Numbered from the stretch's first letter, positions 1-64,000 are shown. The stretch is DNA of 64,000 nt from an uncultured Saprospirales bacterium (GCA_938008535.1 CALLKF010000138.1:16930-80929), one strand, 5' to 3'. The notes: a model not told the origin generated them from the letters alone. Translations and numbers: made by a program.

Positions 1-3000
1 TCTTACACAGACGATGCTAACAATGGAATGACAGCTACAGCTACCGCACGACCTACTACAGTATGTTCTGGCGCAGCAGATACTTTAAGCATTGTGGTAG
101 ATAAGAGTGGTACTGGAGTAATTGGATCAGGATCAGTTAATTCTTCATCTGCTCCTACACCATTTTCTGGTGTTTATGGAGGTATGAAAGGTCAGTATAT
201 TATTTTGGCTTCTGAATTAACAGCAGCAGGATATACAGCAGGAAATATAACAGGTATTGGAATTAATTTTGTATCAGCAGTTACTGCAACTTATACAGGA
301 TTAACAATACAAATAGGAAATACTGCTCTTTCTGCTTTTCCTGGAACATTAAGTTTAGAATCATCAGGATTAGCTACATATTATGGTCCAACAAATTTAG
401 TTAACCCAACTGCTGGTGTTAATACATTTACTTTAACATCTTCTTTTTATTGGAATGGAACAAGTAATATTATAATATCAACTAATTGGAGTAACAATAC
501 TACAACAAGTACAGCTGCTTCAGTTGTGACAACTACAACTGCATTTAATTCTGCACAGGTTCATAAAAGAGATAGTTACACACCAGCAGCTCTTTTAGCT
601 TTAACTGGAACTCAAGTTGGAGGGTCATCTACTGTTGGTACAGCAAGACCAAATTTCACCATTATTGGAAACAAAGCTCCAACGCCAACTGCATATTCTT
701 GGAGTGATGGCGCATCAACAGTAAGTACTACGAATCCAGGATATGTCAATCCAACTGCTAATCCAACCAATTATACTTGCATAGCAACAGTAAATGGCTG
801 CCCATTAGTATCCAACACTGTAGCTGTAACCGTAGTGAGTTTACCGGCAGCACCATCATTAGTAGGGAATAGTACGCAATGTGGTTCTGGAGTACCAACA
901 GCATCTGTATCAGGTGCTGCAACCTTAAGATGGTATGATGTACCAACAGGCGGCACAGTATTACAAACAGGCGGCACTACTTATGCAGGTTCAATCAGTG
1001 CAACAGATACTTTCTATGTTTCTTCTTTTAACGGAACCTGCGAAAGCGTAAGGACAATGGTCATTGCTACTGTGAATTCACCGGATGCTTTGACGGCATC
1101 AGCAAGTCCAACTACAATTGCATGCTTAGGAAACAGTACAAACTTATCAGTATCTCAAACTGGCAGCACACAAAGTTATACATTAACATGGACAGCAACG
1201 CCTTCAGCAGGCAGTGGTATTCCAACAAGTGCAGCAGGAGCATTGGGCACACCCTTAACAATAACACCAACACTTGCTGGCTCATACAGATATACCATTA
1301 CAGGTGTGGACGGTTCATGTACTACATTTGATACCATCAGAGTAACGGTAAATAATCCAAATGTAGGTGTTACAGCAACAGCCACCGCACGTCCAACTAC
1401 AGTATGTTCAGGCGCAGCAGATACTTTAAGTGTAGTCGTTGCTAAAAGTGCAACAGTAACCTTGGGAGCAGGTGGTTCATCATCAACACTCGCACCGTAC
1501 AATCCATTCAATGGTGGCTATGGTGGAATGAAAGGACAGTATTTAATCAGAGCATCAGAATTAACAGCATTAGGTTTAACTGCTGGTGATATCACTGGCT
1601 TAACGCTATACGTTTCAGCAATAGGAACAACCTATAATGGATTTGTAGTTCAAATTGGCAATACTGCCTTAACTGCATTGACATCATCTACGATTCAAGG
1701 TTCATTAAACACTGTTAAAACTGCATTCAACTTTGCACCAACAGCAGGTGCGAATGCAATAACATTTGATACACCGTTTTCTTGGGATGGATCAAGTAAT
1801 ATTATTGTATCTACATCATGGAGTAATAATAATACATCGAATACATCAGCAACAATATTTTATGATGCAACAGCTTTCCAGTCTGCCGTAAGTTATCGTA
1901 AAGACAATGAGACAGCAGCGAACATGTTAGCATTTACAGGTGCTACAGGTGCTGGTACATTTACCTATGACAACTCATCAAACAGACCTAGATTTAGCTT
2001 TACAGGCAATACAGCACCAGCACCAACAGCGTATGCATGGAGCGATGGTGCATCAACAGTAGGTACAACCAATCCATCGTATGTAAATCCAACTGTAAAT
2101 CCAACCAATTATACATGTACGGCAACGGTAAGTGGTTGTCCAGTGGTATCCAATACAGTAGCAGTAACAGTAGTAAGTTTACCAACTGCGCCTACATTAG
2201 TTGGTAATAGCGTTCAATGTGGAGCAGGCGTACCAACAGCATCTGTATCAGGTGCTGCAACCTTAAGATGGTACGATTTACCAACTGGTGGCACGGTATT
2301 ACAATCAGGCGGTACTACTTACGCAAGTTCAATCAGCGCAACAGATACTTTCTATGTTTCTTCATTTAACGGCACATGTGAAAGTGCACGAACAATGGTG
2401 ATAGCTACAGTGAATGCGCCAGATGCGTTAACAGCATCAGCAAGTTCAACAACTATCGCTTGCTTAGGAAATAGCACTGATTTATCAGTGGCACAAACAG
2501 GCAGCTCACAAAGTTATACCTTAACATGGACTGCTACACCATCAGCAGGCAGCGGCATTCCTACAAGTGCAGCAGGTGCATTAGGTACACCTTTAACTAT
2601 AACACCAACGGCAGCAGGTTCATACAGATATACCATTACAGGTGTGGATGGAGCATGTACCACATTTGATACCATTAGAGTAACCGTAAATGATCCGAAT
2701 GCAGGTGCTACTGTAGTTGCAACAGCACGACCAACTACGGTATGTACAGGTGATGCAGATACGTTAACTTTGGTTGTAGCAAAAAGCGGAACGGTTTCGA
2801 CTGGAGCTGGTGCAAGCACATCATCATCAGCTGGAACTTCACCGTTCTATCATGGCTATGGTGGTCAAAAAGCACAATATATATACAGAGCTTCTGAATT
2901 GACAGCTATGGGATTAACAGCGGGTAATATAACCGCATTATCTTTAAATATAACTAGTTTAGGTACTGCAACTTTAAGCAACTTAACAATTAGTGTTGGA

Positions 3001-6000
3001 CATACAGCACAAAATGCTGCCGTTACCAATACCGCTATTACTACAGGTTTAACGACTGCCTACAGTACTGCTACACAAACGTTAACAACAGGAACGAATA
3101 GTTTTACATTTGGTACTGCGTTTAATTGGAATGGTACTAGTAATATTGTTATTTCATTTAGTTATTCTAACGTCAACTCAGGTGGAACATCTTCCACAGT
3201 TACAACGGATGCTGCAGGATTTACATCAACACTAGGTATTTATGCAGATAACTCAACAGCAGCTTGTTTGTTTGCAGCACCTGCATCTGCACAGGCATGT
3301 ATGGGTTTAAGTTCAAATACGACAACTTCAAATCGTCCAACATTTACGATAACAGGTAATAAAATACAAACTCCTGCTTCCTTTGCATGGAGCGATGGTA
3401 CTTCAACAGTTAGCACTACAAATCCTGGTTATGTTAATCCAACAGTAAATCCTACCAATTATACTTGTACGGCAACCGTTAGTGGTTGTCCTGTGGTATC
3501 TAATACTGTAGCAGTTACAGTAGTACCTATTCCAACCACACCTACATTAGTTGGAAATAGTACTCAATGTGGACCAGGCGTACCTACAGCATCTGTATCT
3601 GGTGCTGCTACATTAAAATGGTATCTTGTACCAACTGGTGGAACAGCTGTGCAAACAGGTGGCACTACTTATGCTACTTCTATTAGTGCAACAGATACGT
3701 TCTATGTGTCTTCTAATAACGGAACATGTGAAAGTGCAAGAACAATGGTAATTGCCACTGTAACTGCACCAGATAGTATTACAGCTTATGCTGGTGGTAC
3801 TGGTACAAGTGGTGGTGCTTCATCTCCACCAAATATTACGGCATGTCCAAATACACCATTGAATTTATACGTTCTGAAAAATTCAGGAACCAATTCATAC
3901 AATTATACTTGGAGTTGTGCAACTGCTGGTAACGGTATCAGCACTTCTACTGGAAATAATATTTCAGTGACACCAACAGCAGCAGGATTATTTAATTACA
4001 TAGTAACTGCAAATGACCCTGTTTCTGGATGTAATAATGTAGATACTGTTAGAGTACGAGTTATTCCAACATCTATCACAGCAACCGCATTAGCAACAAA
4101 CCTTTGTGGTGCTGGTTCTTCTACAACCATTAGTATTCCTTCTGCTGGGTTAGGTACTTCAACGGTTCAATGGCAGAAAGATAGTAGCGGCACTTGGGTA
4201 AATGTTGGAACAGATTCAACAACATTGGTAACTCCAAACTTAGACACAACAACTAGTTTCAGAGCATTAGTAAAAGTAGGTGGAAGCACTTGTCTTACAT
4301 CAAATACTGTAACTATAAATGTAAATAATGTTGCGATTACTTCTACTACACCTGCATCTAGATGCACACCTGGAACATTAACTTTATCAGCAACAGGTAC
4401 AAGTGGTTCAACGATTAGATGGTATACAGACCCAACAGGAGGGACACTATTACAAACTGGAACTTCATATACAACACCTTCTTTAAGTGCTACTACAGAT
4501 TACTATGTGGAAGCAGTTAATGGAACTACATCTGTTACAAGTAATGTTGGACCAAATAGTCCAAACGACGGCATTGGATCTTTTGGAACTAGTTTTACAG
4601 GTACGTATCAAGTATTTGATGTTGCTGCAACCATGGTACTTAATTCAGTTGATGTGTTTGCAACTACTACAGGTACAGTTATTGTTGAATTATTGAACTC
4701 TTCCGGTACTGTTATAAATACAGCAGCAACTTATAACGTAACTGCTGGTCAGGCAAATTCAACATCTACTTCTGTTGGTACTGCTATTACAATACCAATA
4801 AACTTTACGATTCCAGCTGGAACAGGTTATGAATTGAGACTTAAATCAACGTCTACTGCTACTATATTAAGAAATGACGGTGGCATGGCATCATATTATA
4901 ATATTGTCGGCTCAGAACCAACATTTACTGATAACTGGCTGTTTGATATTGATTATTGGTATGACTTCTACAAATGGAATGTAACTGTAACTGGTGCTTG
5001 TGCGTCCGTACGAACTCTAGTTACAGCTACTGTAGCAGCGCCAACTACCAACCCAACTGTAACTGCAACACAAACAATTTGTCAAGATAGTATTGTTTTA
5101 TTAACTGCAAGTGGTAGCACTTCAAGCCCTACAACATTATTGTTTGAAGGATTTGAAAGCAATCCACCGGCTGGGTTTAATTTAAATACCAATGGTACTT
5201 TTAGCGACTTCTATGTAGAACCATATTATATTGAAGGTGCTCAATCAATTGGTTTAGTTTCTGACAGTTGGGACGGAACAAACATCAGAATTACTCAATC
5301 TTCACCAATTAATTTAAGCTCTTACACAAATGCAGAATTAACATTCTACCATATATGCGCTTCAGAGCCGGGCTATGATTACGGATATGTTCAATATTCT
5401 ACAGATAATGGTGGTTCATGGACTTCTTTCCCTACATCTGCTTATACAGGTGGTGCTACATTACAAAATAGTGTGGTTTCCTTTGATGCTTCTAGTTATT
5501 CTGATTGGAATACTCAATTCTATGATGAATATCAAGACCCAGGTACGGCGCCTGCTACTTCATTATGGAAAAGAGAATCTATTAACTTAACACCTTATAT
5601 TGGTACTACTCAATTTAAAGTAAGATTTAGAATGACATACGACTTTTATACAGATTATTATGGATGGTTAATAGATAGTGTACATATTTCTGGTACCAAA
5701 ACGGTTAAATATGCTTGGACACCAAAAACTCGTTTGTATACGAATCCAGCAGCTACTATAGCATATGATTCTATTACAACACCAGATACAGATACGGTTT
5801 ATGCTAAACCAAATGATACCATAACGTATACAGCACTTGCATTCACACAAATACCATCTGCATGCTATGGTTCTAATACAGTGACCGTAAATGTTTCTAA
5901 AAAACCAACAGCTATTATCGATTCTGTTAAATTATTTGTTTGCGATGGAAGTGCAATACTTAAAGCAAGTTCAGTGACACCACCAAGCAGTTCTTTAAAT

Positions 6001-7269
6001 TGGACTAATATTTCTGGTTCTGGTTCATCCTCAGTTTCAGGAAATCCGGCAACAGTCACCGGTTTAACTGCAGGAACAAGTATTTATCAACTGAAAGCGA
6101 CAAATGGTCAGTGTATCGATATTCCAATTGGAAAAGATACTATTGTAACACCGACGACAGTACCAAGTACGGTATCCACAACAAATTCTTGTAATTTATG
6201 TATCTATACTGACGGTACTACTAAAACATTCTACAATAGTACAGATGGTAAAATAATTGGTACTATTCAAGATGATGCAGCTGTAACACCTGATGAATTA
6301 GGTGAAACAGAAATGTGCTTGGATATTGCTGGTGCAGTTCCTTCTGTAGTAGATAATTTCGGATTAAATCAACCGTATTTACAAAGAAGATGGACTATTA
6401 AACCAACTACAAATACCAATTCAATTATTACACTATATTTCACGACTGCAGAATTAACAGCTTTACAAGCAGCGGCAAACACTACTCGTTACCAATTCTC
6501 TGGCTATGATTTATATGTAACTAAATTTGACGGTGGAGGAAATGGTACCTTTACACCACCTTGTACAGGTGGAACTGGTGGTTGCGGTATGGTAACTGGC
6601 AGAAGTGTTCCAGCAGTATTTGGTGCATATAATGGAGACCATTTTGTGTCATTTACAATTAATAGTTTCTCTACATTCTATGTTCATCCAGCATTGTTCC
6701 CATTTGCACCACTGCCTGTTGAATTAATTAGCTTCAATGGCTGGAATGCAGGTGCTACAAATCAATTGCAATGGAAAACAGCTTCTGAAAAAAATACAGC
6801 GAAATTTATTGTAGAGAAAAGCATAGATGGTGTTACCTATACTTCTATTGGCGAACAAACTGCTGCAGGAAATTCAACCACAACATTAACTTATAACCTT
6901 ACAGATAACGAACCTGTTGTTGGCAATAACTATTATCGTTTAAAAATGGTGGATTTAGATGGTCAGTTTAAATACAGCGACATCATCAATATTCCGGTGA
7001 GCGATGCCGTGGTGAATAGCTTCACACGCGTATATCCAAATCCAACAAAAGGAAAATTGAATATTGAAATTCAATCGTCATCAGTAGCAAATACGAAAGT
7101 AGTAGTGTTTGATATAGTAGGTAAGAAGATGTTTGAAAAAGAAATCAGCTTAGTAAAAGGCATAAACACACTTACGTTTGATGTAGCTGATTATGCAGAT
7201 GGCGCTTATGTATTACAGTTTGCCGATTCAACTGGCAAAACACATACTACTAAGTTTGTGAAAAAATAA
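1..7269 (+). CDS. Giant cell-surface repeat protein, T9SS cargo; 5' end cut by window edge
   Basis: The frame is open from nt 1. SYTDDANNG precedes the ATG at 28 and continues the repeat unit seen again at 1369 and 2707, so the true start lies upstream. Contains three ~447-aa tandem units and many Ig-like modules (LRWYDxPTGG...ATDTFYVSSxNGTCESxR). The C-terminal ~80 aa (VYPNPTKGKLNIEIQ...GAYVLQFAD...TKFVKK) look like a Bacteroidota T9SS sorting domain. A hairpin terminator follows. Confidence 0.85.
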   Translation, partial: SYTDDANNGMTATATARPTTVCSGAADTLSIVVDKSGTGVIGSGSVNSSSAPTPFSGVYGGMKGQYIILASELTAAGYTAGNITGIGINFVSAVTATYTGLTIQIGNTALSAFPGTLSLESSGLATYYGPTNLVNPTAGVNTFTLTSSFYWNGTSNIIISTNWSNNTTTSTAASVVTTTTAFNSAQVHKRDSYTPAALLALTGTQVGGSSTVGTARPNFTIIGNKAPTPTAYSWSDGASTVSTTNPGYVNPTANPTNYTCIATVNGCPLVSNTVAVTVVSLPAAPSLVGNSTQCGSGVPTASVSGAATLRWYDVPTGGTVLQTGGTTYAGSISATDTFYVSSFNGTCESVRTMVIATVNSPDALTASASPTTIACLGNSTNLSVSQTGSTQSYTLTWTATPSAGSGIPTSAAGALGTPLTITPTLAGSYRYTITGVDGSCTTFDTIRVTVNNPNVGVTATATARPTTVCSGAADTLSVVVAKSATVTLGAGGSSSTLAPYNPFNGGYGGMKGQYLIRASELTALGLTAGDITGLTLYVSAIGTTYNGFVVQIGNTALTALTSSTIQGSLNTVKTAFNFAPTAGANAITFDTPFSWDGSSNIIVSTSWSNNNTSNTSATIFYDATAFQSAVSYRKDNETAANMLAFTGATGAGTFTYDNSSNRPRFSFTGNTAPAPTAYAWSDGASTVGTTNPSYVNPTVNPTNYTCTATVSGCPVVSNTVAVTVVSLPTAPTLVGNSVQCGAGVPTASVSGAATLRWYDLPTGGTVLQSGGTTYASSISATDTFYVSSFNGTCESARTMVIATVNAPDALTASASSTTIACLGNSTDLSVAQTGSSQSYTLTWTATPSAGSGIPTSAAGALGTPLTITPTAAGSYRYTITGVDGACTTFDTIRVTVNDPNAGATVVATARPTTVCTGDADTLTLVVAKSGTVSTGAGASTSSSAGTSPFYHGYGGQKAQYIYRASELTAMGLTAGNITALSLNITSLGTATLSNLTISVGHTAQNAAVTNTAITTGLTTAYSTATQTLTTGTNSFTFGTAFNWNGTSNIVISFSYSNVNSGGTSSTVTTDAAGFTSTLGIYADNSTAACLFAAPASAQACMGLSSNTTTSNRPTFTITGNKIQTPASFAWSDGTSTVSTTNPGYVNPTVNPTNYTCTATVSGCPVVSNTVAVTVVPIPTTPTLVGNSTQCGPGVPTASVSGAATLKWYLVPTGGTAVQTGGTTYATSISATDTFYVSSNNGTCESARTMVIATVTAPDSITAYAGGTGTSGGASSPPNITACPNTPLNLYVLKNSGTNSYNYTWSCATAGNGISTSTGNNISVTPTAAGLFNYIVTANDPVSGCNNVDTVRVRVIPTSITATALATNLCGAGSSTTISIPSAGLGTSTVQWQKDSSGTWVNVGTDSTTLVTPNLDTTTSFRALVKVGGSTCLTSNTVTINVNNVAITSTTPASRCTPGTLTLSATGTSGSTIRWYTDPTGGTLLQTGTSYTTPSLSATTDYYVEAVNGTTSVTSNVGPNSPNDGIGSFGTSFTGTYQVFDVAATMVLNSVDVFATTTGTVIVELLNSSGTVINTAATYNVTAGQANSTSTSVGTAITIPINFTIPAGTGYELRLKSTSTATILRNDGGMASYYNIVGSEPTFTDNWLFDIDYWYDFYKWNVTVTGACASVRTLVTATVAAPTTNPTVTATQTICQDSIVLLTASGSTSSPTTLLFEGFESNPPAGFNLNTNGTFSDFYVEPYYIEGAQSIGLVSDSWDGTNIRITQSSPINLSSYTNAELTFYHICASEPGYDYGYVQYSTDNGGSWTSFPTSAYTGGATLQNSVVSFDASSYSDWNTQFYDEYQDPGTAPATSLWKRESINLTPYIGTTQFKVRFRMTYDFYTDYYGWLIDSVHISGTKTVKYAWTPKTRLYTNPAATIAYDSITTPDTDTVYAKPNDTITYTALAFTQIPSACYGSNTVTVNVSKKPTAIIDSVKLFVCDGSAILKASSVTPPSSSLNWTNISGSGSSSVSGNPATVTGLTAGTSIYQLKATNGQCIDIPIGKDTIVTPTTVPSTVSTTNSCNLCIYTDGTTKTFYNSTDGKIIGTIQDDAAVTPDELGETEMCLDIAGAVPSVVDNFGLNQPYLQRRWTIKPTTNTNSIITLYFTTAELTALQAAANTTRYQFSGYDLYVTKFDGGGNGTFTPPCTGGTGGCGMVTGRSVPAVFGAYNGDHFVSFTINSFSTFYVHPALFPFAPLPVELISFNGWNAGATNQLQWKTASEKNTAKFIVEKSIDGVTYTSIGEQTAAGNSTTTLTYNLTDNEPVVGNNYYRLKMVDLDGQFKYSDIINIPVSDAVVNSFTRVYPNPTKGKLNIEIQSSSVANTKVVVFDIVGKKMFEKEISLVKGINTLTFDVADYADGAYVLQFADSTGKTHTTKFVKK
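28..4068 (+). repeat. Three tandem ~1.34-kb intragenic repeat units (28-1368, 1369-2706, 2707-~4068)
   Basis: Unit starts align exactly: atg aca gct aca gct acc gca cga at 28, gtt aca gca aca gcc acc gca cgt at 1369, and gca aca gca cga cca act at ~2719. Periods are 1341 and 1338 nt. The first two units are very similar at nucleotide level; the C-terminal half of the third has diverged. Confidence 0.85.
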
Positions 7270-7298
7270 AGCAACATTTAAAAAATAATAAACCAAAA

Positions 7299-7335
7299 CA
7301 AAGTCCTTGCATTTGCAAGGACTTTGCGCTTTTAT
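7299..7335 (+). terminator. Rho-independent terminator after the giant gene
   Basis: Perfect 12-bp stem: caaagtccttgc (7299-7310), loop attt, gcaaggactttg (7315-7326), followed by cgcttttat. Confidence 0.7.
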
Positions 7336-7545
7336 ATAGAATCAAATACAAAACATTTTTTTTGAATTATAAATTATAAAAAAGTTCATCTATCTTCAAA
7401 ATAATGGCAAACCTAACAGACCACGCGTCCATTGAACGACTACTTGACAATATGTGAATCTTACAATTTAAAGAATTAAATGTGTATCAACTAAGTTTGA
7501 CATTGGTTCTAACTTTGCATCATCATTAATCTTAAGCAATTAAAA

Positions 7546-8208
7546 ATGAAAAAGTTATTTCTAATCTACTCCATATTTATAGCGACAATTGGATGTTTAG
7601 TAATGACTTCTTGCAACAATAAAAAAATAGAAGTAAAAACAACTAATAAAGAACATATGGACGCAGGAACTAAAACAATTGAAAATATGCAATCCGCATA
7701 TAAAGGAGAGAAAACAGCAACAGCTAAATACGAAGCATTCTCAAAAAAAGCTGAAGAAGAAGGATATCATAATATTGCACTATTATACAATGCAGTTTCA
7801 GCTGCCGAAAACATACACGCAATAAATCACAAAGCTGTAATTGAAGATGCTGGAGCAACTGTTCCTGTAATTACTCCTGAATACACAGTTAAAAATACAA
7901 AAGAGAATTTAGCTGATGACATAAACGGAGAAGCGTATGAAGCCAAAATAATGTATCCTGACTTTTTAAAAACGGCAGAAATAGCGGACAATCAAATTGC
8001 ATTTTTGAGCTTGACTTATGCAATGAAAACAGAACTAAAACATAAATACTTTTTTGAACAAGCTTTGGGCGACATTAACAGTAACACCTTAAATAGTTTG
8101 CCATCTAAATATTTTGTTTGCCCTGCATGTGGCAACACTTATGCGACAGCACCAAAGCATTGCGACTTTTCATTAACTGACAGAGAGAAATTTATTGTAT
8201 TTCAATAA
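7546..8208 (+). CDS. Rubrerythrin/ferritin-like di-iron protein with signal peptide and lipobox-like Cys
   Basis: Two ExxH motifs (AENIH, TELKH) plus Glu-rich partner helices (EKTATAKYEAF, EAYEAKIMY) fit a rubrerythrin four-helix bundle. The C-terminal CPAC...KHC is a rubredoxin-like remnant. The N-terminus is MKKLFLIYSIFIATIGCLVMTSC. Confidence 0.75.
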   Translation: MKKLFLIYSIFIATIGCLVMTSCNNKKIEVKTTNKEHMDAGTKTIENMQSAYKGEKTATAKYEAFSKKAEEEGYHNIALLYNAVSAAENIHAINHKAVIEDAGATVPVITPEYTVKNTKENLADDINGEAYEAKIMYPDFLKTAEIADNQIAFLSLTYAMKTELKHKYFFEQALGDINSNTLNSLPSKYFVCPACGNTYATAPKHCDFSLTDREKFIVFQ

Positions 8209-8229
8209 TAGTAACTAAAAAATAAAATA

Positions 8230-8991
8230 ATGAAACAATTAGAGAACAAAGTAGCAATAATAACAGGTGGCGCAGGTAGTATTGGTAAAACAACTGCTAA
8301 ATTATTTTTAGAAGAAGGCGCAAAAGTTTTATTGGTAGATATTAGTGAAACCCAATTAAAAGAGGTTGTAATTGATTTAAGTAGTAAAAATGTGGCGTAT
8401 TGTGTTGCTGATGTGTCAAAGTCAATTGAAGTTGAGGGCTATGTGAATGAAGCCGTTAAATTATTTGGTAAAATTGATGTGTTTTTCAACAATGCAGGAA
8501 TTGAAGGTGTGGTAAAACCAATTGTTGATTACCCTGAAGATGTTTTTGACAAAGTGATAGCAGTAAACGTTAAAGGAATATGGTTAGGAAATAAATATGT
8601 ATTGCCTAAAATGAATGAAGGTGGAAGCATCATTATGACCTCTTCCGTGGCTGGAATTCTAGGTTTTGCTGGTTTAGGAGCTTATGTAACAAGTAAACAT
8701 GCAGTTGTTGGCATTATGAGAACAACGGCTATCGAAGCAGCTCCGCATAATATTAGGGTTAATTCTGTTCACCCTTCGCCGGTAAATAACAGAATGATGT
8801 GCTCTATAGAAGAAGGAGCATCTGCAGGGCACGGAGAAGATGTAAAAAAACAATTTGAGGCAACTATTCCATTAAAAAGATACGCTGAGCCCATTGAAAT
8901 TGCACAACTGGTTTTATTTCTTGCAAGCGATAACAGTCAATACATTACTGGCACCACTCAAGTAATTGATGGAGGAATGTGTGCTCAGTAA
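8230..8991 (+). CDS. Short-chain dehydrogenase/reductase (SDR) family oxidoreductase
   Basis: TGGAGSIGK Rossmann motif, NNAG motif and catalytic YVTSK (YxxxK). Confidence 0.85.
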   Translation: MKQLENKVAIITGGAGSIGKTTAKLFLEEGAKVLLVDISETQLKEVVIDLSSKNVAYCVADVSKSIEVEGYVNEAVKLFGKIDVFFNNAGIEGVVKPIVDYPEDVFDKVIAVNVKGIWLGNKYVLPKMNEGGSIIMTSSVAGILGFAGLGAYVTSKHAVVGIMRTTAIEAAPHNIRVNSVHPSPVNNRMMCSIEEGASAGHGEDVKKQFEATIPLKRYAEPIEIAQLVLFLASDNSQYITGTTQVIDGGMCAQ

Positions 8992-9058
8992 CTGTTTTTT
9001 TTAAATTGATAGCTATTAATTTAAAGTTTTACCAACCTTTAAACTTAAAAAAACAATT

Positions 9059-9544
9059 ATGAACCAAACACACATTCACTTACTTATAACTCATCTTCCA
9101 ATTTTTGGCTCAATACTTGGTGGAATTGTTCTTGCATATGGACTTTGGTCTAAAAGTAACGACACGAAAATAGCTGCATACTTTCTTTTCATAATTTCTT
9201 CAATTGGTGCAGGAATATCTTATCTAACAGGTGAAGGTGCAGAAGAAACAGTTGAAAATATACAAGGTGTTGTAGAAGCGACTATTAAGACACACGAAGA
9301 ATTTGCATTGTTTGCATTAATATCCTTAATCATTTTAGGTATTGCTTCCATTTTAGGATTGTTCTTGACTTTTAGAAAATCTCCATTTACAAGAACAACA
9401 GCATTTGTGATTTTATTTATTTCTTTAATTAGTTTTGGACTGGTTGCAAGAACAGGTTATCTCGGTGGTCAAATAAGACACACGGAAATTTCTAGTGGTG
9501 CGATTGTTCCTTCAGAAAATTCAAAAAACGAAACTGACGACTAA
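9059..9544 (+). CDS. Hypothetical integral membrane protein
   Basis: 161 aa with about four hydrophobic helices. No catalytic motif recognised. Confidence 0.5.
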   Translation: MNQTHIHLLITHLPIFGSILGGIVLAYGLWSKSNDTKIAAYFLFIISSIGAGISYLTGEGAEETVENIQGVVEATIKTHEEFALFALISLIILGIASILGLFLTFRKSPFTRTTAFVILFISLISFGLVARTGYLGGQIRHTEISSGAIVPSENSKNETDD

Positions 9545-9827
9545 ATTAAACCTATTTATCAAAAGGTCTTTTCCTAAAATAGGTTTACAGATATACAAAA
9601 AATATCAAAAAAAATAATAATTGACAAAACGAATCAGTATTACAGCGAATCATTTTACAGAATGTTGATAGTAACTACAACCTCGTAAGTCACTAAAACC
9701 GATGTCACAAAACCACATCCAACTTTTCGATCTATTTTTCCAATTTAACAGCCAATCAATCAAAATCTACGTATTCTATTCTATTTATGCATATTCATAA
9801 ATGATTAGTAACCAACAAAATAACAAG

Positions 9828-10184
9828 TCTGACGCACGTCAAATCAAATCTGACACAACCAAAATCGAGTCTGACACAACCAAAATGAAGCCAAACACAG
9901 CCAAAAAGGAATCTGACACATCCAAAATAGAGTCTGACACACGCAAATTGGTATCTGACACACAAAAAAGGGTGTCTTACACAGCCAAAATGGAAATTGA
10001 CACAATCAAAATGAATGCTGACACAACCAAAATGACAATTGACACAACCAAGAATAGAGTGTAACACAACCAAAACAACAATTGACACACCCAAAATGAT
10101 ACTGACACAAGCAAAATGGAAATTGACACACCCAAAATGACTTCTTACACGAACAAAATAAGGCCTGACGAGACCAAAATAATG
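9828..10184. repeat. Array of 17 direct repeats, 21-bp period; consensus TCTGACACAACCAAAAT + variable tail
   Basis: Units read directly: tctgacgcacgtcaaatcaaa (9828), tctgacacaaccaaaatcgag (9849), tctgacacaaccaaaatgaag (9870), and so on to cctgacgagaccaaaataatg (10164). Total length is exactly 17x21 nt. Units 12-13 are offset by +1 nt and the register is then restored. Degenerate copies continue to ~10247. Confidence 0.9.
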
Positions 10185-10293
10185 CATTCAGAAATGTAGA
10201 TAAATGCTTACAAATGCAAATAAACACTGTCACAAATCAAAATTCGACCAAACCATTGCTATTAATGACGGCTTTCATTCTATTTAATAAAAA

Positions 10294-10317
10294 ATGCCAC
10301 GATGTAAATCGTGGCAT
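10294..10317 (-). terminator. Rho-independent terminator of the M43 peptidase gene
   Basis: 10-bp stem: atgccacgat (10294-10303), loop gtaa, atcgtggcat (10308-10317). On the minus strand a T-run follows (the plus strand reads ...ataaaaa just upstream). Confidence 0.75.
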
Positions 10318-10353
10318 CCAAAAAATATAAAACTATGAAAAAAACAAAAAGAA

Positions 10354-11310
10354 TTATTGTGCAAAAGTTGCTCTTGGACCACCAGTTGCAAACGTAGCTA
10401 AAATTCTAGATTTTTGACCTGTAGAGAACATGTACATACATGCATCATCTGTGTAGTCCATATAGTTCATTGTCATTTCAATTGGTGTGCCTGTGCAAGT
10501 AGATTTATGGCCAGCAGCTGGGCAACCGTAATTAGCAGTATTGTGCGTTGGTGTATCAGAAACTAAGTCAGAACCACAAGTAGCGTCGCCCCAAATGTGA
10601 CGTAAGTTTAACCAGTGACCAACTTCGTGTGTTGCTGTTCTGCCTTTGTTATATGGCGCAGCTGCAGTTCCTGTTCTACCAAAACCTTTGTTTAAAATAA
10701 CTACACCATCTGTTGCAGATGAACCACCAGGAAATTGAGCATAACCTAAAATTCCACCACTTAACGTACAAACCCAAAGGTTCAATTTTGTAGTTGGTGA
10801 AGTTGGATTGATACCACCTTTAGAAGATTTCTTCATCGCATCATCCGTTTTCCAAGATGTTTTTGTAGTAGATTTACGTATTACTTGATCTAATACGAAA
10901 CGTATTCCAACATTTGCTTTTACACCAGAAAAAGTAGATGGTACTAAACTGAAATCTGTGTTAGTAGCATTAAAATCTTCGTTTAATACATCAATTTGAG
11001 ATTGAATTTGTGCTTGAGAAATATTTTCAGCAGTAGTTCTGTATAATACGTTTACAACCACTGGAATTTCAATCACGCCATTCACTAATCGTGCATTCAC
11101 GTTGTTTCTTAAATTGTTTTGAACAGCATCTTCTGCAGCTTGTAAACGTGCTTCTAAAGTTGGGTCTGCTTTCATTTGTGCGGCTAATACTTCCATTGAC
11201 GAACAATTTCGTTGTGTAGGTGTACCAGCAGCATCTGTTGTTAAATTGTTTTTTTGGCAGCTTGCAAATAAGATGGCAACAGCTGTACTTACTAAAAGTA
11301 ATTTCTTCAT
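10354..11310 (-). CDS. Zinc metalloprotease, M43 (cytophagalysin/pappalysin-like) family lipoprotein
   Basis: HEVGHWLNLRHIWGD (HExxHxxxxxH) with a downstream MNYMDY Met-turn. N-terminal signal with Cys (ILFASC). Confidence 0.8.
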   Translation of the reverse strand: MKKLLLVSTAVAILFASCQKNNLTTDAAGTPTQRNCSSMEVLAAQMKADPTLEARLQAAEDAVQNNLRNNVNARLVNGVIEIPVVVNVLYRTTAENISQAQIQSQIDVLNEDFNATNTDFSLVPSTFSGVKANVGIRFVLDQVIRKSTTKTSWKTDDAMKKSSKGGINPTSPTTKLNLWVCTLSGGILGYAQFPGGSSATDGVVILNKGFGRTGTAAAPYNKGRTATHEVGHWLNLRHIWGDATCGSDLVSDTPTHNTANYGCPAAGHKSTCTGTPIEMTMNYMDYTDDACMYMFSTGQKSRILATFATGGPRATFAQ

Positions 11311-11412
11311 TTAAAAATGTTTTGTGTTAAAAAATAATTTACGACTATACGAATCTAATAATTTTTTGTTAAGCAATCAAAAAATTAACACAATAATTTG
11401 TTAACATTAAGT

Positions 11413-12294
11413 TTATTGTACATTTTTTGACTTAAATCTATTTTTTCTTCTTCTGTAGATAAGATAAATTACACCAGCAATCAGGATGCTGAATGGCCAA
11501 ATTTTTATGATACCTAAAATAAAAAATAAAAATCCTTTCCAACCTTCTGCAAAGCTTTTGCCTATTTCACCAAAAAATCCAACAGGCGCCGATGTGGTTT
11601 CGTAAAATGAAAGATGCAAGGTACTCATCGAAATTCTGTCGTTTAAATATTTCAATCTGCCTTCTGCACTTTCTATATCTGTGCGTACTACATTTAGTTG
11701 TTGTTCTACTTGCAATACTTCAGAAACATTTTTAGTTTGTTTCAATAAATCAATATAATGTTGTTCCAGTTCTTTTTTTGTTTTAATGCGTGTGCTTACG
11801 TCAATAAATTCTTCTGTAACATCCAATACTTTTATGTTTTTTTCATCGAACTTCGGAACATCTTTTTCAATCGTATTTACAAATGCATCAAATTTATCAG
11901 AAGGAATTCTGAGCTCAATATTAGTAGAAACTTCATAATCATTTCGCGATTGATTATCGTTAGAAATGTATGCATCGTATTTTTTTGCTTGTGCAAGAAT
12001 GGAAGCATGTGTTTTGTTAATATCAGAAGTTTCCCATTTCAGATTGCCTTCTTTCATTAGTTTACGTTCAATAGCTGAATCATTTTTGTTAGAAGATACA
12101 GTTGGAATTGGTGTTGAAGTTGCTGCATTAGAACTTGGTGTACTGCTAGCTTCATCCATTGCAACTTCAGGAATTGCTGTAGTTACAGCCATTTCAGTAG
12201 CTGCTTCTTTTTCGTTTTGTTTACATTGTGTAAAAAAGACGATTATAAAAATGGAAACAAACAAGGTTGTTTTACTTAAAATAATCTTTTGCAT
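11413..12294 (-). CDS. Membrane-anchored lipoprotein, DUF4349-like architecture
   Basis: Lipoprotein-type signal (FFTQC), a coiled-coil-rich centre, and C-terminal TM helices followed by a basic tail (RRRKNRFKSK). The family assignment is from memory of the architecture only. Confidence 0.5.
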   Translation of the reverse strand: MQKIILSKTTLFVSIFIIVFFTQCKQNEKEAATEMAVTTAIPEVAMDEASSTPSSNAATSTPIPTVSSNKNDSAIERKLMKEGNLKWETSDINKTHASILAQAKKYDAYISNDNQSRNDYEVSTNIELRIPSDKFDAFVNTIEKDVPKFDEKNIKVLDVTEEFIDVSTRIKTKKELEQHYIDLLKQTKNVSEVLQVEQQLNVVRTDIESAEGRLKYLNDRISMSTLHLSFYETTSAPVGFFGEIGKSFAEGWKGFLFFILGIIKIWPFSILIAGVIYLIYRRRKNRFKSKNVQ

Positions 12295-12380
12295 GTTGGT
12301 TTGGTTTTGGTTATTTTAAAGTTGCTTAAAATAAGTTGAATTTAAATAACCGAAATAGTTAAGAATGATTAAGGATATTT

Positions 12381-13460
12381 TTAATCGTAAGAAAATATTT
12401 TTTTCCAACTATTAACATGACCAAATTCTATGTAACGATAAGACATGATTGAAATGGCAAGAGAAAGTAGCCAGAATTTAGCCAATAACATTGGACCTCT
12501 GTTACTGATGTCACCTATTTTATCAGCAAATAAATCAACAATAAAGGAATGCCATAAATAAAATGAAAACGACATTCTACCTAACATTCGAAGCGGATAG
12601 TTTAATAAAATGCTTTTTAAAATTTTTGGCGCAATGAAATAAATAATGACCATAGCAATAATGCTAATGTGTGTCAAGTTATTCATAAATGACAATAGTA
12701 ATGTATTGTTTTTTTGTAAGATTCTATTGTCGTACCAAAAATTGAAATTGAATTTTGATAAAAAATAAATTACTACACACAACACAATTATTACAATCAT
12801 TTTTTGATTAATTTTCTCGTGAATTTTTGTTTTTAGAATTAGATAACAGAGCATAATACCAAGTACAAAATCATCTAATCGTGCAATAAAACTATCTTTT
12901 AGATAATTTAAAATGGTGTACTTTATTGGTAAAGTGAAACTATAAAGTCGTACTGATAATGAAATAATTAAAACGACAAAGAAAGACAAATATGGCTTTT
13001 TCTTGAAGAAGAATAGGATGATAACAAACAAAATACTAAACCAAATTTCTACGCTTAGCGACCACATTACATCGTTTACATGTGGAAAAAAATACTTCTT
13101 TGTAAATGTATTGTAGGTAGTTATGGTGTAAATAAAATCTATAAATGCTTCATGGTCAAAGTGCGATCTAAAATACACACCAATCATTGCGCTGAATATC
13201 ATTAATGGCAATAAACGCTTGGCTCTTCTTTGATAAAATTCTAAAATATCTTTACTTGAAGAAAAAGATTTATCGTCTATTAAATAGGGTATTGCTAATG
13301 AAAAGCCAGATAAAACGAAAAACAAATTTACTGCTTGCCAGCAATTATTCATTAATATTGGGTAATCACGAAGAAACCAATAGCTACCTGTATGTTGACA
13401 TGCAACCATAATTACAGCCAACCCACGCATCGCATCTATTTCTTTTATTTTGTAAGACAT
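12381..13460 (-). CDS. Acyltransferase family 3 (OafA/YrhL-like) membrane protein
   Basis: Polytopic membrane protein with an N-terminal IDAMRGLAVIMVACQH motif typical of acyltransferase_3. Confidence 0.7.
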   Translation of the reverse strand: MSYKIKEIDAMRGLAVIMVACQHTGSYWFLRDYPILMNNCWQAVNLFFVLSGFSLAIPYLIDDKSFSSSKDILEFYQRRAKRLLPLMIFSAMIGVYFRSHFDHEAFIDFIYTITTYNTFTKKYFFPHVNDVMWSLSVEIWFSILFVIILFFFKKKPYLSFFVVLIISLSVRLYSFTLPIKYTILNYLKDSFIARLDDFVLGIMLCYLILKTKIHEKINQKMIVIIVLCVVIYFLSKFNFNFWYDNRILQKNNTLLLSFMNNLTHISIIAMVIIYFIAPKILKSILLNYPLRMLGRMSFSFYLWHSFIVDLFADKIGDISNRGPMLLAKFWLLSLAISIMSYRYIEFGHVNSWKKIFSYD

Positions 13461-13512
13461 AAATTATAAAAAAGGTGTTAATGACTTACAAAAATATTAT
13501 AAAAAATTGAAA

Positions 13513-14223
13513 TTACGCTAAATTACAAAACACCGTTTGTACATCTTCGTCTTGTTCCAGCTTGTCAATCAATTCTAAAACATCGTCGGTTTGTTCTTCG
13601 TTTAGTTCTTTGTGTATTGTTGGAATACGTTGCAACTCTGCACTAATGACTTCAATTCCTTTATCTTCTAACGCTTTTTGCATAGAGCCAAAGTCAGCAA
13701 ATTTGGTGTAAATAACTAATTGGTTCTCTTCATTTTTTTCTAAATTATCCAATCCTGCATCAATTAAGTCCAATTCCAACTCATCCATATCTCTGTTTTC
13801 AGCAGCAATTTTAAAAACGCCTTTGCGTTCAAAAATAAAATCATGCATACCAAGCGTGCCAATAGAACCACCATTTTTATTGAAAATAGCACGCAAATTA
13901 GCAACCGTTCTGTTCACGTTATCTGTCGCCGTTTCCACTATCAAAGCCGTTGCGTGCGGACCCATTCCTTCGTAAACCACCATTGCAAATCCTTTGTCAT
14001 CTTTGGAAGAAGCTCTTTTTATAGCTGCCTCAATTCTATCTTTTGGCATTTGCGCAGCTTTTGCGTTTTGTATGGCTCTTCTCAAGCTGGAATTGGTATC
14101 AGGACTTGCACCACCTTCTTTTATTGCCATGGCAATTTCTCTTCCAGCTCTGGTAAATGCTTTTGCCATTTTGTCCCAACGAGCAAATTTTGCTGCTTTT
14201 CTATATTCAAACGCGCGACCCAT
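13513..14223 (-). CDS. YebC/PmpR family DNA-binding transcriptional regulator
   Basis: The N-terminus MGRAFEYRKAAKFARWDKMAKAFTRAGREI...LRRAIQNAKAAQMPKDRIE is the hallmark conserved YebC sequence. Confidence 0.9.
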   Translation of the reverse strand: MGRAFEYRKAAKFARWDKMAKAFTRAGREIAMAIKEGGASPDTNSSLRRAIQNAKAAQMPKDRIEAAIKRASSKDDKGFAMVVYEGMGPHATALIVETATDNVNRTVANLRAIFNKNGGSIGTLGMHDFIFERKGVFKIAAENRDMDELELDLIDAGLDNLEKNEENQLVIYTKFADFGSMQKALEDKGIEVISAELQRIPTIHKELNEEQTDDVLELIDKLEQDEDVQTVFCNLA

Positions 14224-14313
14224 TTTATAACTATTTAGTGTTTAATGATGAATGTTTAATTGAACCGCAAAGATAAATAGAAAAAGAATGAAAGAAAATT
14301 TTTAAGTAAAAAT

Positions 14314-14724
14314 TTATACTTCTATAAATCTGTTTCTGATTTCTGGCGATGGAATCATGCAACTATCTTTTTTGCCAAACCATTTGTATCGGTTTTTGGC
14401 AACGAAATCATAAAAGAAATCAGTTAAAAAGGCAGGAAATATGCCTAGAAAAGAAAGTAACTTCCAAAATCCACCGAAATAATTAGCAATATGAAATGCA
14501 GCTGTTGATTTTGTATAGATTTGATTGTTTTCAAAAAACACAACACTTTCCAATGCTGTTGTATGATGAAATTGTTTCAATAAATTTTGTCCAAATTCAG
14601 ATTGTAAACTCGCAAATTTTAAAGAATTTGATTTATCGTGTTTGATAATAAATTGTACACTTGAATCACAGAAATTACAAACGCCGTCGAACAGCACCAC
14701 TTTATCTGTTAGTACATCACTCAC
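14314..14724 (-). CDS. Thiol-disulfide oxidoreductase DCC (DUF393) family protein
   Basis: N-terminal FDGVCNFCD CxxC motif and ~136 aa size. Confidence 0.7.
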   Translation of the reverse strand: MSDVLTDKVVLFDGVCNFCDSSVQFIIKHDKSNSLKFASLQSEFGQNLLKQFHHTTALESVVFFENNQIYTKSTAAFHIANYFGGFWKLLSFLGIFPAFLTDFFYDFVAKNRYKWFGKKDSCMIPSPEIRNRFIEV

Positions 14725-16615
14725 TTTTTATAAATTTTGTTACACCAACTTGGTTTGTTTTTAAATTGGTGATTTTTAAAATGTACGTTGCTGCAGGAAA
14801 TTCTTCTACAGAAATAATGGCATCATCATTTAATTTTTGTTCAGAAACTAAATTACCTGTTAAAGAAAATATTTGCAATAAACTGTTTTGTTTAATTCCT
14901 TCAATAGATAAATTATATTTTGTTGGATTTGGAAATATTTTAATTAGGTATGGTGTTGCTTTTATTTCTTTGACTGGTGTTAAATAACTTGGCAATGCTT
15001 TGCCAACTACTGGATTCATGATCATGCTGCCAGCAAATGCAGATTGTAGCCATTTGTTGGTGCCACTTACATAAAAATTATTTTCTGAACCATTATTATT
15101 TCTGTCAAAACCAATCACTAATGATTTTGCATTTTCTACTAAAACACCAACTGCAAATGAATCTTTCACCAACAATGGAAACGATGCGCCATTTTTCACA
15201 AACAATGGTTTGATAGGTGCGTAGTAGTAACCATTCAAAGTATCAACGCCATATTCTTTTACTAATTTATTGATAGTTAGATTTGGCTCTTGATAAATTA
15301 AATCATCTTCGTTGTAATCGGTATTTCGAGCTACATTTTTCCAAACACAAACACTAAACGTAGCCAATTTATTGTCCACATCAACAGGAATAAATTTGAA
15401 TTTTATGGCTTGCAAAGTGTCTTCGTTTTTTATCAAATATTTTACAGCCATTTTATAATATGGCAAATCAAAAACACGATAACCACGTTCTGGTGTGCCA
15501 TCATCATAGGCATAAAAATTACTGAATACTTGGTTATGCGTAATTGTATTATTTGCTAAAACACTCGCTGACTCACCAGCTTCTGCAGTAGTTGTAAAGG
15601 TATAATCAACTTTAACAATTATTGTATCATCAGTTAAACCTGTTGGAATATTGAACTTTGGATATTTAATTTCGTTTTCAGTATTTGGACCAAAATCGCC
15701 TAATGGTGGACCAGAACCAGTTGAAATTATAGTTGCAGTATTTACTAGCGTTGATATGTATGAATCGTTATAATCAGTTGTAACGTTGATGAAATTATTT
15801 TTTATAAAAACAGAAACAGTATCTTTTAAATCTGTTGAGTCAAACTGATTATAAGGCATCACATAATATTTTTTCAATAAACTTTTAGGCAAAAATTCGT
15901 AAGCCATTTCTTTAATATTTTTGTCAACTGATGTATCTCTGTTTTTATCTAATCGAACATAATCTATATTCCAAATATCATTTGCACCAGTTAAACTACC
16001 AAAAGTATTAAATCGAAACTGAAAGTTAGCATGCAAATAATTAGAATCTACTTTAATATAAATTTGTTTCATTTCTTTTATAGAAGTATCTGGAATAATA
16101 TGCGCCACTTCGTTCCAAACACCAGCAGTATCTAAGAATTGTACGTTCAAAAAATCTTGAGTAGCTTCTGGTGTTTCACCAAATTCACCAGTTAAATAAA
16201 AAAAACTTAAAAAGACAGCACTGTCATTTGTTAAGCCAGATAAATCTATGGTGTTTGACGTTAGTTTATCAGCATAACCTTTTGCATTTACTAATAAACT
16301 ATAAGGATTTCCAGTTGCGTTGGTACCATCAAAAGTTGCTACACCAATTGTAACAGTATTGATTGGATAGTGTGCATTTATGTACACAAAATTATCTTGC
16401 CAACGTAATGGATTTGGGAAAATTTCTTGTTGATTGAAATCTTCAAAAAATGGTAAGCTTAATGCAGCTATTCTGTTTTGTGCTTTTTGTTGTAAAAATT
16501 GTTGATTGCTAAAATCTGACTTATAGATGTTTTTAGATAATGGTACTAATTCTTCTTGTGAAAAAGCTAAGTTGCAAAAAAAGAATAGCAATATGTATAA
16601 ATAATTTTTTATCAT
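14717..16615 (-). CDS. T9SS C-terminal-domain secreted protein, function unknown
   Basis: Signal peptide (LLFFFCNLAFSQ). The C-terminus IKIFPNPTKYNLSIEG...ATYILKITN...TKFIKSE resembles a T9SS sorting domain. Overlaps the downstream gene by 8 nt. Confidence 0.7.
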   Translation of the reverse strand: MIKNYLYILLFFFCNLAFSQEELVPLSKNIYKSDFSNQQFLQQKAQNRIAALSLPFFEDFNQQEIFPNPLRWQDNFVYINAHYPINTVTIGVATFDGTNATGNPYSLLVNAKGYADKLTSNTIDLSGLTNDSAVFLSFFYLTGEFGETPEATQDFLNVQFLDTAGVWNEVAHIIPDTSIKEMKQIYIKVDSNYLHANFQFRFNTFGSLTGANDIWNIDYVRLDKNRDTSVDKNIKEMAYEFLPKSLLKKYYVMPYNQFDSTDLKDTVSVFIKNNFINVTTDYNDSYISTLVNTATIISTGSGPPLGDFGPNTENEIKYPKFNIPTGLTDDTIIVKVDYTFTTTAEAGESASVLANNTITHNQVFSNFYAYDDGTPERGYRVFDLPYYKMAVKYLIKNEDTLQAIKFKFIPVDVDNKLATFSVCVWKNVARNTDYNEDDLIYQEPNLTINKLVKEYGVDTLNGYYYAPIKPLFVKNGASFPLLVKDSFAVGVLVENAKSLVIGFDRNNNGSENNFYVSGTNKWLQSAFAGSMIMNPVVGKALPSYLTPVKEIKATPYLIKIFPNPTKYNLSIEGIKQNSLLQIFSLTGNLVSEQKLNDDAIISVEEFPAATYILKITNLKTNQVGVTKFIKSE

Positions 16616-17403
16616 TTTTTCTGTAAAGTGTTAATTCCATTATTATTCGCTTCTTCTGTCATTGTTTTTGTCTGTCTGATAAACAAATTTACAGAATTAT
16701 TTGGTCCTAATTTTCCAGGCACACCATATTTAGGTTCTTGCTCATACACATACGCTGCTAATGAATCGGTAATCTGTCCATCTGCTAAAAGCATACCTCG
16801 ATTTAAATGCACTGCATCTAAAACTGCAATAGCTTCTAAAACTGTTAAATCAGTTAAAGGTGGCACTTCAGCAATTTGGTTTCCAAAACCATCGCCTAAA
16901 ACTAAATCGATACTGGATCCTTTTTTTACTACTTTTCCAGCTTTTACTTCTTTTCCATCAACTTGTATTCCTAGTACTGCATCTTTAGCCATATCAGGAA
17001 TATAAATATAATTTCCAACTTTAAGACCCCAACTATTCATGATTAACTCAGCTTGACGGCGCGAATTATCAATTAAATTTGGAATTTTTACGCTTGGTGG
17101 TTGTGAAGCATTTAAGGTTAAATAAATTTTTCTACCTTCTTTTACTAAAGCACCTTTTCTAGGTTGCTGATCAATTATAGATAATGGTGGAATATCTTCA
17201 CGAAACGTAGAGTCAACCACAATGAAATCTAAATTATTTTTATTGAGTTCTTTTTTTGCTTCATAAAATGATTTTCCTCTAATATCTGGCACGTTTTGAT
17301 TTTGTCCATGCTTTGTATAAACATTTAATCCAAAATAAACAGCGAACATCAAGCCAACAGTTACTCCAAGTAAGGATAATATAGTCAATAAAAGTTTTCC
17401 CAT
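16612..17403 (-). CDS. PASTA domain-containing membrane-anchored protein
   Basis: N-terminal TM helix followed by three PASTA-like repeats (PDIRGKSFYEAKKEL..., IPNLIDNSRRQAELIM..., VPPLTDLTVLEAIAVL...). 4-nt overlap with the next gene. Confidence 0.7.
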   Translation of the reverse strand: MGKLLLTILSLLGVTVGLMFAVYFGLNVYTKHGQNQNVPDIRGKSFYEAKKELNKNNLDFIVVDSTFREDIPPLSIIDQQPRKGALVKEGRKIYLTLNASQPPSVKIPNLIDNSRRQAELIMNSWGLKVGNYIYIPDMAKDAVLGIQVDGKEVKAGKVVKKGSSIDLVLGDGFGNQIAEVPPLTDLTVLEAIAVLDAVHLNRGMLLADGQITDSLAAYVYEQEPKYGVPGKLGPNNSVNLFIRQTKTMTEEANNNGINTLQKK

Positions 17404-17530
17404 TTATTTTTTAATTCAACTTCAAATATATTGATTTATAGTGTAACGAACATTTTTTTTGCAATAAAAACGCAAAAATACTATCCATATTTTGTTTGTA
17501 ACTCTATATTTACATTATTAAATCTAAAAA

Positions 17531-18616
17531 ATGACAAAATTAAAAATCGGTTTGGTATTTGGTGGAAAATCGCCTGAGCACGAAGTTTCTATCGTTTCTG
17601 CACGTAATATCTATAAAGCAATTGATAAAAATAAATTCGATGTTTCGCTGATTGGTATTTCGCAAAACGGTCAATGGTTTTTAGAACAAGAAGAAAATTT
17701 ATTGGATGATGCTTGTGTGGTTGGAAAAAATGGAATACAATTGGCAACTGTTTTTGGCAATGCAACCAATAAAATTATTCGATTAGATAATCAAGAATTT
17801 TTGACAGATTTAGATGCGCTTTTTCCGATTACGCATGGACCAAATGGTGAAGATGGAACATTGCAAGGTGTTTTTCTTCAATTAGATATTCCATTTGTTG
17901 GACCCAGCGTTTTAGGTTCAGCAGTTGCGATGGACAAAGATTTTACCAAACGTATTTTGCGCGACGCTGGAATTGGACACGCAAAAGGTATTACGTTTTA
18001 TAAGCATGAAATAGATAATATTTCTTTTGATGAAACTACGAAAGAATTAGGAACTACTTTATTTATTAAACCGTGCAACATGGGTTCGAGTGTTGGAGTG
18101 AGTCGCGCTACAAATGAAACAGAATTTTTAACTGCATTAATTGAAGCATTTAAATTTGATAATAAAGTATTGGTGGAACAAGCTATTTTTGGAAGAGAAT
18201 TAGAGTGTGCAGTTTTAGGAAACGAATTAATTGAAGCAAGCACAGTTGGCGAAATCGTCATGCAAAAAGGTTTTTATGATTTTGAAAATAAATACAAAAA
18301 CGATAACGCAATTATTACGATTCCTGCAAATAATTTGACAGAAAATCAATTGACAAAAATAAAAGAAACTGCACGCAAAGCATATCACGCATTAGCGTTA
18401 GAAGGCATGAGTAGAGTAGATGTTTTTTTAACTGAAAATGATGACGTGATTGTGAACGAACCAAATACATTGCCAGGTTTTACTTCTATTTCCATGTATC
18501 CGAAATTATGGGAAAACTCTGGTTTAAAATATGCTGATTTAATTGAAAAACTCATTAACTTGGCTATACAAAGACATCAACGTGACGCTAATTTGCAGCG
18601 CGTTCGAATTGGATAA
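17531..18616 (+). CDS. ddl: D-alanine--D-alanine ligase
   Basis: GLVFGGKSPEHEVS N-terminus, an ATP-grasp core, C-terminal EPNTLPGFT, ~360 aa. Confidence 0.9.
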   Translation: MTKLKIGLVFGGKSPEHEVSIVSARNIYKAIDKNKFDVSLIGISQNGQWFLEQEENLLDDACVVGKNGIQLATVFGNATNKIIRLDNQEFLTDLDALFPITHGPNGEDGTLQGVFLQLDIPFVGPSVLGSAVAMDKDFTKRILRDAGIGHAKGITFYKHEIDNISFDETTKELGTTLFIKPCNMGSSVGVSRATNETEFLTALIEAFKFDNKVLVEQAIFGRELECAVLGNELIEASTVGEIVMQKGFYDFENKYKNDNAIITIPANNLTENQLTKIKETARKAYHALALEGMSRVDVFLTENDDVIVNEPNTLPGFTSISMYPKLWENSGLKYADLIEKLINLAIQRHQRDANLQRVRIG

Positions 18617-18651
18617 AATGTAATAAATTACCGTTTAAACATTTTAAAAAC

Positions 18652-18684
18652 CGCTTACTCATTAATTCTGGTAAGCGTTTTTTT
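18652..18684 (+). terminator. Rho-independent terminator of ddl
   Basis: Stem cgcttac (18652-18658) / gtaagcg (18671-18677) followed by ttttttt. Confidence 0.65.
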
Positions 18685-18719
18685 AGTAGCTAATATTGTT
18701 CTAACAAAACAAACAAGCT

Positions 18720-19145
18720 ATGAAAAATTTATTATTCTTTATCTTATTCGCTGCGACAATTGGAAACACATTCGCTAAAAAAAATGCAATCAATAACAGT
18801 TCTGTTTTAGGTACTTGGAAATTCACTAAAAAAAGTGCTATTAATGAATTTCAGCAAGTTCAATTAATGAACAAAAATGAAACAGTTAAAGAAGAGTTTT
18901 TTGTGTTCTCTGCTAAAAATAAATTCCAACACCAATTTATAAATGACAAAGGTGTGGTTGTAAAAACATTGACCGGCACATGGAAAGCTGATAAATCTAA
19001 AATAAAAATTGATTACAAAGAATTGGATTATATCTTATCAGTCGATTACTTTTTCATCGGAACAGATTTGGTGCTTGGTCAGAATTTCAGTCATGTGATT
19101 TTTACTAAAGACAATTTAAACGATCAAAATATAACAATGAAATAG
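18720..19145 (+). CDS. Hypothetical secreted protein
   Basis: Signal peptide (FILFAATIGNTFA), 141 aa. No motif recognised. Confidence 0.5.
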   Translation: MKNLLFFILFAATIGNTFAKKNAINNSSVLGTWKFTKKSAINEFQQVQLMNKNETVKEEFFVFSAKNKFQHQFINDKGVVVKTLTGTWKADKSKIKIDYKELDYILSVDYFFIGTDLVLGQNFSHVIFTKDNLNDQNITMK

Positions 19146-19176
19146 TCGTTTTTCTTAAAGTGATTTAATCGTGTTA

Positions 19177-19209
19177 AAGAACGAGTTGCAATAAATGCAG
19201 CTCGTTCTT
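19177..19209 (+). terminator. Hairpin terminator between convergent genes
   Basis: Stem aagaacgag (19177-19185) / ctcgttctt (19201-19209), followed by attttat. It overlaps the stop codon of the minus-strand giant gene. Confidence 0.6.
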
Positions 19210-22200
19210 ATTTTATAATAATTTTGTTTGTTTTAGTATTTTTTTCATTTTGGAATCTTAAAAAATAAACGCCTTTTGCAAATTGCACAGTTGAAATAAT
19301 TTGCGTATTATTTGCGTTTGTTTGTATGCTTTGAATTAGACTTCCATTCGCATTATAAAGCGAAATAGTTCCTGCATCAGACGAAGAAATAGTGAGTATA
19401 TTTTTATCTGAAATCGTTTGGAAATAGAAAGAGTTAACATCATCTACCATTATTAAAATAATATTGGAATATGTTGTTTTACCATCTTCATCTACTTGTT
19501 TTAATCGATAATAATTATTGCCAATGATATAATTAAAATCATCTAAAGTATAATTGTTCAGTACACTAGTTGTGCCATTGCAATCCACAGTGCCAACATA
19601 TTCAAAGCTGCCATTTTTATTCATTCTTTCTACTTCAAAGTAGGCGCAATTTAATTCTGAAGCAGTTTGCCAATTGAGTTGGATAACAGATTTATTTTCC
19701 AAATACTTTCCTGAAAAATTTAGGAGTTCGACAGGCAAAGCAAAATTTTGTAACGTGTGTAAAAATATGCCACTGAATGCAGTAACATTAAAGTTAATTT
19801 CCCACATGTTGGTAGATGAATTCCACGTATTAACAACAGCTGGCGACTGCAGATATTCTGTAGTTCCTGAATAAGTGCCTGGCAAATGCGAAACAGATGT
19901 TCCATGATATTGTGTGATGACTAAATTATTTATGTTTAATGCATCACTAGGATTGGATGGCAAATGCGGATAGTTGCTTGCCACTGCTGTATTGTATGCA
20001 TTATACTCACTTTGCGGCACATATAGCGTAACATTTGCTGCGCCTGAAGATGCCGGTGTGATATCATAATGACGCTGCACATAAGGTTGTGTCTGATAAA
20101 ACTGAACGGATGCATCTATATACAATTTTGCGCTGGTGCTGCCTAAGACGTTTCCGCCAGGTGCATCTACAATTTTAACTATGACGTTGCCTGTTGTGTT
20201 GTCACAAATAAAACGAGTTAAACCATCTGTAATGGTACATGTATTTGTAGAAGCAACTGTTGCCGGTATCACGCTATACACATCAGATGTATCTTTGCAA
20301 CCTGCATTGAAAGTACGCAAGCGATAATTACCAAACAGCACAGGAAAGAATGAATTGGCTGTTGCACTTGCAATATCACTGCCGTTTAACTGCCATTGTT
20401 TGCTGCTGCTAGCTGGCACGGTGGCACTAAATTGTTTTCCGCTACTACAAGATTCTGTAAGCGTAGAAATATTTGGATAGGTTAAGATTTGTATGTTACT
20501 AACAGTATCACTTATTACTGCTGGTAATGTAGAAACTAACCGTATTTTATAGTTAGGTGCTTCTGTTAAACTGGCTGGTGTTTTTGTAATAATAGAATTC
20601 GGTGTAGTGATACTAATTAATGAATCTAAAATAGTTGGCGTAGCAAAAGAACCAACGCTATTACTTAATTGTACATAAAATTTATTGCCTGTTTTAAAAG
20701 TGCCGCAAGTACCTTTATCAAAAAAAACTTTGAGAGAATCCGGTGAACAAATGATAGTGCGCGAAACGGATACTGGTGTTATTTTTGGTGTTGGTACTAC
20801 TTTCATTATCCAGTAATCATTAAATCCAAAATTTGCAGTAGTTTTATTACCAGTAATGCCTGATTGAGAATAACCAGCAATAAGATAGCCACCATCTTTT
20901 GTGGCAACCATCGAAGTTACTTCATCAGCAGATGTTCCACCATATACTTTTTCATTTATTTTTATTCCATTAGCATCTATTTTCACAACCCAATAATCAT
21001 CAAAAATTCCAAATGAATTTATAGTTTTATTTCCGCTTATACCTGATGCAGAACTTGCACCTAACAAATATCCATTATCATTAGTAGGTGTTAATGATAC
21101 TATAGCATCTGTACTTGTTCCACCATATGCTCTATCCCATTGTTTTATGCCATTGGCATCTATTTTTACCAGCCAACAATCCGCGCTACCAAATACACCG
21201 GTAGTTTTATTGCCACCTACACCAGATAAAGAGGCACCAGCTAATAAATATCCGCCATCGTTAGTTATGGTTATTGCAGTTATTCCATCATTTACATTAC
21301 CACCATAAATACTATCCCATTGTTTAGTACCGTTGTGATCTATTTTAACGAGCCAATAATCAGTGCCGCCAAATGAATTTCTGGTTTTATTTCCACTTAT
21401 ATTTGATGATGAGCCGCCACCTAATAAATAGCCGCCATCTGCAGTAGATATAATTGCTTGCATTTGATCAATACCGGCTCCTCCAAAAATGCTATCCCAT
21501 TGCCTGGTGCCATTGGCATCTATTTTTATCACCCAATAATCATCAAAGCCAAATGAATTTCTGGTTTTGTTTCCACTAGCATTTGATTCAGAAATTCCAC
21601 CTAAAAGATAGCCGCCATCATTGGTGGAAATAATGCTTGTTAACATATCATCAGAAGTACCACCATAAATGCTGTCCCATTGTTTAGTTCCATTTGCGTC
21701 GATTTTCACTATCCAATAATCATATAATCCAATAGAATTTCTGGTTTTATTTCCATTAGCGTTTGATTCTGAATGTCCACCTAACAAGTAACCGCCGTCT
21801 GAAGTTGGTATTATTTTACTTAAGGATTCAAAACTCGTACCACCATAAATACTATCCCATTGTTTGATGCCATTGGAATCTATTTTTACTACCCAATAAT
21901 CAGATAGACCAAATGTGTTTCTGGTTTTGGTGATGCTGCTACCAGATGAAGAATTCCCACCTAATAAATAACCACCATCTGCCGTTGGTATTATTATATC
22001 TAAATTATCACCTGAAGTTCCACCAAAAGATGCCTGCCATTCTGTGGTGGTTTCGTTTGTACAATTGCATTGAGATGGTGTGACAACTGTAAATAAGTTT
22101 CCGATAATTACGGTATCATTAGGTGAAGAAGAACTCACTCTGATTTTATAAAACTCACCGATTGCTGTTGTTGGAATGGTAACGGTGAGTGTGCCGCTTG

Positions 22201-25200
22201 CAGCAACAGTAATTTGAGTAAGTAATGTAGTTGCTGATGTAAAACTGCCTGTTGCATCGCTGAGTTCCACTTTAATGGAATTTCCTGCTTTAAAATCCCT
22301 ACAAGAAGTTATACTATAATCTATTGCTAAAGTATTGCCTGCGCAGATAGTAGTGGTGCGTGCAGTAGCTGATAATTCGAGTGGTGGTGCTACTTTGACA
22401 AGCCAGTAATCAGAAGAGCCAAGATTTGTAGTTGTTTTGTTGCCTGAAATTGTTGAATATGAAAAACCTGACATAATAAAGCCATTATCTGAAGTAGTTA
22501 ATAAACTACTTAGATTGTCAGAAATTGTTCCGCCATAAGATTTATCCCAAATCATATTTCCATTATTATCAACTTTAGTTATCCAATAGTCAAAAGCACC
22601 GAGACCACCAATATTTGCAGTTGTTTTATTTCCAGTTGCACCTGAAGCAGATGTACCTGAAATATAAAATCCATTATCGGAAGTTGGTGTTATTGAACTC
22701 AAAAGTTCTCTGTTAGTGCCACCATACGATTTGTCCCAAATTATATTTCCGCTATTATCAATTTTAATCACCCAAAAATCTTCATTGCCAAAATTTCCTG
22801 TAATTTTATTGCCAGAAATAGATGATTCTGTATTGCCAGCTAATATTAATGAACCATCTGTTGCAATAGCAGCACATTGTAGCGTTTCATTTAAAGAACC
22901 ACCATAATTATAATCGCTAATTTTTGTGCCATCTTTATCAATCTTTATTATCCAAAAATCCTGACCGCCATAATTAGTAGTTGTTTTATCAAAAGCCGGT
23001 AATCCTCTTGAAATGCCACATAACCAAAAATTACCATCTGAAGATGCTTTTATTGTTTTTAGTTTATCATCTATATTGGAACCATAAACTTTTTCCCAAA
23101 TCTTATTTCCATCTGCATCTATTTTTATTATCCAGTAATCTTCGAATCCTGATATATATACTGATGTTGATTTATTGCCTGAAACAGAAGAACTAGAAGT
23201 GCCACCCAATATGAATGTTCCATCACCAACAACAGCGATAGAATTTAATTCATCAAAATTACTACCGCCATAATTTTTTTCCCATTGCTTTACACCATTT
23301 GCATCAATTTTAATTATCCAATAATCATTATTACCAAAGTTTGCAGTTGTTTTATTTCCTGATGTGCCAGACAAAGAATAACCGCCAATTAAATAACCAC
23401 CATCTGTTGTAGAAATTATACTTGTTAATTCATCATTGCCTGTTCCACCAAATACTTGTTCCCATTGTTTGATTCCATTTGCATCAATTTTTATTATCCA
23501 ATAATCTGTGCCGCCGAAGTTGGTTGTCGTTTTATTTCCGGAAATACCTGATTCAGAAGTTCCTCCTAAAATATAACCGCCATCAGATGTTGGAATATTA
23601 ACATAAGAAAAATCGCTCAATGTACCACCGTAGCTTTGTTGCCAATCAATTATCATATTATCCGTTGGACAAGTGCATTTACTTTGTGCTACAATGGTAA
23701 ATAAATTGCCAATGATAACAGTATCTTTTGGTGAAGATGAACTCACTCTGATTTTATAAAACACGCCAATTTCTGTTGTTGGAATGGTAACGGTGAGTGT
23801 GCCAATCGATGCAACAGTACTTTGTGTAAGCAATAAAGTTGCTGATGTAAAGCTACCGGTTGCATCGCTGAGTTCTACTTTGATGGTATTGCCTACTTTA
23901 AAATCCCGACAAGATGTTATACTATAATCTATTGCTAAAGTATTTCCAGCGCAGATAGTAGTGGTTCGTGGTGTAGCTGATAATACGAGTGGTGGTGCTA
24001 CTTTTGCAACCCAATAATCATTAGAGCCAAAATTTGCGGTTGTTTTATTGCCATTGATTCCTGAAGCTGAACGTCCACCAATTATATAACCATTATCATC
24101 TGTTGCAATTAAACTAGTTGTTATATCATCTGAGCTACCACCAAATATATCTTCTGATAGTTTAGTTCCATTATCATTTATTTTTACAATCCAATAATCA
24201 TTATTACCAAATGAATTTGTTGTTTTGTTCCCACTTGGCAATGATGGGCTATAACCACTTAATAAATAGTTTCCATCAGCTGAAGATATAAAATTCGATA
24301 GTATATCACCTGATGTACCACCATAAGCACTATCCCATTGTTTGGTGCCATTAGCATCTATTTTCACTATCCAGTAATCATAAGAAAGATTAAAAGAATT
24401 CCTAGTTTTGTTTCCACTTGCTGGTGAGCTAGAATTACCACTTAATAAATAACCACCATTACTTGTTGGTGCAATTGCTTTTAACTCATCAAATGATGTC
24501 CCACCGAAAATACTATCCCATTGCTTAGTACCATTTGCATTTATCTTTAAAAGCCAATAATCATTGATGCCAAAAGAGTTTCTAGTTTTATTACCATTTG
24601 CAGGTGATGAACTGCTACCACCTATCAAATATCCACCATCAGTAGTTGATGTAACCGAAATTAATTCATCATCAAAGGAACCACCATATATGCTATCCCA
24701 TTGTTTAGTTCCATTCGAATTTATTTTAACAAGCCAATAATCTTTGCCACCGAAACTGCTTTTAGTTTTTATACTATTTGCATTCGAAGAAGATTCTCCA
24801 CCTAACAAAAATCCGCCGTCTGAGGTTGGAAATATTGAATTAAGATGATCTACATTTGTACCACCATAAATACTGTCCCATTGTTTAGTACCATTCGCAT
24901 TTATTTTTACAATCCAGTAATCATCAGTATTAATGGTATTTCTAGTTTTAGTGCCGCTTGCAGGTGATGAGCTATAGCCACCCAATAAATAGCCACCATC
25001 GTTTGTTGAAGTGATAGTCTTTAATATATCAAGTCCTGTCCCACCATAAATACTATCCCATTGCTTTATGCCATTCATATCTATTTTTACTACCCAATAA
25101 TCAAAATTACCAAATGTATTTCTCGTTTTATTTCCGCCTGCATTTGAGAAAGAACTACCTCCTAATAAATAACCACCATCTGACGTTGGTATTATTATAC

Positions 25201-26242
25201 TCAATTCATCGATTGATGTACCACCAAAAGATGCTTGCCAATCAATAATAGTTGAATCGTTACAGTTACATTTTGCTGAAGCAACTATTGTAATTGGAAT
25301 TAATAACGTATCGGTATTTACAGGACTGTTACTTACTATGCGTATTCTATAAAATTCACCGACTTCTGTAGTTGGAATGGTACATGATATTGTACCGTTT
25401 CCACTTGCAATATTAGACACTGTTCCAATTGTAACAGGTGCTGCAAAACTTCCTGCTGCGTTACTTAATTGCACAGTAAAATCATTGGTTGCGCTAAATG
25501 TACCACAAGTAATTGCATAATCTACCAGTTGTGTGCTACCTGCACACCAGGTTGTGGAACGCGGTACAATGCTTACTTCTTGCGATGTAATTTTTATTGG
25601 TGTGATAAATGTATCTATAACGGTTGGACTGTTACTTACCAATCTTATTTTATATGCTGTGCCAATGGCTGTTGTTGGTGGAACCGTACATGAAATTATG
25701 CCACTACCACTTGCAACATTAGATACTGTACCTATTGTAACTGGTGATGCAAAACTACCTGCTGCATTACTCAATTGTACGGTAAAATCATTAGTTGTAT
25801 TGAATTTACCACAGGTAACAGCAAAATTTACTGTCTGTGTACTGCCTGCACACCAAGTGGTAGTTGCAGATGAAACAGAAATTTCAGGTGGTTTAACAGC
25901 GCCTAAAAAATAGTTATTGCTGTTTACTACTGGTGAAACTCTGTTTACACGAATTCTGTAATTTCCGGCAGCCGTGTTTGGCGGCAATGTAACGGTAAAA
26001 GATTGTGCGCCTGTTCCGTGTGTATTGGTGGCAAGTATAGTACCTGGGAAAATACCAAAATTCCCTAATTCAATCGTAAATGCTGATGTGCCTCCAAAGA
26101 TTCCTACTGTATAATCTACTGTAATACTATTGCCTGCACAATATGGATCAGCAGGCGTAACATTGGTTACAGTGATTGTCTGTCCATGTGCAAATAATGA
26201 AATAAAGATAAATACTAAAAATATTTGTATACGTATTTTCAT
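19208..26242 (-). CDS. Giant T9SS cargo protein with three seven-bladed beta-propeller-like repeat blocks and Ig-like domains
   Basis: 21 copies of a ~60-aa unit (GGTxxDxLxSIxPTSDGGYLLGGxSxSxxSGNKTxxxFGxxDYWIVKIDxNGxKQWDxxY) arranged in three blocks of seven. Ig-like domains separate the blocks. T9SS-type C-terminus (...GVYFLRFQNEKNTKTNKIIIK). I prefer the start at 26242 (MKIRIQIFLVFIFISLFAHGQ is a signal peptide) over the ORF-track ATG at 26344. Confidence 0.85.
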   Translation of the reverse strand: MKIRIQIFLVFIFISLFAHGQTITVTNVTPADPYCAGNSITVDYTVGIFGGTSAFTIELGNFGIFPGTILATNTHGTGAQSFTVTLPPNTAAGNYRIRVNRVSPVVNSNNYFLGAVKPPEISVSSATTTWCAGSTQTVNFAVTCGKFNTTNDFTVQLSNAAGSFASPVTIGTVSNVASGSGIISCTVPPTTAIGTAYKIRLVSNSPTVIDTFITPIKITSQEVSIVPRSTTWCAGSTQLVDYAITCGTFSATNDFTVQLSNAAGSFAAPVTIGTVSNIASGNGTISCTIPTTEVGEFYRIRIVSNSPVNTDTLLIPITIVASAKCNCNDSTIIDWQASFGGTSIDELSIIIPTSDGGYLLGGSSFSNAGGNKTRNTFGNFDYWVVKIDMNGIKQWDSIYGGTGLDILKTITSTNDGGYLLGGYSSSPASGTKTRNTINTDDYWIVKINANGTKQWDSIYGGTNVDHLNSIFPTSDGGFLLGGESSSNANSIKTKSSFGGKDYWLVKINSNGTKQWDSIYGGSFDDELISVTSTTDGGYLIGGSSSSPANGNKTRNSFGINDYWLLKINANGTKQWDSIFGGTSFDELKAIAPTSNGGYLLSGNSSSPASGNKTRNSFNLSYDYWIVKIDANGTKQWDSAYGGTSGDILSNFISSADGNYLLSGYSPSLPSGNKTTNSFGNNDYWIVKINDNGTKLSEDIFGGSSDDITTSLIATDDNGYIIGGRSASGINGNKTTANFGSNDYWVAKVAPPLVLSATPRTTTICAGNTLAIDYSITSCRDFKVGNTIKVELSDATGSFTSATLLLTQSTVASIGTLTVTIPTTEIGVFYKIRVSSSSPKDTVIIGNLFTIVAQSKCTCPTDNMIIDWQQSYGGTLSDFSYVNIPTSDGGYILGGTSESGISGNKTTTNFGGTDYWIIKIDANGIKQWEQVFGGTGNDELTSIISTTDGGYLIGGYSLSGTSGNKTTANFGNNDYWIIKIDANGVKQWEKNYGGSNFDELNSIAVVGDGTFILGGTSSSSVSGNKSTSVYISGFEDYWIIKIDADGNKIWEKVYGSNIDDKLKTIKASSDGNFWLCGISRGLPAFDKTTTNYGGQDFWIIKIDKDGTKISDYNYGGSLNETLQCAAIATDGSLILAGNTESSISGNKITGNFGNEDFWVIKIDNSGNIIWDKSYGGTNRELLSSITPTSDNGFYISGTSASGATGNKTTANIGGLGAFDYWITKVDNNGNMIWDKSYGGTISDNLSSLLTTSDNGFIMSGFSYSTISGNKTTTNLGSSDYWLVKVAPPLELSATARTTTICAGNTLAIDYSITSCRDFKAGNSIKVELSDATGSFTSATTLLTQITVAASGTLTVTIPTTAIGEFYKIRVSSSSPNDTVIIGNLFTVVTPSQCNCTNETTTEWQASFGGTSGDNLDIIIPTADGGYLLGGNSSSGSSITKTRNTFGLSDYWVVKIDSNGIKQWDSIYGGTSFESLSKIIPTSDGGYLLGGHSESNANGNKTRNSIGLYDYWIVKIDANGTKQWDSIYGGTSDDMLTSIISTNDGGYLLGGISESNASGNKTRNSFGFDDYWVIKIDANGTRQWDSIFGGAGIDQMQAIISTADGGYLLGGGSSSNISGNKTRNSFGGTDYWLVKIDHNGTKQWDSIYGGNVNDGITAITITNDGGYLLAGASLSGVGGNKTTGVFGSADCWLVKIDANGIKQWDRAYGGTSTDAIVSLTPTNDNGYLLGASSASGISGNKTINSFGIFDDYWVVKIDANGIKINEKVYGGTSADEVTSMVATKDGGYLIAGYSQSGITGNKTTANFGFNDYWIMKVVPTPKITPVSVSRTIICSPDSLKVFFDKGTCGTFKTGNKFYVQLSNSVGSFATPTILDSLISITTPNSIITKTPASLTEAPNYKIRLVSTLPAVISDTVSNIQILTYPNISTLTESCSSGKQFSATVPASSSKQWQLNGSDIASATANSFFPVLFGNYRLRTFNAGCKDTSDVYSVIPATVASTNTCTITDGLTRFICDNTTGNVIVKIVDAPGGNVLGSTSAKLYIDASVQFYQTQPYVQRHYDITPASSGAANVTLYVPQSEYNAYNTAVASNYPHLPSNPSDALNINNLVITQYHGTSVSHLPGTYSGTTEYLQSPAVVNTWNSSTNMWEINFNVTAFSGIFLHTLQNFALPVELLNFSGKYLENKSVIQLNWQTASELNCAYFEVERMNKNGSFEYVGTVDCNGTTSVLNNYTLDDFNYIIGNNYYRLKQVDEDGKTTYSNIILIMVDDVNSFYFQTISDKNILTISSSDAGTISLYNANGSLIQSIQTNANNTQIISTVQFAKGVYFLRFQNEKNTKTNKIIIK
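20800..25250 (-). repeat. 21 tandem ~180-nt blade repeats in three blocks (~20800-22050, ~22400-23660, ~24010-25250)
   Basis: The recurring DYW(I/V/L)(V/I)KI...NG.K.W motif was counted directly in the translation, seven per block. Confidence 0.8.
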
Positions 26243-26391
26243 AAGCAAAATGGTTTGTATAAAAATAGCACCATATGTATATAGCCACAATAACACGAAT
26301 GTGTTATACATTGAAATAAAAAAAACTGGTATATTGAGTATCATAAGCTCTATTAAATAGAATTTATCAAGCCATAAAAATCATAAAACAA

Positions 26392-27720
26392 ATGTTCGAA
26401 TTCTTTTTTCTTTTTATTGCCATACTTACGTTTCAGGTTCTCATCATATCTATACAATATGCGTATGTAAAAAGAACGGAGTTTGTGTATTACATTTCGT
26501 ATCTGATGTTGGTTGCTGCATATGTTGGTGGCAAAGTTCTTTTTTTAGATAATATCTATCATCTAAAAGTTAATTCGCTTTTATTGTTTGATAAACCAAC
26601 AGTGATATTGAGCACTATGTTTTATTATAAGTTTTCGCGACAGTTAATGGATATAAAATCAAACCATGATCGTATTTATCAGCAAGTATTAAAAGTGGAA
26701 AAACTCTTGTTGGCTTATGGAATTCTAGAATTTATTATTCTTTTGATTTTAGGTCCAAGTATGATAGAAGAATATATTTTTCGCATTTTTTATTTTAGCA
26801 TTTTCTGCTATTCTTGCCATTTCATGTATAGTGTTTATAAAGTAAATATTTCACCATTTTTTATGTTTATTACCATTGGATCGTTTTTTGTTTTTTTAGG
26901 TACGCTTGGAACTTTTAGTTTATTTGAATTTTACTTTGCAGGAAATAAATTCATAACTAATTATATTCTCTTACCATTCGAAATTGCTGTTTCTATTGAA
27001 ATGGTGGTGTTTAATACTGCGTTAGGTTATAAAACATATTTGAACGAAAAAGAAAAAACAAAAATTGAACAACAATATATTTCTGAGTTAAAACAGAAAA
27101 ATGCTATTCAACAAAACTTATTACAATTGAAACAAAAAATATCGAGTGATTTGCATGACGATGTTGGTTCTACCTTAGGAAATATTTCACTGTTTGCTGA
27201 TTTGAATTTAAATAATTCTGAAAATGCAGCTCGCGAGAATCTAAAACACATCGTTCGGTTATCTAACCAAGGTATAGAAGATATTAGAACAATGCTTTGG
27301 GTTTTAAATCCTGCAAAAGATAAATGGCTGGATTTGTTTGATAAAATAATTGGTGATTTTAAACCACTGCTCGAAAACCTGAATATTGAATTTACTATTG
27401 ATATTGATAAAAATCTTGAAGTATTGAACGTACCTATTTTAACCAAACGAAATACTATTCTTATTTTAAAAGAAGCATTGCATAATATTGTAAAGCATGC
27501 GAAATGTTCGAAGGTATTTTTCACAGCAAATCTTCAGAATGATATAATAAATATTGTATTGCAAGACAATGGAATCGGTTTCGATAAAACAGAAAACTCT
27601 AATGGAAATGGCTTGACAAATATTTTATATAGAGCACATGAAATAGATGCAAAAATTGATTTAAAAAGCGATGATAAAAATGGAACTACGTATTTCATTT
27701 CTTTGACCAATAAAATCTAA
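26392..27720 (+). CDS. Sensor histidine kinase (multi-TM sensor, HisKA_3-type H-box)
   Basis: About 6-7 N-terminal TM helices, H-box SSDLHDDVGSTLGNISL, N-box LKEALHNIVKHA, G-box QDNGIGF. Confidence 0.8.
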   Translation: MFEFFFLFIAILTFQVLIISIQYAYVKRTEFVYYISYLMLVAAYVGGKVLFLDNIYHLKVNSLLLFDKPTVILSTMFYYKFSRQLMDIKSNHDRIYQQVLKVEKLLLAYGILEFIILLILGPSMIEEYIFRIFYFSIFCYSCHFMYSVYKVNISPFFMFITIGSFFVFLGTLGTFSLFEFYFAGNKFITNYILLPFEIAVSIEMVVFNTALGYKTYLNEKEKTKIEQQYISELKQKNAIQQNLLQLKQKISSDLHDDVGSTLGNISLFADLNLNNSENAARENLKHIVRLSNQGIEDIRTMLWVLNPAKDKWLDLFDKIIGDFKPLLENLNIEFTIDIDKNLEVLNVPILTKRNTILILKEALHNIVKHAKCSKVFFTANLQNDIINIVLQDNGIGFDKTENSNGNGLTNILYRAHEIDAKIDLKSDDKNGTTYFISLTNKI

Positions 27721-27774
27721 CTACTTATAAAAAACTGATTTGTATAAAATAGTACAAATACCTATCTTGTAACG

Positions 27775-28434
27775 GTGAGCCAATCAAACGAAATAATAAA
27801 AATTTGTATCGTAGAAGACAATACAGATATGCGAACTATTCTTTCTAAGTTAGTACAATCTGAAAATAGTTTTGAGTTGGTTGGTGTTTATAAAAACGGT
27901 ATAGAAGCATTAAAAAATATTCCAACTATTGAAACTGATATTGTGTTGATGGATATAAATATGCCAATGATGAATGGCATTGAATGTGTGAAAGCATTAA
28001 ACAATCTATCAAAAAAGACGCAATATTTAATGTGTACTATTTTAGAAGATGACGACAGTATTTTTAATGCGCTGGCTGCAGGTGCAAATGGTTATTTACT
28101 AAAAAATTCATCGCACCAAAAAATTAAAGAAGCAATTATTGAGTTATATAATGGCGGCGCGCCAATGAGCACTTCCATTGCGAGAAAAGTAATTTCTGAA
28201 TTTAAACAAACACCAATTATTAAAGATGAAAATCCTATCGACACAAATATTGCTTCACTCACGCAACGCGAGTTTGAAACATTAGAATTACTGGCAAAAG
28301 GGTTTTTATATAAAGAAATAGCACATCAATTAGATATCAGTGTTGAAACTGTAAGAAGACATATTCATAACATCTATAAAAAGTTGCACGTTGCTAATAA
28401 AACAGAAGCAGTGAATCGCTATTTCGAAAGATAA
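27775..28434 (+). CDS. Response regulator, NarL/LuxR family
   Basis: Receiver domain (IVEDN...DIVLMDINMP) plus a C-terminal LuxR HTH (LTQREFETLELLAKGFLYKEIAHQLDISVETVRRHIHNIYKKL). GTG start according to the ORF track. Confidence 0.85.
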   Translation: MSQSNEIIKICIVEDNTDMRTILSKLVQSENSFELVGVYKNGIEALKNIPTIETDIVLMDINMPMMNGIECVKALNNLSKKTQYLMCTILEDDDSIFNALAAGANGYLLKNSSHQKIKEAIIELYNGGAPMSTSIARKVISEFKQTPIIKDENPIDTNIASLTQREFETLELLAKGFLYKEIAHQLDISVETVRRHIHNIYKKLHVANKTEAVNRYFER

Positions 28435-28627
28435 TTTTCATTATTTATTGAAAGTTTGAAAACTACCATAATTGTTAATTTAACACGCCATACATCAAAT
28501 CTAACTTAGTTTTACATTGTCTTTACATTTGAATGAATTTTGTTTCGCTAAGTTTAAAATTCACATTCCTTTAACTTGTCTTTTACAAGAAATACATTTT
28601 TAAATCAAATTTTAGTAATTGCAATAA

Positions 28628-28659
28628 TTTGACCAATGTCAAGGTCTGATTTATCTTTG
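28628..28659 (+). promoter_or_regulatory. Candidate Bacteroidota sigma-A promoter (-33 TTTG, -7 TATCTTTG)
   Basis: TTTG at 28628-28631 and TATCTTTG (TAnnTTTG) at 28652-28659 with a 20-nt spacer. The ATG lies 41 nt downstream. Confidence 0.45.
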
Positions 28660-28662
28660 TAG

Positions 28663-28677
28663 TGTCAAATATTGACA
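28663..28677. promoter_or_regulatory. Palindromic candidate operator TGTCAA-N3-TTGACA
   Basis: Perfect 6-bp inverted arms just downstream of the -7 box. A third TGTCAA half-site sits at 28637-28642 inside the promoter spacer. Confidence 0.3.
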
Positions 28678-28699
28678 AACAAATTAAATCTTTTTAAAA

Positions 28700-29110
28700 A
28701 TGGAATTCACTCAAAAATTCAAAGAAGCTGTAGACACTTTAACAGCAGAAACAAAATCTAACGTAACTGAATTACGTTACAACGTAGAAAACACGGTTAA
28801 AAACGTAGTAAGCGAAGCGAAAGAAGAAGTTGAAATTCAAAAAAACTACTTCAAACAAACAGCTGAAAGAATCCAGGCAAAATTGAAAGGTCCTTTCACA
28901 GTTGAAAAAGTACAAGCTGACGTTAAAGAAGAAGCTAACATTTTCGTTGCTGAATTAAAAACATCTTTCAATAGAAACGCTGACAGAGTTAAAGGTATCT
29001 TCACTGAAGTTGCTGAAAAATCTGAAAAAGTAGCTGACGAAGTGAAAAAAGAAGTTAAAAAAGCAACTGCTACAGTTAAATCTAAAGCAAAAGCTACAGC
29101 GAAAGCATAA
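28700..29110 (+). CDS. Small helical Lys/Glu/Ala-rich protein with basic KAKATAKA tail, function unknown
   Basis: 136 aa, highly charged, no Cys or Trp, C-terminus KKATATVKSKAKATAKA. Flanked by a good promoter and a very strong terminator. Confidence 0.6.
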   Translation: MEFTQKFKEAVDTLTAETKSNVTELRYNVENTVKNVVSEAKEEVEIQKNYFKQTAERIQAKLKGPFTVEKVQADVKEEANIFVAELKTSFNRNADRVKGIFTEVAEKSEKVADEVKKEVKKATATVKSKAKATAKA

Positions 29111-29135
29111 TCTGAATTTTTAGATTAGCATTTTT

Positions 29136-29171
29136 AAAAAGAGCCGCCAATTGAAGAGCGGCTCTTTTTTT
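29136..29171 (+). terminator. Strong rho-independent terminator
   Basis: 12-bp stem aaaaagagccgc (29136-29147) / gcggctcttttt (29158-29169), continuing into a T-run. Confidence 0.9.
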
Positions 29172-29184
29172 ATTATAGAAACTC

Positions 29185-29212
29185 TATAACTTATAACCTA
29201 TAACTTATAACT
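29185..29212 (+). repeat. Heptanucleotide tandem repeat (TATAACY)x4
   Basis: Units tataact, tataacc, tataact, tataact read directly. The last unit overlaps a TAACTTTG -7-like box (29208-29215). Confidence 0.85.
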
Positions 29213-29219
29213 TTGCAAC

Positions 29220-29471
29220 ATGAGAATTGCAGGCGAAATACAACATCCGATTTTAAAAATAACCGTACTTCAAATGAATAACCGTTATGTATTGAAACTC
29301 GAAGCAAATCATTTGGAACAAACGTATAAATTCAATGAAGACGACAATTTGCGGACGTTTGAAGATGTAAAAAAATTGGTAGATGATGAGTTTTTAACAG
29401 AATGCATCAAACGTTTCTCTGATATGAATAAAAGTCGTGGTGAATCGTATAACAGAAATATTTTAGCTTAA
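29220..29471 (+). CDS. Hypothetical protein (83 aa)
   Basis: ORF only. The start is uncertain: a -7-like box ends 4 nt before the ATG, and an internal Met is at codon 19. Confidence 0.4.
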   Translation: MRIAGEIQHPILKITVLQMNNRYVLKLEANHLEQTYKFNEDDNLRTFEDVKKLVDDEFLTECIKRFSDMNKSRGESYNRNILA

Positions 29472-29536
29472 TTTACAAAAGAGAATTTCTAATGGTATAG
29501 AAAACCTTATCTTCGATTTATAAAATAATTAAATAC

Positions 29537-30529
29537 ATGAAAGCAGACATCAAAAAAATATATGAAGCACACGTGGCTTTTGAATTAGAGCAATTCGATA
29601 AAAAACACCTGAAAGCTAATATCAAAGAAGAAATTAGTGTCGTTTGGAAATGGTTAGATTCTGTGAAATTAAACGATGTTTCTTCTGTTGAAAAAGTTAT
29701 TGATTTTGAAGATAGAAATATTAAAGACAGAAAATTAACGAAACACCAAAAAGAATATATCGTTGATATTTCCAATTCTATTCACGAATTAGCGTTGAAA
29801 AGCAAACACACAGTTGCTGATTTCATTGATGAAGATACTTTTAATGATGTTGCTGATAAAGTGATCGCGCAAAAAGAAATTCGCGAAAAAATTATTTCAG
29901 ATGTAGTAAAAAATCCATTTTATGGTGAGATGATTGCTGACACGTTATACGATGGAATTAAATCGTTTGCAGCGCAAAGCGGACCAAGTAACGAAACAGT
30001 TGGCGGTTCGTTGTTCAATATTGGTAAAGGTTTGTTAGGTGCAGCATTATCTGGTGTTTCGGACACGATTGATAAAAATATCAAAAAATTTATTTCAGAT
30101 AATTTGCAAAAATCTTTAGTGAAAAATGAGCAAATGCTGAAAGATAAATTAAGTGATGCAAAGTTACGCGTGATGGCAAAAACCATTTGGGAAAAACTGG
30201 AAGATACTAAAGTAAAAGACTTGGCAAGAGGTGTGAAGCTAACCGATCACGATAGAAATGAAATATTAATTTCTGCTGAAAAAGCGATAAGTATTGCATT
30301 ACAATCAGAACCTGTGAAAGAATTAATCTATCATATTTTAAATCATTTTTTCGAGCATTCAGGCAAAAAATCAATCGCACAAATTTTAGAAGATAATGGC
30401 CTCACCGAAAAAAATGCCATCAAAGAAAGCGAAGAATTCATTGTTCCATTTTTAGAAAAGGCAAACAAAGATGGTTTCTTAAAAGAACGAATCGAAGCTC
30501 GATTGAGCAAGTTTTATTCAACATTATAA
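29537..30529 (+). CDS. Hypothetical protein (330 aa)
   Basis: Long ORF of coding-like composition, charged and helical, with a Gly-rich central segment (GGSLFNIGKGLLGAALSG). No family recognised. Confidence 0.55.
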   Translation: MKADIKKIYEAHVAFELEQFDKKHLKANIKEEISVVWKWLDSVKLNDVSSVEKVIDFEDRNIKDRKLTKHQKEYIVDISNSIHELALKSKHTVADFIDEDTFNDVADKVIAQKEIREKIISDVVKNPFYGEMIADTLYDGIKSFAAQSGPSNETVGGSLFNIGKGLLGAALSGVSDTIDKNIKKFISDNLQKSLVKNEQMLKDKLSDAKLRVMAKTIWEKLEDTKVKDLARGVKLTDHDRNEILISAEKAISIALQSEPVKELIYHILNHFFEHSGKKSIAQILEDNGLTEKNAIKESEEFIVPFLEKANKDGFLKERIEARLSKFYSTL

Positions 30530-30531
30530 AA

Positions 30532-31401
30532 CTAATACAATAATTTTTGGTCATCCAATACTTGAATTAATTTTTCTCTATCGCGAAATGATTGCCAACA
30601 AATTCCATTTGTTTGTTGCGAACTCATTTTATGTTGAACCAAATTCATACCACGATTCCAAGATTCGGTTCGCAAGATGTCAATAGCCAAATGTGTAGTA
30701 AAACCAATGCCTTTCACATTATCAATGGCTTTGCCTAATTCAAATAACTGAAAAACATTGTCTGCATTTTGAACACCGTATTGCCTGTTTAATTCTAACG
30801 AAGCATTTGGATAGGTAGCTGCAATAAAATCAGTATATTCAACAAAATCTGCTTCAAATTCTGGTTGTGCTTTAATATTATCTAACACAAAAGGAATGTC
30901 ATAAGTAATGTGTGCATTGATGCCTGAAAGTGCTAAATGCAAAATGGTGTTTCGGTTTTCAGCAACTCTAAGAAAATAATTATTCCACGCAGGTTCAATG
31001 GTTTTACCTAATAAATATGAATGTAAATTGCGAATAAAATGTTTTGCAAATTCATTCATAAATGCGCGCCCTTGTGGTGCATATGATGATGAAGAAGTTG
31101 ATAAAGTTTGATACGCAACATTAGTTACTACATTATATAAAGTAGGAAACGCGCCAACTCTGTCGTGGTATTTATTCAAAATAGCAGTCAGTGTATTCAT
31201 GCTATATTTTAATTCCACAATGCTGTAAATTTTTGAAGTATCTGTTAGTTCTAACAGCAAATTATAATCTTCATCTGCATAAAAAGTAGTGCCTTCGCCA
31301 ACAATCTTTAAATGTTGTTCTGATAAAGATGGCTGCTTTTCTTTAGTGCAAAATGTACAGAAAAGCAAGACGCTGAAATAGATAAGTAATTTATGGTTCA
31401 T
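30532..31401 (-). CDS. Hypothetical lipoprotein
   Basis: Start preferred at MNHKLLIYFSVLLFCTFCTKEK (signal peptide plus Cys) rather than the upstream ATG at 31446. Confidence 0.5.
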   Translation of the reverse strand: MNHKLLIYFSVLLFCTFCTKEKQPSLSEQHLKIVGEGTTFYADEDYNLLLELTDTSKIYSIVELKYSMNTLTAILNKYHDRVGAFPTLYNVVTNVAYQTLSTSSSSYAPQGRAFMNEFAKHFIRNLHSYLLGKTIEPAWNNYFLRVAENRNTILHLALSGINAHITYDIPFVLDNIKAQPEFEADFVEYTDFIAATYPNASLELNRQYGVQNADNVFQLFELGKAIDNVKGIGFTTHLAIDILRTESWNRGMNLVQHKMSSQQTNGICWQSFRDREKLIQVLDDQKLLY

Positions 31402-31462
31402 ACTTAAAGTTAGAAAATTAATTCTATAAATCAAATACCACAACAATTAAATATTCCAGAAA

Positions 31463-32275
31463 TTATTTCTTCTTTTTCTCTTTTGTCTTCTCTTTCGTAT
31501 TTAGAAATCTAAAAACCAAACCACTTGAACAAATAAATCTTGGTGAAGTTTTCAAGAAACCAGCGCCAGCAGAAAAATCAAATTGCAACCATTTATTAAA
31601 TAAATACGCAAAGCCAAGATTACCACGCACATCAAATCGTTCGCCTTGTGGATAGAAACCAAATACTTCTAAAAATAATTTTATTTGTTGATGTTTCGAT
31701 GTTGGTTTTCCTATAACTTTAGTGTAGTTGGTTGCTACTGCAAAATTATACGTTGGCTTTGCATCTTCACCATTCCAAAATAAACCATAATTATAAATCA
31801 TGCCAAAATTCTTTGGTAAATATTGTTCCATTACAATTTTAAAATAAGGTGCAACATACTTTGTTCTGAAATTTTTTGTCGAAATTATATTCACACTCAA
31901 ACCACCAATAAAAGAACTACCTGGCGCATATTTTTTAGCATCAATCATTTTAATTTTCATGCCTAAATAAATTGGATGCAAACCTGTTTCTTTATAGGTT
32001 TCCGCTTTATAAGTAGTTGCATCGCCATTTATTCTAAACTCGAAATAATTACTGATTCCATATTTTAATAAAAAATTTGGTGCTTGAATTTCATGGTAAT
32101 TCTTAAAATAATTATAGGTAACACCAACTTCAACTTGTGCTTTTCCTTTTGGAACTAGTAAATTTCCTTCTGCATTAGAGCCACGTGTGGTGGCAAAATG
32201 AAAGATAGCTGTGTCTTGTGAAATTGCATTTTTACTTAGAAATAAAACGGTTAAAACGAATAGTAATTTTCTCAT
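31463..32275 (-). CDS. Putative outer-membrane beta-barrel protein
   Basis: Signal peptide (VLFLSKNAISQ), alternating aromatic/hydrophobic beta-strand pattern, a GLVFRF barrel-terminal motif, then a Lys-rich tail. Confidence 0.5.
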   Translation of the reverse strand: MRKLLFVLTVLFLSKNAISQDTAIFHFATTRGSNAEGNLLVPKGKAQVEVGVTYNYFKNYHEIQAPNFLLKYGISNYFEFRINGDATTYKAETYKETGLHPIYLGMKIKMIDAKKYAPGSSFIGGLSVNIISTKNFRTKYVAPYFKIVMEQYLPKNFGMIYNYGLFWNGEDAKPTYNFAVATNYTKVIGKPTSKHQQIKLFLEVFGFYPQGERFDVRGNLGFAYLFNKWLQFDFSAGAGFLKTSPRFICSSGLVFRFLNTKEKTKEKKKK

Positions 32276-32317
32276 TTTATAAAAATACCAAAATTAACTA
32301 CATTTACAAAAAAATAA

Positions 32318-32833
32318 ATGGCAACTTATCAGCAACAATTAGAAGGACAAGTAATTAAGCATGCAAATGTTTTTGTTGCTGATACAGCGCGCGTTTTAGG
32401 TAATGTAGAATTGCATGATGATGTTTCGATTTGGTTTGGAGCCGTATTGCGTGCCGATTTTGATAAAATCAGTATTGGTAAAAGAACGAATGTACAAGAA
32501 GGCGTGATTATGCATGTTGACCATGGAAGTCCAATAATTATTGGAGAAGACAATGTGATTGGCCACGGTGCAATTATTCATGGTTCGATTATTGGTAATT
32601 TTAATTTAATTGGAATGCGTGCCACGATTTTAAACGGTGCAAAAATTGGTAACGGCTGCATCATTGGAGCGCATGCACTAGTAACAGAAAATATGGTGGT
32701 TCCAGATGGCAGCATGGTTTTAGGAACACCTGGAAAAGTGATAAAAACATTGCCGTTGGAAAGTGTGAAAATAGGTGTGATGCTTGGTGTGGAAGAATAT
32801 TTAAAAGAAGCAAAAAAATATTTAGAAATATAG
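32318..32833 (+). CDS. Gamma carbonic anhydrase-like / hexapeptide-repeat (LbH) protein
   Basis: VLGNVELHDDVSIWFGAVLRAD...IGHGAIIHGSIIG hexapeptide pattern, ~170 aa, as in the YrdA/PaaY family. Confidence 0.8.
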   Translation: MATYQQQLEGQVIKHANVFVADTARVLGNVELHDDVSIWFGAVLRADFDKISIGKRTNVQEGVIMHVDHGSPIIIGEDNVIGHGAIIHGSIIGNFNLIGMRATILNGAKIGNGCIIGAHALVTENMVVPDGSMVLGTPGKVIKTLPLESVKIGVMLGVEEYLKEAKKYLEI

Positions 32834-32884
32834 AAAAATGTATCACAGAGAAAACAAAGTAAACAAAGAGAATTTAAAAAATAA

Positions 32885-32917
32885 AACTCTGTGAAATCTC
32901 AGTGAAACTCTGTGACA
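32885..32917 (+). repeat. Three 11-nt direct repeats (AACTCTGTGAA-like)
   Basis: Units aactctgtgaa, atctcagtgaa and actctgtgaca. An inverted partner tcacagag lies at 32843-32850. Confidence 0.7.
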
Positions 32918-32938
32918 TTAAAATCAATTTAATCTGCA

Positions 32939-33904
32939 ATGAAAATACTAGTCATACGTTTTTCTTCTATTGGCGATATTGTTCTGACAAGTCCTGTGAT
33001 TCGTTGCATAAAAAATCAATTAGCAAATAGTGAAGTACATTATTTGACTAAAAATTCGTTCAAAGAAATATTGATTGCGAATCCATATCTTTCAAAAATT
33101 TATGCATTTGAAAAAGATGTTTCAGAAATTATAAATCAACTTAAAGAAGAAAAATATGATTTGATCATTGATCTGCACGATAATATTCGTTCGCATCAGG
33201 TTTCAACGATGTTGAAAGTAAAAACGTATCGTTACAATAAGCAACGATTCAAGCGTTTTTTGTTAACGCAGTTCAAACTAAATTTACTAAATAATCATGT
33301 AGTTGATCGATATTTTTCTGCTGTAAAAAAACTGAATGTTATCAATGATGGAAAAGGGTTGGATTATTTTATTCCTGAGAAAGATGAGATTCCACCAGCG
33401 AATTTGCCATTCACACATTTGGCTGGTTTCTGCGTAATTGTAGTTGGCGCAAAGCATTTCACCAAAACTATACCATTAGATAAATTAAAAGAATTGTGCG
33501 AAAAAATCAACATTCCAATCATGCTGATTGGTGGTTTGGAAGATGCATATACAGGTACGCAATTAGAAGCTATCGATAATTTTAAGATTTATAATTCTTG
33601 TGGAAAATTCAATATCAACCAATCAGCATCTATTATTAAAAAAGCAAAGTTTGTCATTACTGGTGACACAGGCATGATGCACATCGCAGCAGCATTGAAT
33701 AAACGTATTATTTCGATTTTTAGCGGAACAGAAAAACGCTTAGGTTTTACACCATACAATACTAACGCTTCACAAAATGTGATGATAGAAAATACCAATC
33801 TTTCGTGCCGACCTTGCCACAAACACGGCTTGCCAGCTTGTCCAAAAAATCATTTCAAATGTATGAATGAGTTGGATATGCAGAAAGTGATTGATGTTTT
33901 GTAA
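32939..33904 (+). CDS. Glycosyltransferase family 9 (heptosyltransferase-like)
   Basis: N-terminus MKILVIRFSSIGDIVLTSPVIRCIK and C-terminal ITGDTGMMHIAAAL, both typical of GT9. Confidence 0.8.
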   Translation: MKILVIRFSSIGDIVLTSPVIRCIKNQLANSEVHYLTKNSFKEILIANPYLSKIYAFEKDVSEIINQLKEEKYDLIIDLHDNIRSHQVSTMLKVKTYRYNKQRFKRFLLTQFKLNLLNNHVVDRYFSAVKKLNVINDGKGLDYFIPEKDEIPPANLPFTHLAGFCVIVVGAKHFTKTIPLDKLKELCEKINIPIMLIGGLEDAYTGTQLEAIDNFKIYNSCGKFNINQSASIIKKAKFVITGDTGMMHIAAALNKRIISIFSGTEKRLGFTPYNTNASQNVMIENTNLSCRPCHKHGLPACPKNHFKCMNELDMQKVIDVL

Positions 33905-33949
33905 TCATTTTCACTTTCACCATCACTTCCGAAATATCGGAATACTTTT

Positions 33950-34417
33950 TCAATCATTATGATATGGAAAACCATGTATAATTGTATAAGCACGATACAA
34001 TTGTTCCATAAAAATTAAACGAATTAATTGATGCGAGTAGGTCATTTTTGACAAGGAAAGTTGTGCATTGGCTCGTTCATAAATTTTATCATCAAAACCA
34101 TACGCACCACCAATTAAGAAAATAATTTTCTTTACGGACTGATTGTCTTTTTGCTGAATAAAATCAGCAAATTCAACAGATGAAAACTGCTTGCCTTTTT
34201 CATCTAACAAAATTAAAAAATCATCGCTTTTTAGTTTTGAAAGTATTTTTTCAGCTTCTAAATTTTTTATTGATTTTGGATTGGTTTGTCCTTTTATATC
34301 TGCAATTTCTACTAGTTCAACGGAAGTAAATTTTTGAATGCGTTTCAAAAATTCATCATATCCTTTTTTGGTAAAATCCTGAAAGGTTTTGCCTATCCAC
34401 CAAATTTCTATTTTCAT
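33950..34417 (-). CDS. rlmH: 23S rRNA (pseudouridine1915-N3)-methyltransferase
   Basis: MKIEIWWIGKT...LIGGAYGF...SLSKMTYSHQLIRLIFMEQLYRAYTI matches the RlmH SPOUT family at ~155 aa. The 52-codon upstream extension in the ORF track overlaps the neighbouring gene and looks non-coding. Confidence 0.85.
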   Translation of the reverse strand: MKIEIWWIGKTFQDFTKKGYDEFLKRIQKFTSVELVEIADIKGQTNPKSIKNLEAEKILSKLKSDDFLILLDEKGKQFSSVEFADFIQQKDNQSVKKIIFLIGGAYGFDDKIYERANAQLSLSKMTYSHQLIRLIFMEQLYRAYTIIHGFPYHND

Positions 34418-34481
34418 GTGTATGTTTTCTACTTGACAAATATGATAAAAAATCGTAATTTGTATAATAAAATCTAAGAGC

Positions 34482-34673
34482 ATGGCAAAGTTACTCACTC
34501 TTAGAAACATAATAACCTTTTTTACATGTCTATTTTTAGTAGCATGTAATAAAGTAAATGAAGACGATGTCATTCACAAAATTTCATCTGAAGATAAAGA
34601 TTATGGAAATATTGTAGATGTTGTCTCAGATCCTGAATCTGGAAAACAAGTTTTTATTGTAGTTAGAAAATAA
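34482..34673 (+). CDS. Small lipoprotein (63 aa)
   Basis: Signal peptide with lipobox (CLFLVAC). ORF only. Confidence 0.4.
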   Translation: MAKLLTLRNIITFFTCLFLVACNKVNEDDVIHKISSEDKDYGNIVDVVSDPESGKQVFIVVRK

Positions 34674-34743
34674 CAAACTAAATAAAGTTTCATTTTATTG
34701 AATTTTTTTTCGTCAATTTGTGTTATGATTTAAAATTAAAAGA

Positions 34744-35205
34744 ATGACACCTGTTTTAGTATTCTCTATCTTGTTTTTTGGTATCTTATTATTTGTAGCC
34801 GAAGTTTTTTTGTTCCCATCTGGCATTTTAGGTAAAGTTGGATTTATAACTACAGTAGTTGGTTTGTTTTTTGCTTATAAATTATTTGGATTCAATACTG
34901 GAACTTTATGCTTATTTGGTGCGTTTATCATTAACGGTTGTTTGTTGTATTTTGGTGCAGACAGAATTTCAAAAAGTAAAATGGCGATGCAACAAACAAG
35001 TGATGGAAAAGTAAATATATTTTCAGATTTTGGTTTAAAAGTAGGTGACAAAGGTATAACCATTACAGATTTACGACCAGAAGGAAAGGCAATTTTCAAT
35101 AACGATAAAATTACAATTTGGTCGTTTAATGGTTTTATTGATGCAAATGAAGCCGTTGAAGTACATCAAATCAAAGACAATAAAATTTATGTTCAAAAAG
35201 TATAA
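34744..35205 (+). CDS. NfeD family membrane protein
   Basis: Three N-terminal TM helices plus a C-terminal OB-like domain (LRPEGKAIFNNDKITIWSF...VEVHQIKDNKIYV). Sits directly upstream of floA, as NfeD genes typically do. Confidence 0.75.
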   Translation: MTPVLVFSILFFGILLFVAEVFLFPSGILGKVGFITTVVGLFFAYKLFGFNTGTLCLFGAFIINGCLLYFGADRISKSKMAMQQTSDGKVNIFSDFGLKVGDKGITITDLRPEGKAIFNNDKITIWSFNGFIDANEAVEVHQIKDNKIYVQKV

Positions 35206-35271
35206 ATATTATGCTTAATTTCATCAGTTCAATTCAAACTCATTAATTCTATAATTCATTAATTAAAAACT

Positions 35272-36255
35272 ATGTCAGGTTCTTTTCTTACCATTATCAG
35301 TATTGTACTTTTAGTATTTATACTTATCTTTTTTATGATGTTTATGAAATACATAGGCATGTGGATTTCTGCCAAATTATCTAATGTAGATATTGGATTT
35401 TTTCAATTATTCTTTATGCAATTACGTCGTGTGCCACCTCAAATTATCGTGAATAGCTTGATTACAGCAACTAAAGCAGGTTTGCAGGTTTCTCGTAATG
35501 ATTTGGAAGCGCACTATTTAGCAGGAGGAAAAATAAATAACGTGATAAATGCCTTGATTTCTGCCGATAAAGCAAATATTCCTTTAACGTTTAAAGAAGC
35601 AACCGCAATTGATTTAGCTGGTCGTGATGTGTTGCAAGCAGTACAAATGTGCGTAAATCCAAAAGTAATTGAATCGCCACCAGTAACAGCAGTTGCAAAA
35701 GATGGTATTCAGTTAATTACGCGTGCTCGTGTAACTGTGCGTGCAAATATCAAACAATTTGTTGGTGGTGCTGGTGAAGAAACAGTTTTGGCGCGTATTG
35801 GTGAAGGTATTGTAACATCTATAGGTTCTGCTGAAAGCCATAAAACAGTGATGGAAAATCCAGATACGATTTCAAAATTAGTATTACATAAAGGGTTGGA
35901 CAGCGGTACAGCGTTCGAGATTCTTTCGATTGATATTGCAGATATTGATGTTGGTAAAAACATTGGTGCTTATTTACAAATGGACCAGGCAAATGCTGAT
36001 AAAAATATTGCACAGGCAAAAGCAGAAGAACGTCGTGCGATGGCAATTGCATTAGAACACGAAATGAAAGCAAAAGCACAAGAATCAAGAGCTAAAGTAA
36101 TTGATGCTGAAGCGCAAATTCCACTAGCGATTGCAGAAGCATTCAGATCTGGAAAACTTGGAATCATGGATTATTACAAAATGGAAAATGTGAAAGCAGA
36201 TACCAAAATGCGCGATTCATTAGCAGATGAAAACAAATCAACAGCAGCTGAATAA
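35272..36255 (+). CDS. floA: Flotillin-like protein FloA (SPFH/band-7, UPF0365)
   Basis: N-terminal TM helix, then ...[29 protein letters not shown]...[23 protein letters not shown]..., characteristic of FloA/YqfA. Confidence 0.85.
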
Positions 36256-36283
36256 CAAGAATAGCTTCTGTACATTTTATATG

Positions 36284-36320
36284 AAAAGAACAATGTGTTT
36301 TATGCATTGTTCTTTTTTTT
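36284..36320 (+). terminator. Strong rho-independent terminator of the nfeD-floA operon
   Basis: 12-bp stem aaaagaacaatg (36284-36295) / cattgttctttt (36305-36316), continuing into a T-run. Confidence 0.9.
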
Positions 36321-36346
36321 ATTTCTTTTGATTAATTTTATACAGA

Positions 36347-37513
36347 ATGAACTTCTACCAACAACGCAACAGATGGAAAATTTTATTGTTCTTATTTGCG
36401 ATTTGCATCATTGCATTTACGTTGTGGTACACGCATAAATTAGCGCAATCTATTGCCAAAGAAGAAATTAAAAAAGCAGAAGAAATTGCGTATGCTTATA
36501 AAATTCTGAACAGTAGCTCGTCTGATGAATTGGAGTTATCGAAAGCATTGGATAAAATTAAACTGAACAATAACATTCCTGTAATTTGGGCAAATAAGCA
36601 AGATGAAATTTTGGCGGAAAAGAATTTTGATTCGGTAAAAGTTGCCAAGCATAAAGATTATTTACAAAAAGAATTGGTGAAACTCAAACAAATTCATCAA
36701 TACATAGACATTCATCTACCTGAAAACGAACATCAGTTTCTGTATTACAAAGATTCTGATTTATTAGTTGCCATTCGGAAATATCCTTTCTATGTATTAG
36801 CGTTGGTTGCTTTGTTTTTTATTATAAGCTATGCAGCGTTTACTTCGGCGCGACGTGCGGAACAGAACCAAGTTTGGGTTGGTTTGGCAAAAGAAACTGC
36901 ACATCAACTCGGTACACCTTTATCTTCATTAACTGCGTGGATTGATATTTTGCGTGAGAAATTAAATGGACAAGAAGATGATGAAATGTTTAATGAAATG
37001 CAGAAAGATATTGACCGATTGGTGTTGATTGCAGAACGTTTTTCAAAAATTGGTTCGGTGCCTGAACTGCAAACTAACAGAGTGATTGACGTGCTGCAAA
37101 ACGGTGTCGATTATATTTCAAAACGTGCCTCTAAAAAAATACATATTTATGTGAAAGAAGGCACGGATATTAATTTGTTTGCGATGCTGAATCCGCCGTT
37201 ATTTGAATGGGTTTTGGAAAATTTAATGAAGAATGCACTGGATGCGATGGATGATACCGGTGAAATATTCGCGTATGCTTTTGAGCGCGATGGTTTAATA
37301 AATATTGATATCACAGACACAGGCAAAGGTGTTTCAAAAAATAATTTAGAACAAATATTTGAACCTGGTTTCAGTACAAAGAAGCGCGGCTGGGGCCTTG
37401 GTTTGACGTTAGCACGACGTATTATTGAAGAATATCATCACGGAAAAATATTTGTGAAAGAATCTTCTTCCAAAGGGACTACGTTCCGTATCATTTTAAA
37501 AGCTGCTGAATAA
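36347..37513 (+). CDS. Sensor histidine kinase (orphan)
   Basis: Two TM helices, H-box AKETAHQLGTPLSSL, N-box ENLMKNALDAM, G-boxes DTGKGV and GWGLGL. Confidence 0.8.
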   Translation: MNFYQQRNRWKILLFLFAICIIAFTLWYTHKLAQSIAKEEIKKAEEIAYAYKILNSSSSDELELSKALDKIKLNNNIPVIWANKQDEILAEKNFDSVKVAKHKDYLQKELVKLKQIHQYIDIHLPENEHQFLYYKDSDLLVAIRKYPFYVLALVALFFIISYAAFTSARRAEQNQVWVGLAKETAHQLGTPLSSLTAWIDILREKLNGQEDDEMFNEMQKDIDRLVLIAERFSKIGSVPELQTNRVIDVLQNGVDYISKRASKKIHIYVKEGTDINLFAMLNPPLFEWVLENLMKNALDAMDDTGEIFAYAFERDGLINIDITDTGKGVSKNNLEQIFEPGFSTKKRGWGLGLTLARRIIEEYHHGKIFVKESSSKGTTFRIILKAAE

Positions 37514-37523
37514 ATTTATTGCT

Positions 37524-38522
37524 ATGAAAAAACTACTTATCATTGGCGGCACACGTTTCGTTGGCAGAAATTTGATAGAAGCACTGCTTCAAAACGGTAC
37601 ATATGATATCACGTTGTTTAACAGAGGTATTAGTAATCCTAATTTATTTCCAACTATAAAATCAATAAAAGGCGACCGGAAAATAAAAGCTGATATAGAA
37701 ATGATTGCTACTTCATATTGGGATTGTATTATTGATATTTCAGGATATTGGCCAAGTGCGCTCGAGATGCAGTTGCCTTTGCTGGAAGGCAAGGTGGGCA
37801 AGTATATTTATATTTCTACGAGCAGTCATTATGCGTTTGATGAAGCGCATCCGCATCCAATAAAAGAAGATGAAGCGCTGGTGGATTGCACGCCTGAAGA
37901 AAAAGCAAGTGATGACAAACAGTATTATAATCAGCATAAAGCTGAATGTGAACGTATCATTCAATCGCATGCATGGCTGAATGCGGTGATATTGCGGCCT
38001 GGACTGATCATTGGAAAATATGATTATACGGATAGGCTGTATTATTGGTTTCACAAAGTATATAGTCAGCAGCAGCTTTTAGTGGCAGATGACGGAAAGC
38101 ATGCCATCTCTTTTACTGATGTAAACGATTTGGCGAAAGCTATCATACAATCTATTGATGCTGAAAAAAGTGACGTGTATAATGTTTCATCATTCACGGC
38201 TTCTATTGCTGATTTTATTGCACTTGCAAAACATCGCTTACATAAAAATCCGTTATTGATTTCTGCGACGGCTGATTTTTTAAAGGCACATGGTGTTGCA
38301 GAATGGATACATCTTCCGTTGTGGCTGAACGGTGATTATTTACAAACCGATTCTACCAAAATAAAAAAGGCGTATAATTTTTCTTTTTCACCTATTGAAG
38401 AAACTACAGATAAGCTGCTTGATTTTTATGCAAATACACTTCAGTGGAAACAACCTGAAACTACGATGCCATCGTTGCCTGCTGAGAAAGAAGCAGAGCT
38501 TATGGATGTGTTATTGCTATGA
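37524..38522 (+). CDS. NAD-dependent epimerase/dehydratase family protein
   Basis: LIIGGTRFVGRNL Rossmann motif and YxxxK (YYNQHK). Confidence 0.7.
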   Translation: MKKLLIIGGTRFVGRNLIEALLQNGTYDITLFNRGISNPNLFPTIKSIKGDRKIKADIEMIATSYWDCIIDISGYWPSALEMQLPLLEGKVGKYIYISTSSHYAFDEAHPHPIKEDEALVDCTPEEKASDDKQYYNQHKAECERIIQSHAWLNAVILRPGLIIGKYDYTDRLYYWFHKVYSQQQLLVADDGKHAISFTDVNDLAKAIIQSIDAEKSDVYNVSSFTASIADFIALAKHRLHKNPLLISATADFLKAHGVAEWIHLPLWLNGDYLQTDSTKIKKAYNFSFSPIEETTDKLLDFYANTLQWKQPETTMPSLPAEKEAELMDVLLL

Positions 38523-38686
38523 AAATCATACTTTAGAGTGAATATATTAAAATATTTAAGTGAATATGAATTTAAGAAGAAGTATGATTCTTGAAAGCAA
38601 AAAACTTGATTATTTTAAATAATAAAAGTCTTCCATGTTTCTACGTTTTTTCCTTAAATTTGCACACAAATTCTGCAAATCTACCC

Positions 38687-39814
38687 ATGAAAATTTATTT
38701 CGATAACGCTGCGACCACACCTTTAGATAAACGTGTTTTGGAGGTGATGATGCCTTATTTGACGGAGCATTTCGGCAATCCGTCGTCTGTGTATTCGTAT
38801 GGACGCGACACGCGCGCGGCGATCGAAGAGGCGCGCAAGACGATAGCGGCGCTGATCAGTGCGCAACCTGGCGAAATTATTTTTACGTCAGGCGGCACGG
38901 AAGCGAACAATATGGCGATAAAAGGCGCAGTGTTGAATTTGGGTGTGGAACGAATTATTACGTCGCCGATAGAACACCATTGCGTAGAACATACGGTGGA
39001 TTTTTGTAAGGATTTTTTGAAAGTACAAGTTGATTTGGTGAAAATTGATGAGCAAGGAAATGTGGGTCTGGATGATTTGACTAGATTGCTAAAATCATCT
39101 GACAAAAAAACGCTGGTGACGCTGATGCATGCCAACAACGAAATTGGGACACTGGCTGATATTGAAAAAATTGGCGCTATTTGCAAAGAAAATAATGCGT
39201 TGTTTCATTCGGACACGGTGCAAACGTTTGCGCATTTTGATATAGATGTACAAAAAATAAACGTTGATTTTATTTCAGGTGCGGCGCATAAATTTCACGG
39301 TCCGAAAGGCGTTGGCTTTTTGTATATGCGCAAGCAAAACAAAGTGAAGTCGTTCATTCACGGCGGCGGACAAGAGCGTGGCTTTCGCGCAGGCACTGAA
39401 AATGTGTACGGTATTGTTGGTTTGGCTGAGGCCGCAAAAATTGCGTACAATAATTTAGAAGATGACAGAAAGAAAATTTTGGAACTGAAATATTATTTCA
39501 AATCGCAGTTGCTGAAACATTTTGAAGGTGTTGAATTTAACGGCAACACCGACGAACGCAGTTTATACACGGTGCTGAATGTTTCGTTTCCACCGAATGA
39601 TAATTCGATGATGCTGTTGTTTACGCTAGACCTAGAAGGCATTTGTGTGAGTGGTGGCAGCGCTTGCAGCAGCGGCGCAGGAACAGGTTCACATGTGATT
39701 GCTGCATTGAAAAAAGATGCTGACCGAATACCGATCCGCTTTTCTTTTTCCAAACATAACACAAAAGAAGAAGTTGATTTTGTAGTGGAAAGGTTGGTGA
39801 AAATTTTAGGATAA
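38687..39814 (+). CDS. Cysteine desulfurase (NifS/IscS class)
   Basis: MKIYFDNAATTPL N-terminus, PLP-lysine motif SGAAHKFHGPKGVG, active-site GGSACSSG. A TAAATTTG -7-like box at 38655-38662 lies inside the longer ORF-track extension, which supports the 38687 start. Confidence 0.85.
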   Translation: MKIYFDNAATTPLDKRVLEVMMPYLTEHFGNPSSVYSYGRDTRAAIEEARKTIAALISAQPGEIIFTSGGTEANNMAIKGAVLNLGVERIITSPIEHHCVEHTVDFCKDFLKVQVDLVKIDEQGNVGLDDLTRLLKSSDKKTLVTLMHANNEIGTLADIEKIGAICKENNALFHSDTVQTFAHFDIDVQKINVDFISGAAHKFHGPKGVGFLYMRKQNKVKSFIHGGGQERGFRAGTENVYGIVGLAEAAKIAYNNLEDDRKKILELKYYFKSQLLKHFEGVEFNGNTDERSLYTVLNVSFPPNDNSMMLLFTLDLEGICVSGGSACSSGAGTGSHVIAALKKDADRIPIRFSFSKHNTKEEVDFVVERLVKILG

Positions 39815-39910
39815 TATATTTTTTAGTGCCAATGTTTTTTTGAACAATTTTAATGCATATTTAAATATTTTACTTATATTTGTTGTATCCTAAATTTAAA
39901 AAAAATCAAA

Positions 39911-40528
39911 ATGAAAAGAATTTTATTTATCTGTATTGCAATTATTAACATTGTAACGGTGTCATGTAAAAAGGATGATACTTCGAATAATAATAACAAT
40001 CCTGTGTCCACCTACAAATACTATGTGATAGCGGATATTAATAGCACATCTTATAAAGCCGAAAATAATTCATTGCAAGAATGTTGGTCAAGTCCATATG
40101 GATTTTGTACAGCTATGTATAATGGAACAAGCTTTACGCCACTTGGAGATGTATATTTTTTTTCTACTCAAAATAAACCTCAGGCAGCTTTTATACAGGC
40201 AATGAAAGGGAAAACTTATCCATATACTATTTATAATGTTAATACAGAAGGCCTCGTTTTTGCTTTTAAAATAGATGGAGTTAACTATAGTACTATTAAT
40301 GTACCTGTAGGAAGTAGAACAGGAAATGTAACTGTTTCTGATGTAATTGCAGATGGTGAAACAACAGAATTTGACGATTTAGATGATGAGGGCAATCCAA
40401 GATATGATAAATGCTTTAAACTAATCGGAACATTTAATGGTAAAATCGCAAAATCTGACAGCAGTGATATAAGACAAATAACCAATGGTAAGTTTGCAAT
40501 TCGCTTCAATGAAACAAAGCGAAATTAA
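39911..40528 (+). CDS. Hypothetical lipoprotein
   Basis: Signal peptide with lipobox (IVTVSC). No family recognised. Confidence 0.5.
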   Translation: MKRILFICIAIINIVTVSCKKDDTSNNNNNPVSTYKYYVIADINSTSYKAENNSLQECWSSPYGFCTAMYNGTSFTPLGDVYFFSTQNKPQAAFIQAMKGKTYPYTIYNVNTEGLVFAFKIDGVNYSTINVPVGSRTGNVTVSDVIADGETTEFDDLDDEGNPRYDKCFKLIGTFNGKIAKSDSSDIRQITNGKFAIRFNETKRN

Positions 40529-40553
40529 TAATTAGGTTAATTGTATTCTTAGA

Positions 40554-40583
40554 ACGTGTCAATTACATTGACATGTTTTTTTA
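40554..40583 (+). terminator. Hairpin terminator between convergent genes
   Basis: Stem acgtgtcaat (40554-40563) / attgacatgt (40567-40576), 10 bp including one G-U pair, then ttttttt. Confidence 0.75.
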
Positions 40584-40584
40584 T

Positions 40585-41070
40585 TTACAATTCTTCAAAC
40601 AAACCTAATTCTTTGTTTTTTCTGACGTTGTTCCAGTTGAAGAATTTGCCGTTCATGGAAATGTAAACGCCGTTGGGCAAGGTTTGTACGAACGCTAAAG
40701 CAGCGCCTAAATTAAACAAACCATCAGAGCTGCCGAACTTATACGGTATCATCGCGCCTGTTAGTATTACAACTTTATCGGTTATTTTTTCGGCTAAAAT
40801 TTTAGCGGTTTCTACCATTGTATCAGTGCCGTGCGTGATGACAATTTTGTCTTCATCGCATTGTGCGCAGTTGTGTGCAATGATGTCGCGGTCGTCGTCG
40901 CTCATTTCCAAACTATCAATCATCATTAAAGTTCTGATGTTGACATCGAGTTTGCATCTGCCTAATTCGAGCATTTCAGGAACGTGCGTGTCTTCAAAAA
41001 AAAGTTTTCCGTTGAGTTCATTGTACTCTTTGTCAAAGGTGCCACCAGTGATGAATAAACGTATTTGCAT
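40585..41070 (-). CDS. Asparaginase-domain protein (short, N-terminal asparaginase fold)
   Basis: FITGGTFDK (TGGT catalytic-Thr motif), HGTDTM and ILTGAM motifs, 161 aa. Confidence 0.7.
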   Translation of the reverse strand: MQIRLFITGGTFDKEYNELNGKLFFEDTHVPEMLELGRCKLDVNIRTLMMIDSLEMSDDDRDIIAHNCAQCDEDKIVITHGTDTMVETAKILAEKITDKVVILTGAMIPYKFGSSDGLFNLGAALAFVQTLPNGVYISMNGKFFNWNNVRKNKELGLFEEL

Positions 41071-41074
41071 ATGA

Positions 41075-41109
41075 TAGTAGTAAGTCGTGAGTAATGAGTT
41101 GTGAGTTGT
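41075..41109 (-). repeat. Heptanucleotide tandem repeat, about 5 units of ACTCACR-type (coding-strand sense)
   Basis: The minus strand reads acaactc acaactc attactc acgactt actacta. It fills almost the whole 39-nt gap between the RDD gene stop and the next ATG. Confidence 0.75.
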
Positions 41110-41745
41110 TTAATCTTCGATAACTAAAGTGTTTGGAAGTGAATCGTGCCAGAAAACACTTTCATTTATTAGATAAGAAAAATACTCAGCAATAGAATAT
41201 TGTTTAGCATCGCTGCGGAAAATTCCGTTGATAATAAAACTTAAATATTCAAAAGGCAAAAAACGACTGAACACTCTACCAATGCATTGCAGCAACGAAA
41301 CTTTATTTCCATCATTAGAAATTACTTTTGTTCTGGTGATAAATTTACCAATTGTTTTGCCGAAAAAATATTCCAGGATTGGATAATACAAAACGAAAAT
41401 AGTTGCAAAAATAGATAGTGCATTATTGTTATTATTATTAGTTGCCTTTACGAGTAACGCATTTTTTAAATCATCTATATTTCCAAAGAGTGAAAAGATA
41501 GCCATTATAATCATTGTGTCAATTAATGTATTGAACATTCTTTTGATGATGTGCGCGCGTTTAAATGCAACTTTTTCAACAACATCTAAAACGCTGGAAT
41601 CGTTAATGATTTCGAACTGTTTCGGCACTTTGTAACCAGTGTCAAACTCAGCAATACTTTTGCAATTCATACAGCGAACTTGTGTTTGAGAAAATTGTTC
41701 GTATGACGTGCTTCCGCAATTTTGACATGTAAATATTGAACTCAT
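41110..41745 (-). CDS. RDD family membrane protein with N-terminal zinc-ribbon
   Basis: CQNCGS...CMNCKS double CxxC, then TM helices, then FFGKTIGKFITRTKVISNDG typical of RDD domains. Confidence 0.6.
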   Translation of the reverse strand: MSSIFTCQNCGSTSYEQFSQTQVRCMNCKSIAEFDTGYKVPKQFEIINDSSVLDVVEKVAFKRAHIIKRMFNTLIDTMIIMAIFSLFGNIDDLKNALLVKATNNNNNNALSIFATIFVLYYPILEYFFGKTIGKFITRTKVISNDGNKVSLLQCIGRVFSRFLPFEYLSFIINGIFRSDAKQYSIAEYFSYLINESVFWHDSLPNTLVIED

Positions 41746-41761
41746 GTTTGTTTGTTGTTTT

Positions 41762-42775
41762 TCAAATTTCTAAAATAAATTTTATAGTATCTACGTTATC
41801 AGCATAGTCATTTAAGGTTGGTTGCTGCGATTTTCCAAATGGAATGATATTGTCAATCGCTACATTTCCAACAATGCATTGTATGTTTTCTTTTTCTTCT
41901 GTAATGATTTTTTGTACATCATCTATAGTATCATAATATTCAAAATGCAAACACGAAATAGGTGAGTGCATGCTTTTATTTTCTGTGATGTTTACAAAGT
42001 CAATATCGATCAACGGAATTTGATTCATTAAATAAACTGTGCGCTGATAATCTAAATTATTCATGTATTGATTGTGCTGATTGACACCGATATGATTTGC
42101 AAAACCATCTTTTAGTTTTAGAATATCATAATTTTTTGGAATAAAGATCTTGGAAACATTTCTGCAACCTAAACCATAAAAATCAAAAATATCGTGACCT
42201 AAATCATCGAAATCTTCCTGCGTTTCATTACCATCTAAAACAGCAATTGAATTTCTGTTTCGTCGAATGATGTGTTTGTATTTTTTGAAATAATATTCAA
42301 AATGTTTCGCAGTATTGTTGCTGCCAGTTGCGATGATGGCATCGAAATCACCTAATCGTTCTTTAATCTCAATTTTATCTTTGAAATCAGAATTGAATTC
42401 AATCAGCTTATCAAATAAGAACGGATACAAGAACTTGTCTTTTTCAGAAAGTTTTATCTGTAATTTATTGTCGGTAATCAACACACATAAAATATCGTGA
42501 AACGCAACCAATGGAATATTTCCTGCAGCAACTAATGCTATTGTTTTAGAGTCGTGAGTCGTGAGTTGTGAGTCGTAAGTAGAAAGCCAGTTTTCTAATT
42601 TTTCTTTTTGAAGAAATTCTCTTGCAATATTTTGTAAAGCAAGATTTGTATTTTCGATAGTAAACCATGTATTGTACACAAATGCTTTATGCACGACTTC
42701 TTGCAAGGAAACAGTATTTTCGATGATAAAATCACCGAGTTGCGCAAATGCGTTGATATTGTTTTCGATGTTCAT
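41762..42775 (-). CDS. Acyl-CoA reductase (LuxC-like) family protein
   Basis: ~337 aa with VAAGNIPLVAFHD and a ...GLGCRNVSKIF... Cys motif, as in Bacteroidota LuxC-like acyl-CoA reductases. Confidence 0.65.
   Translation of the reverse strand: MNIENNINAFAQLGDFIIENTVSLQEVVHKAFVYNTWFTIENTNLALQNIAREFLQKEKLENWLSTYDSQLTTHDSKTIALVAAGNIPLVAFHDILCVLITDNKLQIKLSEKDKFLYPFLFDKLIEFNSDFKDKIEIKERLGDFDAIIATGSNNTAKHFEYYFKKYKHIIRRNRNSIAVLDGNETQEDFDDLGHDIFDFYGLGCRNVSKIFIPKNYDILKLKDGFANHIGVNQHNQYMNNLDYQRTVYLMNQIPLIDIDFVNITENKSMHSPISCLHFEYYDTIDDVQKIITEEKENIQCIVGNVAIDNIIPFGKSQQPTLNDYADNVDTIKFILEI
42549..42580 (-). repeat. Heptanucleotide tandem repeat (GAGTCGT on plus strand, ACGACTC-type on coding strand) x4.5 inside a CDS
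   Basis: gagtcgt gagtcgt gagttgt gagtcgt aagt read directly. It encodes STYDSQLTTHDS of the LuxC-like protein. Confidence 0.85.
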
Positions 42776-42857
42776 TAACTTAAAATTATTGTTTTTTGTG
42801 GTGTCAAAGTTCAGTTCTATTTCTATATTTGTGTTATAATTTACAAAAGTACAACAA

Positions 42858-43205
42858 ATGGCAATCAGAATAACCGATGAATGTATAAATTGTGGCGCAT
42901 GTGAGCCAGAATGTCCAAATAATGCAATTTACGAAGGTGGAATTGAGTGGGCAATGAGTGATGGAACCACTTTAACAGGTGAATATACTCTAAAACAAGG
43001 TGAAGTGGTAAATGCAATGGCTAAAAACAAACCAGTCTCAAACGATGTTTATTTTATTGTAACCGATAAATGTACGGAATGCAAAGGTTTTCACGAAGAA
43101 CCGCAATGCGCAGCCGTTTGTCCAGTAGATTGCTGTATTTTAGATGACGATAATGTAGAAACAGAAGAAGAATTATTAGCAAGAAAAGCAAGATTGCATT
43201 TATAG
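42858..43205 (+). CDS. 4Fe-4S dicluster ferredoxin
   Basis: [12 protein letters not shown] and CTECKG...CAAVCPVDC cluster motifs. Confidence 0.85.
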
Positions 43206-44684
43206 TTCTAAAATTCGTTTACTTCTTTCGCGGATTGCTCTGCATAAATCAGCATCATCTTTTAAGGATTGACCATAGAATGGAATCATTTCTTTTAATT
43301 TGTTTTGCCAGTTTTCTGAATTCATTTGTTCTGCAAAACATTTTTTTAAAACATCGAGCATAATATTTACAGAAGTAGATGCGCCAGGCGATGCGCCTAA
43401 TAAACATGATAAGGAACCATCAGCAGCACAAATCACTTCAGTACCAAATTCTAAGACACCACCATCTTCTTTGTCTTTTTTTATTACTTGCACACGTTGT
43501 CCAGCAATGGCTAATTGCCAGTCTTCATCTTTTGCATTTGGCATATATTCACGCAGCATATTTACTTTGTCTTCTTGCGATAAAGTTACTTGTTCAATTA
43601 AATATTTGGTTAATGGAATATTATGCAAGCCAGCCGCAACCATTGGAAAAAAATTATCTAATTCTATAGATGAGGGTAAATCAAAATAAGAGCCGTGCTT
43701 TAAAAATTTGGTAGAAAATCCTGCAAACGGACCAAATAGAAGTGCCTGTTTACCATCAATAATTCGTGTGTCTAAATGTGGCACTGACATTGGTGGCGAA
43801 CCAATCGATGCTTTGCCATATACTTTTGCATGATGTTGTGCAATGACTTCTTCGTTGTTGCAAACCAGCCATTGTCCGCTGATTGGAAAACCACCATAAC
43901 CTTTTCCTTCTTCAATATCTGATTTGTCTAATAAAGGCAACGCGCCACCACCAGCACCTAAGAAAATAAAATTTGATTTGATGTGAAATTTTTCATTAGC
44001 AGTTATATTTTTTACCTTTATTTTCCAGGTTCCATCTTCTTCTTTTTCTATATCGCGCACTTCATGGTTTAAGAATAAATGCACACCGTCTAATTTTTCT
44101 AAATGCTGAAAAAGCACACGTGTCAACGCACCGAAATCAATGTCAGTGCCAGCATTCATGCGTGTTGCAGCTACTTTTTGATTTGCATCGCGACCATTCA
44201 TAATTAATGGAAACCATGTTTTTAATTCAGAAAAATTATCGGAAAATAACATGTCTTCAAACAGCGCAAATTTAGTCATTGCTTCGTGGCGTTTCTTTAA
44301 GTATGCAACATTGTCATCGTTCCAGACAAAACTATGATGTGGAATCGTATTGATGAATTGCTGTGGATCATAGAAATACTTTTGTTCTACTAAATATGAC
44401 CAGAATGCCTTTGATAACTCAAACGATTGTGCAATTTTTAATGCTTTAGAAACATCGATAGAACCATCTTCGTTTTCTGGTGTGTAATTCAGTTCGCAAA
44501 ACGCAGAGTGACCTGTACCTGCGTTGTTCCATGCGTTAGAGCTTTCGCCAGCAACTATATCTAATTTTTCATAAATGCTAATCGTTATGGATGGTTCCAG
44601 TTCTTTTAAAAGCACACCAAGCGTTGCACTCATGATGCCTGCGCCTACTAAAACGACATCGGTTTGTAGTGTGTTGTTTTCCAT
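43200..44684 (-). CDS. mqo: Malate:quinone oxidoreductase
   Basis: [18 protein letters not shown] motif, ~494 aa, with [18 protein letters not shown] conserved in Mqo. Confidence 0.9.
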
Positions 44685-44983
44685 TATTTTTTTAATGTTT
44701 TATGAAGAAAAAATGTTCCAAATGGAATCAATGAAAGTATAAATGCTTGTATACAATTCTTTAATTCAAATTCTTTTTTTATTAAAAGTATTAAAATTGT
44801 AATCATAAAACTTACAAACAAAAAACCATGAATAGAACCTGCAATTCGAACATATTCAGGATGATGGAAAATGTATTTTAATGGCATGGCAATAAATAAA
44901 AGTAATAAATAACTATAACCTTCAGCTTTTCCAACGAATAAAAAATTTCTTATGTTCTTAGATATATTTGAATTTTTTTCCAT
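44684..44983 (-). CDS. DUF3817-like small integral membrane protein
   Basis: 99 aa, three TM helices, GKAEGYSYLLLLFIAMPLKY motif. 1-nt overlap with the mqo start. Confidence 0.6.
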   Translation of the reverse strand: MEKNSNISKNIRNFLFVGKAEGYSYLLLLFIAMPLKYIFHHPEYVRIAGSIHGFLFVSFMITILILLIKKEFELKNCIQAFILSLIPFGTFFLHKTLKK

Positions 44984-45119
44984 CGATTGAAAGTTTTGTT
45001 TTGAACACGAAAGTACTATTTAATTATGATGAGAAAATTTAAAAATTGATAAATTTCACAAATTATTTAGTTGATTTAAATCAAATCAATTTTGTATTTT
45101 TACATATTAATAGAACCTT

Positions 45120-45731
45120 TTGAACGCAACCAATAATTCAGTGATAGAAAAGAGATTTATGCTGCAAAATATGGCTTCTAAAAGTTGTATTAAACTCATT
45201 GAACTTTTCTTTACACACAAAGATGGCGTGCATGTAAAAACTGTTTTTTTAGGTGAAGCTAATTTAGTTTTTGATTCCAATAAAATTACCGAAAAAGAAA
45301 TTGCGTTATGTTTCCAGCAGCTTGGTTTTAATGTAATCAATGATCCTGAAGTGGAAATTGTAGAGAAGATAAAAGTAGCTGCGATTGAGTTAATTTATTA
45401 TGCAAATAATACAAACTCGCTTATCAGAAATTCGGATTATATCAGCGAACGTGTGCAGTTGCCATATGAAAGAATTAGTAAAGTTTTTTCTAAAATTACC
45501 AATACTACTTTAGAGAAATATATCATTCTATTAAAAATTGAAAAAGCTAAAGAGTTGCTTTTGAAAAATGATTTTACATTAAGTGAAATTTCTTACATGC
45601 TTGGATATAGCAGTGTTCATTACCTAAGTAATCAATTTAAAAAGGTTACAGGGTTTTCTGTTTCGCAATACAAAGGCTTAGAAGATCCTCATCGTATTCC
45701 TTTAGAAAATTTGTTAGATAACATTTTTTAA
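45120..45731 (+). CDS. AraC family transcriptional regulator
   Basis: C-terminal HTH_18 pattern (LEKYIILLKIEKAKELL...TLSEISYMLGYSSVHYLSNQFKKVTGFSVSQY). TTG start according to the ORF track; an alternative ATG is at 45159. Confidence 0.8.
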   Translation: MNATNNSVIEKRFMLQNMASKSCIKLIELFFTHKDGVHVKTVFLGEANLVFDSNKITEKEIALCFQQLGFNVINDPEVEIVEKIKVAAIELIYYANNTNSLIRNSDYISERVQLPYERISKVFSKITNTTLEKYIILLKIEKAKELLLKNDFTLSEISYMLGYSSVHYLSNQFKKVTGFSVSQYKGLEDPHRIPLENLLDNIF

Positions 45732-45821
45732 GGTATTGGCAGAATTTTATACAATCTATTCTGAATTGTGTAAACTACCTCAAAATAGATTTCATTAATA
45801 TTGTATTATAAAAATAAAGCA

Positions 45822-46061
45822 ATGAAAATCAAAAACAACATAGCACTTAGTGATTCAGGATTTTTGTTTAATCCGTCAACTGGCGATTCGTATTCTGTAA
45901 ATCCAATTGGTCAAGAAATAATTCGCCTTTTTCAAGAACATAAAACAATGGACGATGTAGTGAAGCTAATTACCAAAGAATATAGAATTGATAAAGATAC
46001 AGTTGAAAAGGATTTGTACGATTTTCAAAATATGCTTCAATCTTATAAATTAAGTGAATAG
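45822..46061 (+). CDS. PqqD family (RiPP-recognition-element-like) small protein
   Basis: FLFNPSTGDSYSVNPIGQEIIRLFQEHKTMDDVVKLITKEYRIDKDTVEKDLYDFQNMLQSYKL fits the PqqD winged-helix pattern (xLN..g..IW.l.dG..t..ei...l...y.v......D...F...L). ATG at 45822 preferred over the TTG at 45801. Confidence 0.75.
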   Translation: MKIKNNIALSDSGFLFNPSTGDSYSVNPIGQEIIRLFQEHKTMDDVVKLITKEYRIDKDTVEKDLYDFQNMLQSYKLSE

Positions 46062-46100
46062 TAATAGATAATTATTTATTCAAAATTAAAATGAATCAAC

Positions 46101-47282
46101 ATGCAATATCCATTGGAAATAGAAGCTGAATTATATTCTTCTCAATTAGTTAGAGAGAAGAAGGTAATAAAAGCATCCAAAATAAAATCAATAAAAAAAG
46201 TACCGTTACCGAAAACAGTTACTAAGATGACTGAGTCGAAACCTAAATATACAATTGCTGTAACTGGCTTAAATGCAATAGATAGTCCAGGTCCAGGAAT
46301 TTCGGTTATTCGTGCATTGCGTGATGCAACATCGTTTGATGTGAAAATTATTGGTCTTTCATACGAATCTTTAGAACCAGGAATTTATATGCATGATTTG
46401 ATTGATAAAACGTATCAAGTGCCATATCCAGGTGCTGGACAAGAAGTGTTGTTTGATCGCTTTGCATACATAAATTCAATTGAAAATATTGATTTCCTAT
46501 TTCCAAATTTTGATGCTGAATTATTCAATTTCATTTCTTTAAAAGAAAAAATGGAAACAGAATTAGGTATTAAAATGGTGTTGCCAACACAAGAACAATT
46601 TGAAGCAAGACACAAGGTAAACCTTTTTGAATTTGGTAAAAAGCATAAAATTAAAGTGCCGTTTGCAAAGATGGTTTATTCTTTAAGTGAAATTCCTTCT
46701 ATCACAAAAGAGTTTGGTTTTCCATTAGTAGTGAAAGGGAAATTTTATGATGCAAAAATTGCATACAGCAACGATCAAGCGATGCAGCACTTCAATAAAA
46801 TAAGTACAGAATGGGGTTTGCCTGTGTTGATTCAACAATTTGTGCATGGCTCAGAAGTCAATGTTTGCGGCGTCGGCAATGGAAAAGGTGTAACATTAGG
46901 TGCAGTACCAATGCGTAAATTATACATTACTGATAAAGGAAAAGCTTGGGCTGGCGTTACGTTGGACGATAATAATTTATTGAGTACTACGCATAGTTTT
47001 GTGAAAAATACGAAGTGGTGTGGCGCATTTGAATTAGAGTTTATAAAAACTGCAGATGATGAGTATTTCTTAATTGAAATAAATCCACGTTTTCCAGCTT
47101 GGTGCTATTTAACGGTTGGTGCTGGACAAAATCAAATTGAGTCTGTAGTTAATTTAGCGATGCAAAAAAAAGTGGAACCGTATAAAAATTATGATGTTGG
47201 AAAAATGTTTATCAGATACTCTTATGATATGATTGTAAATATGCCTGAGTTTGAACAAATTTCAACAATTGGCGAATTATAG
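46101..47282 (+). CDS. ATP-grasp domain ligase
   Basis: Pre-ATP-grasp Rossmann-like N-terminus (TIAVTGLNAIDSPGPGISVIRAL), FGFPLVVKGKF ATP-binding strand, and C-terminal FELEFIKT...YFLIEINPRFPAW Mg/ATP motif. An alternative start is M43 at 46227; the first 42 aa are Lys-rich and not part of the fold. Confidence 0.8.
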   Translation: MQYPLEIEAELYSSQLVREKKVIKASKIKSIKKVPLPKTVTKMTESKPKYTIAVTGLNAIDSPGPGISVIRALRDATSFDVKIIGLSYESLEPGIYMHDLIDKTYQVPYPGAGQEVLFDRFAYINSIENIDFLFPNFDAELFNFISLKEKMETELGIKMVLPTQEQFEARHKVNLFEFGKKHKIKVPFAKMVYSLSEIPSITKEFGFPLVVKGKFYDAKIAYSNDQAMQHFNKISTEWGLPVLIQQFVHGSEVNVCGVGNGKGVTLGAVPMRKLYITDKGKAWAGVTLDDNNLLSTTHSFVKNTKWCGAFELEFIKTADDEYFLIEINPRFPAWCYLTVGAGQNQIESVVNLAMQKKVEPYKNYDVGKMFIRYSYDMIVNMPEFEQISTIGEL

Positions 47283-47384
47283 AAAGATGGTTTATAGCGT
47301 TCGTAATAATTGTTTTAAACGTTATTACAAAAATTACAAACCAATCTAAAATCTCATTAAAATAAAAACACAATAAAGCACGAT

Positions 47385-48743
47385 ATGGAAAAGAAACAGT
47401 ATGAAAGACCGATTATAAAATCGCTAAATGCAGGTTTAATGAATAAGTTCGGAACACGCACCGAATATGCACCAATGACACACATCGATAATGTTGCAGT
47501 GAAGGATTTGATTCGCGAATTTGGTTCACCTTTATTTGTGTTGTCAGAAAGAAAAATCAGAGACAATTTTAAAACGGCAAAGCGCATTTTTGAAACACGT
47601 TATCCAAAAGTACAATTCGCATGGTCTTATAAAACGAATTACATCAATGCAATTTGTAACATATTCCATCAAGAAGGTTCTTGGGCCGAAGTAGTGTCGC
47701 GTTTTGAGTATGAAAAAGCTTTAAAAAATGGTGTGCCTGGTAAAAAGATATTGTTCAACGGACCTGATAAAACGGATGATGACTTGCGCACTGCTATCAA
47801 AAATGATTCACCAATTCATATCGATCATTTAGATGAATTGTATCGTTTGATAGAGTTAGCTACAGAATTAAAAACGAAGCCTCGCGTTGCCATTCGTGTA
47901 AACATGGATACAGGTGTGTATCCAATGTGGGATCGATTTGGTTTTAATTATGAGAACGGTCAAGCTTGGGACGCCATCAATAAAATCATGGCAACTGATA
48001 AATTAAATTTAATAGGATTGCATTGTCATATTGGTACATACATGCTAGTACCAAGTGCGTATGGTGTGGCTGCGAATAAAATGGCAGACCTTGCACTTGG
48101 TGTGAAAAAACGTTATAACAAAGTAATCAGCTATATAGATATGGGTGGCGGCTTTGCTTCTAAAAATACATTGAAAGGTTCGATGCAATTAGGTGTAGAT
48201 TATGTTCCTGAAATCAATCAGTATGCAGAAGCAATTTGTTCTACCTTATTAAATGCTGGTTTTGATAAAGATGAATTGCCTTATTTATATTTAGAAACAG
48301 GACGCGCATTAATTGATGATGCTGGATTTTTATTAGGGTCTGTGATTTCTAACAAACGCTTGTCTGATGGAAGACGCGCAACGATTATGGACTTTGGTGT
48401 GAATATTTTATTTACTGCTTTTTGGTACGATCATAAAGTTTCGCCAGCGCAAGAATTTGGAATGCACACAGAAGATTCAGTAATTTATGGACCTTTGTGT
48501 ATGAATATTGATGTAGTACGCGAAAATATTTCATTACCACCATTAAAGGCAGGCGACCAAGTGGTAGTGCATTATGTTGGTGCATATAATATCACACAAT
48601 CGATGCAGTTTATTGCATTGCGACCTGCTGTTGTATTGATTGATTTATCAGGAAAACCACATGTTATCAAACAAAAAGAAAGTTTGAAAGATGTAGAAAA
48701 TAATGAAGTGATGCCTGATTATTTAAAAAAAATTAAGCTGTAA
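47385..48743 (+). CDS. PLP-dependent decarboxylase, Orn/Lys/Arg/DAP decarboxylase family (fold type III)
   Basis: FAWSYKTN (PLP-lysine context), HIDHLDEL, LHCHIGT, DMGGGF, and C-terminal GPLCMNID...VGAYN motifs typical of this family. Confidence 0.85.
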   Translation: MEKKQYERPIIKSLNAGLMNKFGTRTEYAPMTHIDNVAVKDLIREFGSPLFVLSERKIRDNFKTAKRIFETRYPKVQFAWSYKTNYINAICNIFHQEGSWAEVVSRFEYEKALKNGVPGKKILFNGPDKTDDDLRTAIKNDSPIHIDHLDELYRLIELATELKTKPRVAIRVNMDTGVYPMWDRFGFNYENGQAWDAINKIMATDKLNLIGLHCHIGTYMLVPSAYGVAANKMADLALGVKKRYNKVISYIDMGGGFASKNTLKGSMQLGVDYVPEINQYAEAICSTLLNAGFDKDELPYLYLETGRALIDDAGFLLGSVISNKRLSDGRRATIMDFGVNILFTAFWYDHKVSPAQEFGMHTEDSVIYGPLCMNIDVVRENISLPPLKAGDQVVVHYVGAYNITQSMQFIALRPAVVLIDLSGKPHVIKQKESLKDVENNEVMPDYLKKIKL

Positions 48744-48786
48744 AAAAGTAATTTTTTAGATTTCTAATAATCAATAAATATTAAGT

Positions 48787-50970
48787 TTGAAAAAAGTTAA
48801 GCAACATATTATTTTATATATAGAAGGCATTCTAAATAGCTATTCGCAAATCTTTTTCTCTACCAATAAATTATTTGCGTTGCTGCTCATGTTTGTTACA
48901 TTCTTTGACCTACGCTTAGGTTTTAGTGGTTTGTTAGCGATATTGATTGGACAATTTACAGCAACGGTTTTTAATTTTAATAAAGAACATATTCGCAGCG
49001 GCTCATACACGTTCAACGCAGTCTTAGTTGGCATTGCCATCGGTAATATGTATGAATACAATGTATCGTTTTTTGTATTACTATTGATGTCGTCTATTTT
49101 AGTTTTCTTTATTACGCTATGGTTCTCAACTTCGCTCGCAAAACGCGGTTTACCATACTTAAGTATTCCATTTATTATTACGATTTGGATAGTTGTTTTA
49201 AGTAGTGGAAACTTTTTCTCGTTAAAACCAAACATAGAACATACCTATTTTTTGAATACTATTTTCCCTGGTGTTTTTAACCAAACTACACAAGATATCA
49301 GTGGTTACAGGTTTGCCAATTTTATTTATTTATACTTGCGTTCGCTTGGTGCTATTTTTTTTCAATACAATGATTTAGCTGGAATTTTTATTGTTATCGG
49401 TTTGATAATTTATTCAAGAATTGCCTTTGTATTATCTGTATTTGGATTTATCGTTGGCTATTTATTTTATTATTTTTTACAAGGAGATTTTACACCATTA
49501 GTATACACATACATTGGTTTCAATTTTATTTTAACCGCAATTGCATTAGGTGGATTTTTTGTGGTAGCATCTAATAAATCATTTTTGTTGATTCTATTTA
49601 TGATGCCAATTATCGGTTTATTAATTAGTTCGCTGAATGTATTTTTTATTAATTTACATTTACCAATTTATTCGTTGCCGTTCAATATTATAGTGCTATT
49701 GTGTTTGTCTGCGTTATATCTTCGACCAAGTGCAAACGGCTTGCAATTGGTAGGTGTGCAGCAATATTCACCTGAAAAAAATCACTATAAATATTACAAT
49801 TCATTAGAACGTTTTAGTGCTGAAACCTATTATCATATTGCATTGCCAATTATGGGTGAGTGGCATATTTCGCAAGGACACAATGGTGATATTACACATA
49901 AAGAAGACTGGAAATTTGCCTGGGATTTTGATTTGCTTGATATAGACGATAAATCATTTAAATTACCAGGCGAAGCTTTGACTGATTTTTATTGCTACGA
50001 TATGCCTGTGTTGGCGCCTGCAGATGGATGGATTGTAACTATTGTAGATACTATTTTAGATAATCAAATCGGTGAAGTAAATTTGGAAAATAATTGGGGA
50101 AATACCATCATCTTAAAACATGGTGAATTACTGTACTCAAAATTATCGCACTTAAAACATGACTCAATAAAAGTAAAAGTTGGTGATTTTGTACGCAAAG
50201 GAACTTGTATCGCAACAGTAGGAAATTCAGGTAGATCACCAGAGCCACACTTACATTTCCAAATGCAGGCAACACCACATATTGGTTCTAAAACAGTGTC
50301 GCATCCAATCAGTTATTACTTGTCAAATGAAAATGAACTTCTTAATTTTCATTCGTTTGATATTCCAGTACAACATGAAGTTGTAAGTAATATTTTAACA
50401 ACAAAATTATTGTTAGACAGCTTCAATTTTATTCCTGGTGAAAAAATAAAATGGTTACTAAAAAATGAAAGTAAAGAAGAAAATGTGCAATGGGAAATTT
50501 TTACGAACGCATTGAATCAATCTTATATTTATTGTCATACAACGAAGTCAACTGCGTATTATGTAAACAACGGAACGCTTTTTTATTTTACTGATTTTTA
50601 TGGTGATAAGAATTCCTTTCTGCATTCATTCTATTTGGCTGCGCATCGTGTGTTGTTAGCATATTATGAAGATGTAACGATAAAAGATAAATTACTCATC
50701 GATTCTTTTTTCAATCCAATTATAAAAACTATACACGATTTTACTGCACCATTTTTTCATTATTGTACTGCTGATTATCAGTTTCAATTTATTTCAACAG
50801 ATGACGAACATTTGCCAACTAATATAAATGCCAAAAGTATAAGCGAAGGAAAAATATTCGGCAAGAAAACACAGACGATTGAAAGCATTATTACGTTCGA
50901 TAAAAATACAATACAAAGTGTCGAAATTTTAAATGGAAATAAAAAAATAACAGCCACATGCGTACGATAA
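48787..50970 (+). CDS. Fusion protein: urea-transporter-like polytopic membrane domain + M23 zinc metallopeptidase domain
   Basis: The N-terminal ~330 aa contain ~10 TM helices with UT-like ILNSYSQIFF and SGSYTFNAVLVGIAIG. The C-terminal part has HNGDITHKEDWKFAWDFD (HxxxD) and GNSGRSPEPHLHFQ (HxH), the M23 zinc ligands. A TTG start is needed to include the UT N-terminal motif. Confidence 0.8.
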   Translation: MKKVKQHIILYIEGILNSYSQIFFSTNKLFALLLMFVTFFDLRLGFSGLLAILIGQFTATVFNFNKEHIRSGSYTFNAVLVGIAIGNMYEYNVSFFVLLLMSSILVFFITLWFSTSLAKRGLPYLSIPFIITIWIVVLSSGNFFSLKPNIEHTYFLNTIFPGVFNQTTQDISGYRFANFIYLYLRSLGAIFFQYNDLAGIFIVIGLIIYSRIAFVLSVFGFIVGYLFYYFLQGDFTPLVYTYIGFNFILTAIALGGFFVVASNKSFLLILFMMPIIGLLISSLNVFFINLHLPIYSLPFNIIVLLCLSALYLRPSANGLQLVGVQQYSPEKNHYKYYNSLERFSAETYYHIALPIMGEWHISQGHNGDITHKEDWKFAWDFDLLDIDDKSFKLPGEALTDFYCYDMPVLAPADGWIVTIVDTILDNQIGEVNLENNWGNTIILKHGELLYSKLSHLKHDSIKVKVGDFVRKGTCIATVGNSGRSPEPHLHFQMQATPHIGSKTVSHPISYYLSNENELLNFHSFDIPVQHEVVSNILTTKLLLDSFNFIPGEKIKWLLKNESKEENVQWEIFTNALNQSYIYCHTTKSTAYYVNNGTLFYFTDFYGDKNSFLHSFYLAAHRVLLAYYEDVTIKDKLLIDSFFNPIIKTIHDFTAPFFHYCTADYQFQFISTDDEHLPTNINAKSISEGKIFGKKTQTIESIITFDKNTIQSVEILNGNKKITATCVR

Positions 50971-52331
50971 AATATATCATAATATTGTTGCTGGTTTCAA
51001 AAATAGGCAACACTTTTGCACAATTAAATTCATCTGATATTGAGCAAAAAAGCTATCAGTATTATGCAGATAAAAAATGGAAACAATTAATAAAATATGG
51101 CAACTCGGTTGTAAACCAAGGTTATGATGAATATTATTTCAATCTGCGTTTAGGTATTGCATGCTTTAATAAATTCAACTATTATAAAGCAGCAGATTAT
51201 TTCAAACGTGCCTTAAAAAATGATGCAACAAGTGATGTCGCAAAAGAGTATTTATACTGGTGTAATATTTATATGGATGATGAAAAAAAAGCAGCTGAAT
51301 ATTATGCAATGTTGCCTGATGATACACAAAAAAGAATTCATTATAAACCAAAGAAAATACTGGAATCTATATTTGTAGAAGGTGGTTTGAAAATTTCTGA
51401 CAAGCAAAATGAAGCGAAAAATTTAGGTTATTTCAATCTTGGATTGAATCATAAACTTTCTTCAACATTTAGTATTTATCAAGCATATACGTATCAGCAG
51501 CAATCACAAATTTGGGGAAATTTTAAACAGCATCAATATTATTTTGCTCCAACTGTTACTTTCAAACATCGATGGAAATTGACGCTAGGTTTTCATTATG
51601 CAAACTATAATAGTAATCTGAATTTTCCAGATCAATTTGTCGCACAAAATCCAAAACCACTCGTTCCACCACCAGCTGGCACGTCTTTCTTTGATTCTAC
51701 TACTTATCACAAAGGATTGATGAATGGTAAATTTGTATCAAATAGTTTGTTTTCACAAATAACTATTTCTAAATCAATAAAGCGTATAAATATCAATCTA
51801 CATCTTGCTGTATTTACAGAGTTTAATAAACCAAATTATAGATTACTTGCTCGCGATTCGATAAATATTAAAGAGATGCAAGCAGCAACATTAATCAACG
51901 AAAATAATGTGATTGTAAATAAAGATAGTCTTGTGAATAGTAAATCAAATGTCTTTACTTATTCAGTAGGACTTGGTTTGTTTTATAATTTTCCACGTGT
52001 AACTATTGGTGCTGATATTTCTACTATAGTTTCGTATAAAAAAGCATACGTGGTTTGTTCTCCTTCTATAAGTGCTTTGTTGGCAAAAAGATTTTTAATT
52101 AGTTCTTATTTTACTTATAAAGGTTTTTATCCAATGGCAACTAATGATGCTGCTTTTTTATACAATAGTTATGATCAAATTAAATACAAGATAAGTACAA
52201 CAGGAACAGTAATTGCATCCAAAAATGTGAATATTTATGCAACTTATCAGTTTGAAAAAATAAGTCAAATTCTGTTGCCTTCAGTATATAATTTGCATAC
52301 TATTTTACTTGGATTAAAATTTACTTTATAA
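50958..52331 (+). CDS. Secreted TPR-containing protein with C-terminal beta-barrel-like region (putative outer-membrane protein)
   Basis: Signal peptide (LLLVSKIGNTFAQ), TPR-like helices (YYKAADYFKRALKND), then ~300 aa of alternating beta-strand pattern ending LLGLKFTL. The start overlaps the upstream gene by 13 nt. Confidence 0.55.
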   Translation: MRTIKYIIILLLVSKIGNTFAQLNSSDIEQKSYQYYADKKWKQLIKYGNSVVNQGYDEYYFNLRLGIACFNKFNYYKAADYFKRALKNDATSDVAKEYLYWCNIYMDDEKKAAEYYAMLPDDTQKRIHYKPKKILESIFVEGGLKISDKQNEAKNLGYFNLGLNHKLSSTFSIYQAYTYQQQSQIWGNFKQHQYYFAPTVTFKHRWKLTLGFHYANYNSNLNFPDQFVAQNPKPLVPPPAGTSFFDSTTYHKGLMNGKFVSNSLFSQITISKSIKRININLHLAVFTEFNKPNYRLLARDSINIKEMQAATLINENNVIVNKDSLVNSKSNVFTYSVGLGLFYNFPRVTIGADISTIVSYKKAYVVCSPSISALLAKRFLISSYFTYKGFYPMATNDAAFLYNSYDQIKYKISTTGTVIASKNVNIYATYQFEKISQILLPSVYNLHTILLGLKFTL

Positions 52332-52382
52332 AAATATATTCAACTTTTTAACAGCTCATTACTAACTAATAAAACAACAAAA

Positions 52383-52991
52383 ATGAAAAAAACAATCACA
52401 ACAATTGTAATAGTACTGGCTATTACTATGCTTGCAAAGGCGCAAGATGACAAGGTAATTGCTGCTCTTTCCAGCAGCTATGCAGGTGAAAGCAACAAAG
52501 AATATTTGGCATCTATTGTCACGCTCGAAAACGTTTACGATGCAAATTCTTACATGCTGAATTTGCGTTTAGGTTGGTTGCATTATTTAAAAAAAGATTA
52601 TGCAAAATCACAAGAGTATTATAAAAAAGCAATTGCTTTAGAACCAAAAAGTATTGAAGCAAGATTAGGTTTAGTATCGCCAACTGCAGCGTTGGAAAAA
52701 TGGGACGACGTACTCAAAACATACAAAGATATTTTAGTAATTGATCCAAATAACACAGTGGTAAATTATCGCGTTGGTTATATTTATTATTTCAGAAAAA
52801 ATTTCGTTGAAGCAGAAAAATATATTGTTTCTGTGTTGAAATTATATCCTTTTGATTATGATACGAATGCATTGTTAGGTGCAAATTATTTAGCGCAAGG
52901 AAAAATTAAAGAAGCAAAAAAATACTATAGCGTTGCTTTGGCGTATAATCCGAATTCAAAAGAAATACAAGAAGTGATGAAGAAACTGTAA
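52383..52991 (+). CDS. Secreted tetratricopeptide-repeat protein
   Basis: Signal peptide (LAITMLAKAQ) and repeated TPR pattern (YAKSQEYYKKAIALEPKS, EAKKYYSVALAYNPNS). Confidence 0.7.
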   Translation: MKKTITTIVIVLAITMLAKAQDDKVIAALSSSYAGESNKEYLASIVTLENVYDANSYMLNLRLGWLHYLKKDYAKSQEYYKKAIALEPKSIEARLGLVSPTAALEKWDDVLKTYKDILVIDPNNTVVNYRVGYIYYFRKNFVEAEKYIVSVLKLYPFDYDTNALLGANYLAQGKIKEAKKYYSVALAYNPNSKEIQEVMKKL

Positions 52992-53013
52992 ACTATTGCC
53001 GTAAATCAGTTTC

Positions 53014-53043
53014 AAAAAACCTGCAAATTATTGCAGGTTTTTT
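53014..53043. terminator. Bidirectional rho-independent terminator
   Basis: Hairpin aaaaaacctgcaa / atta / ttgcaggtttttt: a 13-bp stem with an A-run and a T-run. It sits between convergent genes and touches the stop codon of the minus-strand gene. Confidence 0.9.
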
Positions 53044-54226
53044 ATTTTTTTAGAAAGTATTTTACTTTCAATTTTTGTAATTGTTTCTCATAAAATTCAT
53101 AGGATAAAGCTGCTGCTATAATGGTTAATGAAAGTATGATAATATAAATTACTGGCACCACATAGAAATTGTATTTCTTGCAAAAATAAATCACTACAAA
53201 TATAATAGACACGTGATATAGATAAATTCCGTAAGAGATTTTGCCTAAATAATTAAAAACGGTATTGTCTAAAATTGGAATGCGTTTGTTGTCTTTTACA
53301 AAATATAAAATTAAAAAAGACAATAGAACTGAAAATAATTCTTGTGTTACTAACGGAATTGGATATTTAGAAAGAATAACAAGAATTGCACCAATTCCAC
53401 AAATAATTGCGCGAGTTTTCGTTACATTTTTTGCAATCCAATCTTTTTTATAGAAGAAAAGATATGCAGCAAACGCGCCAATAAACATACAAGATAATCT
53501 TGTTAGGTATAAGAAGAACATAATAAAATGGAAAATAGAAATTACTGTTTTAGATTTCAAAATCCAGTAACCAATCATCAAACCAGTAAATGCTATTAGT
53601 GAAATAATGTAATAAAATAAAATACTGTTGCGAATTGATTTGACAATATCTTTAGACTTGCGCATCACTGGTGCCCAAATAAAATAGAAAAATTCTTCAA
53701 TACCTGTGCTCCACAAATGACCTGCAACAATGGTCCAATTATCTAAAACCACAGAAATCGTTAAAGATAAATGCGGTAACATGATTAGTGATAAAAAAAA
53801 GTATACACCATGATTCATCATAATTGGTGTTAAAGTTGATTTGCTATATGTAAACGCGTAAAATAAATCACTAATTTCTTTCACAGGTGTGTGTGCAATT
53901 ACAAACCATTGAATAAATAGCACCAAATAATATGGAGGCCAAATCCTGAAAATACGATTCAAAAAAAACTTTTTCAACACAACATCATTTGTTGCCTGCT
54001 TTTCTTCAATTAAAATATGTGTAATTAAAAAACCACTGATTACAAAAAATGCAGTCAAGAAAACAGCACCAATATTGGTGTAAAATAATATATGCTTATG
54101 CTGATAATTTTTTATACCAAGAATACTCAACAAGTCATTCGTATGCCCAAAAACGCCATACGTTGCCAGGTAGAAACGGATTGCTGTAAGATTGGTGAAA
54201 TAATGATGTTTTACTTTTACTGACAT
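53042..54226 (-). CDS. Acyltransferase family 3 membrane protein
   Basis: Polytopic, with NRIFRIWPPYYLVLF and WSTGIEEFFY motifs typical of acyltransferase_3. Confidence 0.7.
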   Translation of the reverse strand: MSVKVKHHYFTNLTAIRFYLATYGVFGHTNDLLSILGIKNYQHKHILFYTNIGAVFLTAFFVISGFLITHILIEEKQATNDVVLKKFFLNRIFRIWPPYYLVLFIQWFVIAHTPVKEISDLFYAFTYSKSTLTPIMMNHGVYFFLSLIMLPHLSLTISVVLDNWTIVAGHLWSTGIEEFFYFIWAPVMRKSKDIVKSIRNSILFYYIISLIAFTGLMIGYWILKSKTVISIFHFIMFFLYLTRLSCMFIGAFAAYLFFYKKDWIAKNVTKTRAIICGIGAILVILSKYPIPLVTQELFSVLLSFLILYFVKDNKRIPILDNTVFNYLGKISYGIYLYHVSIIFVVIYFCKKYNFYVVPVIYIIILSLTIIAAALSYEFYEKQLQKLKVKYFLKK

Positions 54227-54262
54227 TTCGGTTTCAAAAATAAGGTTTTGAATTCAATTTTG

Positions 54263-55798
54263 TTAATAGATTTTTTGCTCAACGTTTTTGTTTACACTTG
54301 GCTCATAATCTTTAAGTTGTTGCTTCAAAATAAAATACTGAACACTATCTACCGCATAGAAATTTATTTTTGATAAACCGCAGACTCTGTTGTGGTTAAT
54401 CTTCCATTCACCAGCTTTTATCCAAGTTTTTGGCATTCCATTGTTTGCAAAAATATCATAAAAAACACCAATTTTAAAACCATATTTTTCTTGTTGTTGG
54501 TCAATAAAACCTGGTTTAAAATGAAATTTCTTTGTTTTAGTTGCGGCAACATCTAAAGTGGCAATGCCTGCAATATCATAAATTTTTACATCTGTTGAAA
54601 AAGCCAAATAACCAATATCATGCACCAAAACAGCTTGCTTGTCGTAATATTTTTTTAGAAATTTAGAAAACTGAATTTGCTGTTCGTAAATATTTTTTGG
54701 TGCCATTTGAATGACCCAAATATTGAACGCTAAACGAAAAACTATAGATACAATAAAAACGGTTTTCAATACTGATGATAATTTTGATTTGCTTAAATAG
54801 AGTGCTTGTTCGTCATTATAAAAATAAGCAATAAAATAAAGAACGATTGGCACAATTAAATATGCTTCATAGCGATAAAAATGCAAAACGCCAGCAAACA
54901 ATAAATGTGCGCCTGTAGTCAGTAAAATAATTAAAAAACTCCAATGTGTAGTTTTAAAATGTTGTTTCCAGAAGTAAATTCCAACCAAAATAATGTAAAT
55001 AGTAAAATGAATATTTACTGTAAAATCAAAAACTACTTTTATGATAAATGCAAGAATACCTTGCAGATTTGGTTCAATAAAATTTCCCTTAGTAACTAAT
55101 GTGTTTGGTAAAAAATAAGAACCATGTTGCACTGAATACATTCCATAAATAATAATAGGTGAGAAGCCAATAAGCATTAACAAAAATGCAGGAACGATCT
55201 TTTTGTGATACAGTAGAATTAAAAATGCTGAACATAAAATAAACATACTTTCGTAACGCAACATCGTTAACATAAAACCAAGAAACAAAAGTAGTAGCAT
55301 GTTTTTTGAACCTGCAATAAATTGGTCAAACTCCAACAAAAATAACAGTAAAAACAAAACATGCAATGAATGTTCCATCGCGAATAATGGCAATGGAAAG
55401 ATTGAAACCAGGAAAATATTTATTGCTAAAAATTTTTGTTTGCTGATTTGTTCCGCGTAATATTTATAGATAACAACAAACAATAAAAAATAAGGAACGA
55501 AATTTAAAACGTATGGATAATATTGATGATTGCCAAAAAACTTAAATCCAACAGCTAATAAAATAGTATAAAGAAAAGAAGAACTTGAAGAAGTAAAAAA
55601 ATCTTGGTTCGTGCTCCAAACTTTATAATACGCTAAGTTTCGAGCAATTGCCATGTGAATGTAGGTGTCATCAGTTGAATAAATAAATTGATGTTCGCAC
55701 AAAAAATAACTGCGTAATAATTGAAGCGAAAGTACTAAAAATGCAGCCAAAGCGCAATAGATAGAAATTTTTTTATAGCTAAACGATTCTATCTTCAT
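54263..55798 (-). CDS. Polytopic membrane protein, possibly GT-C-type glycosyltransferase (ArnT/PMT-like)
   Basis: About 12 TM helices, an acidic first-loop motif (YSTDDTYIHMAIARN) and a soluble C-terminal domain. The assignment is tentative. Confidence 0.4.
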   Translation of the reverse strand: MKIESFSYKKISIYCALAAFLVLSLQLLRSYFLCEHQFIYSTDDTYIHMAIARNLAYYKVWSTNQDFFTSSSSSFLYTILLAVGFKFFGNHQYYPYVLNFVPYFLLFVVIYKYYAEQISKQKFLAINIFLVSIFPLPLFAMEHSLHVLFLLLFLLEFDQFIAGSKNMLLLLFLGFMLTMLRYESMFILCSAFLILLYHKKIVPAFLLMLIGFSPIIIYGMYSVQHGSYFLPNTLVTKGNFIEPNLQGILAFIIKVVFDFTVNIHFTIYIILVGIYFWKQHFKTTHWSFLIILLTTGAHLLFAGVLHFYRYEAYLIVPIVLYFIAYFYNDEQALYLSKSKLSSVLKTVFIVSIVFRLAFNIWVIQMAPKNIYEQQIQFSKFLKKYYDKQAVLVHDIGYLAFSTDVKIYDIAGIATLDVAATKTKKFHFKPGFIDQQQEKYGFKIGVFYDIFANNGMPKTWIKAGEWKINHNRVCGLSKINFYAVDSVQYFILKQQLKDYEPSVNKNVEQKIY

Positions 55799-56844
55799 AA
55801 AGAATTATAGTAGTTTAAACTTTCTAAAATTTCATCTTTATTAATTTCAATATCAAAAACACTATTGCCAATTTCGGATAACAAAGCTGCTAAAATTTTT
55901 GTAGCATTATTTTTTTTATCAGATAACATCGAAGTAATTATTTTATCTGTGTTGTAGTTTTCGATATTGTATTTTGGAAAATACTTTAAAATAAGTGTCG
56001 TTATTTCATTTAATTCATCTTCGTGCAAACCACATTTTTTTACAGATAAAAAACTTTCGCAAATCATACCAATCGCAATCGCTTCGCCATGTAATAAAGG
56101 TGTTTCGTCATGTTCCAAAGAATACGCTTCTATCGCGTGTCCAATCGTATGTCCGAAATTTAAAATTTTACGTAAACCTTTTTCAAACGGATCTGTTTCA
56201 ACTACTACTTTCTTTATTTGTAACGAATGAAAGACAATAGCACTTATATCGCAATTATGAATGTCAATATTTTTATAAACTAACCATTGCGATTTGTCTT
56301 TTATCAAAGCATGTTTGATTATTTCAGACCAACCATTTATGAATTGTCGCGTTGGTAATGTTTTTAAAAATTGCGATGAAACCAATACTAATTTTGGATT
56401 TCTAAATAAGCCAATTAAGTTTTTTCCGTATTTAAAATCGATACCTAATTTTCCACCAATCGATGAATCAACCTGTGATAACAACGTTGTTGGAATATTG
56501 ATAAAATCAATGCCACGTTTGTAGCAACTCGCAGCAAAGCCACTCATATCGCCAATAACACCGCCACCAAGATTGATGACTATTGCTTTGCGGTCTGCGT
56601 TGTGTTCAATTAATTGTTGCCAAATAAATTCGCAGGTTTCTAAGTTTTTATGAATTTCACCGCTTTTAGTTTCTATAATTTCAATAGCAGTTAAAACGTT
56701 TTGCAAAATTGGCAAGCAATGTTGTTTTGTATTTTCATCAACAACTACAAAAACTTTTGAATATTTATGTTCTGCTAAAAAGTTAGGCAATGATGAAAGC
56801 GTATCATCAAAAATAATTTCGTAATCTTTTAAAGAAATATTCAT
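55795..56844 (-). CDS. aroB: 3-dehydroquinate synthase
   Basis: LGGGVIGDMSGFAAS, metal-binding GHTIGHAIE...HGEAIAIGM, ~349 aa. Confidence 0.9.
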   Translation of the reverse strand: MNISLKDYEIIFDDTLSSLPNFLAEHKYSKVFVVVDENTKQHCLPILQNVLTAIEIIETKSGEIHKNLETCEFIWQQLIEHNADRKAIVINLGGGVIGDMSGFAASCYKRGIDFINIPTTLLSQVDSSIGGKLGIDFKYGKNLIGLFRNPKLVLVSSQFLKTLPTRQFINGWSEIIKHALIKDKSQWLVYKNIDIHNCDISAIVFHSLQIKKVVVETDPFEKGLRKILNFGHTIGHAIEAYSLEHDETPLLHGEAIAIGMICESFLSVKKCGLHEDELNEITTLILKYFPKYNIENYNTDKIITSMLSDKKNNATKILAALLSEIGNSVFDIEINKDEILESLNYYNSL

Positions 56845-56857
56845 TATTTATTTTTTG

Positions 56858-56905
56858 AACTTTAGAAAAGTTTGAAATCGTTCGCAATAGAACTTTTCTA
56901 AAGTT
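56858..56905. other. Perfect 15-bp inverted repeat (stem-loop) in the aroB leader
   Basis: aactttagaaaagtt (56858-56872) and aacttttctaaagtt (56891-56905), separated by an 18-nt loop. Confidence 0.85.
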
Positions 56906-56908
56906 TAG

Positions 56909-57196
56909 CTAAACAATTTTATCAAAGGTCCAAACTTCTGCTTTTGCATCAAACCATGGTTTTACGGTTTTCCAGAATTGAAGAAAGAAAGCAGAATCTC
57001 TATAATTATTCAGGTCTTGTTCTTCGTTCCAAATGCTATATGTAAAAAAAATATTTGGCTGATGAATCTCTTGCCACGCCTGTAATTGCTGGCAACCTGG
57101 CTGACTGCGAATAATTTCATGAACTGTATCAAAATATTTTTTAAATAAATCAGCATTGTCTAGCTTCATTGTCAATTTTACTATTCGTATAACCAT
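56909..57196 (-). CDS. Antibiotic biosynthesis monooxygenase (ABM) family protein
   Basis: 95 aa ferredoxin-like protein: IRIVKLTMK...GCQQLQAWQ...FFTYSIWNEEQDLNNYRDS. Confidence 0.65.
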   Translation of the reverse strand: MVIRIVKLTMKLDNADLFKKYFDTVHEIIRSQPGCQQLQAWQEIHQPNIFFTYSIWNEEQDLNNYRDSAFFLQFWKTVKPWFDAKAEVWTFDKIV

Positions 57197-57214
57197 TTTT
57201 TATTCTGATAATTT

Positions 57215-57982
57215 TTATTCGAAAATAACTTGAATGGCATCATCTTTTGCCAAACCTAATAAATCAGCAGCATGTCCGCAATTAATACACAACTCTAAAT
57301 AACCTAAAGAATTAAAACGCGCTAAGCTATACGATTGTGGAACATCGTTATAGTTTTTTACAATTCTGTCAATAAAATCAGAACGTCTGTAATTGATACG
57401 CATCTGTTTTTCTTTGTCATATCGCAAAATATCTTTTTCGTGTATGTTAGTGATTGCGTTGCCAAAATTATCAATGTAAATCACATTTCCAATAATTTTA
57501 TCTTGTTGCAAAACCGGAATCTTTGCTTGTCGCTCTAAATATTTTGAAGTTGCCACACCAATGGCGCCAATATTATGATTGAATGTAATTTCTTTCACCA
57601 CTCTGCAATAATAATCTTCCAGCGTATCTAATTTCACTTGTTTGAAATCTACTTCAACAATTAAATCAGGTTTACCATCAAAAATTAAAGTCAACACACC
57701 ATTATCAGGTGCAATAAAATAATGATTATCATATTTAGCAGCTAATAATTTTTGCTTTCCAAGTCCTTGTTCAAATACACGAATGATATGAATAGTGCCT
57801 TTTGGAAAGTGAGCATATACATTTTTTGAGAAAAAAGCTGCTGTAACTATATCGTATGGTGGTATTGAATGTGAGATATCCACAATCTTAACAGAAGGGC
57901 AAGCTACGCTTAAATCGCCTTTAAATAAGCCAACATAATAGTCCTTATCGCCGAAGTCTGTTAATAACGTAATTAATGCCAT
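57215..57982 (-). CDS. SAM hydrolase / SAM-dependent halogenase family (DUF62) protein
   Basis: N-terminus MALITLLTDFGDKDYYVGLFKG and APDNGVLT are characteristic of the S-adenosyl-L-methionine hydroxide adenosyltransferase family. Confidence 0.8.
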   Translation of the reverse strand: MALITLLTDFGDKDYYVGLFKGDLSVACPSVKIVDISHSIPPYDIVTAAFFSKNVYAHFPKGTIHIIRVFEQGLGKQKLLAAKYDNHYFIAPDNGVLTLIFDGKPDLIVEVDFKQVKLDTLEDYYCRVVKEITFNHNIGAIGVATSKYLERQAKIPVLQQDKIIGNVIYIDNFGNAITNIHEKDILRYDKEKQMRINYRRSDFIDRIVKNYNDVPQSYSLARFNSLGYLELCINCGHAADLLGLAKDDAIQVIFE

Positions 57983-58025
57983 TTAAAAATTTATACTATT
58001 TTAGTTTGTAAAAATAAGAAAATAA

Positions 58026-59006
58026 TTGAGCGAACTAACAATTAAATTAGAAACTGTTGATCCAATTGAATTTTTTGGCTTCAACAACAACAAGCTTAAG
58101 ATTCTTAAAAGAGAATTTAGCAAACTAAACATCAATGCAAGAGGCAACAAAATTGTCGTCATGGGTAACCAGGAAGACTTAGACCTTTTCAGTGAAAAGG
58201 TTTTATTGTTGGTCGATTACATTGAACGCTACGGAAAGATTTCCGACCAGCACATAGAAGAAATTCTGAATGGACGCAATCCTTACGAAACCAACTTTCC
58301 GCAATTTAAAGATAATGTCTTGGTGCATGGAAATAATGGTACGTTGGTGCGTGCGCGCACAGAAAACCAGCAGAAGGTAGTCGATTATTCTGAGAATAAC
58401 GATATTCTTTTTGCAGTTGGTCCGGCAGGAACAGGTAAAACATATACAGCCGTTGCCTTAGCGGTGCGTGCTTTAAAAAATAAATGGGTCAAAAAAATAA
58501 TTTTAACCAGACCTGCGGTAGAAGCAGGTGAAAACTTAGGTTTCTTGCCTGGTGATCTGAAAGAAAAAATAGATCCTTATTTGCGTCCGTTATACGATGC
58601 GCTGGATGATATGATTCCTGCAGACAAACTCGCTTATTACATGACCAACCGTGTTATAGAAGTAGCGCCGTTGGCATATATGCGCGGACGAACATTGGAT
58701 AATGCATTTATGATTTTGGATGAAGCGCAAAACGCTACGCAATTACAACTAAAAATGTTTTTAACGCGTATTGGACCTTCTGCTAAATGTATTATTACAG
58801 GTGATATGTCTCAGATAGATTTACCAAAAAACCAGCAATCAGGTTTGAAACGTACGATGCAGATACTGGAAGGCATCGAAGGCATTGGCATGGTACATCT
58901 TTCTGCTGATGATGTAGTTCGTCACCGCTTGGTAAAAGAAATTATCAAAGCATTTGATAAAGACGGCGACCGCGAACAACAACAAAGAGATTCAAACAAA
59001 AATTAA
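58026..59006 (+). CDS. phoH: PhoH family ATPase
   Basis: Walker A GPAGTGKTY, Walker B ILDEAQN, ITGDMSQIDLP. TTG start according to the ORF track. Confidence 0.85.
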   Translation: MSELTIKLETVDPIEFFGFNNNKLKILKREFSKLNINARGNKIVVMGNQEDLDLFSEKVLLLVDYIERYGKISDQHIEEILNGRNPYETNFPQFKDNVLVHGNNGTLVRARTENQQKVVDYSENNDILFAVGPAGTGKTYTAVALAVRALKNKWVKKIILTRPAVEAGENLGFLPGDLKEKIDPYLRPLYDALDDMIPADKLAYYMTNRVIEVAPLAYMRGRTLDNAFMILDEAQNATQLQLKMFLTRIGPSAKCIITGDMSQIDLPKNQQSGLKRTMQILEGIEGIGMVHLSADDVVRHRLVKEIIKAFDKDGDREQQQRDSNKN

Positions 59007-59026
59007 ATTCCTTGTTTGATAAATAT

Positions 59027-59064
59027 AAATGCAGTATCAGTTTTTAATGATGCTGCATTTTTTA
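59027..59064 (+). terminator. Rho-independent terminator of phoH
   Basis: 13-bp stem with one mismatch: aaatgcagtatca (59027-59039) / tgatgctgcattt (59048-59060), continuing into a T-run. Confidence 0.8.
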
Positions 59065-59232
59065 TAAATAGCATAAAGTCTCCTCGCCTTTGTTGGATTT
59101 CAACCAACAAACTACTATCAGTATCAATTGTAACCAAAAAAATCTAAGAATTCGTTTTCTAAATAATTATTTTAAAAAATAATAAGGTATAGTATATCTG
59201 CCATATTTATTTACTTTTGCAAAAAAAACGAA

Positions 59233-59703
59233 ATGAAAAAAATAGTATTCATTGCTTTGGTTGCTTTAAGCATTACCACTTCTTATGCAAAAGATAAAGG
59301 CCCAAAAATAGAAGTGAAAGATGATACGGTTATGGTAGATAAAAAAGCTGTATTTATTTTAGCTCAGTTTAAAAATGGTTCGGCTGTAAATTATTTTGTA
59401 AAAGACTTGAGTGGAACAAAGCTGTTGTTTTTGCAGGAAAATGATTATGTTAACACTAATAGGCCAAATCCTAATTATTCTAAATTTCCGAATGGGCCAA
59501 GATATCTTTCAACCTATTATTTTGAAGTTACATTTTTAGAGTCTAAAGAAAAAGCTGAAATTGAATATTTCAAACAAAGTAAATTAGCAGAATTCATAGT
59601 GAAATCAGGTTTAATTGTTGATGGAAAGATCACAAAAGACAAAGAAGAAGAATTCATTTTAATTAATGGAAATAAGTTTTCTGAAGAAAAAAGCCGCTTG
59701 TAA
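59233..59703 (+). CDS. Hypothetical secreted protein
   Basis: Signal peptide (ALVALSITTSYA). A TACTTTTG -7-like box lies at 59212-59219. No family recognised. Confidence 0.5.
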   Translation: MKKIVFIALVALSITTSYAKDKGPKIEVKDDTVMVDKKAVFILAQFKNGSAVNYFVKDLSGTKLLFLQENDYVNTNRPNPNYSKFPNGPRYLSTYYFEVTFLESKEKAEIEYFKQSKLAEFIVKSGLIVDGKITKDKEEEFILINGNKFSEEKSRL

Positions 59704-59783
59704 CTTCCAAAAAATTACGTGTTTCATGGTATTTAAGTACTGTTTTTTAAATGTAAATTGCATGAACTAAAAAATATAAACTT

Positions 59784-60368
59784 ATGAGCAACCTGACAAT
59801 TAAAGGTAATGGCGGCGCACATTACAAAACCGATTTTCTTTCGTGGTTTGATGGTGTGGATGCCATGCTGAAACCAACACCAGATGCGCCAATGCCAAAT
59901 GTATTGGTGCATGTAGCAAGAATCACCAACACACCAGCAGGCATGACACCAGGTGGTATGTTGTTAATCAATCCGGATAATAAAGAAATGCCAGATTTGT
60001 TTGGTTTTATTTGCGAAGATGAAGAATTGGGAAAATATTACGGACCCAAAATTTTCAAAGGAACACCTTTTGAAAACGCGCCTGTATTGGTGGCTAAAAT
60101 TTCGATGAATATTGATTTCCCAAATTCAGTAAGCACCAAAATTGAAGTAGCTGGTCATGTAATAGAGCTCGAATTATCAAATTTCGTTGAAGCGCAATTT
60201 TATCATCGCGAAGGCGGCATGCCTTTTACACAAAATGTAGTAGAAGCATTAGCACACACAGCAGTATTTAAATTTGACGGAAGAGTTTTAGAAGGACAAC
60301 TTCCTACAAGCGGTATCGGCGGCGGCTTGCCAGCAGTTTATTCGCCAAGCGGAATTTATCATATCTAA
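59784..60368 (+). CDS. Hypothetical protein (194 aa)
   Basis: ORF of coding-like composition. No signal peptide and no motif recognised. Confidence 0.5.
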   Translation: MSNLTIKGNGGAHYKTDFLSWFDGVDAMLKPTPDAPMPNVLVHVARITNTPAGMTPGGMLLINPDNKEMPDLFGFICEDEELGKYYGPKIFKGTPFENAPVLVAKISMNIDFPNSVSTKIEVAGHVIELELSNFVEAQFYHREGGMPFTQNVVEALAHTAVFKFDGRVLEGQLPTSGIGGGLPAVYSPSGIYHI

Positions 60369-60441
60369 TAACTATTTCGTATGTAATTTTATGGTTTAGT
60401 TCCTATAAAACAGCATAGCACTAAACCGCAAAAGAGTTAGG

Positions 60442-60572
60442 TTTGTGAAAAGCACAGCAATAGAAGTAAAATTAAAAAATGAATAGCTTTAGCGTTTGCT
60501 TTTTGATTTTAGCTTCGGTTTTAATCTTTTCCGTAGGAAAAAGAGATTAAAAATTGCCTTGCTTTTCACAAA
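60442..60572. other. 13-bp perfect inverted repeat enclosing ~105 nt with an internal hairpin
   Basis: tttgtgaaaagca (60442-60454) pairs with tgcttttcacaaa (60560-60572). An internal bulged hairpin is at 60521-60550, and a separate 10-bp hairpin cttacttttt/aaaaagtaag is at 60582-60607. Confidence 0.8.
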
Positions 60573-60723
60573 TGCTTTTTGCTTACTTTTTGGCATCAAA
60601 AAGTAAGAGAGAAAAGTTGCAAATTATTTTAGTAATTTCTTTTTTGTTGATAAAAGCATTTCCTGTTGAAACAAAACGATATTCAATCCTTTTTTGCTGT
60701 GTAACTTTGCAAAAATCGTTTTT

Positions 60724-61671
60724 ATGCAAGCAGCACCGTTTCATTTCCCAAATCAAAAAAGTTTTTACAAAGGCAAAGTCCGCGATGTCTACAACATTGA
60801 CGACAAGTATTTGGTGATGGTGGTTTCCGACCGAATCTCTGCGTTTGATGTGGTGTTGCCGCGACCAATTCCATACAAAGGACAAGTGCTGAACCAAATC
60901 GCGTCGTCGTTTTTATCTAAAACAAAAGATATTGTACCAAACTGGGTTTTAGATGTGCCTGATGCAAACGTTACCATTGGTAAAGCATGCGAGCCGTTTA
61001 AAGTAGAAATGGTGATTCGCGGTTATTTGGCTGGTTCTGCGTGGCGTGCTTACAAAAGTGGCGTGCGTGAAATTTGCGGTGTGCAGTTGCCTGATGGTTT
61101 GAAAGAAAACCAAAAGTTGGCAACACCAATCATTACACCAACCACTAAAGCAAGTGTCGGCCACGATGAAGAAATTTCTAAGGAAGAAATCATCAAACAA
61201 GTTATTGTTTCAGAAAGTGATTATAATAAGTTAGAAGATTACACACAAAAAATATTTCAGCGCGGCACCGAAATAGCTGCGCAGCGCGGTTTGATATTGG
61301 TAGATACGAAATATGAATTCGGTAAAATAGGTGATGAGATCTATTTAATTGATGAAATACACACACCAGATTCTTCGCGCTATTTTTATGCAGATGGTTA
61401 TGAAGAACGCCTGAACAACAACGAACCGCAAAAACAATTATCGAAAGAATTCGTGCGCGAATGGCTGATTGCTAATGATTTTATGGGCAAAGAAGGACAA
61501 ACCGTTCCGGAAATGACCGACGAAATAGTTTCAACTATTTCCAACCGATACATAGAATTGTATGAATTAATCTTAGGTGAGAAATTTGTAAAACAAGATG
61601 CTTCGAATGTTGAACAACATATTTTAGCTGCATTGAAAAAATTGTCTGAATCAGAATCCTTAAATCTATAA
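60724..61671 (+). CDS. purC: Phosphoribosylaminoimidazole-succinocarboxamide synthase (long form)
   Basis: YKGKVRDVY and VSDRISAFD motifs, ~315 aa. A TAACTTTG -7-like box at 60702-60709 supports the ATG at 60724 rather than 60694. Confidence 0.9.
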
Positions 61672-61713
61672 ATCCATTAATCCTGATTCAGACAACTTTC
61701 GTATATTTGCACC

Positions 61714-62685
61714 ATGATTCAACGTCCACGCAGAAACCGCAAAAGCGCAGCTATTCGTGCTTTAGTACAAGAAACTAGATTGCATCCAAATCAGTTAGTG
61801 CAGCCACTTTTTTTAGTCGATGGTAAAAATAAAAACAACGCCATCAAGTCGCTGCCGACTATTTCTCAACTAAGTATAGATAATGCATTGAAAGAAATTG
61901 AAGAGTGCATGAAAGTAGGCGTGAATAGCTTTATTTTATTTCCTGCGGTGGAAGATGCATTGAAAGATAAAAAAGCGACGTACAGCTATTCCAAAAATAA
62001 TTTCTATTTAAAAGCCATTAAAGAATTCAAGAAAAAATTTCCTGAATGTTGTTTGATCAGTGATGTTGCACTCGATCCATATTCTTCTGATGGACATGAT
62101 GGTTTGGTAGAAAACGGAAAAATTGTCAACGATAAAACATTGCCAATCTTAGCGAAAATGTCTGTTGCGCAAGCAGAAGCAGGTATCGATATTATTGGGC
62201 CAAGCGATATGATGGATGGACGCGTTGGTTATATTCGTCATGCATTAGATGATGCTAGTTTTACCGAAACTTCGATCATGAGTTACTGCGTGAAATATGC
62301 AAGCGCGTTGTATGGACCTTTTCGTGATGCGTTGGCATCTGCACCCAAAAGCGGTGATAAGAAAACGTATCAAATGAATTATGCGAACAGGAAAGAAGCT
62401 ATTGTAGAAGCAGAACTAGATTATGCTGAAGGCGCAGATTTTCTAATGGTAAAACCTGCTACTTTATATTTAGATATTATTTCTGACCTGAAAGAAAACT
62501 TTCCGTTGCCTATTGCTGCCTATCATGTAAGCGGTGAATTTGCTATGCTGAAAGCTGCAGCGCTAAATGGCTGGCTGGATTATCAAAAACTTTTAGAAGA
62601 AACATTAACCAGCATCCATCGTGCCGGTGCTGATGTTATTATTTCGTATGGTGCAAAAGATTTTGCGAAAAATTTTATTTCTTAA
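61714..62685 (+). CDS. hemB: Porphobilinogen synthase (delta-aminolevulinate dehydratase), Asp-rich metal-site type
   Basis: RPRRNR, DVALDPYSSDGHDG, PSDMMDGRV, FLMVKPA (Schiff-base Lys), YHVSGEFAM. Confidence 0.9.
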   Translation: MIQRPRRNRKSAAIRALVQETRLHPNQLVQPLFLVDGKNKNNAIKSLPTISQLSIDNALKEIEECMKVGVNSFILFPAVEDALKDKKATYSYSKNNFYLKAIKEFKKKFPECCLISDVALDPYSSDGHDGLVENGKIVNDKTLPILAKMSVAQAEAGIDIIGPSDMMDGRVGYIRHALDDASFTETSIMSYCVKYASALYGPFRDALASAPKSGDKKTYQMNYANRKEAIVEAELDYAEGADFLMVKPATLYLDIISDLKENFPLPIAAYHVSGEFAMLKAAALNGWLDYQKLLEETLTSIHRAGADVIISYGAKDFAKNFIS

Positions 62686-64000
62686 TCGCTTCTTTTACCA
62701 CATTTCCAATACAACCACTTGGCATTTGTATATGCAGTAAACTCGCTAAAGTAGGAGCGATATCTGTCATGTATGTCTTATTGTATTCTTTTCCTTTTGC
62801 AATTCCATTTCCATAAAACAACAATGGAATATGCGCATCATATGGATTCCAGATGCCATGTGTGGTTCCTTTGCTGTCATATTCATCATCAATATAACCA
62901 GGTTTTAAAATCACCAGCACATCACCACAGCGCGAAGGATAATAACCATTGATAAATTGTTCTTTCAATGCTTTTGGCAACATAGCTTCTTGCAAATCTG
63001 CGTATTCTAATGCACGGTCAACGCCATTTATTTTTTGCAAAAATGAAATAGTATGTTTCAAAATATCGTCATAATCTAATTTTTTTTCTTCAATCAAATT
63101 ATGATTTAAATAGAACTGATAGTTGCCACTTCCTAAACACAAACTATCAACGCTAAATTTTTCTTTTAAATAAGCATTCAATTTTTTTTCAGATTCAGAA
63201 CCAACTACACCACCATTTGGTATTTTATGATTTGCTAAAAAACCTGGAACATGCGCTACACCATGATCTGCACTTAAAAATAAAGTGTAATTATTTTTGC
63301 CAACTTGATTGTCTAGAAAAATCAAAAACGCTTCCAAATCTTTATCCAAACGTAAATATGTATCTTCAATTTCTACAGAATTTGGACCAAACGCATGACC
63401 AATATAATCAGTAGAAGAGAAGGATACTGCTAAAAAATCAGTAATGGAATCTTTGCCAAGTTGTTCATTAATTAAGACAGCTTTTGCAAAGTCAAATGTC
63501 AACGAATTTCCATAAGGTGTGCTACGAATTTTACCAAAATCTTTCTTATCTATAAAACGTTTTAAATCGTAAGGAAATCCTTTTTGATTATCACCAAGTG
63601 GTGCACTTTCATAATTATTAGTGTCTGCATCACTTTGCAAATACGTATTTATTGGATACAAGGTATTCCAGTTTTTTTCGTAATAAGAATTTGTTTTATT
63701 AGATGCATTAAATTCTTGTGTCCATTTAGGCAACTCTTTGAAATAATAAGTCGAAGAAATAAAACTTCCAGTTTTACTATCATACCAATACGCAGCATCG
63801 GCACTGTGTCCAGCAGGCAAAATAGCACCTCTGTCTTTTATGGCAACACCAATTACTTTACTTCTGAAGTTGGTTGCTAATTTTAATTCATCGCAAATAG
63901 TGGTGGTCAGCATATTTTTCGGACTCATTTTTCCATTGTCATTATTGGCTCCAACAGTCTGCACACTTTTATCTTCACTGCAATACATGTCTCTCTTTTC
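62675..64000 (-). CDS. Alkaline phosphatase superfamily enzyme (PafA-like phosphatase/pyrophosphatase); N-terminus beyond window
   Basis: The frame stays open past the ATG at 63988 to nt 64000 (EKRD-MYCSED...). SFSSTDYIGHAFGP and LSADHGVAH metal-site motifs fit the AP-superfamily nucleotide pyrophosphatase/PafA type. The 3' end overlaps hemB by 11 nt (convergent). Confidence 0.75.
   Translation of the reverse strand, partial: EKRDMYCSEDKSVQTVGANNDNGKMSPKNMLTTTICDELKLATNFRSKVIGVAIKDRGAILPAGHSADAAYWYDSKTGSFISSTYYFKELPKWTQEFNASNKTNSYYEKNWNTLYPINTYLQSDADTNNYESAPLGDNQKGFPYDLKRFIDKKDFGKIRSTPYGNSLTFDFAKAVLINEQLGKDSITDFLAVSFSSTDYIGHAFGPNSVEIEDTYLRLDKDLEAFLIFLDNQVGKNNYTLFLSADHGVAHVPGFLANHKIPNGGVVGSESEKKLNAYLKEKFSVDSLCLGSGNYQFYLNHNLIEEKKLDYDDILKHTISFLQKINGVDRALEYADLQEAMLPKALKEQFINGYYPSRCGDVLVILKPGYIDDEYDSKGTTHGIWNPYDAHIPLLFYGNGIAKGKEYNKTYMTDIAPTLASLLHIQMPSGCIGNVVKEAIKK

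Follow-up and report, generated by a model that had tools for sequence, protein, structure and literature searches.

The window, i.e. the whole stretch of 64,000 nucleotides that was analysed, carries seven open reading frames on the + strand between positions 45120 and 52991, which are separated by gaps of 90, 39, 102, 43 and 51 nt and, at one junction, overlap by 13 nt (50958–50970). In order, they encode an AraC-family regulator, a stand-alone PqqD-family protein, an ATP-grasp ligase, a PLP decarboxylase, a fusion of a urea transporter (UT)-type channel to an M23 peptidase, and two signal-peptide proteins with TPR. The set is closed by a strong intrinsic terminator on the same strand, located between convergent genes (53014–53043), that consists of a 13-bp stem followed by a T-run (ΔG −15.6 kcal/mol, z = −4.3; stability matched by 0/200 shuffles). 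A sub-threshold match to the Rfam family 'Leu_leader' at this position was rejected, as it is merely the hairpin itself. The coordinates were verified, and Pfam and NCBIfam profile scans upheld the domain identities that the original prediction had assigned to all the seven proteins, along with its arrangement of same-strand genes, gaps and overlap.

We compared 80 related Bacteroidota loci, across which the ATP-grasp identity is 62–96%. PqqD was present and collinear in 78/78, the decarboxylase in 73/73, UT-M23 in 65/65, the TPR-barrel protein in 62/63, the TPR protein in 49/54 and AraC in 41/68. The six genes downstream of AraC are thus collinear in essentially every locus of sufficient length. 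This arrangement is far beyond chance, and the neighbouring genes outside the cassette showed no conservation in the same loci. The co-conservation supports the earlier claim that the genes form one functional unit, as do the permuted gene order in one distant locus (L094) and the persistence of the core at 29–45% ATP-grasp identity.

More distant relatives (25–45% ATP-grasp identity, in genomes of 31–70% GC, one of them from Legionellales) retain a core of PqqD, ATP-grasp, decarboxylase and UT fusion, together with secreted TPR proteins. Secreted TPR proteins homologous to the product of the last gene in the window's set adjoin PqqD in the distant variants L082, L084, L090, L091 and L094; L094 has the same genes in a permuted order, and the Legionellales variant is devoid of TPR genes. 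In some of these relatives the UT channel is joined, with or without GNAT, to a sirtuin deacylase that replaces M23. The UT-fused sirtuin best matches SIRT4, Sir2Tm and Sir2Af, and its NAD motif, catalytic His and Zn site are intact. Two kinds of natural fusions were also observed: PqqD is joined via its own C-terminus to ATP-grasp in P0325, and ATP-grasp is fused to the decarboxylase in P0314, found on 7 contigs. Two ATP-grasp modules occur in many variants of the system. No recognisable UT gene was present in L087–89 and no decarboxylase in L091, and ATP-grasp paralogs at 36–48% identity occur without PqqD. One ATP-grasp paralog is located in a glycan-modification locus (L095/96), and in L008 and L010 PqqD and ATP-grasp are separated by an inserted multicopper oxidase gene. 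The operon is real and very widely conserved in bacteria. It appears to be previously unstudied; we found no characterised pathway or paper matching the gene combination, and the original prediction had likewise matched it to none.

The AraC-family gene (45120–45731, + strand) probably starts at the ATG at 45159, because its relatives begin with MLQNM. Its C-terminal part is an HTH_18/AraC DNA-binding domain (1e-13). The N-terminal ∼75 aa resemble a heavy-metal-associated (HMA) domain, where the full-length Pfam HMA match stays below threshold (best 3e-4); most lineages have the motif KNM-x-S-x-SC in this part, and Bacteroidales have KNMTCSCC (MxCxxC). The gene lies upstream on the same strand where it occurs. 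AraC is accessory and outside the core, because only ∼60% of the loci carry it; it is missing from the remaining ∼40% and from the distant variants.

The 79-aa protein (45822–46061, + strand) is a stand-alone PqqD-family RRE protein, as had been proposed, and matches PF05402 above the family cut-off (4e-12). When the family profile was searched against the PDB, the lasso B1 proteins were the best matches (TbiB1, 7e-13; TfuB1, 4e-5). A LysW-like role, in which the C-terminal Glu of this protein would be loaded like the EDWGE-type tail of an amino-group carrier protein by a LysX-type ATP-grasp, had been suggested and was rejected: the last residue varies (E 25, D 15, N 12, K 9 and A 8, among others, of 79) at the end of tails of different lengths, and in P0325 the C-terminus is fused to ATP-grasp. 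Among the seven proteins, no match to a phosphopantetheinyl carrier (PP-binding) was obtained in the Pfam and NCBIfam scans, the small protein having the PqqD fold. In the window, the gaps between the genes leave too little room for a precursor peptide gene, and no conserved small ORF was found within or alongside the cassette in the 80 loci or in the distant variants, a search that very divergent peptides could escape. A self-contained RiPP-type module is therefore not supported.

The third gene (46101–47282, + strand) encodes an ATP-grasp amide ligase of the PRK12767 ('CPS-like') type. ATP-grasp_3 is barely at its Pfam cut-off (23.3 versus 23.2 bits) and ATPgrasp_Ter is under its own, so the assignment is based on full-length matches to PRK12767-type NCBIfam models and on the fold. 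The AlphaFold2 (AF2) model (pLDDT 83) resembles biotin carboxylase, CPS, the orphan structure 2PN1 (TM 0.68/0.77) and the ligase RizA in Foldseek searches. The top 50 matches comprise biotin carboxylase, CPS, PurD, Ddl, RizA and 2PN1, and graspetide cyclases are absent from them. As there is also no adjacent precursor, an enzyme of the graspetide (MdnB/MdnC) type, which had been considered earlier, was rejected; a LysX/RimK-type enzyme was rejected as well, the model being outside that structural neighbourhood. Residues 1–42 form a lineage-specific extension, in which the acidic 14-mer MQYPLEIEAELYSS is conserved and the Lys-rich linker after it varies. Homologs of other lineages start at the equivalent of 46227, where the catalytic core begins. 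The 393-aa form is probably real, because this lineage preserves both the ATG at 46101 and the first 14 codons, with changes that are synonymous.

The decarboxylase (47385–48743, + strand) is a fold-type-III PLP enzyme of the Orn/DAP/Arg type, with an alanine-racemase fold (Pfam 6e-28 and 6e-12). Its best PDB match is 7KH2, FigC/FslC (1e-58), ahead of DAP decarboxylase 1TWI (7e-42) and BtrK (1e-22). In 71 decarboxylases the motifs GPLCMNID and GAYNxTQxMQF show no variation, and the SIR2-type variants retain them too. M23-type, SIR2-type and fusion-type loci have identical pocket motifs, which argues for the same intermediate in all variants. The pocket has neither the citrate-binding nor the DAP-binding residues. 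N-citrylornithine decarboxylase (FslC/FigC) was rejected as an assignment (NF041039, 240 bits versus a cut-off of 500), and residues H357, R387 and N389, which bind citrate in FigC, are replaced here by invariant Ile, Gln and Met. DAP decarboxylase (LysA) was rejected too (TIGR01048, 215.5 bits versus 297.9); the motif is Cys-Met, as in FigC, and not the Cys-Glu by which DAP decarboxylase binds the distal amino group. There is also a match, below cut-off, to TIGR03099, the exosortase-A-associated decarboxylase family (3e-36). FigC and BtrK belong to a family whose members decarboxylate amino acids that are conjugated through the side chain (PMC7857480), and by analogy the enzyme described here would act on such a conjugate.

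The fifth gene encodes the channel-hydrolase fusion. Its UT domain (residues 1–315; 48787–49731, + strand; Pfam UT 2e-55) is modelled with a pLDDT of 90.6 and superposes on the Desulfovibrio transporter dvUT with TM 0.83–0.86. Pore residues Q21, F76, L80, F245 and L249 are kept, as is the cytoplasmic Q21-I22 pair. The two pore Thr are replaced by Ser (S126 and S296), Ala189, which is invariant, occupies the position of the periplasmic-side Gln/Glu, and the UT equivalog TIGR03441 does not reach its cut-off (124.8 versus 274.6). In full, the urea recognition motif has Q-V/I...T on either side of the pore (PMC11589576); it is incomplete here, the periplasmic Gln being lost and both Thr replaced. 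No urease or urea-metabolism genes were found linked to the UT fusion.

The linker and the M23 zinc-metallopeptidase domain follow (residues ∼316–500; 49732–50286, + strand; Peptidase_M23 4e-16). The zinc ligands and catalytic His (H371, D380, H455, H488 and H490) do not vary among 59 sequences, and Foldseek matched the domain to LytM, DipM and ShyA. H and D are 8 residues apart rather than 3, an M23A-like spacing. The domain is predicted to be cytoplasmic, because both termini of the UT domain lie inside the cell, with M23 following the tenth transmembrane helix, and because the charge bias places ∼10 K/R in the cytoplasmic loops versus 3 in the periplasmic ones. With this predicted topology, the domain would lie away from the periplasmic or extracellular site at which a peptidoglycan endopeptidase has access to the cell wall. 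The C-terminal ∼230-aa, mostly β-strand domain (50287–50970, + strand) is confidently folded in the AF2 model; it had no Pfam match even at E = 10 and no distinct PDB match among the top Foldseek matches, and its invariant columns include W569, G606, F615 and D651.

The sixth gene (50958–52331, + strand) encodes a signal-peptide protein with N-terminal TPR and a C-terminal outer-membrane β-barrel. TPR matches were obtained in 23/27 family members and BBP2_2, Porin_4 or NfrA_C matches in a few. The C-terminus ends in an aromatic residue, as is typical of outer-membrane barrels; ...GLKF and ...ITWKL are the C-terminal signatures of outer-membrane proteins seen here. The barrel part had no sequence match to known exporters. 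The last gene (52383–52991, + strand) encodes a periplasmic, signal-peptide TPR protein (TPR_2 2e-19) that matches PrsT below cut-off (1e-12). Synthase-dependent exopolysaccharide export (PgaA/BcsC/AlgK-AlgE) was rejected: TPR and barrel are present, but a synthase or glycosyltransferase is absent from the cassette. The architecture of an inner-membrane channel and peptidase with outer-membrane parts, as originally predicted, is retained, with cytoplasmic enzymes, an inner-membrane fusion protein and periplasmic and outer-membrane proteins.

The probable role of the operon is to produce a small amine or amide and to export it. Our preferred reading, tentative and held with slightly less than even confidence, is a dedicated pathway of tethering, ligation, decarboxylation and release around an inner-membrane channel. 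The PqqD protein, ATP-grasp and the decarboxylase would work in one complex; physical coupling is suggested by the natural fusions P0325 and P0314. PqqD would most likely hold a peptide or protein segment as a handle, in keeping with its similarity to the lasso B1 proteins, which bind leaders; the partner is encoded outside the cassette. This handle is hypothetical, because neither an RRE ligand nor a precursor gene was found in the more than 90 loci. At the expense of ATP, ATP-grasp would link a carboxylate to an amine by an amide (isopeptide-type) bond, attaching an amino acid via its side chain and so keeping the α-amino and α-carboxyl groups free. The FigC-like decarboxylase may then strip the α-carboxyl of the conjugate to give an N-acyl-diamine or ω-aminoacyl amide, a step suggested by FigC being the closest structure, within the clade described in PMC7857480, and by the Cys-Met motif. 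At the cytoplasmic end of the channel, the hydrolase (M23 here, a sirtuin N-acyl-lysine deacylase elsewhere) would cut the amide. Since the UT-fused domain is either an intact M23 or a bona fide sirtuin deacylase, release may be amide cleavage on a Lys-like amine. The small product would exit via the modified urea-type pore, a step favoured by the confident UT fold, which retains most pore-lining residues but has lost the periplasmic urea-recognition Gln, and in Bacteroidota the periplasmic TPR protein and the TPR-barrel outer-membrane protein would handle it in the envelope. AraC, with its HMA-like sensor domain, may control the operon where present. The sequence of reactions, the roles of the two partners as carboxylate or amine donor, the choice of amino acid (Lys, Orn or DAP versus Glu or Asp), the cytoplasmic position of M23 and the passage through the pore are inferred.

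Several points stand against this pathway. A cycle that simply regenerates its carrier would look like a waste of ATP, since all it achieves is the conversion of an amino acid to an amine. UT pores pass very small neutral solutes, and a charged diamine would be a poor permeant, while an outer-membrane TPR-barrel protein seems unnecessary for a tiny molecule. The modelled ATP-grasp fold is nearer to small-molecule ligases (biotin carboxylase, CPS, PurD and RizA) than to protein- or peptide-modifying ATP-grasps. The paralogs without PqqD, the loci without UT and the one without decarboxylase also count against it, and the position of M23 is a prediction from homology and charge bias.

A classical RiPP pathway with its precursor encoded elsewhere is unlikely. 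Here a B1-like RRE would present the leader, ATP-grasp would add an amino acid to, or make a lactam on, a core side chain, the decarboxylase would trim the appended residue and M23 would be the leader peptidase, with UT as an anchor and a modified peptide as the product. In lasso peptide synthesis, an ATP-dependent carboxylate-activating enzyme likewise acts with a protease (B1/B2/C logic). The cassette parallels this enzyme set formally, and its PqqD protein is a typical discrete RRE, nearest to the B1 proteins TbiB1 and TfuB1. RRE-enzyme fusions like that in P0325 are also frequent in RiPP enzymes (PMC12710340). However, a lasso cluster was rejected: neither B2 nor C was found in the Pfam and NCBIfam scans of all the seven proteins, the cassette having no precursor, transglutaminase-type B2, asparagine-synthetase-type cyclase or ABC exporter. 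For RiPP pathways in general, the lack of a conserved small ORF in or beside the cassette is unusual at such conservation, a peptide exporter (ABC or MFS) is absent, and ATP-grasp is outside both the graspetide and the RimK/LysX neighbourhoods. A sirtuin in place of M23 is ill-suited to the role of leader peptidase, and the conserved UT pore residues argue for more than an anchor. Scaffold-peptide systems share the idea behind the preferred pathway, in that a product is built on a handle and then cut off; 3-thiaglutamate is one small amino-acid-derived product built on an RRE-recognised peptide handle. In 'pearlin'-type synthesis, e.g. the late steps of fosfazinomycin, the product built on such a handle is released by a protease (PMC13622209). 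These systems, however, encode the scaffold in the cluster and extend its C-terminal α-carboxylate, whereas no scaffold gene was found here and the PLP decarboxylase needs a side-chain linkage.

Quite improbable is a carrier-free small-molecule pathway to a secreted N-acyl-diamine, such as a metallophore made by rhizoferrin-type logic. ATP-grasp would replace the NIS synthetase and couple an organic acid to Orn, Lys or DAP at the side-chain amine, decarboxylation of the conjugate would fall to the FigC-like enzyme, PqqD would be an accessory subunit and the HMA-like AraC would give metal-responsive expression. In Francisella, FigA/FslA (an NIS synthetase) and FigC/FslC ligate and then decarboxylate: the side-chain amine is acylated and the α-carboxyl is then lost (PMC7857480). 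Among solved structures, FigC is the nearest homolog of the window decarboxylase and shares its Cys-Met catalytic loop, small-molecule ligases, among them the L-amino-acid ligase RizA, come closest to the ATP-grasp fold, the N-terminal part of AraC is HMA-like with MxCxxC in Bacteroidales, and the multicopper oxidase insertion in L008 and L010 would fit. But the ligase is ATP-grasp and not an NIS synthetase, and the substitution of the FigC citrate residues speaks against this chemistry. The Francisella pathway has no RRE, channel-hydrolase fusion or TPR, and the cassette no MFS exporter or siderophore receptor, with no conserved TonB-dependent receptor or uptake genes nearby. A hydrolase that destroys the product and an RRE are left without a role, AraC is absent from so many loci, and the HMA match is below threshold.

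Envelope modification, by which an amine-bearing substituent would be built, or a DAP/Lys peptidoglycan or glycan precursor modified, and installed via the TPR and barrel proteins, is highly improbable: the exosortase-A (PEP-CTERM) ligase/carrier/decarboxylase/hydrolase set and capsule uronic acid amidation are its nearest parallels, and the sub-cut-off TIGR03099 and PrsT matches, the usual target of M23 enzymes (peptidoglycan cross-links, at the DAP side-chain amine), a TPR and barrel architecture like that of PgaA, BcsC and NfrA and the ATP-grasp paralog in L095/96 agree with it, but glycosyltransferase, synthase, flippase and exosortase genes are all absent from the cassette, the predicted site of M23 is the cytoplasm, peptidoglycan chemistry is not suggested by the variants with SIR2 and GNAT or by the TPR-less one from Legionellales, and the barrel resembles no known exporter in sequence.

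For the preferred tether-and-release pathway, one of the closest known systems is butirosin side-chain synthesis (BtrI/BtrJ/BtrK/BtrG), where a small partner protein, an ATP-grasp enzyme and a decarboxylase of the same clade act on a tethered amino acid and an amide is cleaved later. In the cassette, too, ATP-grasp is paired with a DAPDC-clade decarboxylase, the two being fused in P0314, and the decarboxylase may act on a conjugated amino acid; the two ATP-grasp modules in many variants recall the two ligations by BtrJ. This analogy, drawn in the original prediction, stood as regards a clade with conjugated substrates (PMC7857480), but not as regards BtrK, which is distant (1e-22, versus 1e-58 for FigC). 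Moreover, the small protein here has the PqqD/RRE fold, whereas BtrI is a phosphopantetheinyl carrier with a thioester-bound amino acid, and cleavage would be by an M23 or sirtuin domain fused to a channel rather than by a deprotecting enzyme such as BtrG. The channel has the same fold as the urea transporters (dvUT, UT-A and UT-B) with high confidence and keeps most of the pore Phe, Leu and Gln. Unlike in these transporters, Ala takes the place of the periplasmic Gln/Glu and Ser that of both Thr, and the channel is always fused to a hydrolase, predicted to be cytoplasmic, inside a biosynthetic operon.

The seven + strand ORFs of the cassette lay exactly where they had been placed from the sequence alone, and profile scans of the encoded proteins bore out all the domain calls of the original prediction. 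The genes encode an AraC regulator (45120-45731), a PqqD protein (45822-46061), an ATP-grasp enzyme (46101-47282), a decarboxylase (47385-48743), a urea-transporter-family (UT) channel fused to an M23 metallopeptidase domain and a C-terminal domain (UT-M23; 48787-50970), a TPR-barrel protein (50958-52331) and a TPR protein (52383-52991). They are separated by gaps of 90, 39, 102, 43 and 51 nt and by one 13-nt overlap. The predicted terminator hairpin at 53014-53043 was also recovered: a 13-base-pair stem precedes a T-run, the folding energy (deltaG) is -15.6 kcal/mol with z = -4.3, and no sequence among 200 shuffles reached this stability. The flanking genes are unrelated housekeeping genes (Mqo, ferredoxin, DUF3817, acyltransferase and DHQ synthase).

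A sub-threshold Rfam match to 'Leu_leader' at 53013-53072 on the - strand (29.5 bits, where the gathering score is 50) falls on this hairpin, which separates the TPR gene from the convergent acyltransferase gene. The match is most likely explained by nothing more than the hairpin and its U-run, which may terminate transcription both ways. As the terminator hairpin was the sole Rfam match, a riboswitch or leader RNA was rejected. The Bacteroidetes promoter consensus TTTG-N17-21-TAnnTTTG had no match in the cassette, and its matches across the window were rarer than expected by chance.

We scanned one genome per GTDB species for relatives of the ATP-grasp enzyme and found 448; 80 loci, from Flavobacteriales, Chitinophagales/Saprospirales, Sphingobacteriales, Cytophagales and Bacteroidales, were retained and searched by tblastn with all the window proteins. 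The original prediction had treated the genes as one self-contained module, and their co-conservation and synteny held across Bacteroidota: the cassette was collinear wherever the contig was long enough. PqqD (78/78 loci), the decarboxylase (73/73) and UT-M23 (65/65) were always in place, TPR-barrel was found in 62 of 63 loci, TPR in 49 of 54 and AraC in 41 of 68. The window's flanking genes were present only in the two closest relatives among the 80 loci. This collinear conservation excludes a chance juxtaposition. The enzymes are very highly conserved, with median identities of 65% (ATP-grasp) and 73% (decarboxylase); the corresponding values for UT-M23 and the barrel protein are 47% and 27%. 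The families are also large, with 6582 matches for ATP-grasp and 4207 for the UT fusion among 90%-identity protein clusters.

Among the neighbours, only AraC recurs. Ten loci had RND pump genes and eight had two-component regulators; we judged both to be background. Genes inserted in some loci were heterogeneous (multicopper oxidase, sigma factor, LytTR regulators and T9SS-tail proteins) and were dropped as clues to function.

When 1.8 billion cluster representatives were searched exhaustively with HMMER, 203 ATP-grasp clusters scored E < 1e-30, and the genomic context was examined for eleven of them. Two contigs (L082, 70% GC; L084, 51% GC) carry a secreted TPR protein, PqqD, a tandem double ATP-grasp, the decarboxylase and a UT channel fused to a sirtuin (UT-SIR2). 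In L090 (70% GC), a secreted TPR protein is followed by a PqqD~ATP-grasp fusion, a second, diverged ATP-grasp, the decarboxylase and UT-SIR2-GNAT. The 65%-GC loci L087-89 have PqqD and then an ATP-grasp~decarboxylase fusion, a type seen on seven contigs, with adjoining TPR, HEAT and TonB_C-like proteins. L086 (31% GC) encodes PqqD, ATP-grasp, decarboxylase and UT-M23 without TPR genes, and its CydA shares 85% identity with the CydA of a Legionellales MAG. L094 retains the same six genes as the window in a permuted order. On the short contigs L083 and L085, PqqD lies immediately upstream of ATP-grasp, with the decarboxylase next in L085. The cassette occurs across Bacteroidota orders, in one Legionellales genome and on high-GC metagenome contigs (L082 being from soil). 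The predicted proteins therefore share an invariant core: PqqD, ATP-grasp (as one module or two), the decarboxylase and a UT channel that has an amide hydrolase fused to it. Secreted TPR proteins usually go with this core. That some of these genes are fused, and that their order is permuted in one locus, is evidence of a classical kind that the proteins act together.

In the 57%-GC variant L085, a proline-racemase-family protein (4e-75; 3317-4102) follows the decarboxylase at the place expected for the UT fusion; the contig ends after this gene, and a UT gene may lie further downstream.

The family has boundaries: L091 has PqqD with two ATP-grasp proteins and no decarboxylase. ATP-grasp paralogs at 48% and 36% identity had no PqqD and were found in unrelated or glycan-modification loci; therefore, the wider ATP-grasp family has other substrates, probably small molecules or glycans. 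These paralogs are those of L095/L096 (9001-10047; 36%) and L093 (9001-10056; 48%). One lies in a glycan-modification locus with MBOAT, GT2, epimerases, a DegT aminotransferase and an M1 peptidase, and the other stands alone beside GcpE and PorZ.

PqqD is a typical discrete RiPP recognition element (RRE), and among solved structures it is best matched by the lasso B1 proteins TbiB1 (7e-13) and TfuB1. A LysW-like carrier role through its C-terminal Glu, raised in the original prediction, did not stand: the terminal residue is not conserved, the tail is variable, and in the PqqD~ATP-grasp fusion protein P0325 this C-terminus is fused. The kinship with lasso B1 proteins would suit a RiPP pathway whose precursor is unlinked to the cassette. 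When ORFs of at least 12 aa were clustered across the 80 loci in search of a precursor peptide, only alternative-frame shadows within the UT-M23 gene emerged, and a 47-aa ORF in L082 looked spurious as a precursor. We consider such a pathway rather unlikely.

The ATP-grasp protein is a 'CPS-like', PRK12767-type enzyme whose profile matched only CPS and the orphan structure 2PN1 in the PDB. Its AF2 model (pLDDT 83) was nearest to biotin carboxylase, CPS, 2PN1, RizA, PurD and Ddl, and not near RimK/LysX or graspetide cyclases. The window enzyme carries a lineage-specific, 42-aa N-terminal extension (46101-46226), while in other lineages the protein begins at the position that corresponds to 46227. 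In the related loci L001 and L002, the ATG at 46101 is kept, as are the first 14 codons (MQYPLEIEAELYSS), which show synonymous changes; downstream of them comes a variable Lys-rich linker. Other lineages have instead a variable Glu/Lys-rich tail at the PqqD C-terminus. The extension could serve the RRE as a tether or a pseudo-substrate.

The closest solved relative of the decarboxylase was the N-citrylornithine decarboxylase FigC/FslC (1e-58), with DAP decarboxylase (DAPDC) at 7e-42 and BtrK at 1e-22. FigC has been grouped with SbnH, AcsE, MccE, BtrK and DAPDC in a clade without relation to polyamine synthesis, whose members, DAPDC and D-ODC excepted, remove the carboxyl group from amino acids that have already been conjugated via the side chain (PMC7857480). 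The window enzyme has a Cys-Met loop as in FigC, in contrast to Cys-Glu in DAPDC, and the FigC citrate ligands H357, R387 and N389 are replaced by Ile, Gln and Met. These Cys-Met/Ile/Gln/Met pocket residues are invariant in 71 Bacteroidota sequences and are also kept in the Legionellales, SIR2-type and fusion-type variants, which argues that every variant handles the same substrate. From the pocket residues, the substrate would be neither DAP nor a citryl conjugate, and its far end would be less anionic. Curated cut-offs and key residues led us to reject both a genuine DAP decarboxylase and a genuine FslC. A carrier-free N-acyl-diamine or metallophore pathway on the rhizoferrin model would fit the small-molecule-ligase look of ATP-grasp and the kinship with FigC. 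The citrate ligands are replaced and an RRE belongs to the invariant core, and we regard this pathway as doubtful.

A Y-E-[RK]-P-x-I motif in decarboxylase residues 1-30 (47385-47480) is kept in most variants, only loosely so in the SIR2-type ones (L082, L084 and L090). The segment lies outside the region aligned with FigC/DAPDC, forms the junction of the ATP-grasp~decarboxylase fusion and may be a docking element.

The AF2 model of UT-M23 was confident (pLDDT 90.6, pTM 0.83); its UT channel matched dvUT with a TM of 0.83-0.86, and Foldseek recovered an M23/LytM domain. The pore keeps Q21, F76, L80, F245 and L249, both pore threonines are replaced by serines, and an invariant Ala takes the place of the periplasmic-side Gln/Glu in the urea-recognition motif (as defined in PMC11589576). 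A genuine urea transporter was likewise rejected, by curated cut-offs and by key residues. The Zn and catalytic residues of M23 are invariant. The termini of UT proteins are intracellular, and the UT-M23 loops have about 10 K/R on the predicted cytoplasmic side versus 3 on the opposite side; on these grounds we predict a cytoplasmic location for M23 and for the 230-aa C-terminal domain, which is unusual for M23. An envelope or peptidoglycan modification system, to which an M23 peptidase and secreted TPR proteins might point, is improbable given this predicted cytoplasmic location.

The C-terminal domain of UT-M23 (residues 501-727; 50287-50967) is confidently folded, mostly beta-strand, and has several invariant residues. 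Neither Pfam nor the top Foldseek matches to the PDB, which UT and M23 dominate, contained a counterpart; this orphan domain is always joined to the M23 version of the fusion. In the TPR-barrel protein, only the TPR part matched PDB sequences. The SIR2 domain of the variants best matched SIRT4 (2e-33), Sir2Tm and Sir2Af, with an intact GAGxS motif, catalytic His and Zn-Cys4 site. By these motifs it is a bona fide sirtuin deacylase and not a defence-type NADase. Anti-phage defence was rejected, as PADLOC had no matches in the cassette and the fused SIR2 is of the deacylase type.

M23 DD-endopeptidases cleave amides on the DAP side-chain amine, and sirtuins cleave N-epsilon-acyl-lysine. The interchange of M23 and sirtuin at the same channel position, with an identical decarboxylase pocket, argues for a pathway intermediate that carries an amide at an alkylamine resembling that of lysine. 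Amides of this sort are what ATP-grasp enzymes make, and the FigC clade decarboxylates amino acids so attached, which led us to propose three steps. ATP-grasp would ligate through the side chain; the free alpha-amino-acid end of the conjugate would then be decarboxylated; and hydrolytic or NAD-dependent release at the channel's cytoplasmic mouth would let a small product exit. The RRE would tether the complex to a peptide or protein handle encoded outside the cassette. In one orientation, the handle would give the carboxylate and Lys/Orn/DAP the amine, yielding a diamine, as the ATP-grasp and FigC precedents favour; in the other, favoured by the sirtuin precedent, a handle lysine would be acylated by Glu or Asp, yielding an omega-amino acid.

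We rate the cassette, from its gene content, as a putative RRE-associated biosynthetic operon that would ligate and then decarboxylate. Only tentatively do we go on to read it as a previously unrecognised multi-phylum envelope machine. It would build a metabolite on a handle held by the RRE, ligase and decarboxylase, release it by M23 or sirtuin on the cytoplasmic mouth of a repurposed urea-type channel, and so link synthesis directly to export. Its product would be an extracellular amine or amide, widespread in Bacteroidota, Legionellales and soil bacteria. Weaknesses of the proposed three-step model are that the handle is missing from the cassette, that the cycle of ligation and release is apparently wasteful, that UT pores are narrow, and that ATP-grasp looks like a small-molecule ligase.

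The original prediction matched the gene combination to no characterised pathway, and we likewise found none: a full-text literature search gave no paper describing the cassette, and a recent RRE survey makes no mention of it (PMC12710340). FigA/FigC, BtrI/J/K, lasso B1/B2/C and scaffold-peptide pathways are the closest analogies (PMC7857480 for FslC/FigC, PMC13622209 for scaffold peptides), but each fails at least one tested defining feature. The UT channel fused to M23 or a sirtuin is the unprecedented element, and could define a new class once the product is known. This would be the first case in which a biosynthetic pathway has taken up a channel of the urea-transporter family, and also the first M23 peptidase or sirtuin fused to such a channel; RRE biology would extend past pathways whose precursor is encoded locally. 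Concrete, testable constraints on the chemistry, namely an amide on a lysine-like amine, come from the exchange of M23 for a sirtuin and from the decarboxylase pocket, which is invariant. The product, once identified, could turn out to be a common extracellular metabolite, or a component of the envelope, in bacteria that dominate in the environment.

The true start of AraC is probably the ATG at 45159. Its N-terminal ~75 residues (45159-45390) resemble the heavy-metal-associated (HMA) fold, with a Pfam HMA match below threshold (best 3e-4). The motif has an invariant Met and Cys, reading KNM-x-S-x-SC in most lineages, where the first Cys is missing, and KNMTCSCC (MxCxxC) in Bacteroidales, as noted from the window and from L074, L077 and L080; this HMA-like domain may point to metal-responsive control. 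In two Flavobacteriales/Cryomorphaceae MAGs, a gene for a ~566-aa multicopper-oxidase-like protein lies between PqqD and ATP-grasp (L008, 8293-9996; L010, 3759-5456), a call made by reading HWHG and HPH motifs in the translation and not by profile scan. Taken together, the oxidase and the HMA-like regulator may hint at a copper link.

Elsewhere in the window, two giant ORFs of 2413 aa (28-7269, + strand) and 2378 aa (19208-26344, - strand) both have C-terminal type IX secretion sorting domains (Por_Secre_tail), with CHU_C-associated Ig-like repeats in one and a GEVED domain in the other. They are T9SS cargo proteins typical of Bacteroidota, without relation to the cassette.
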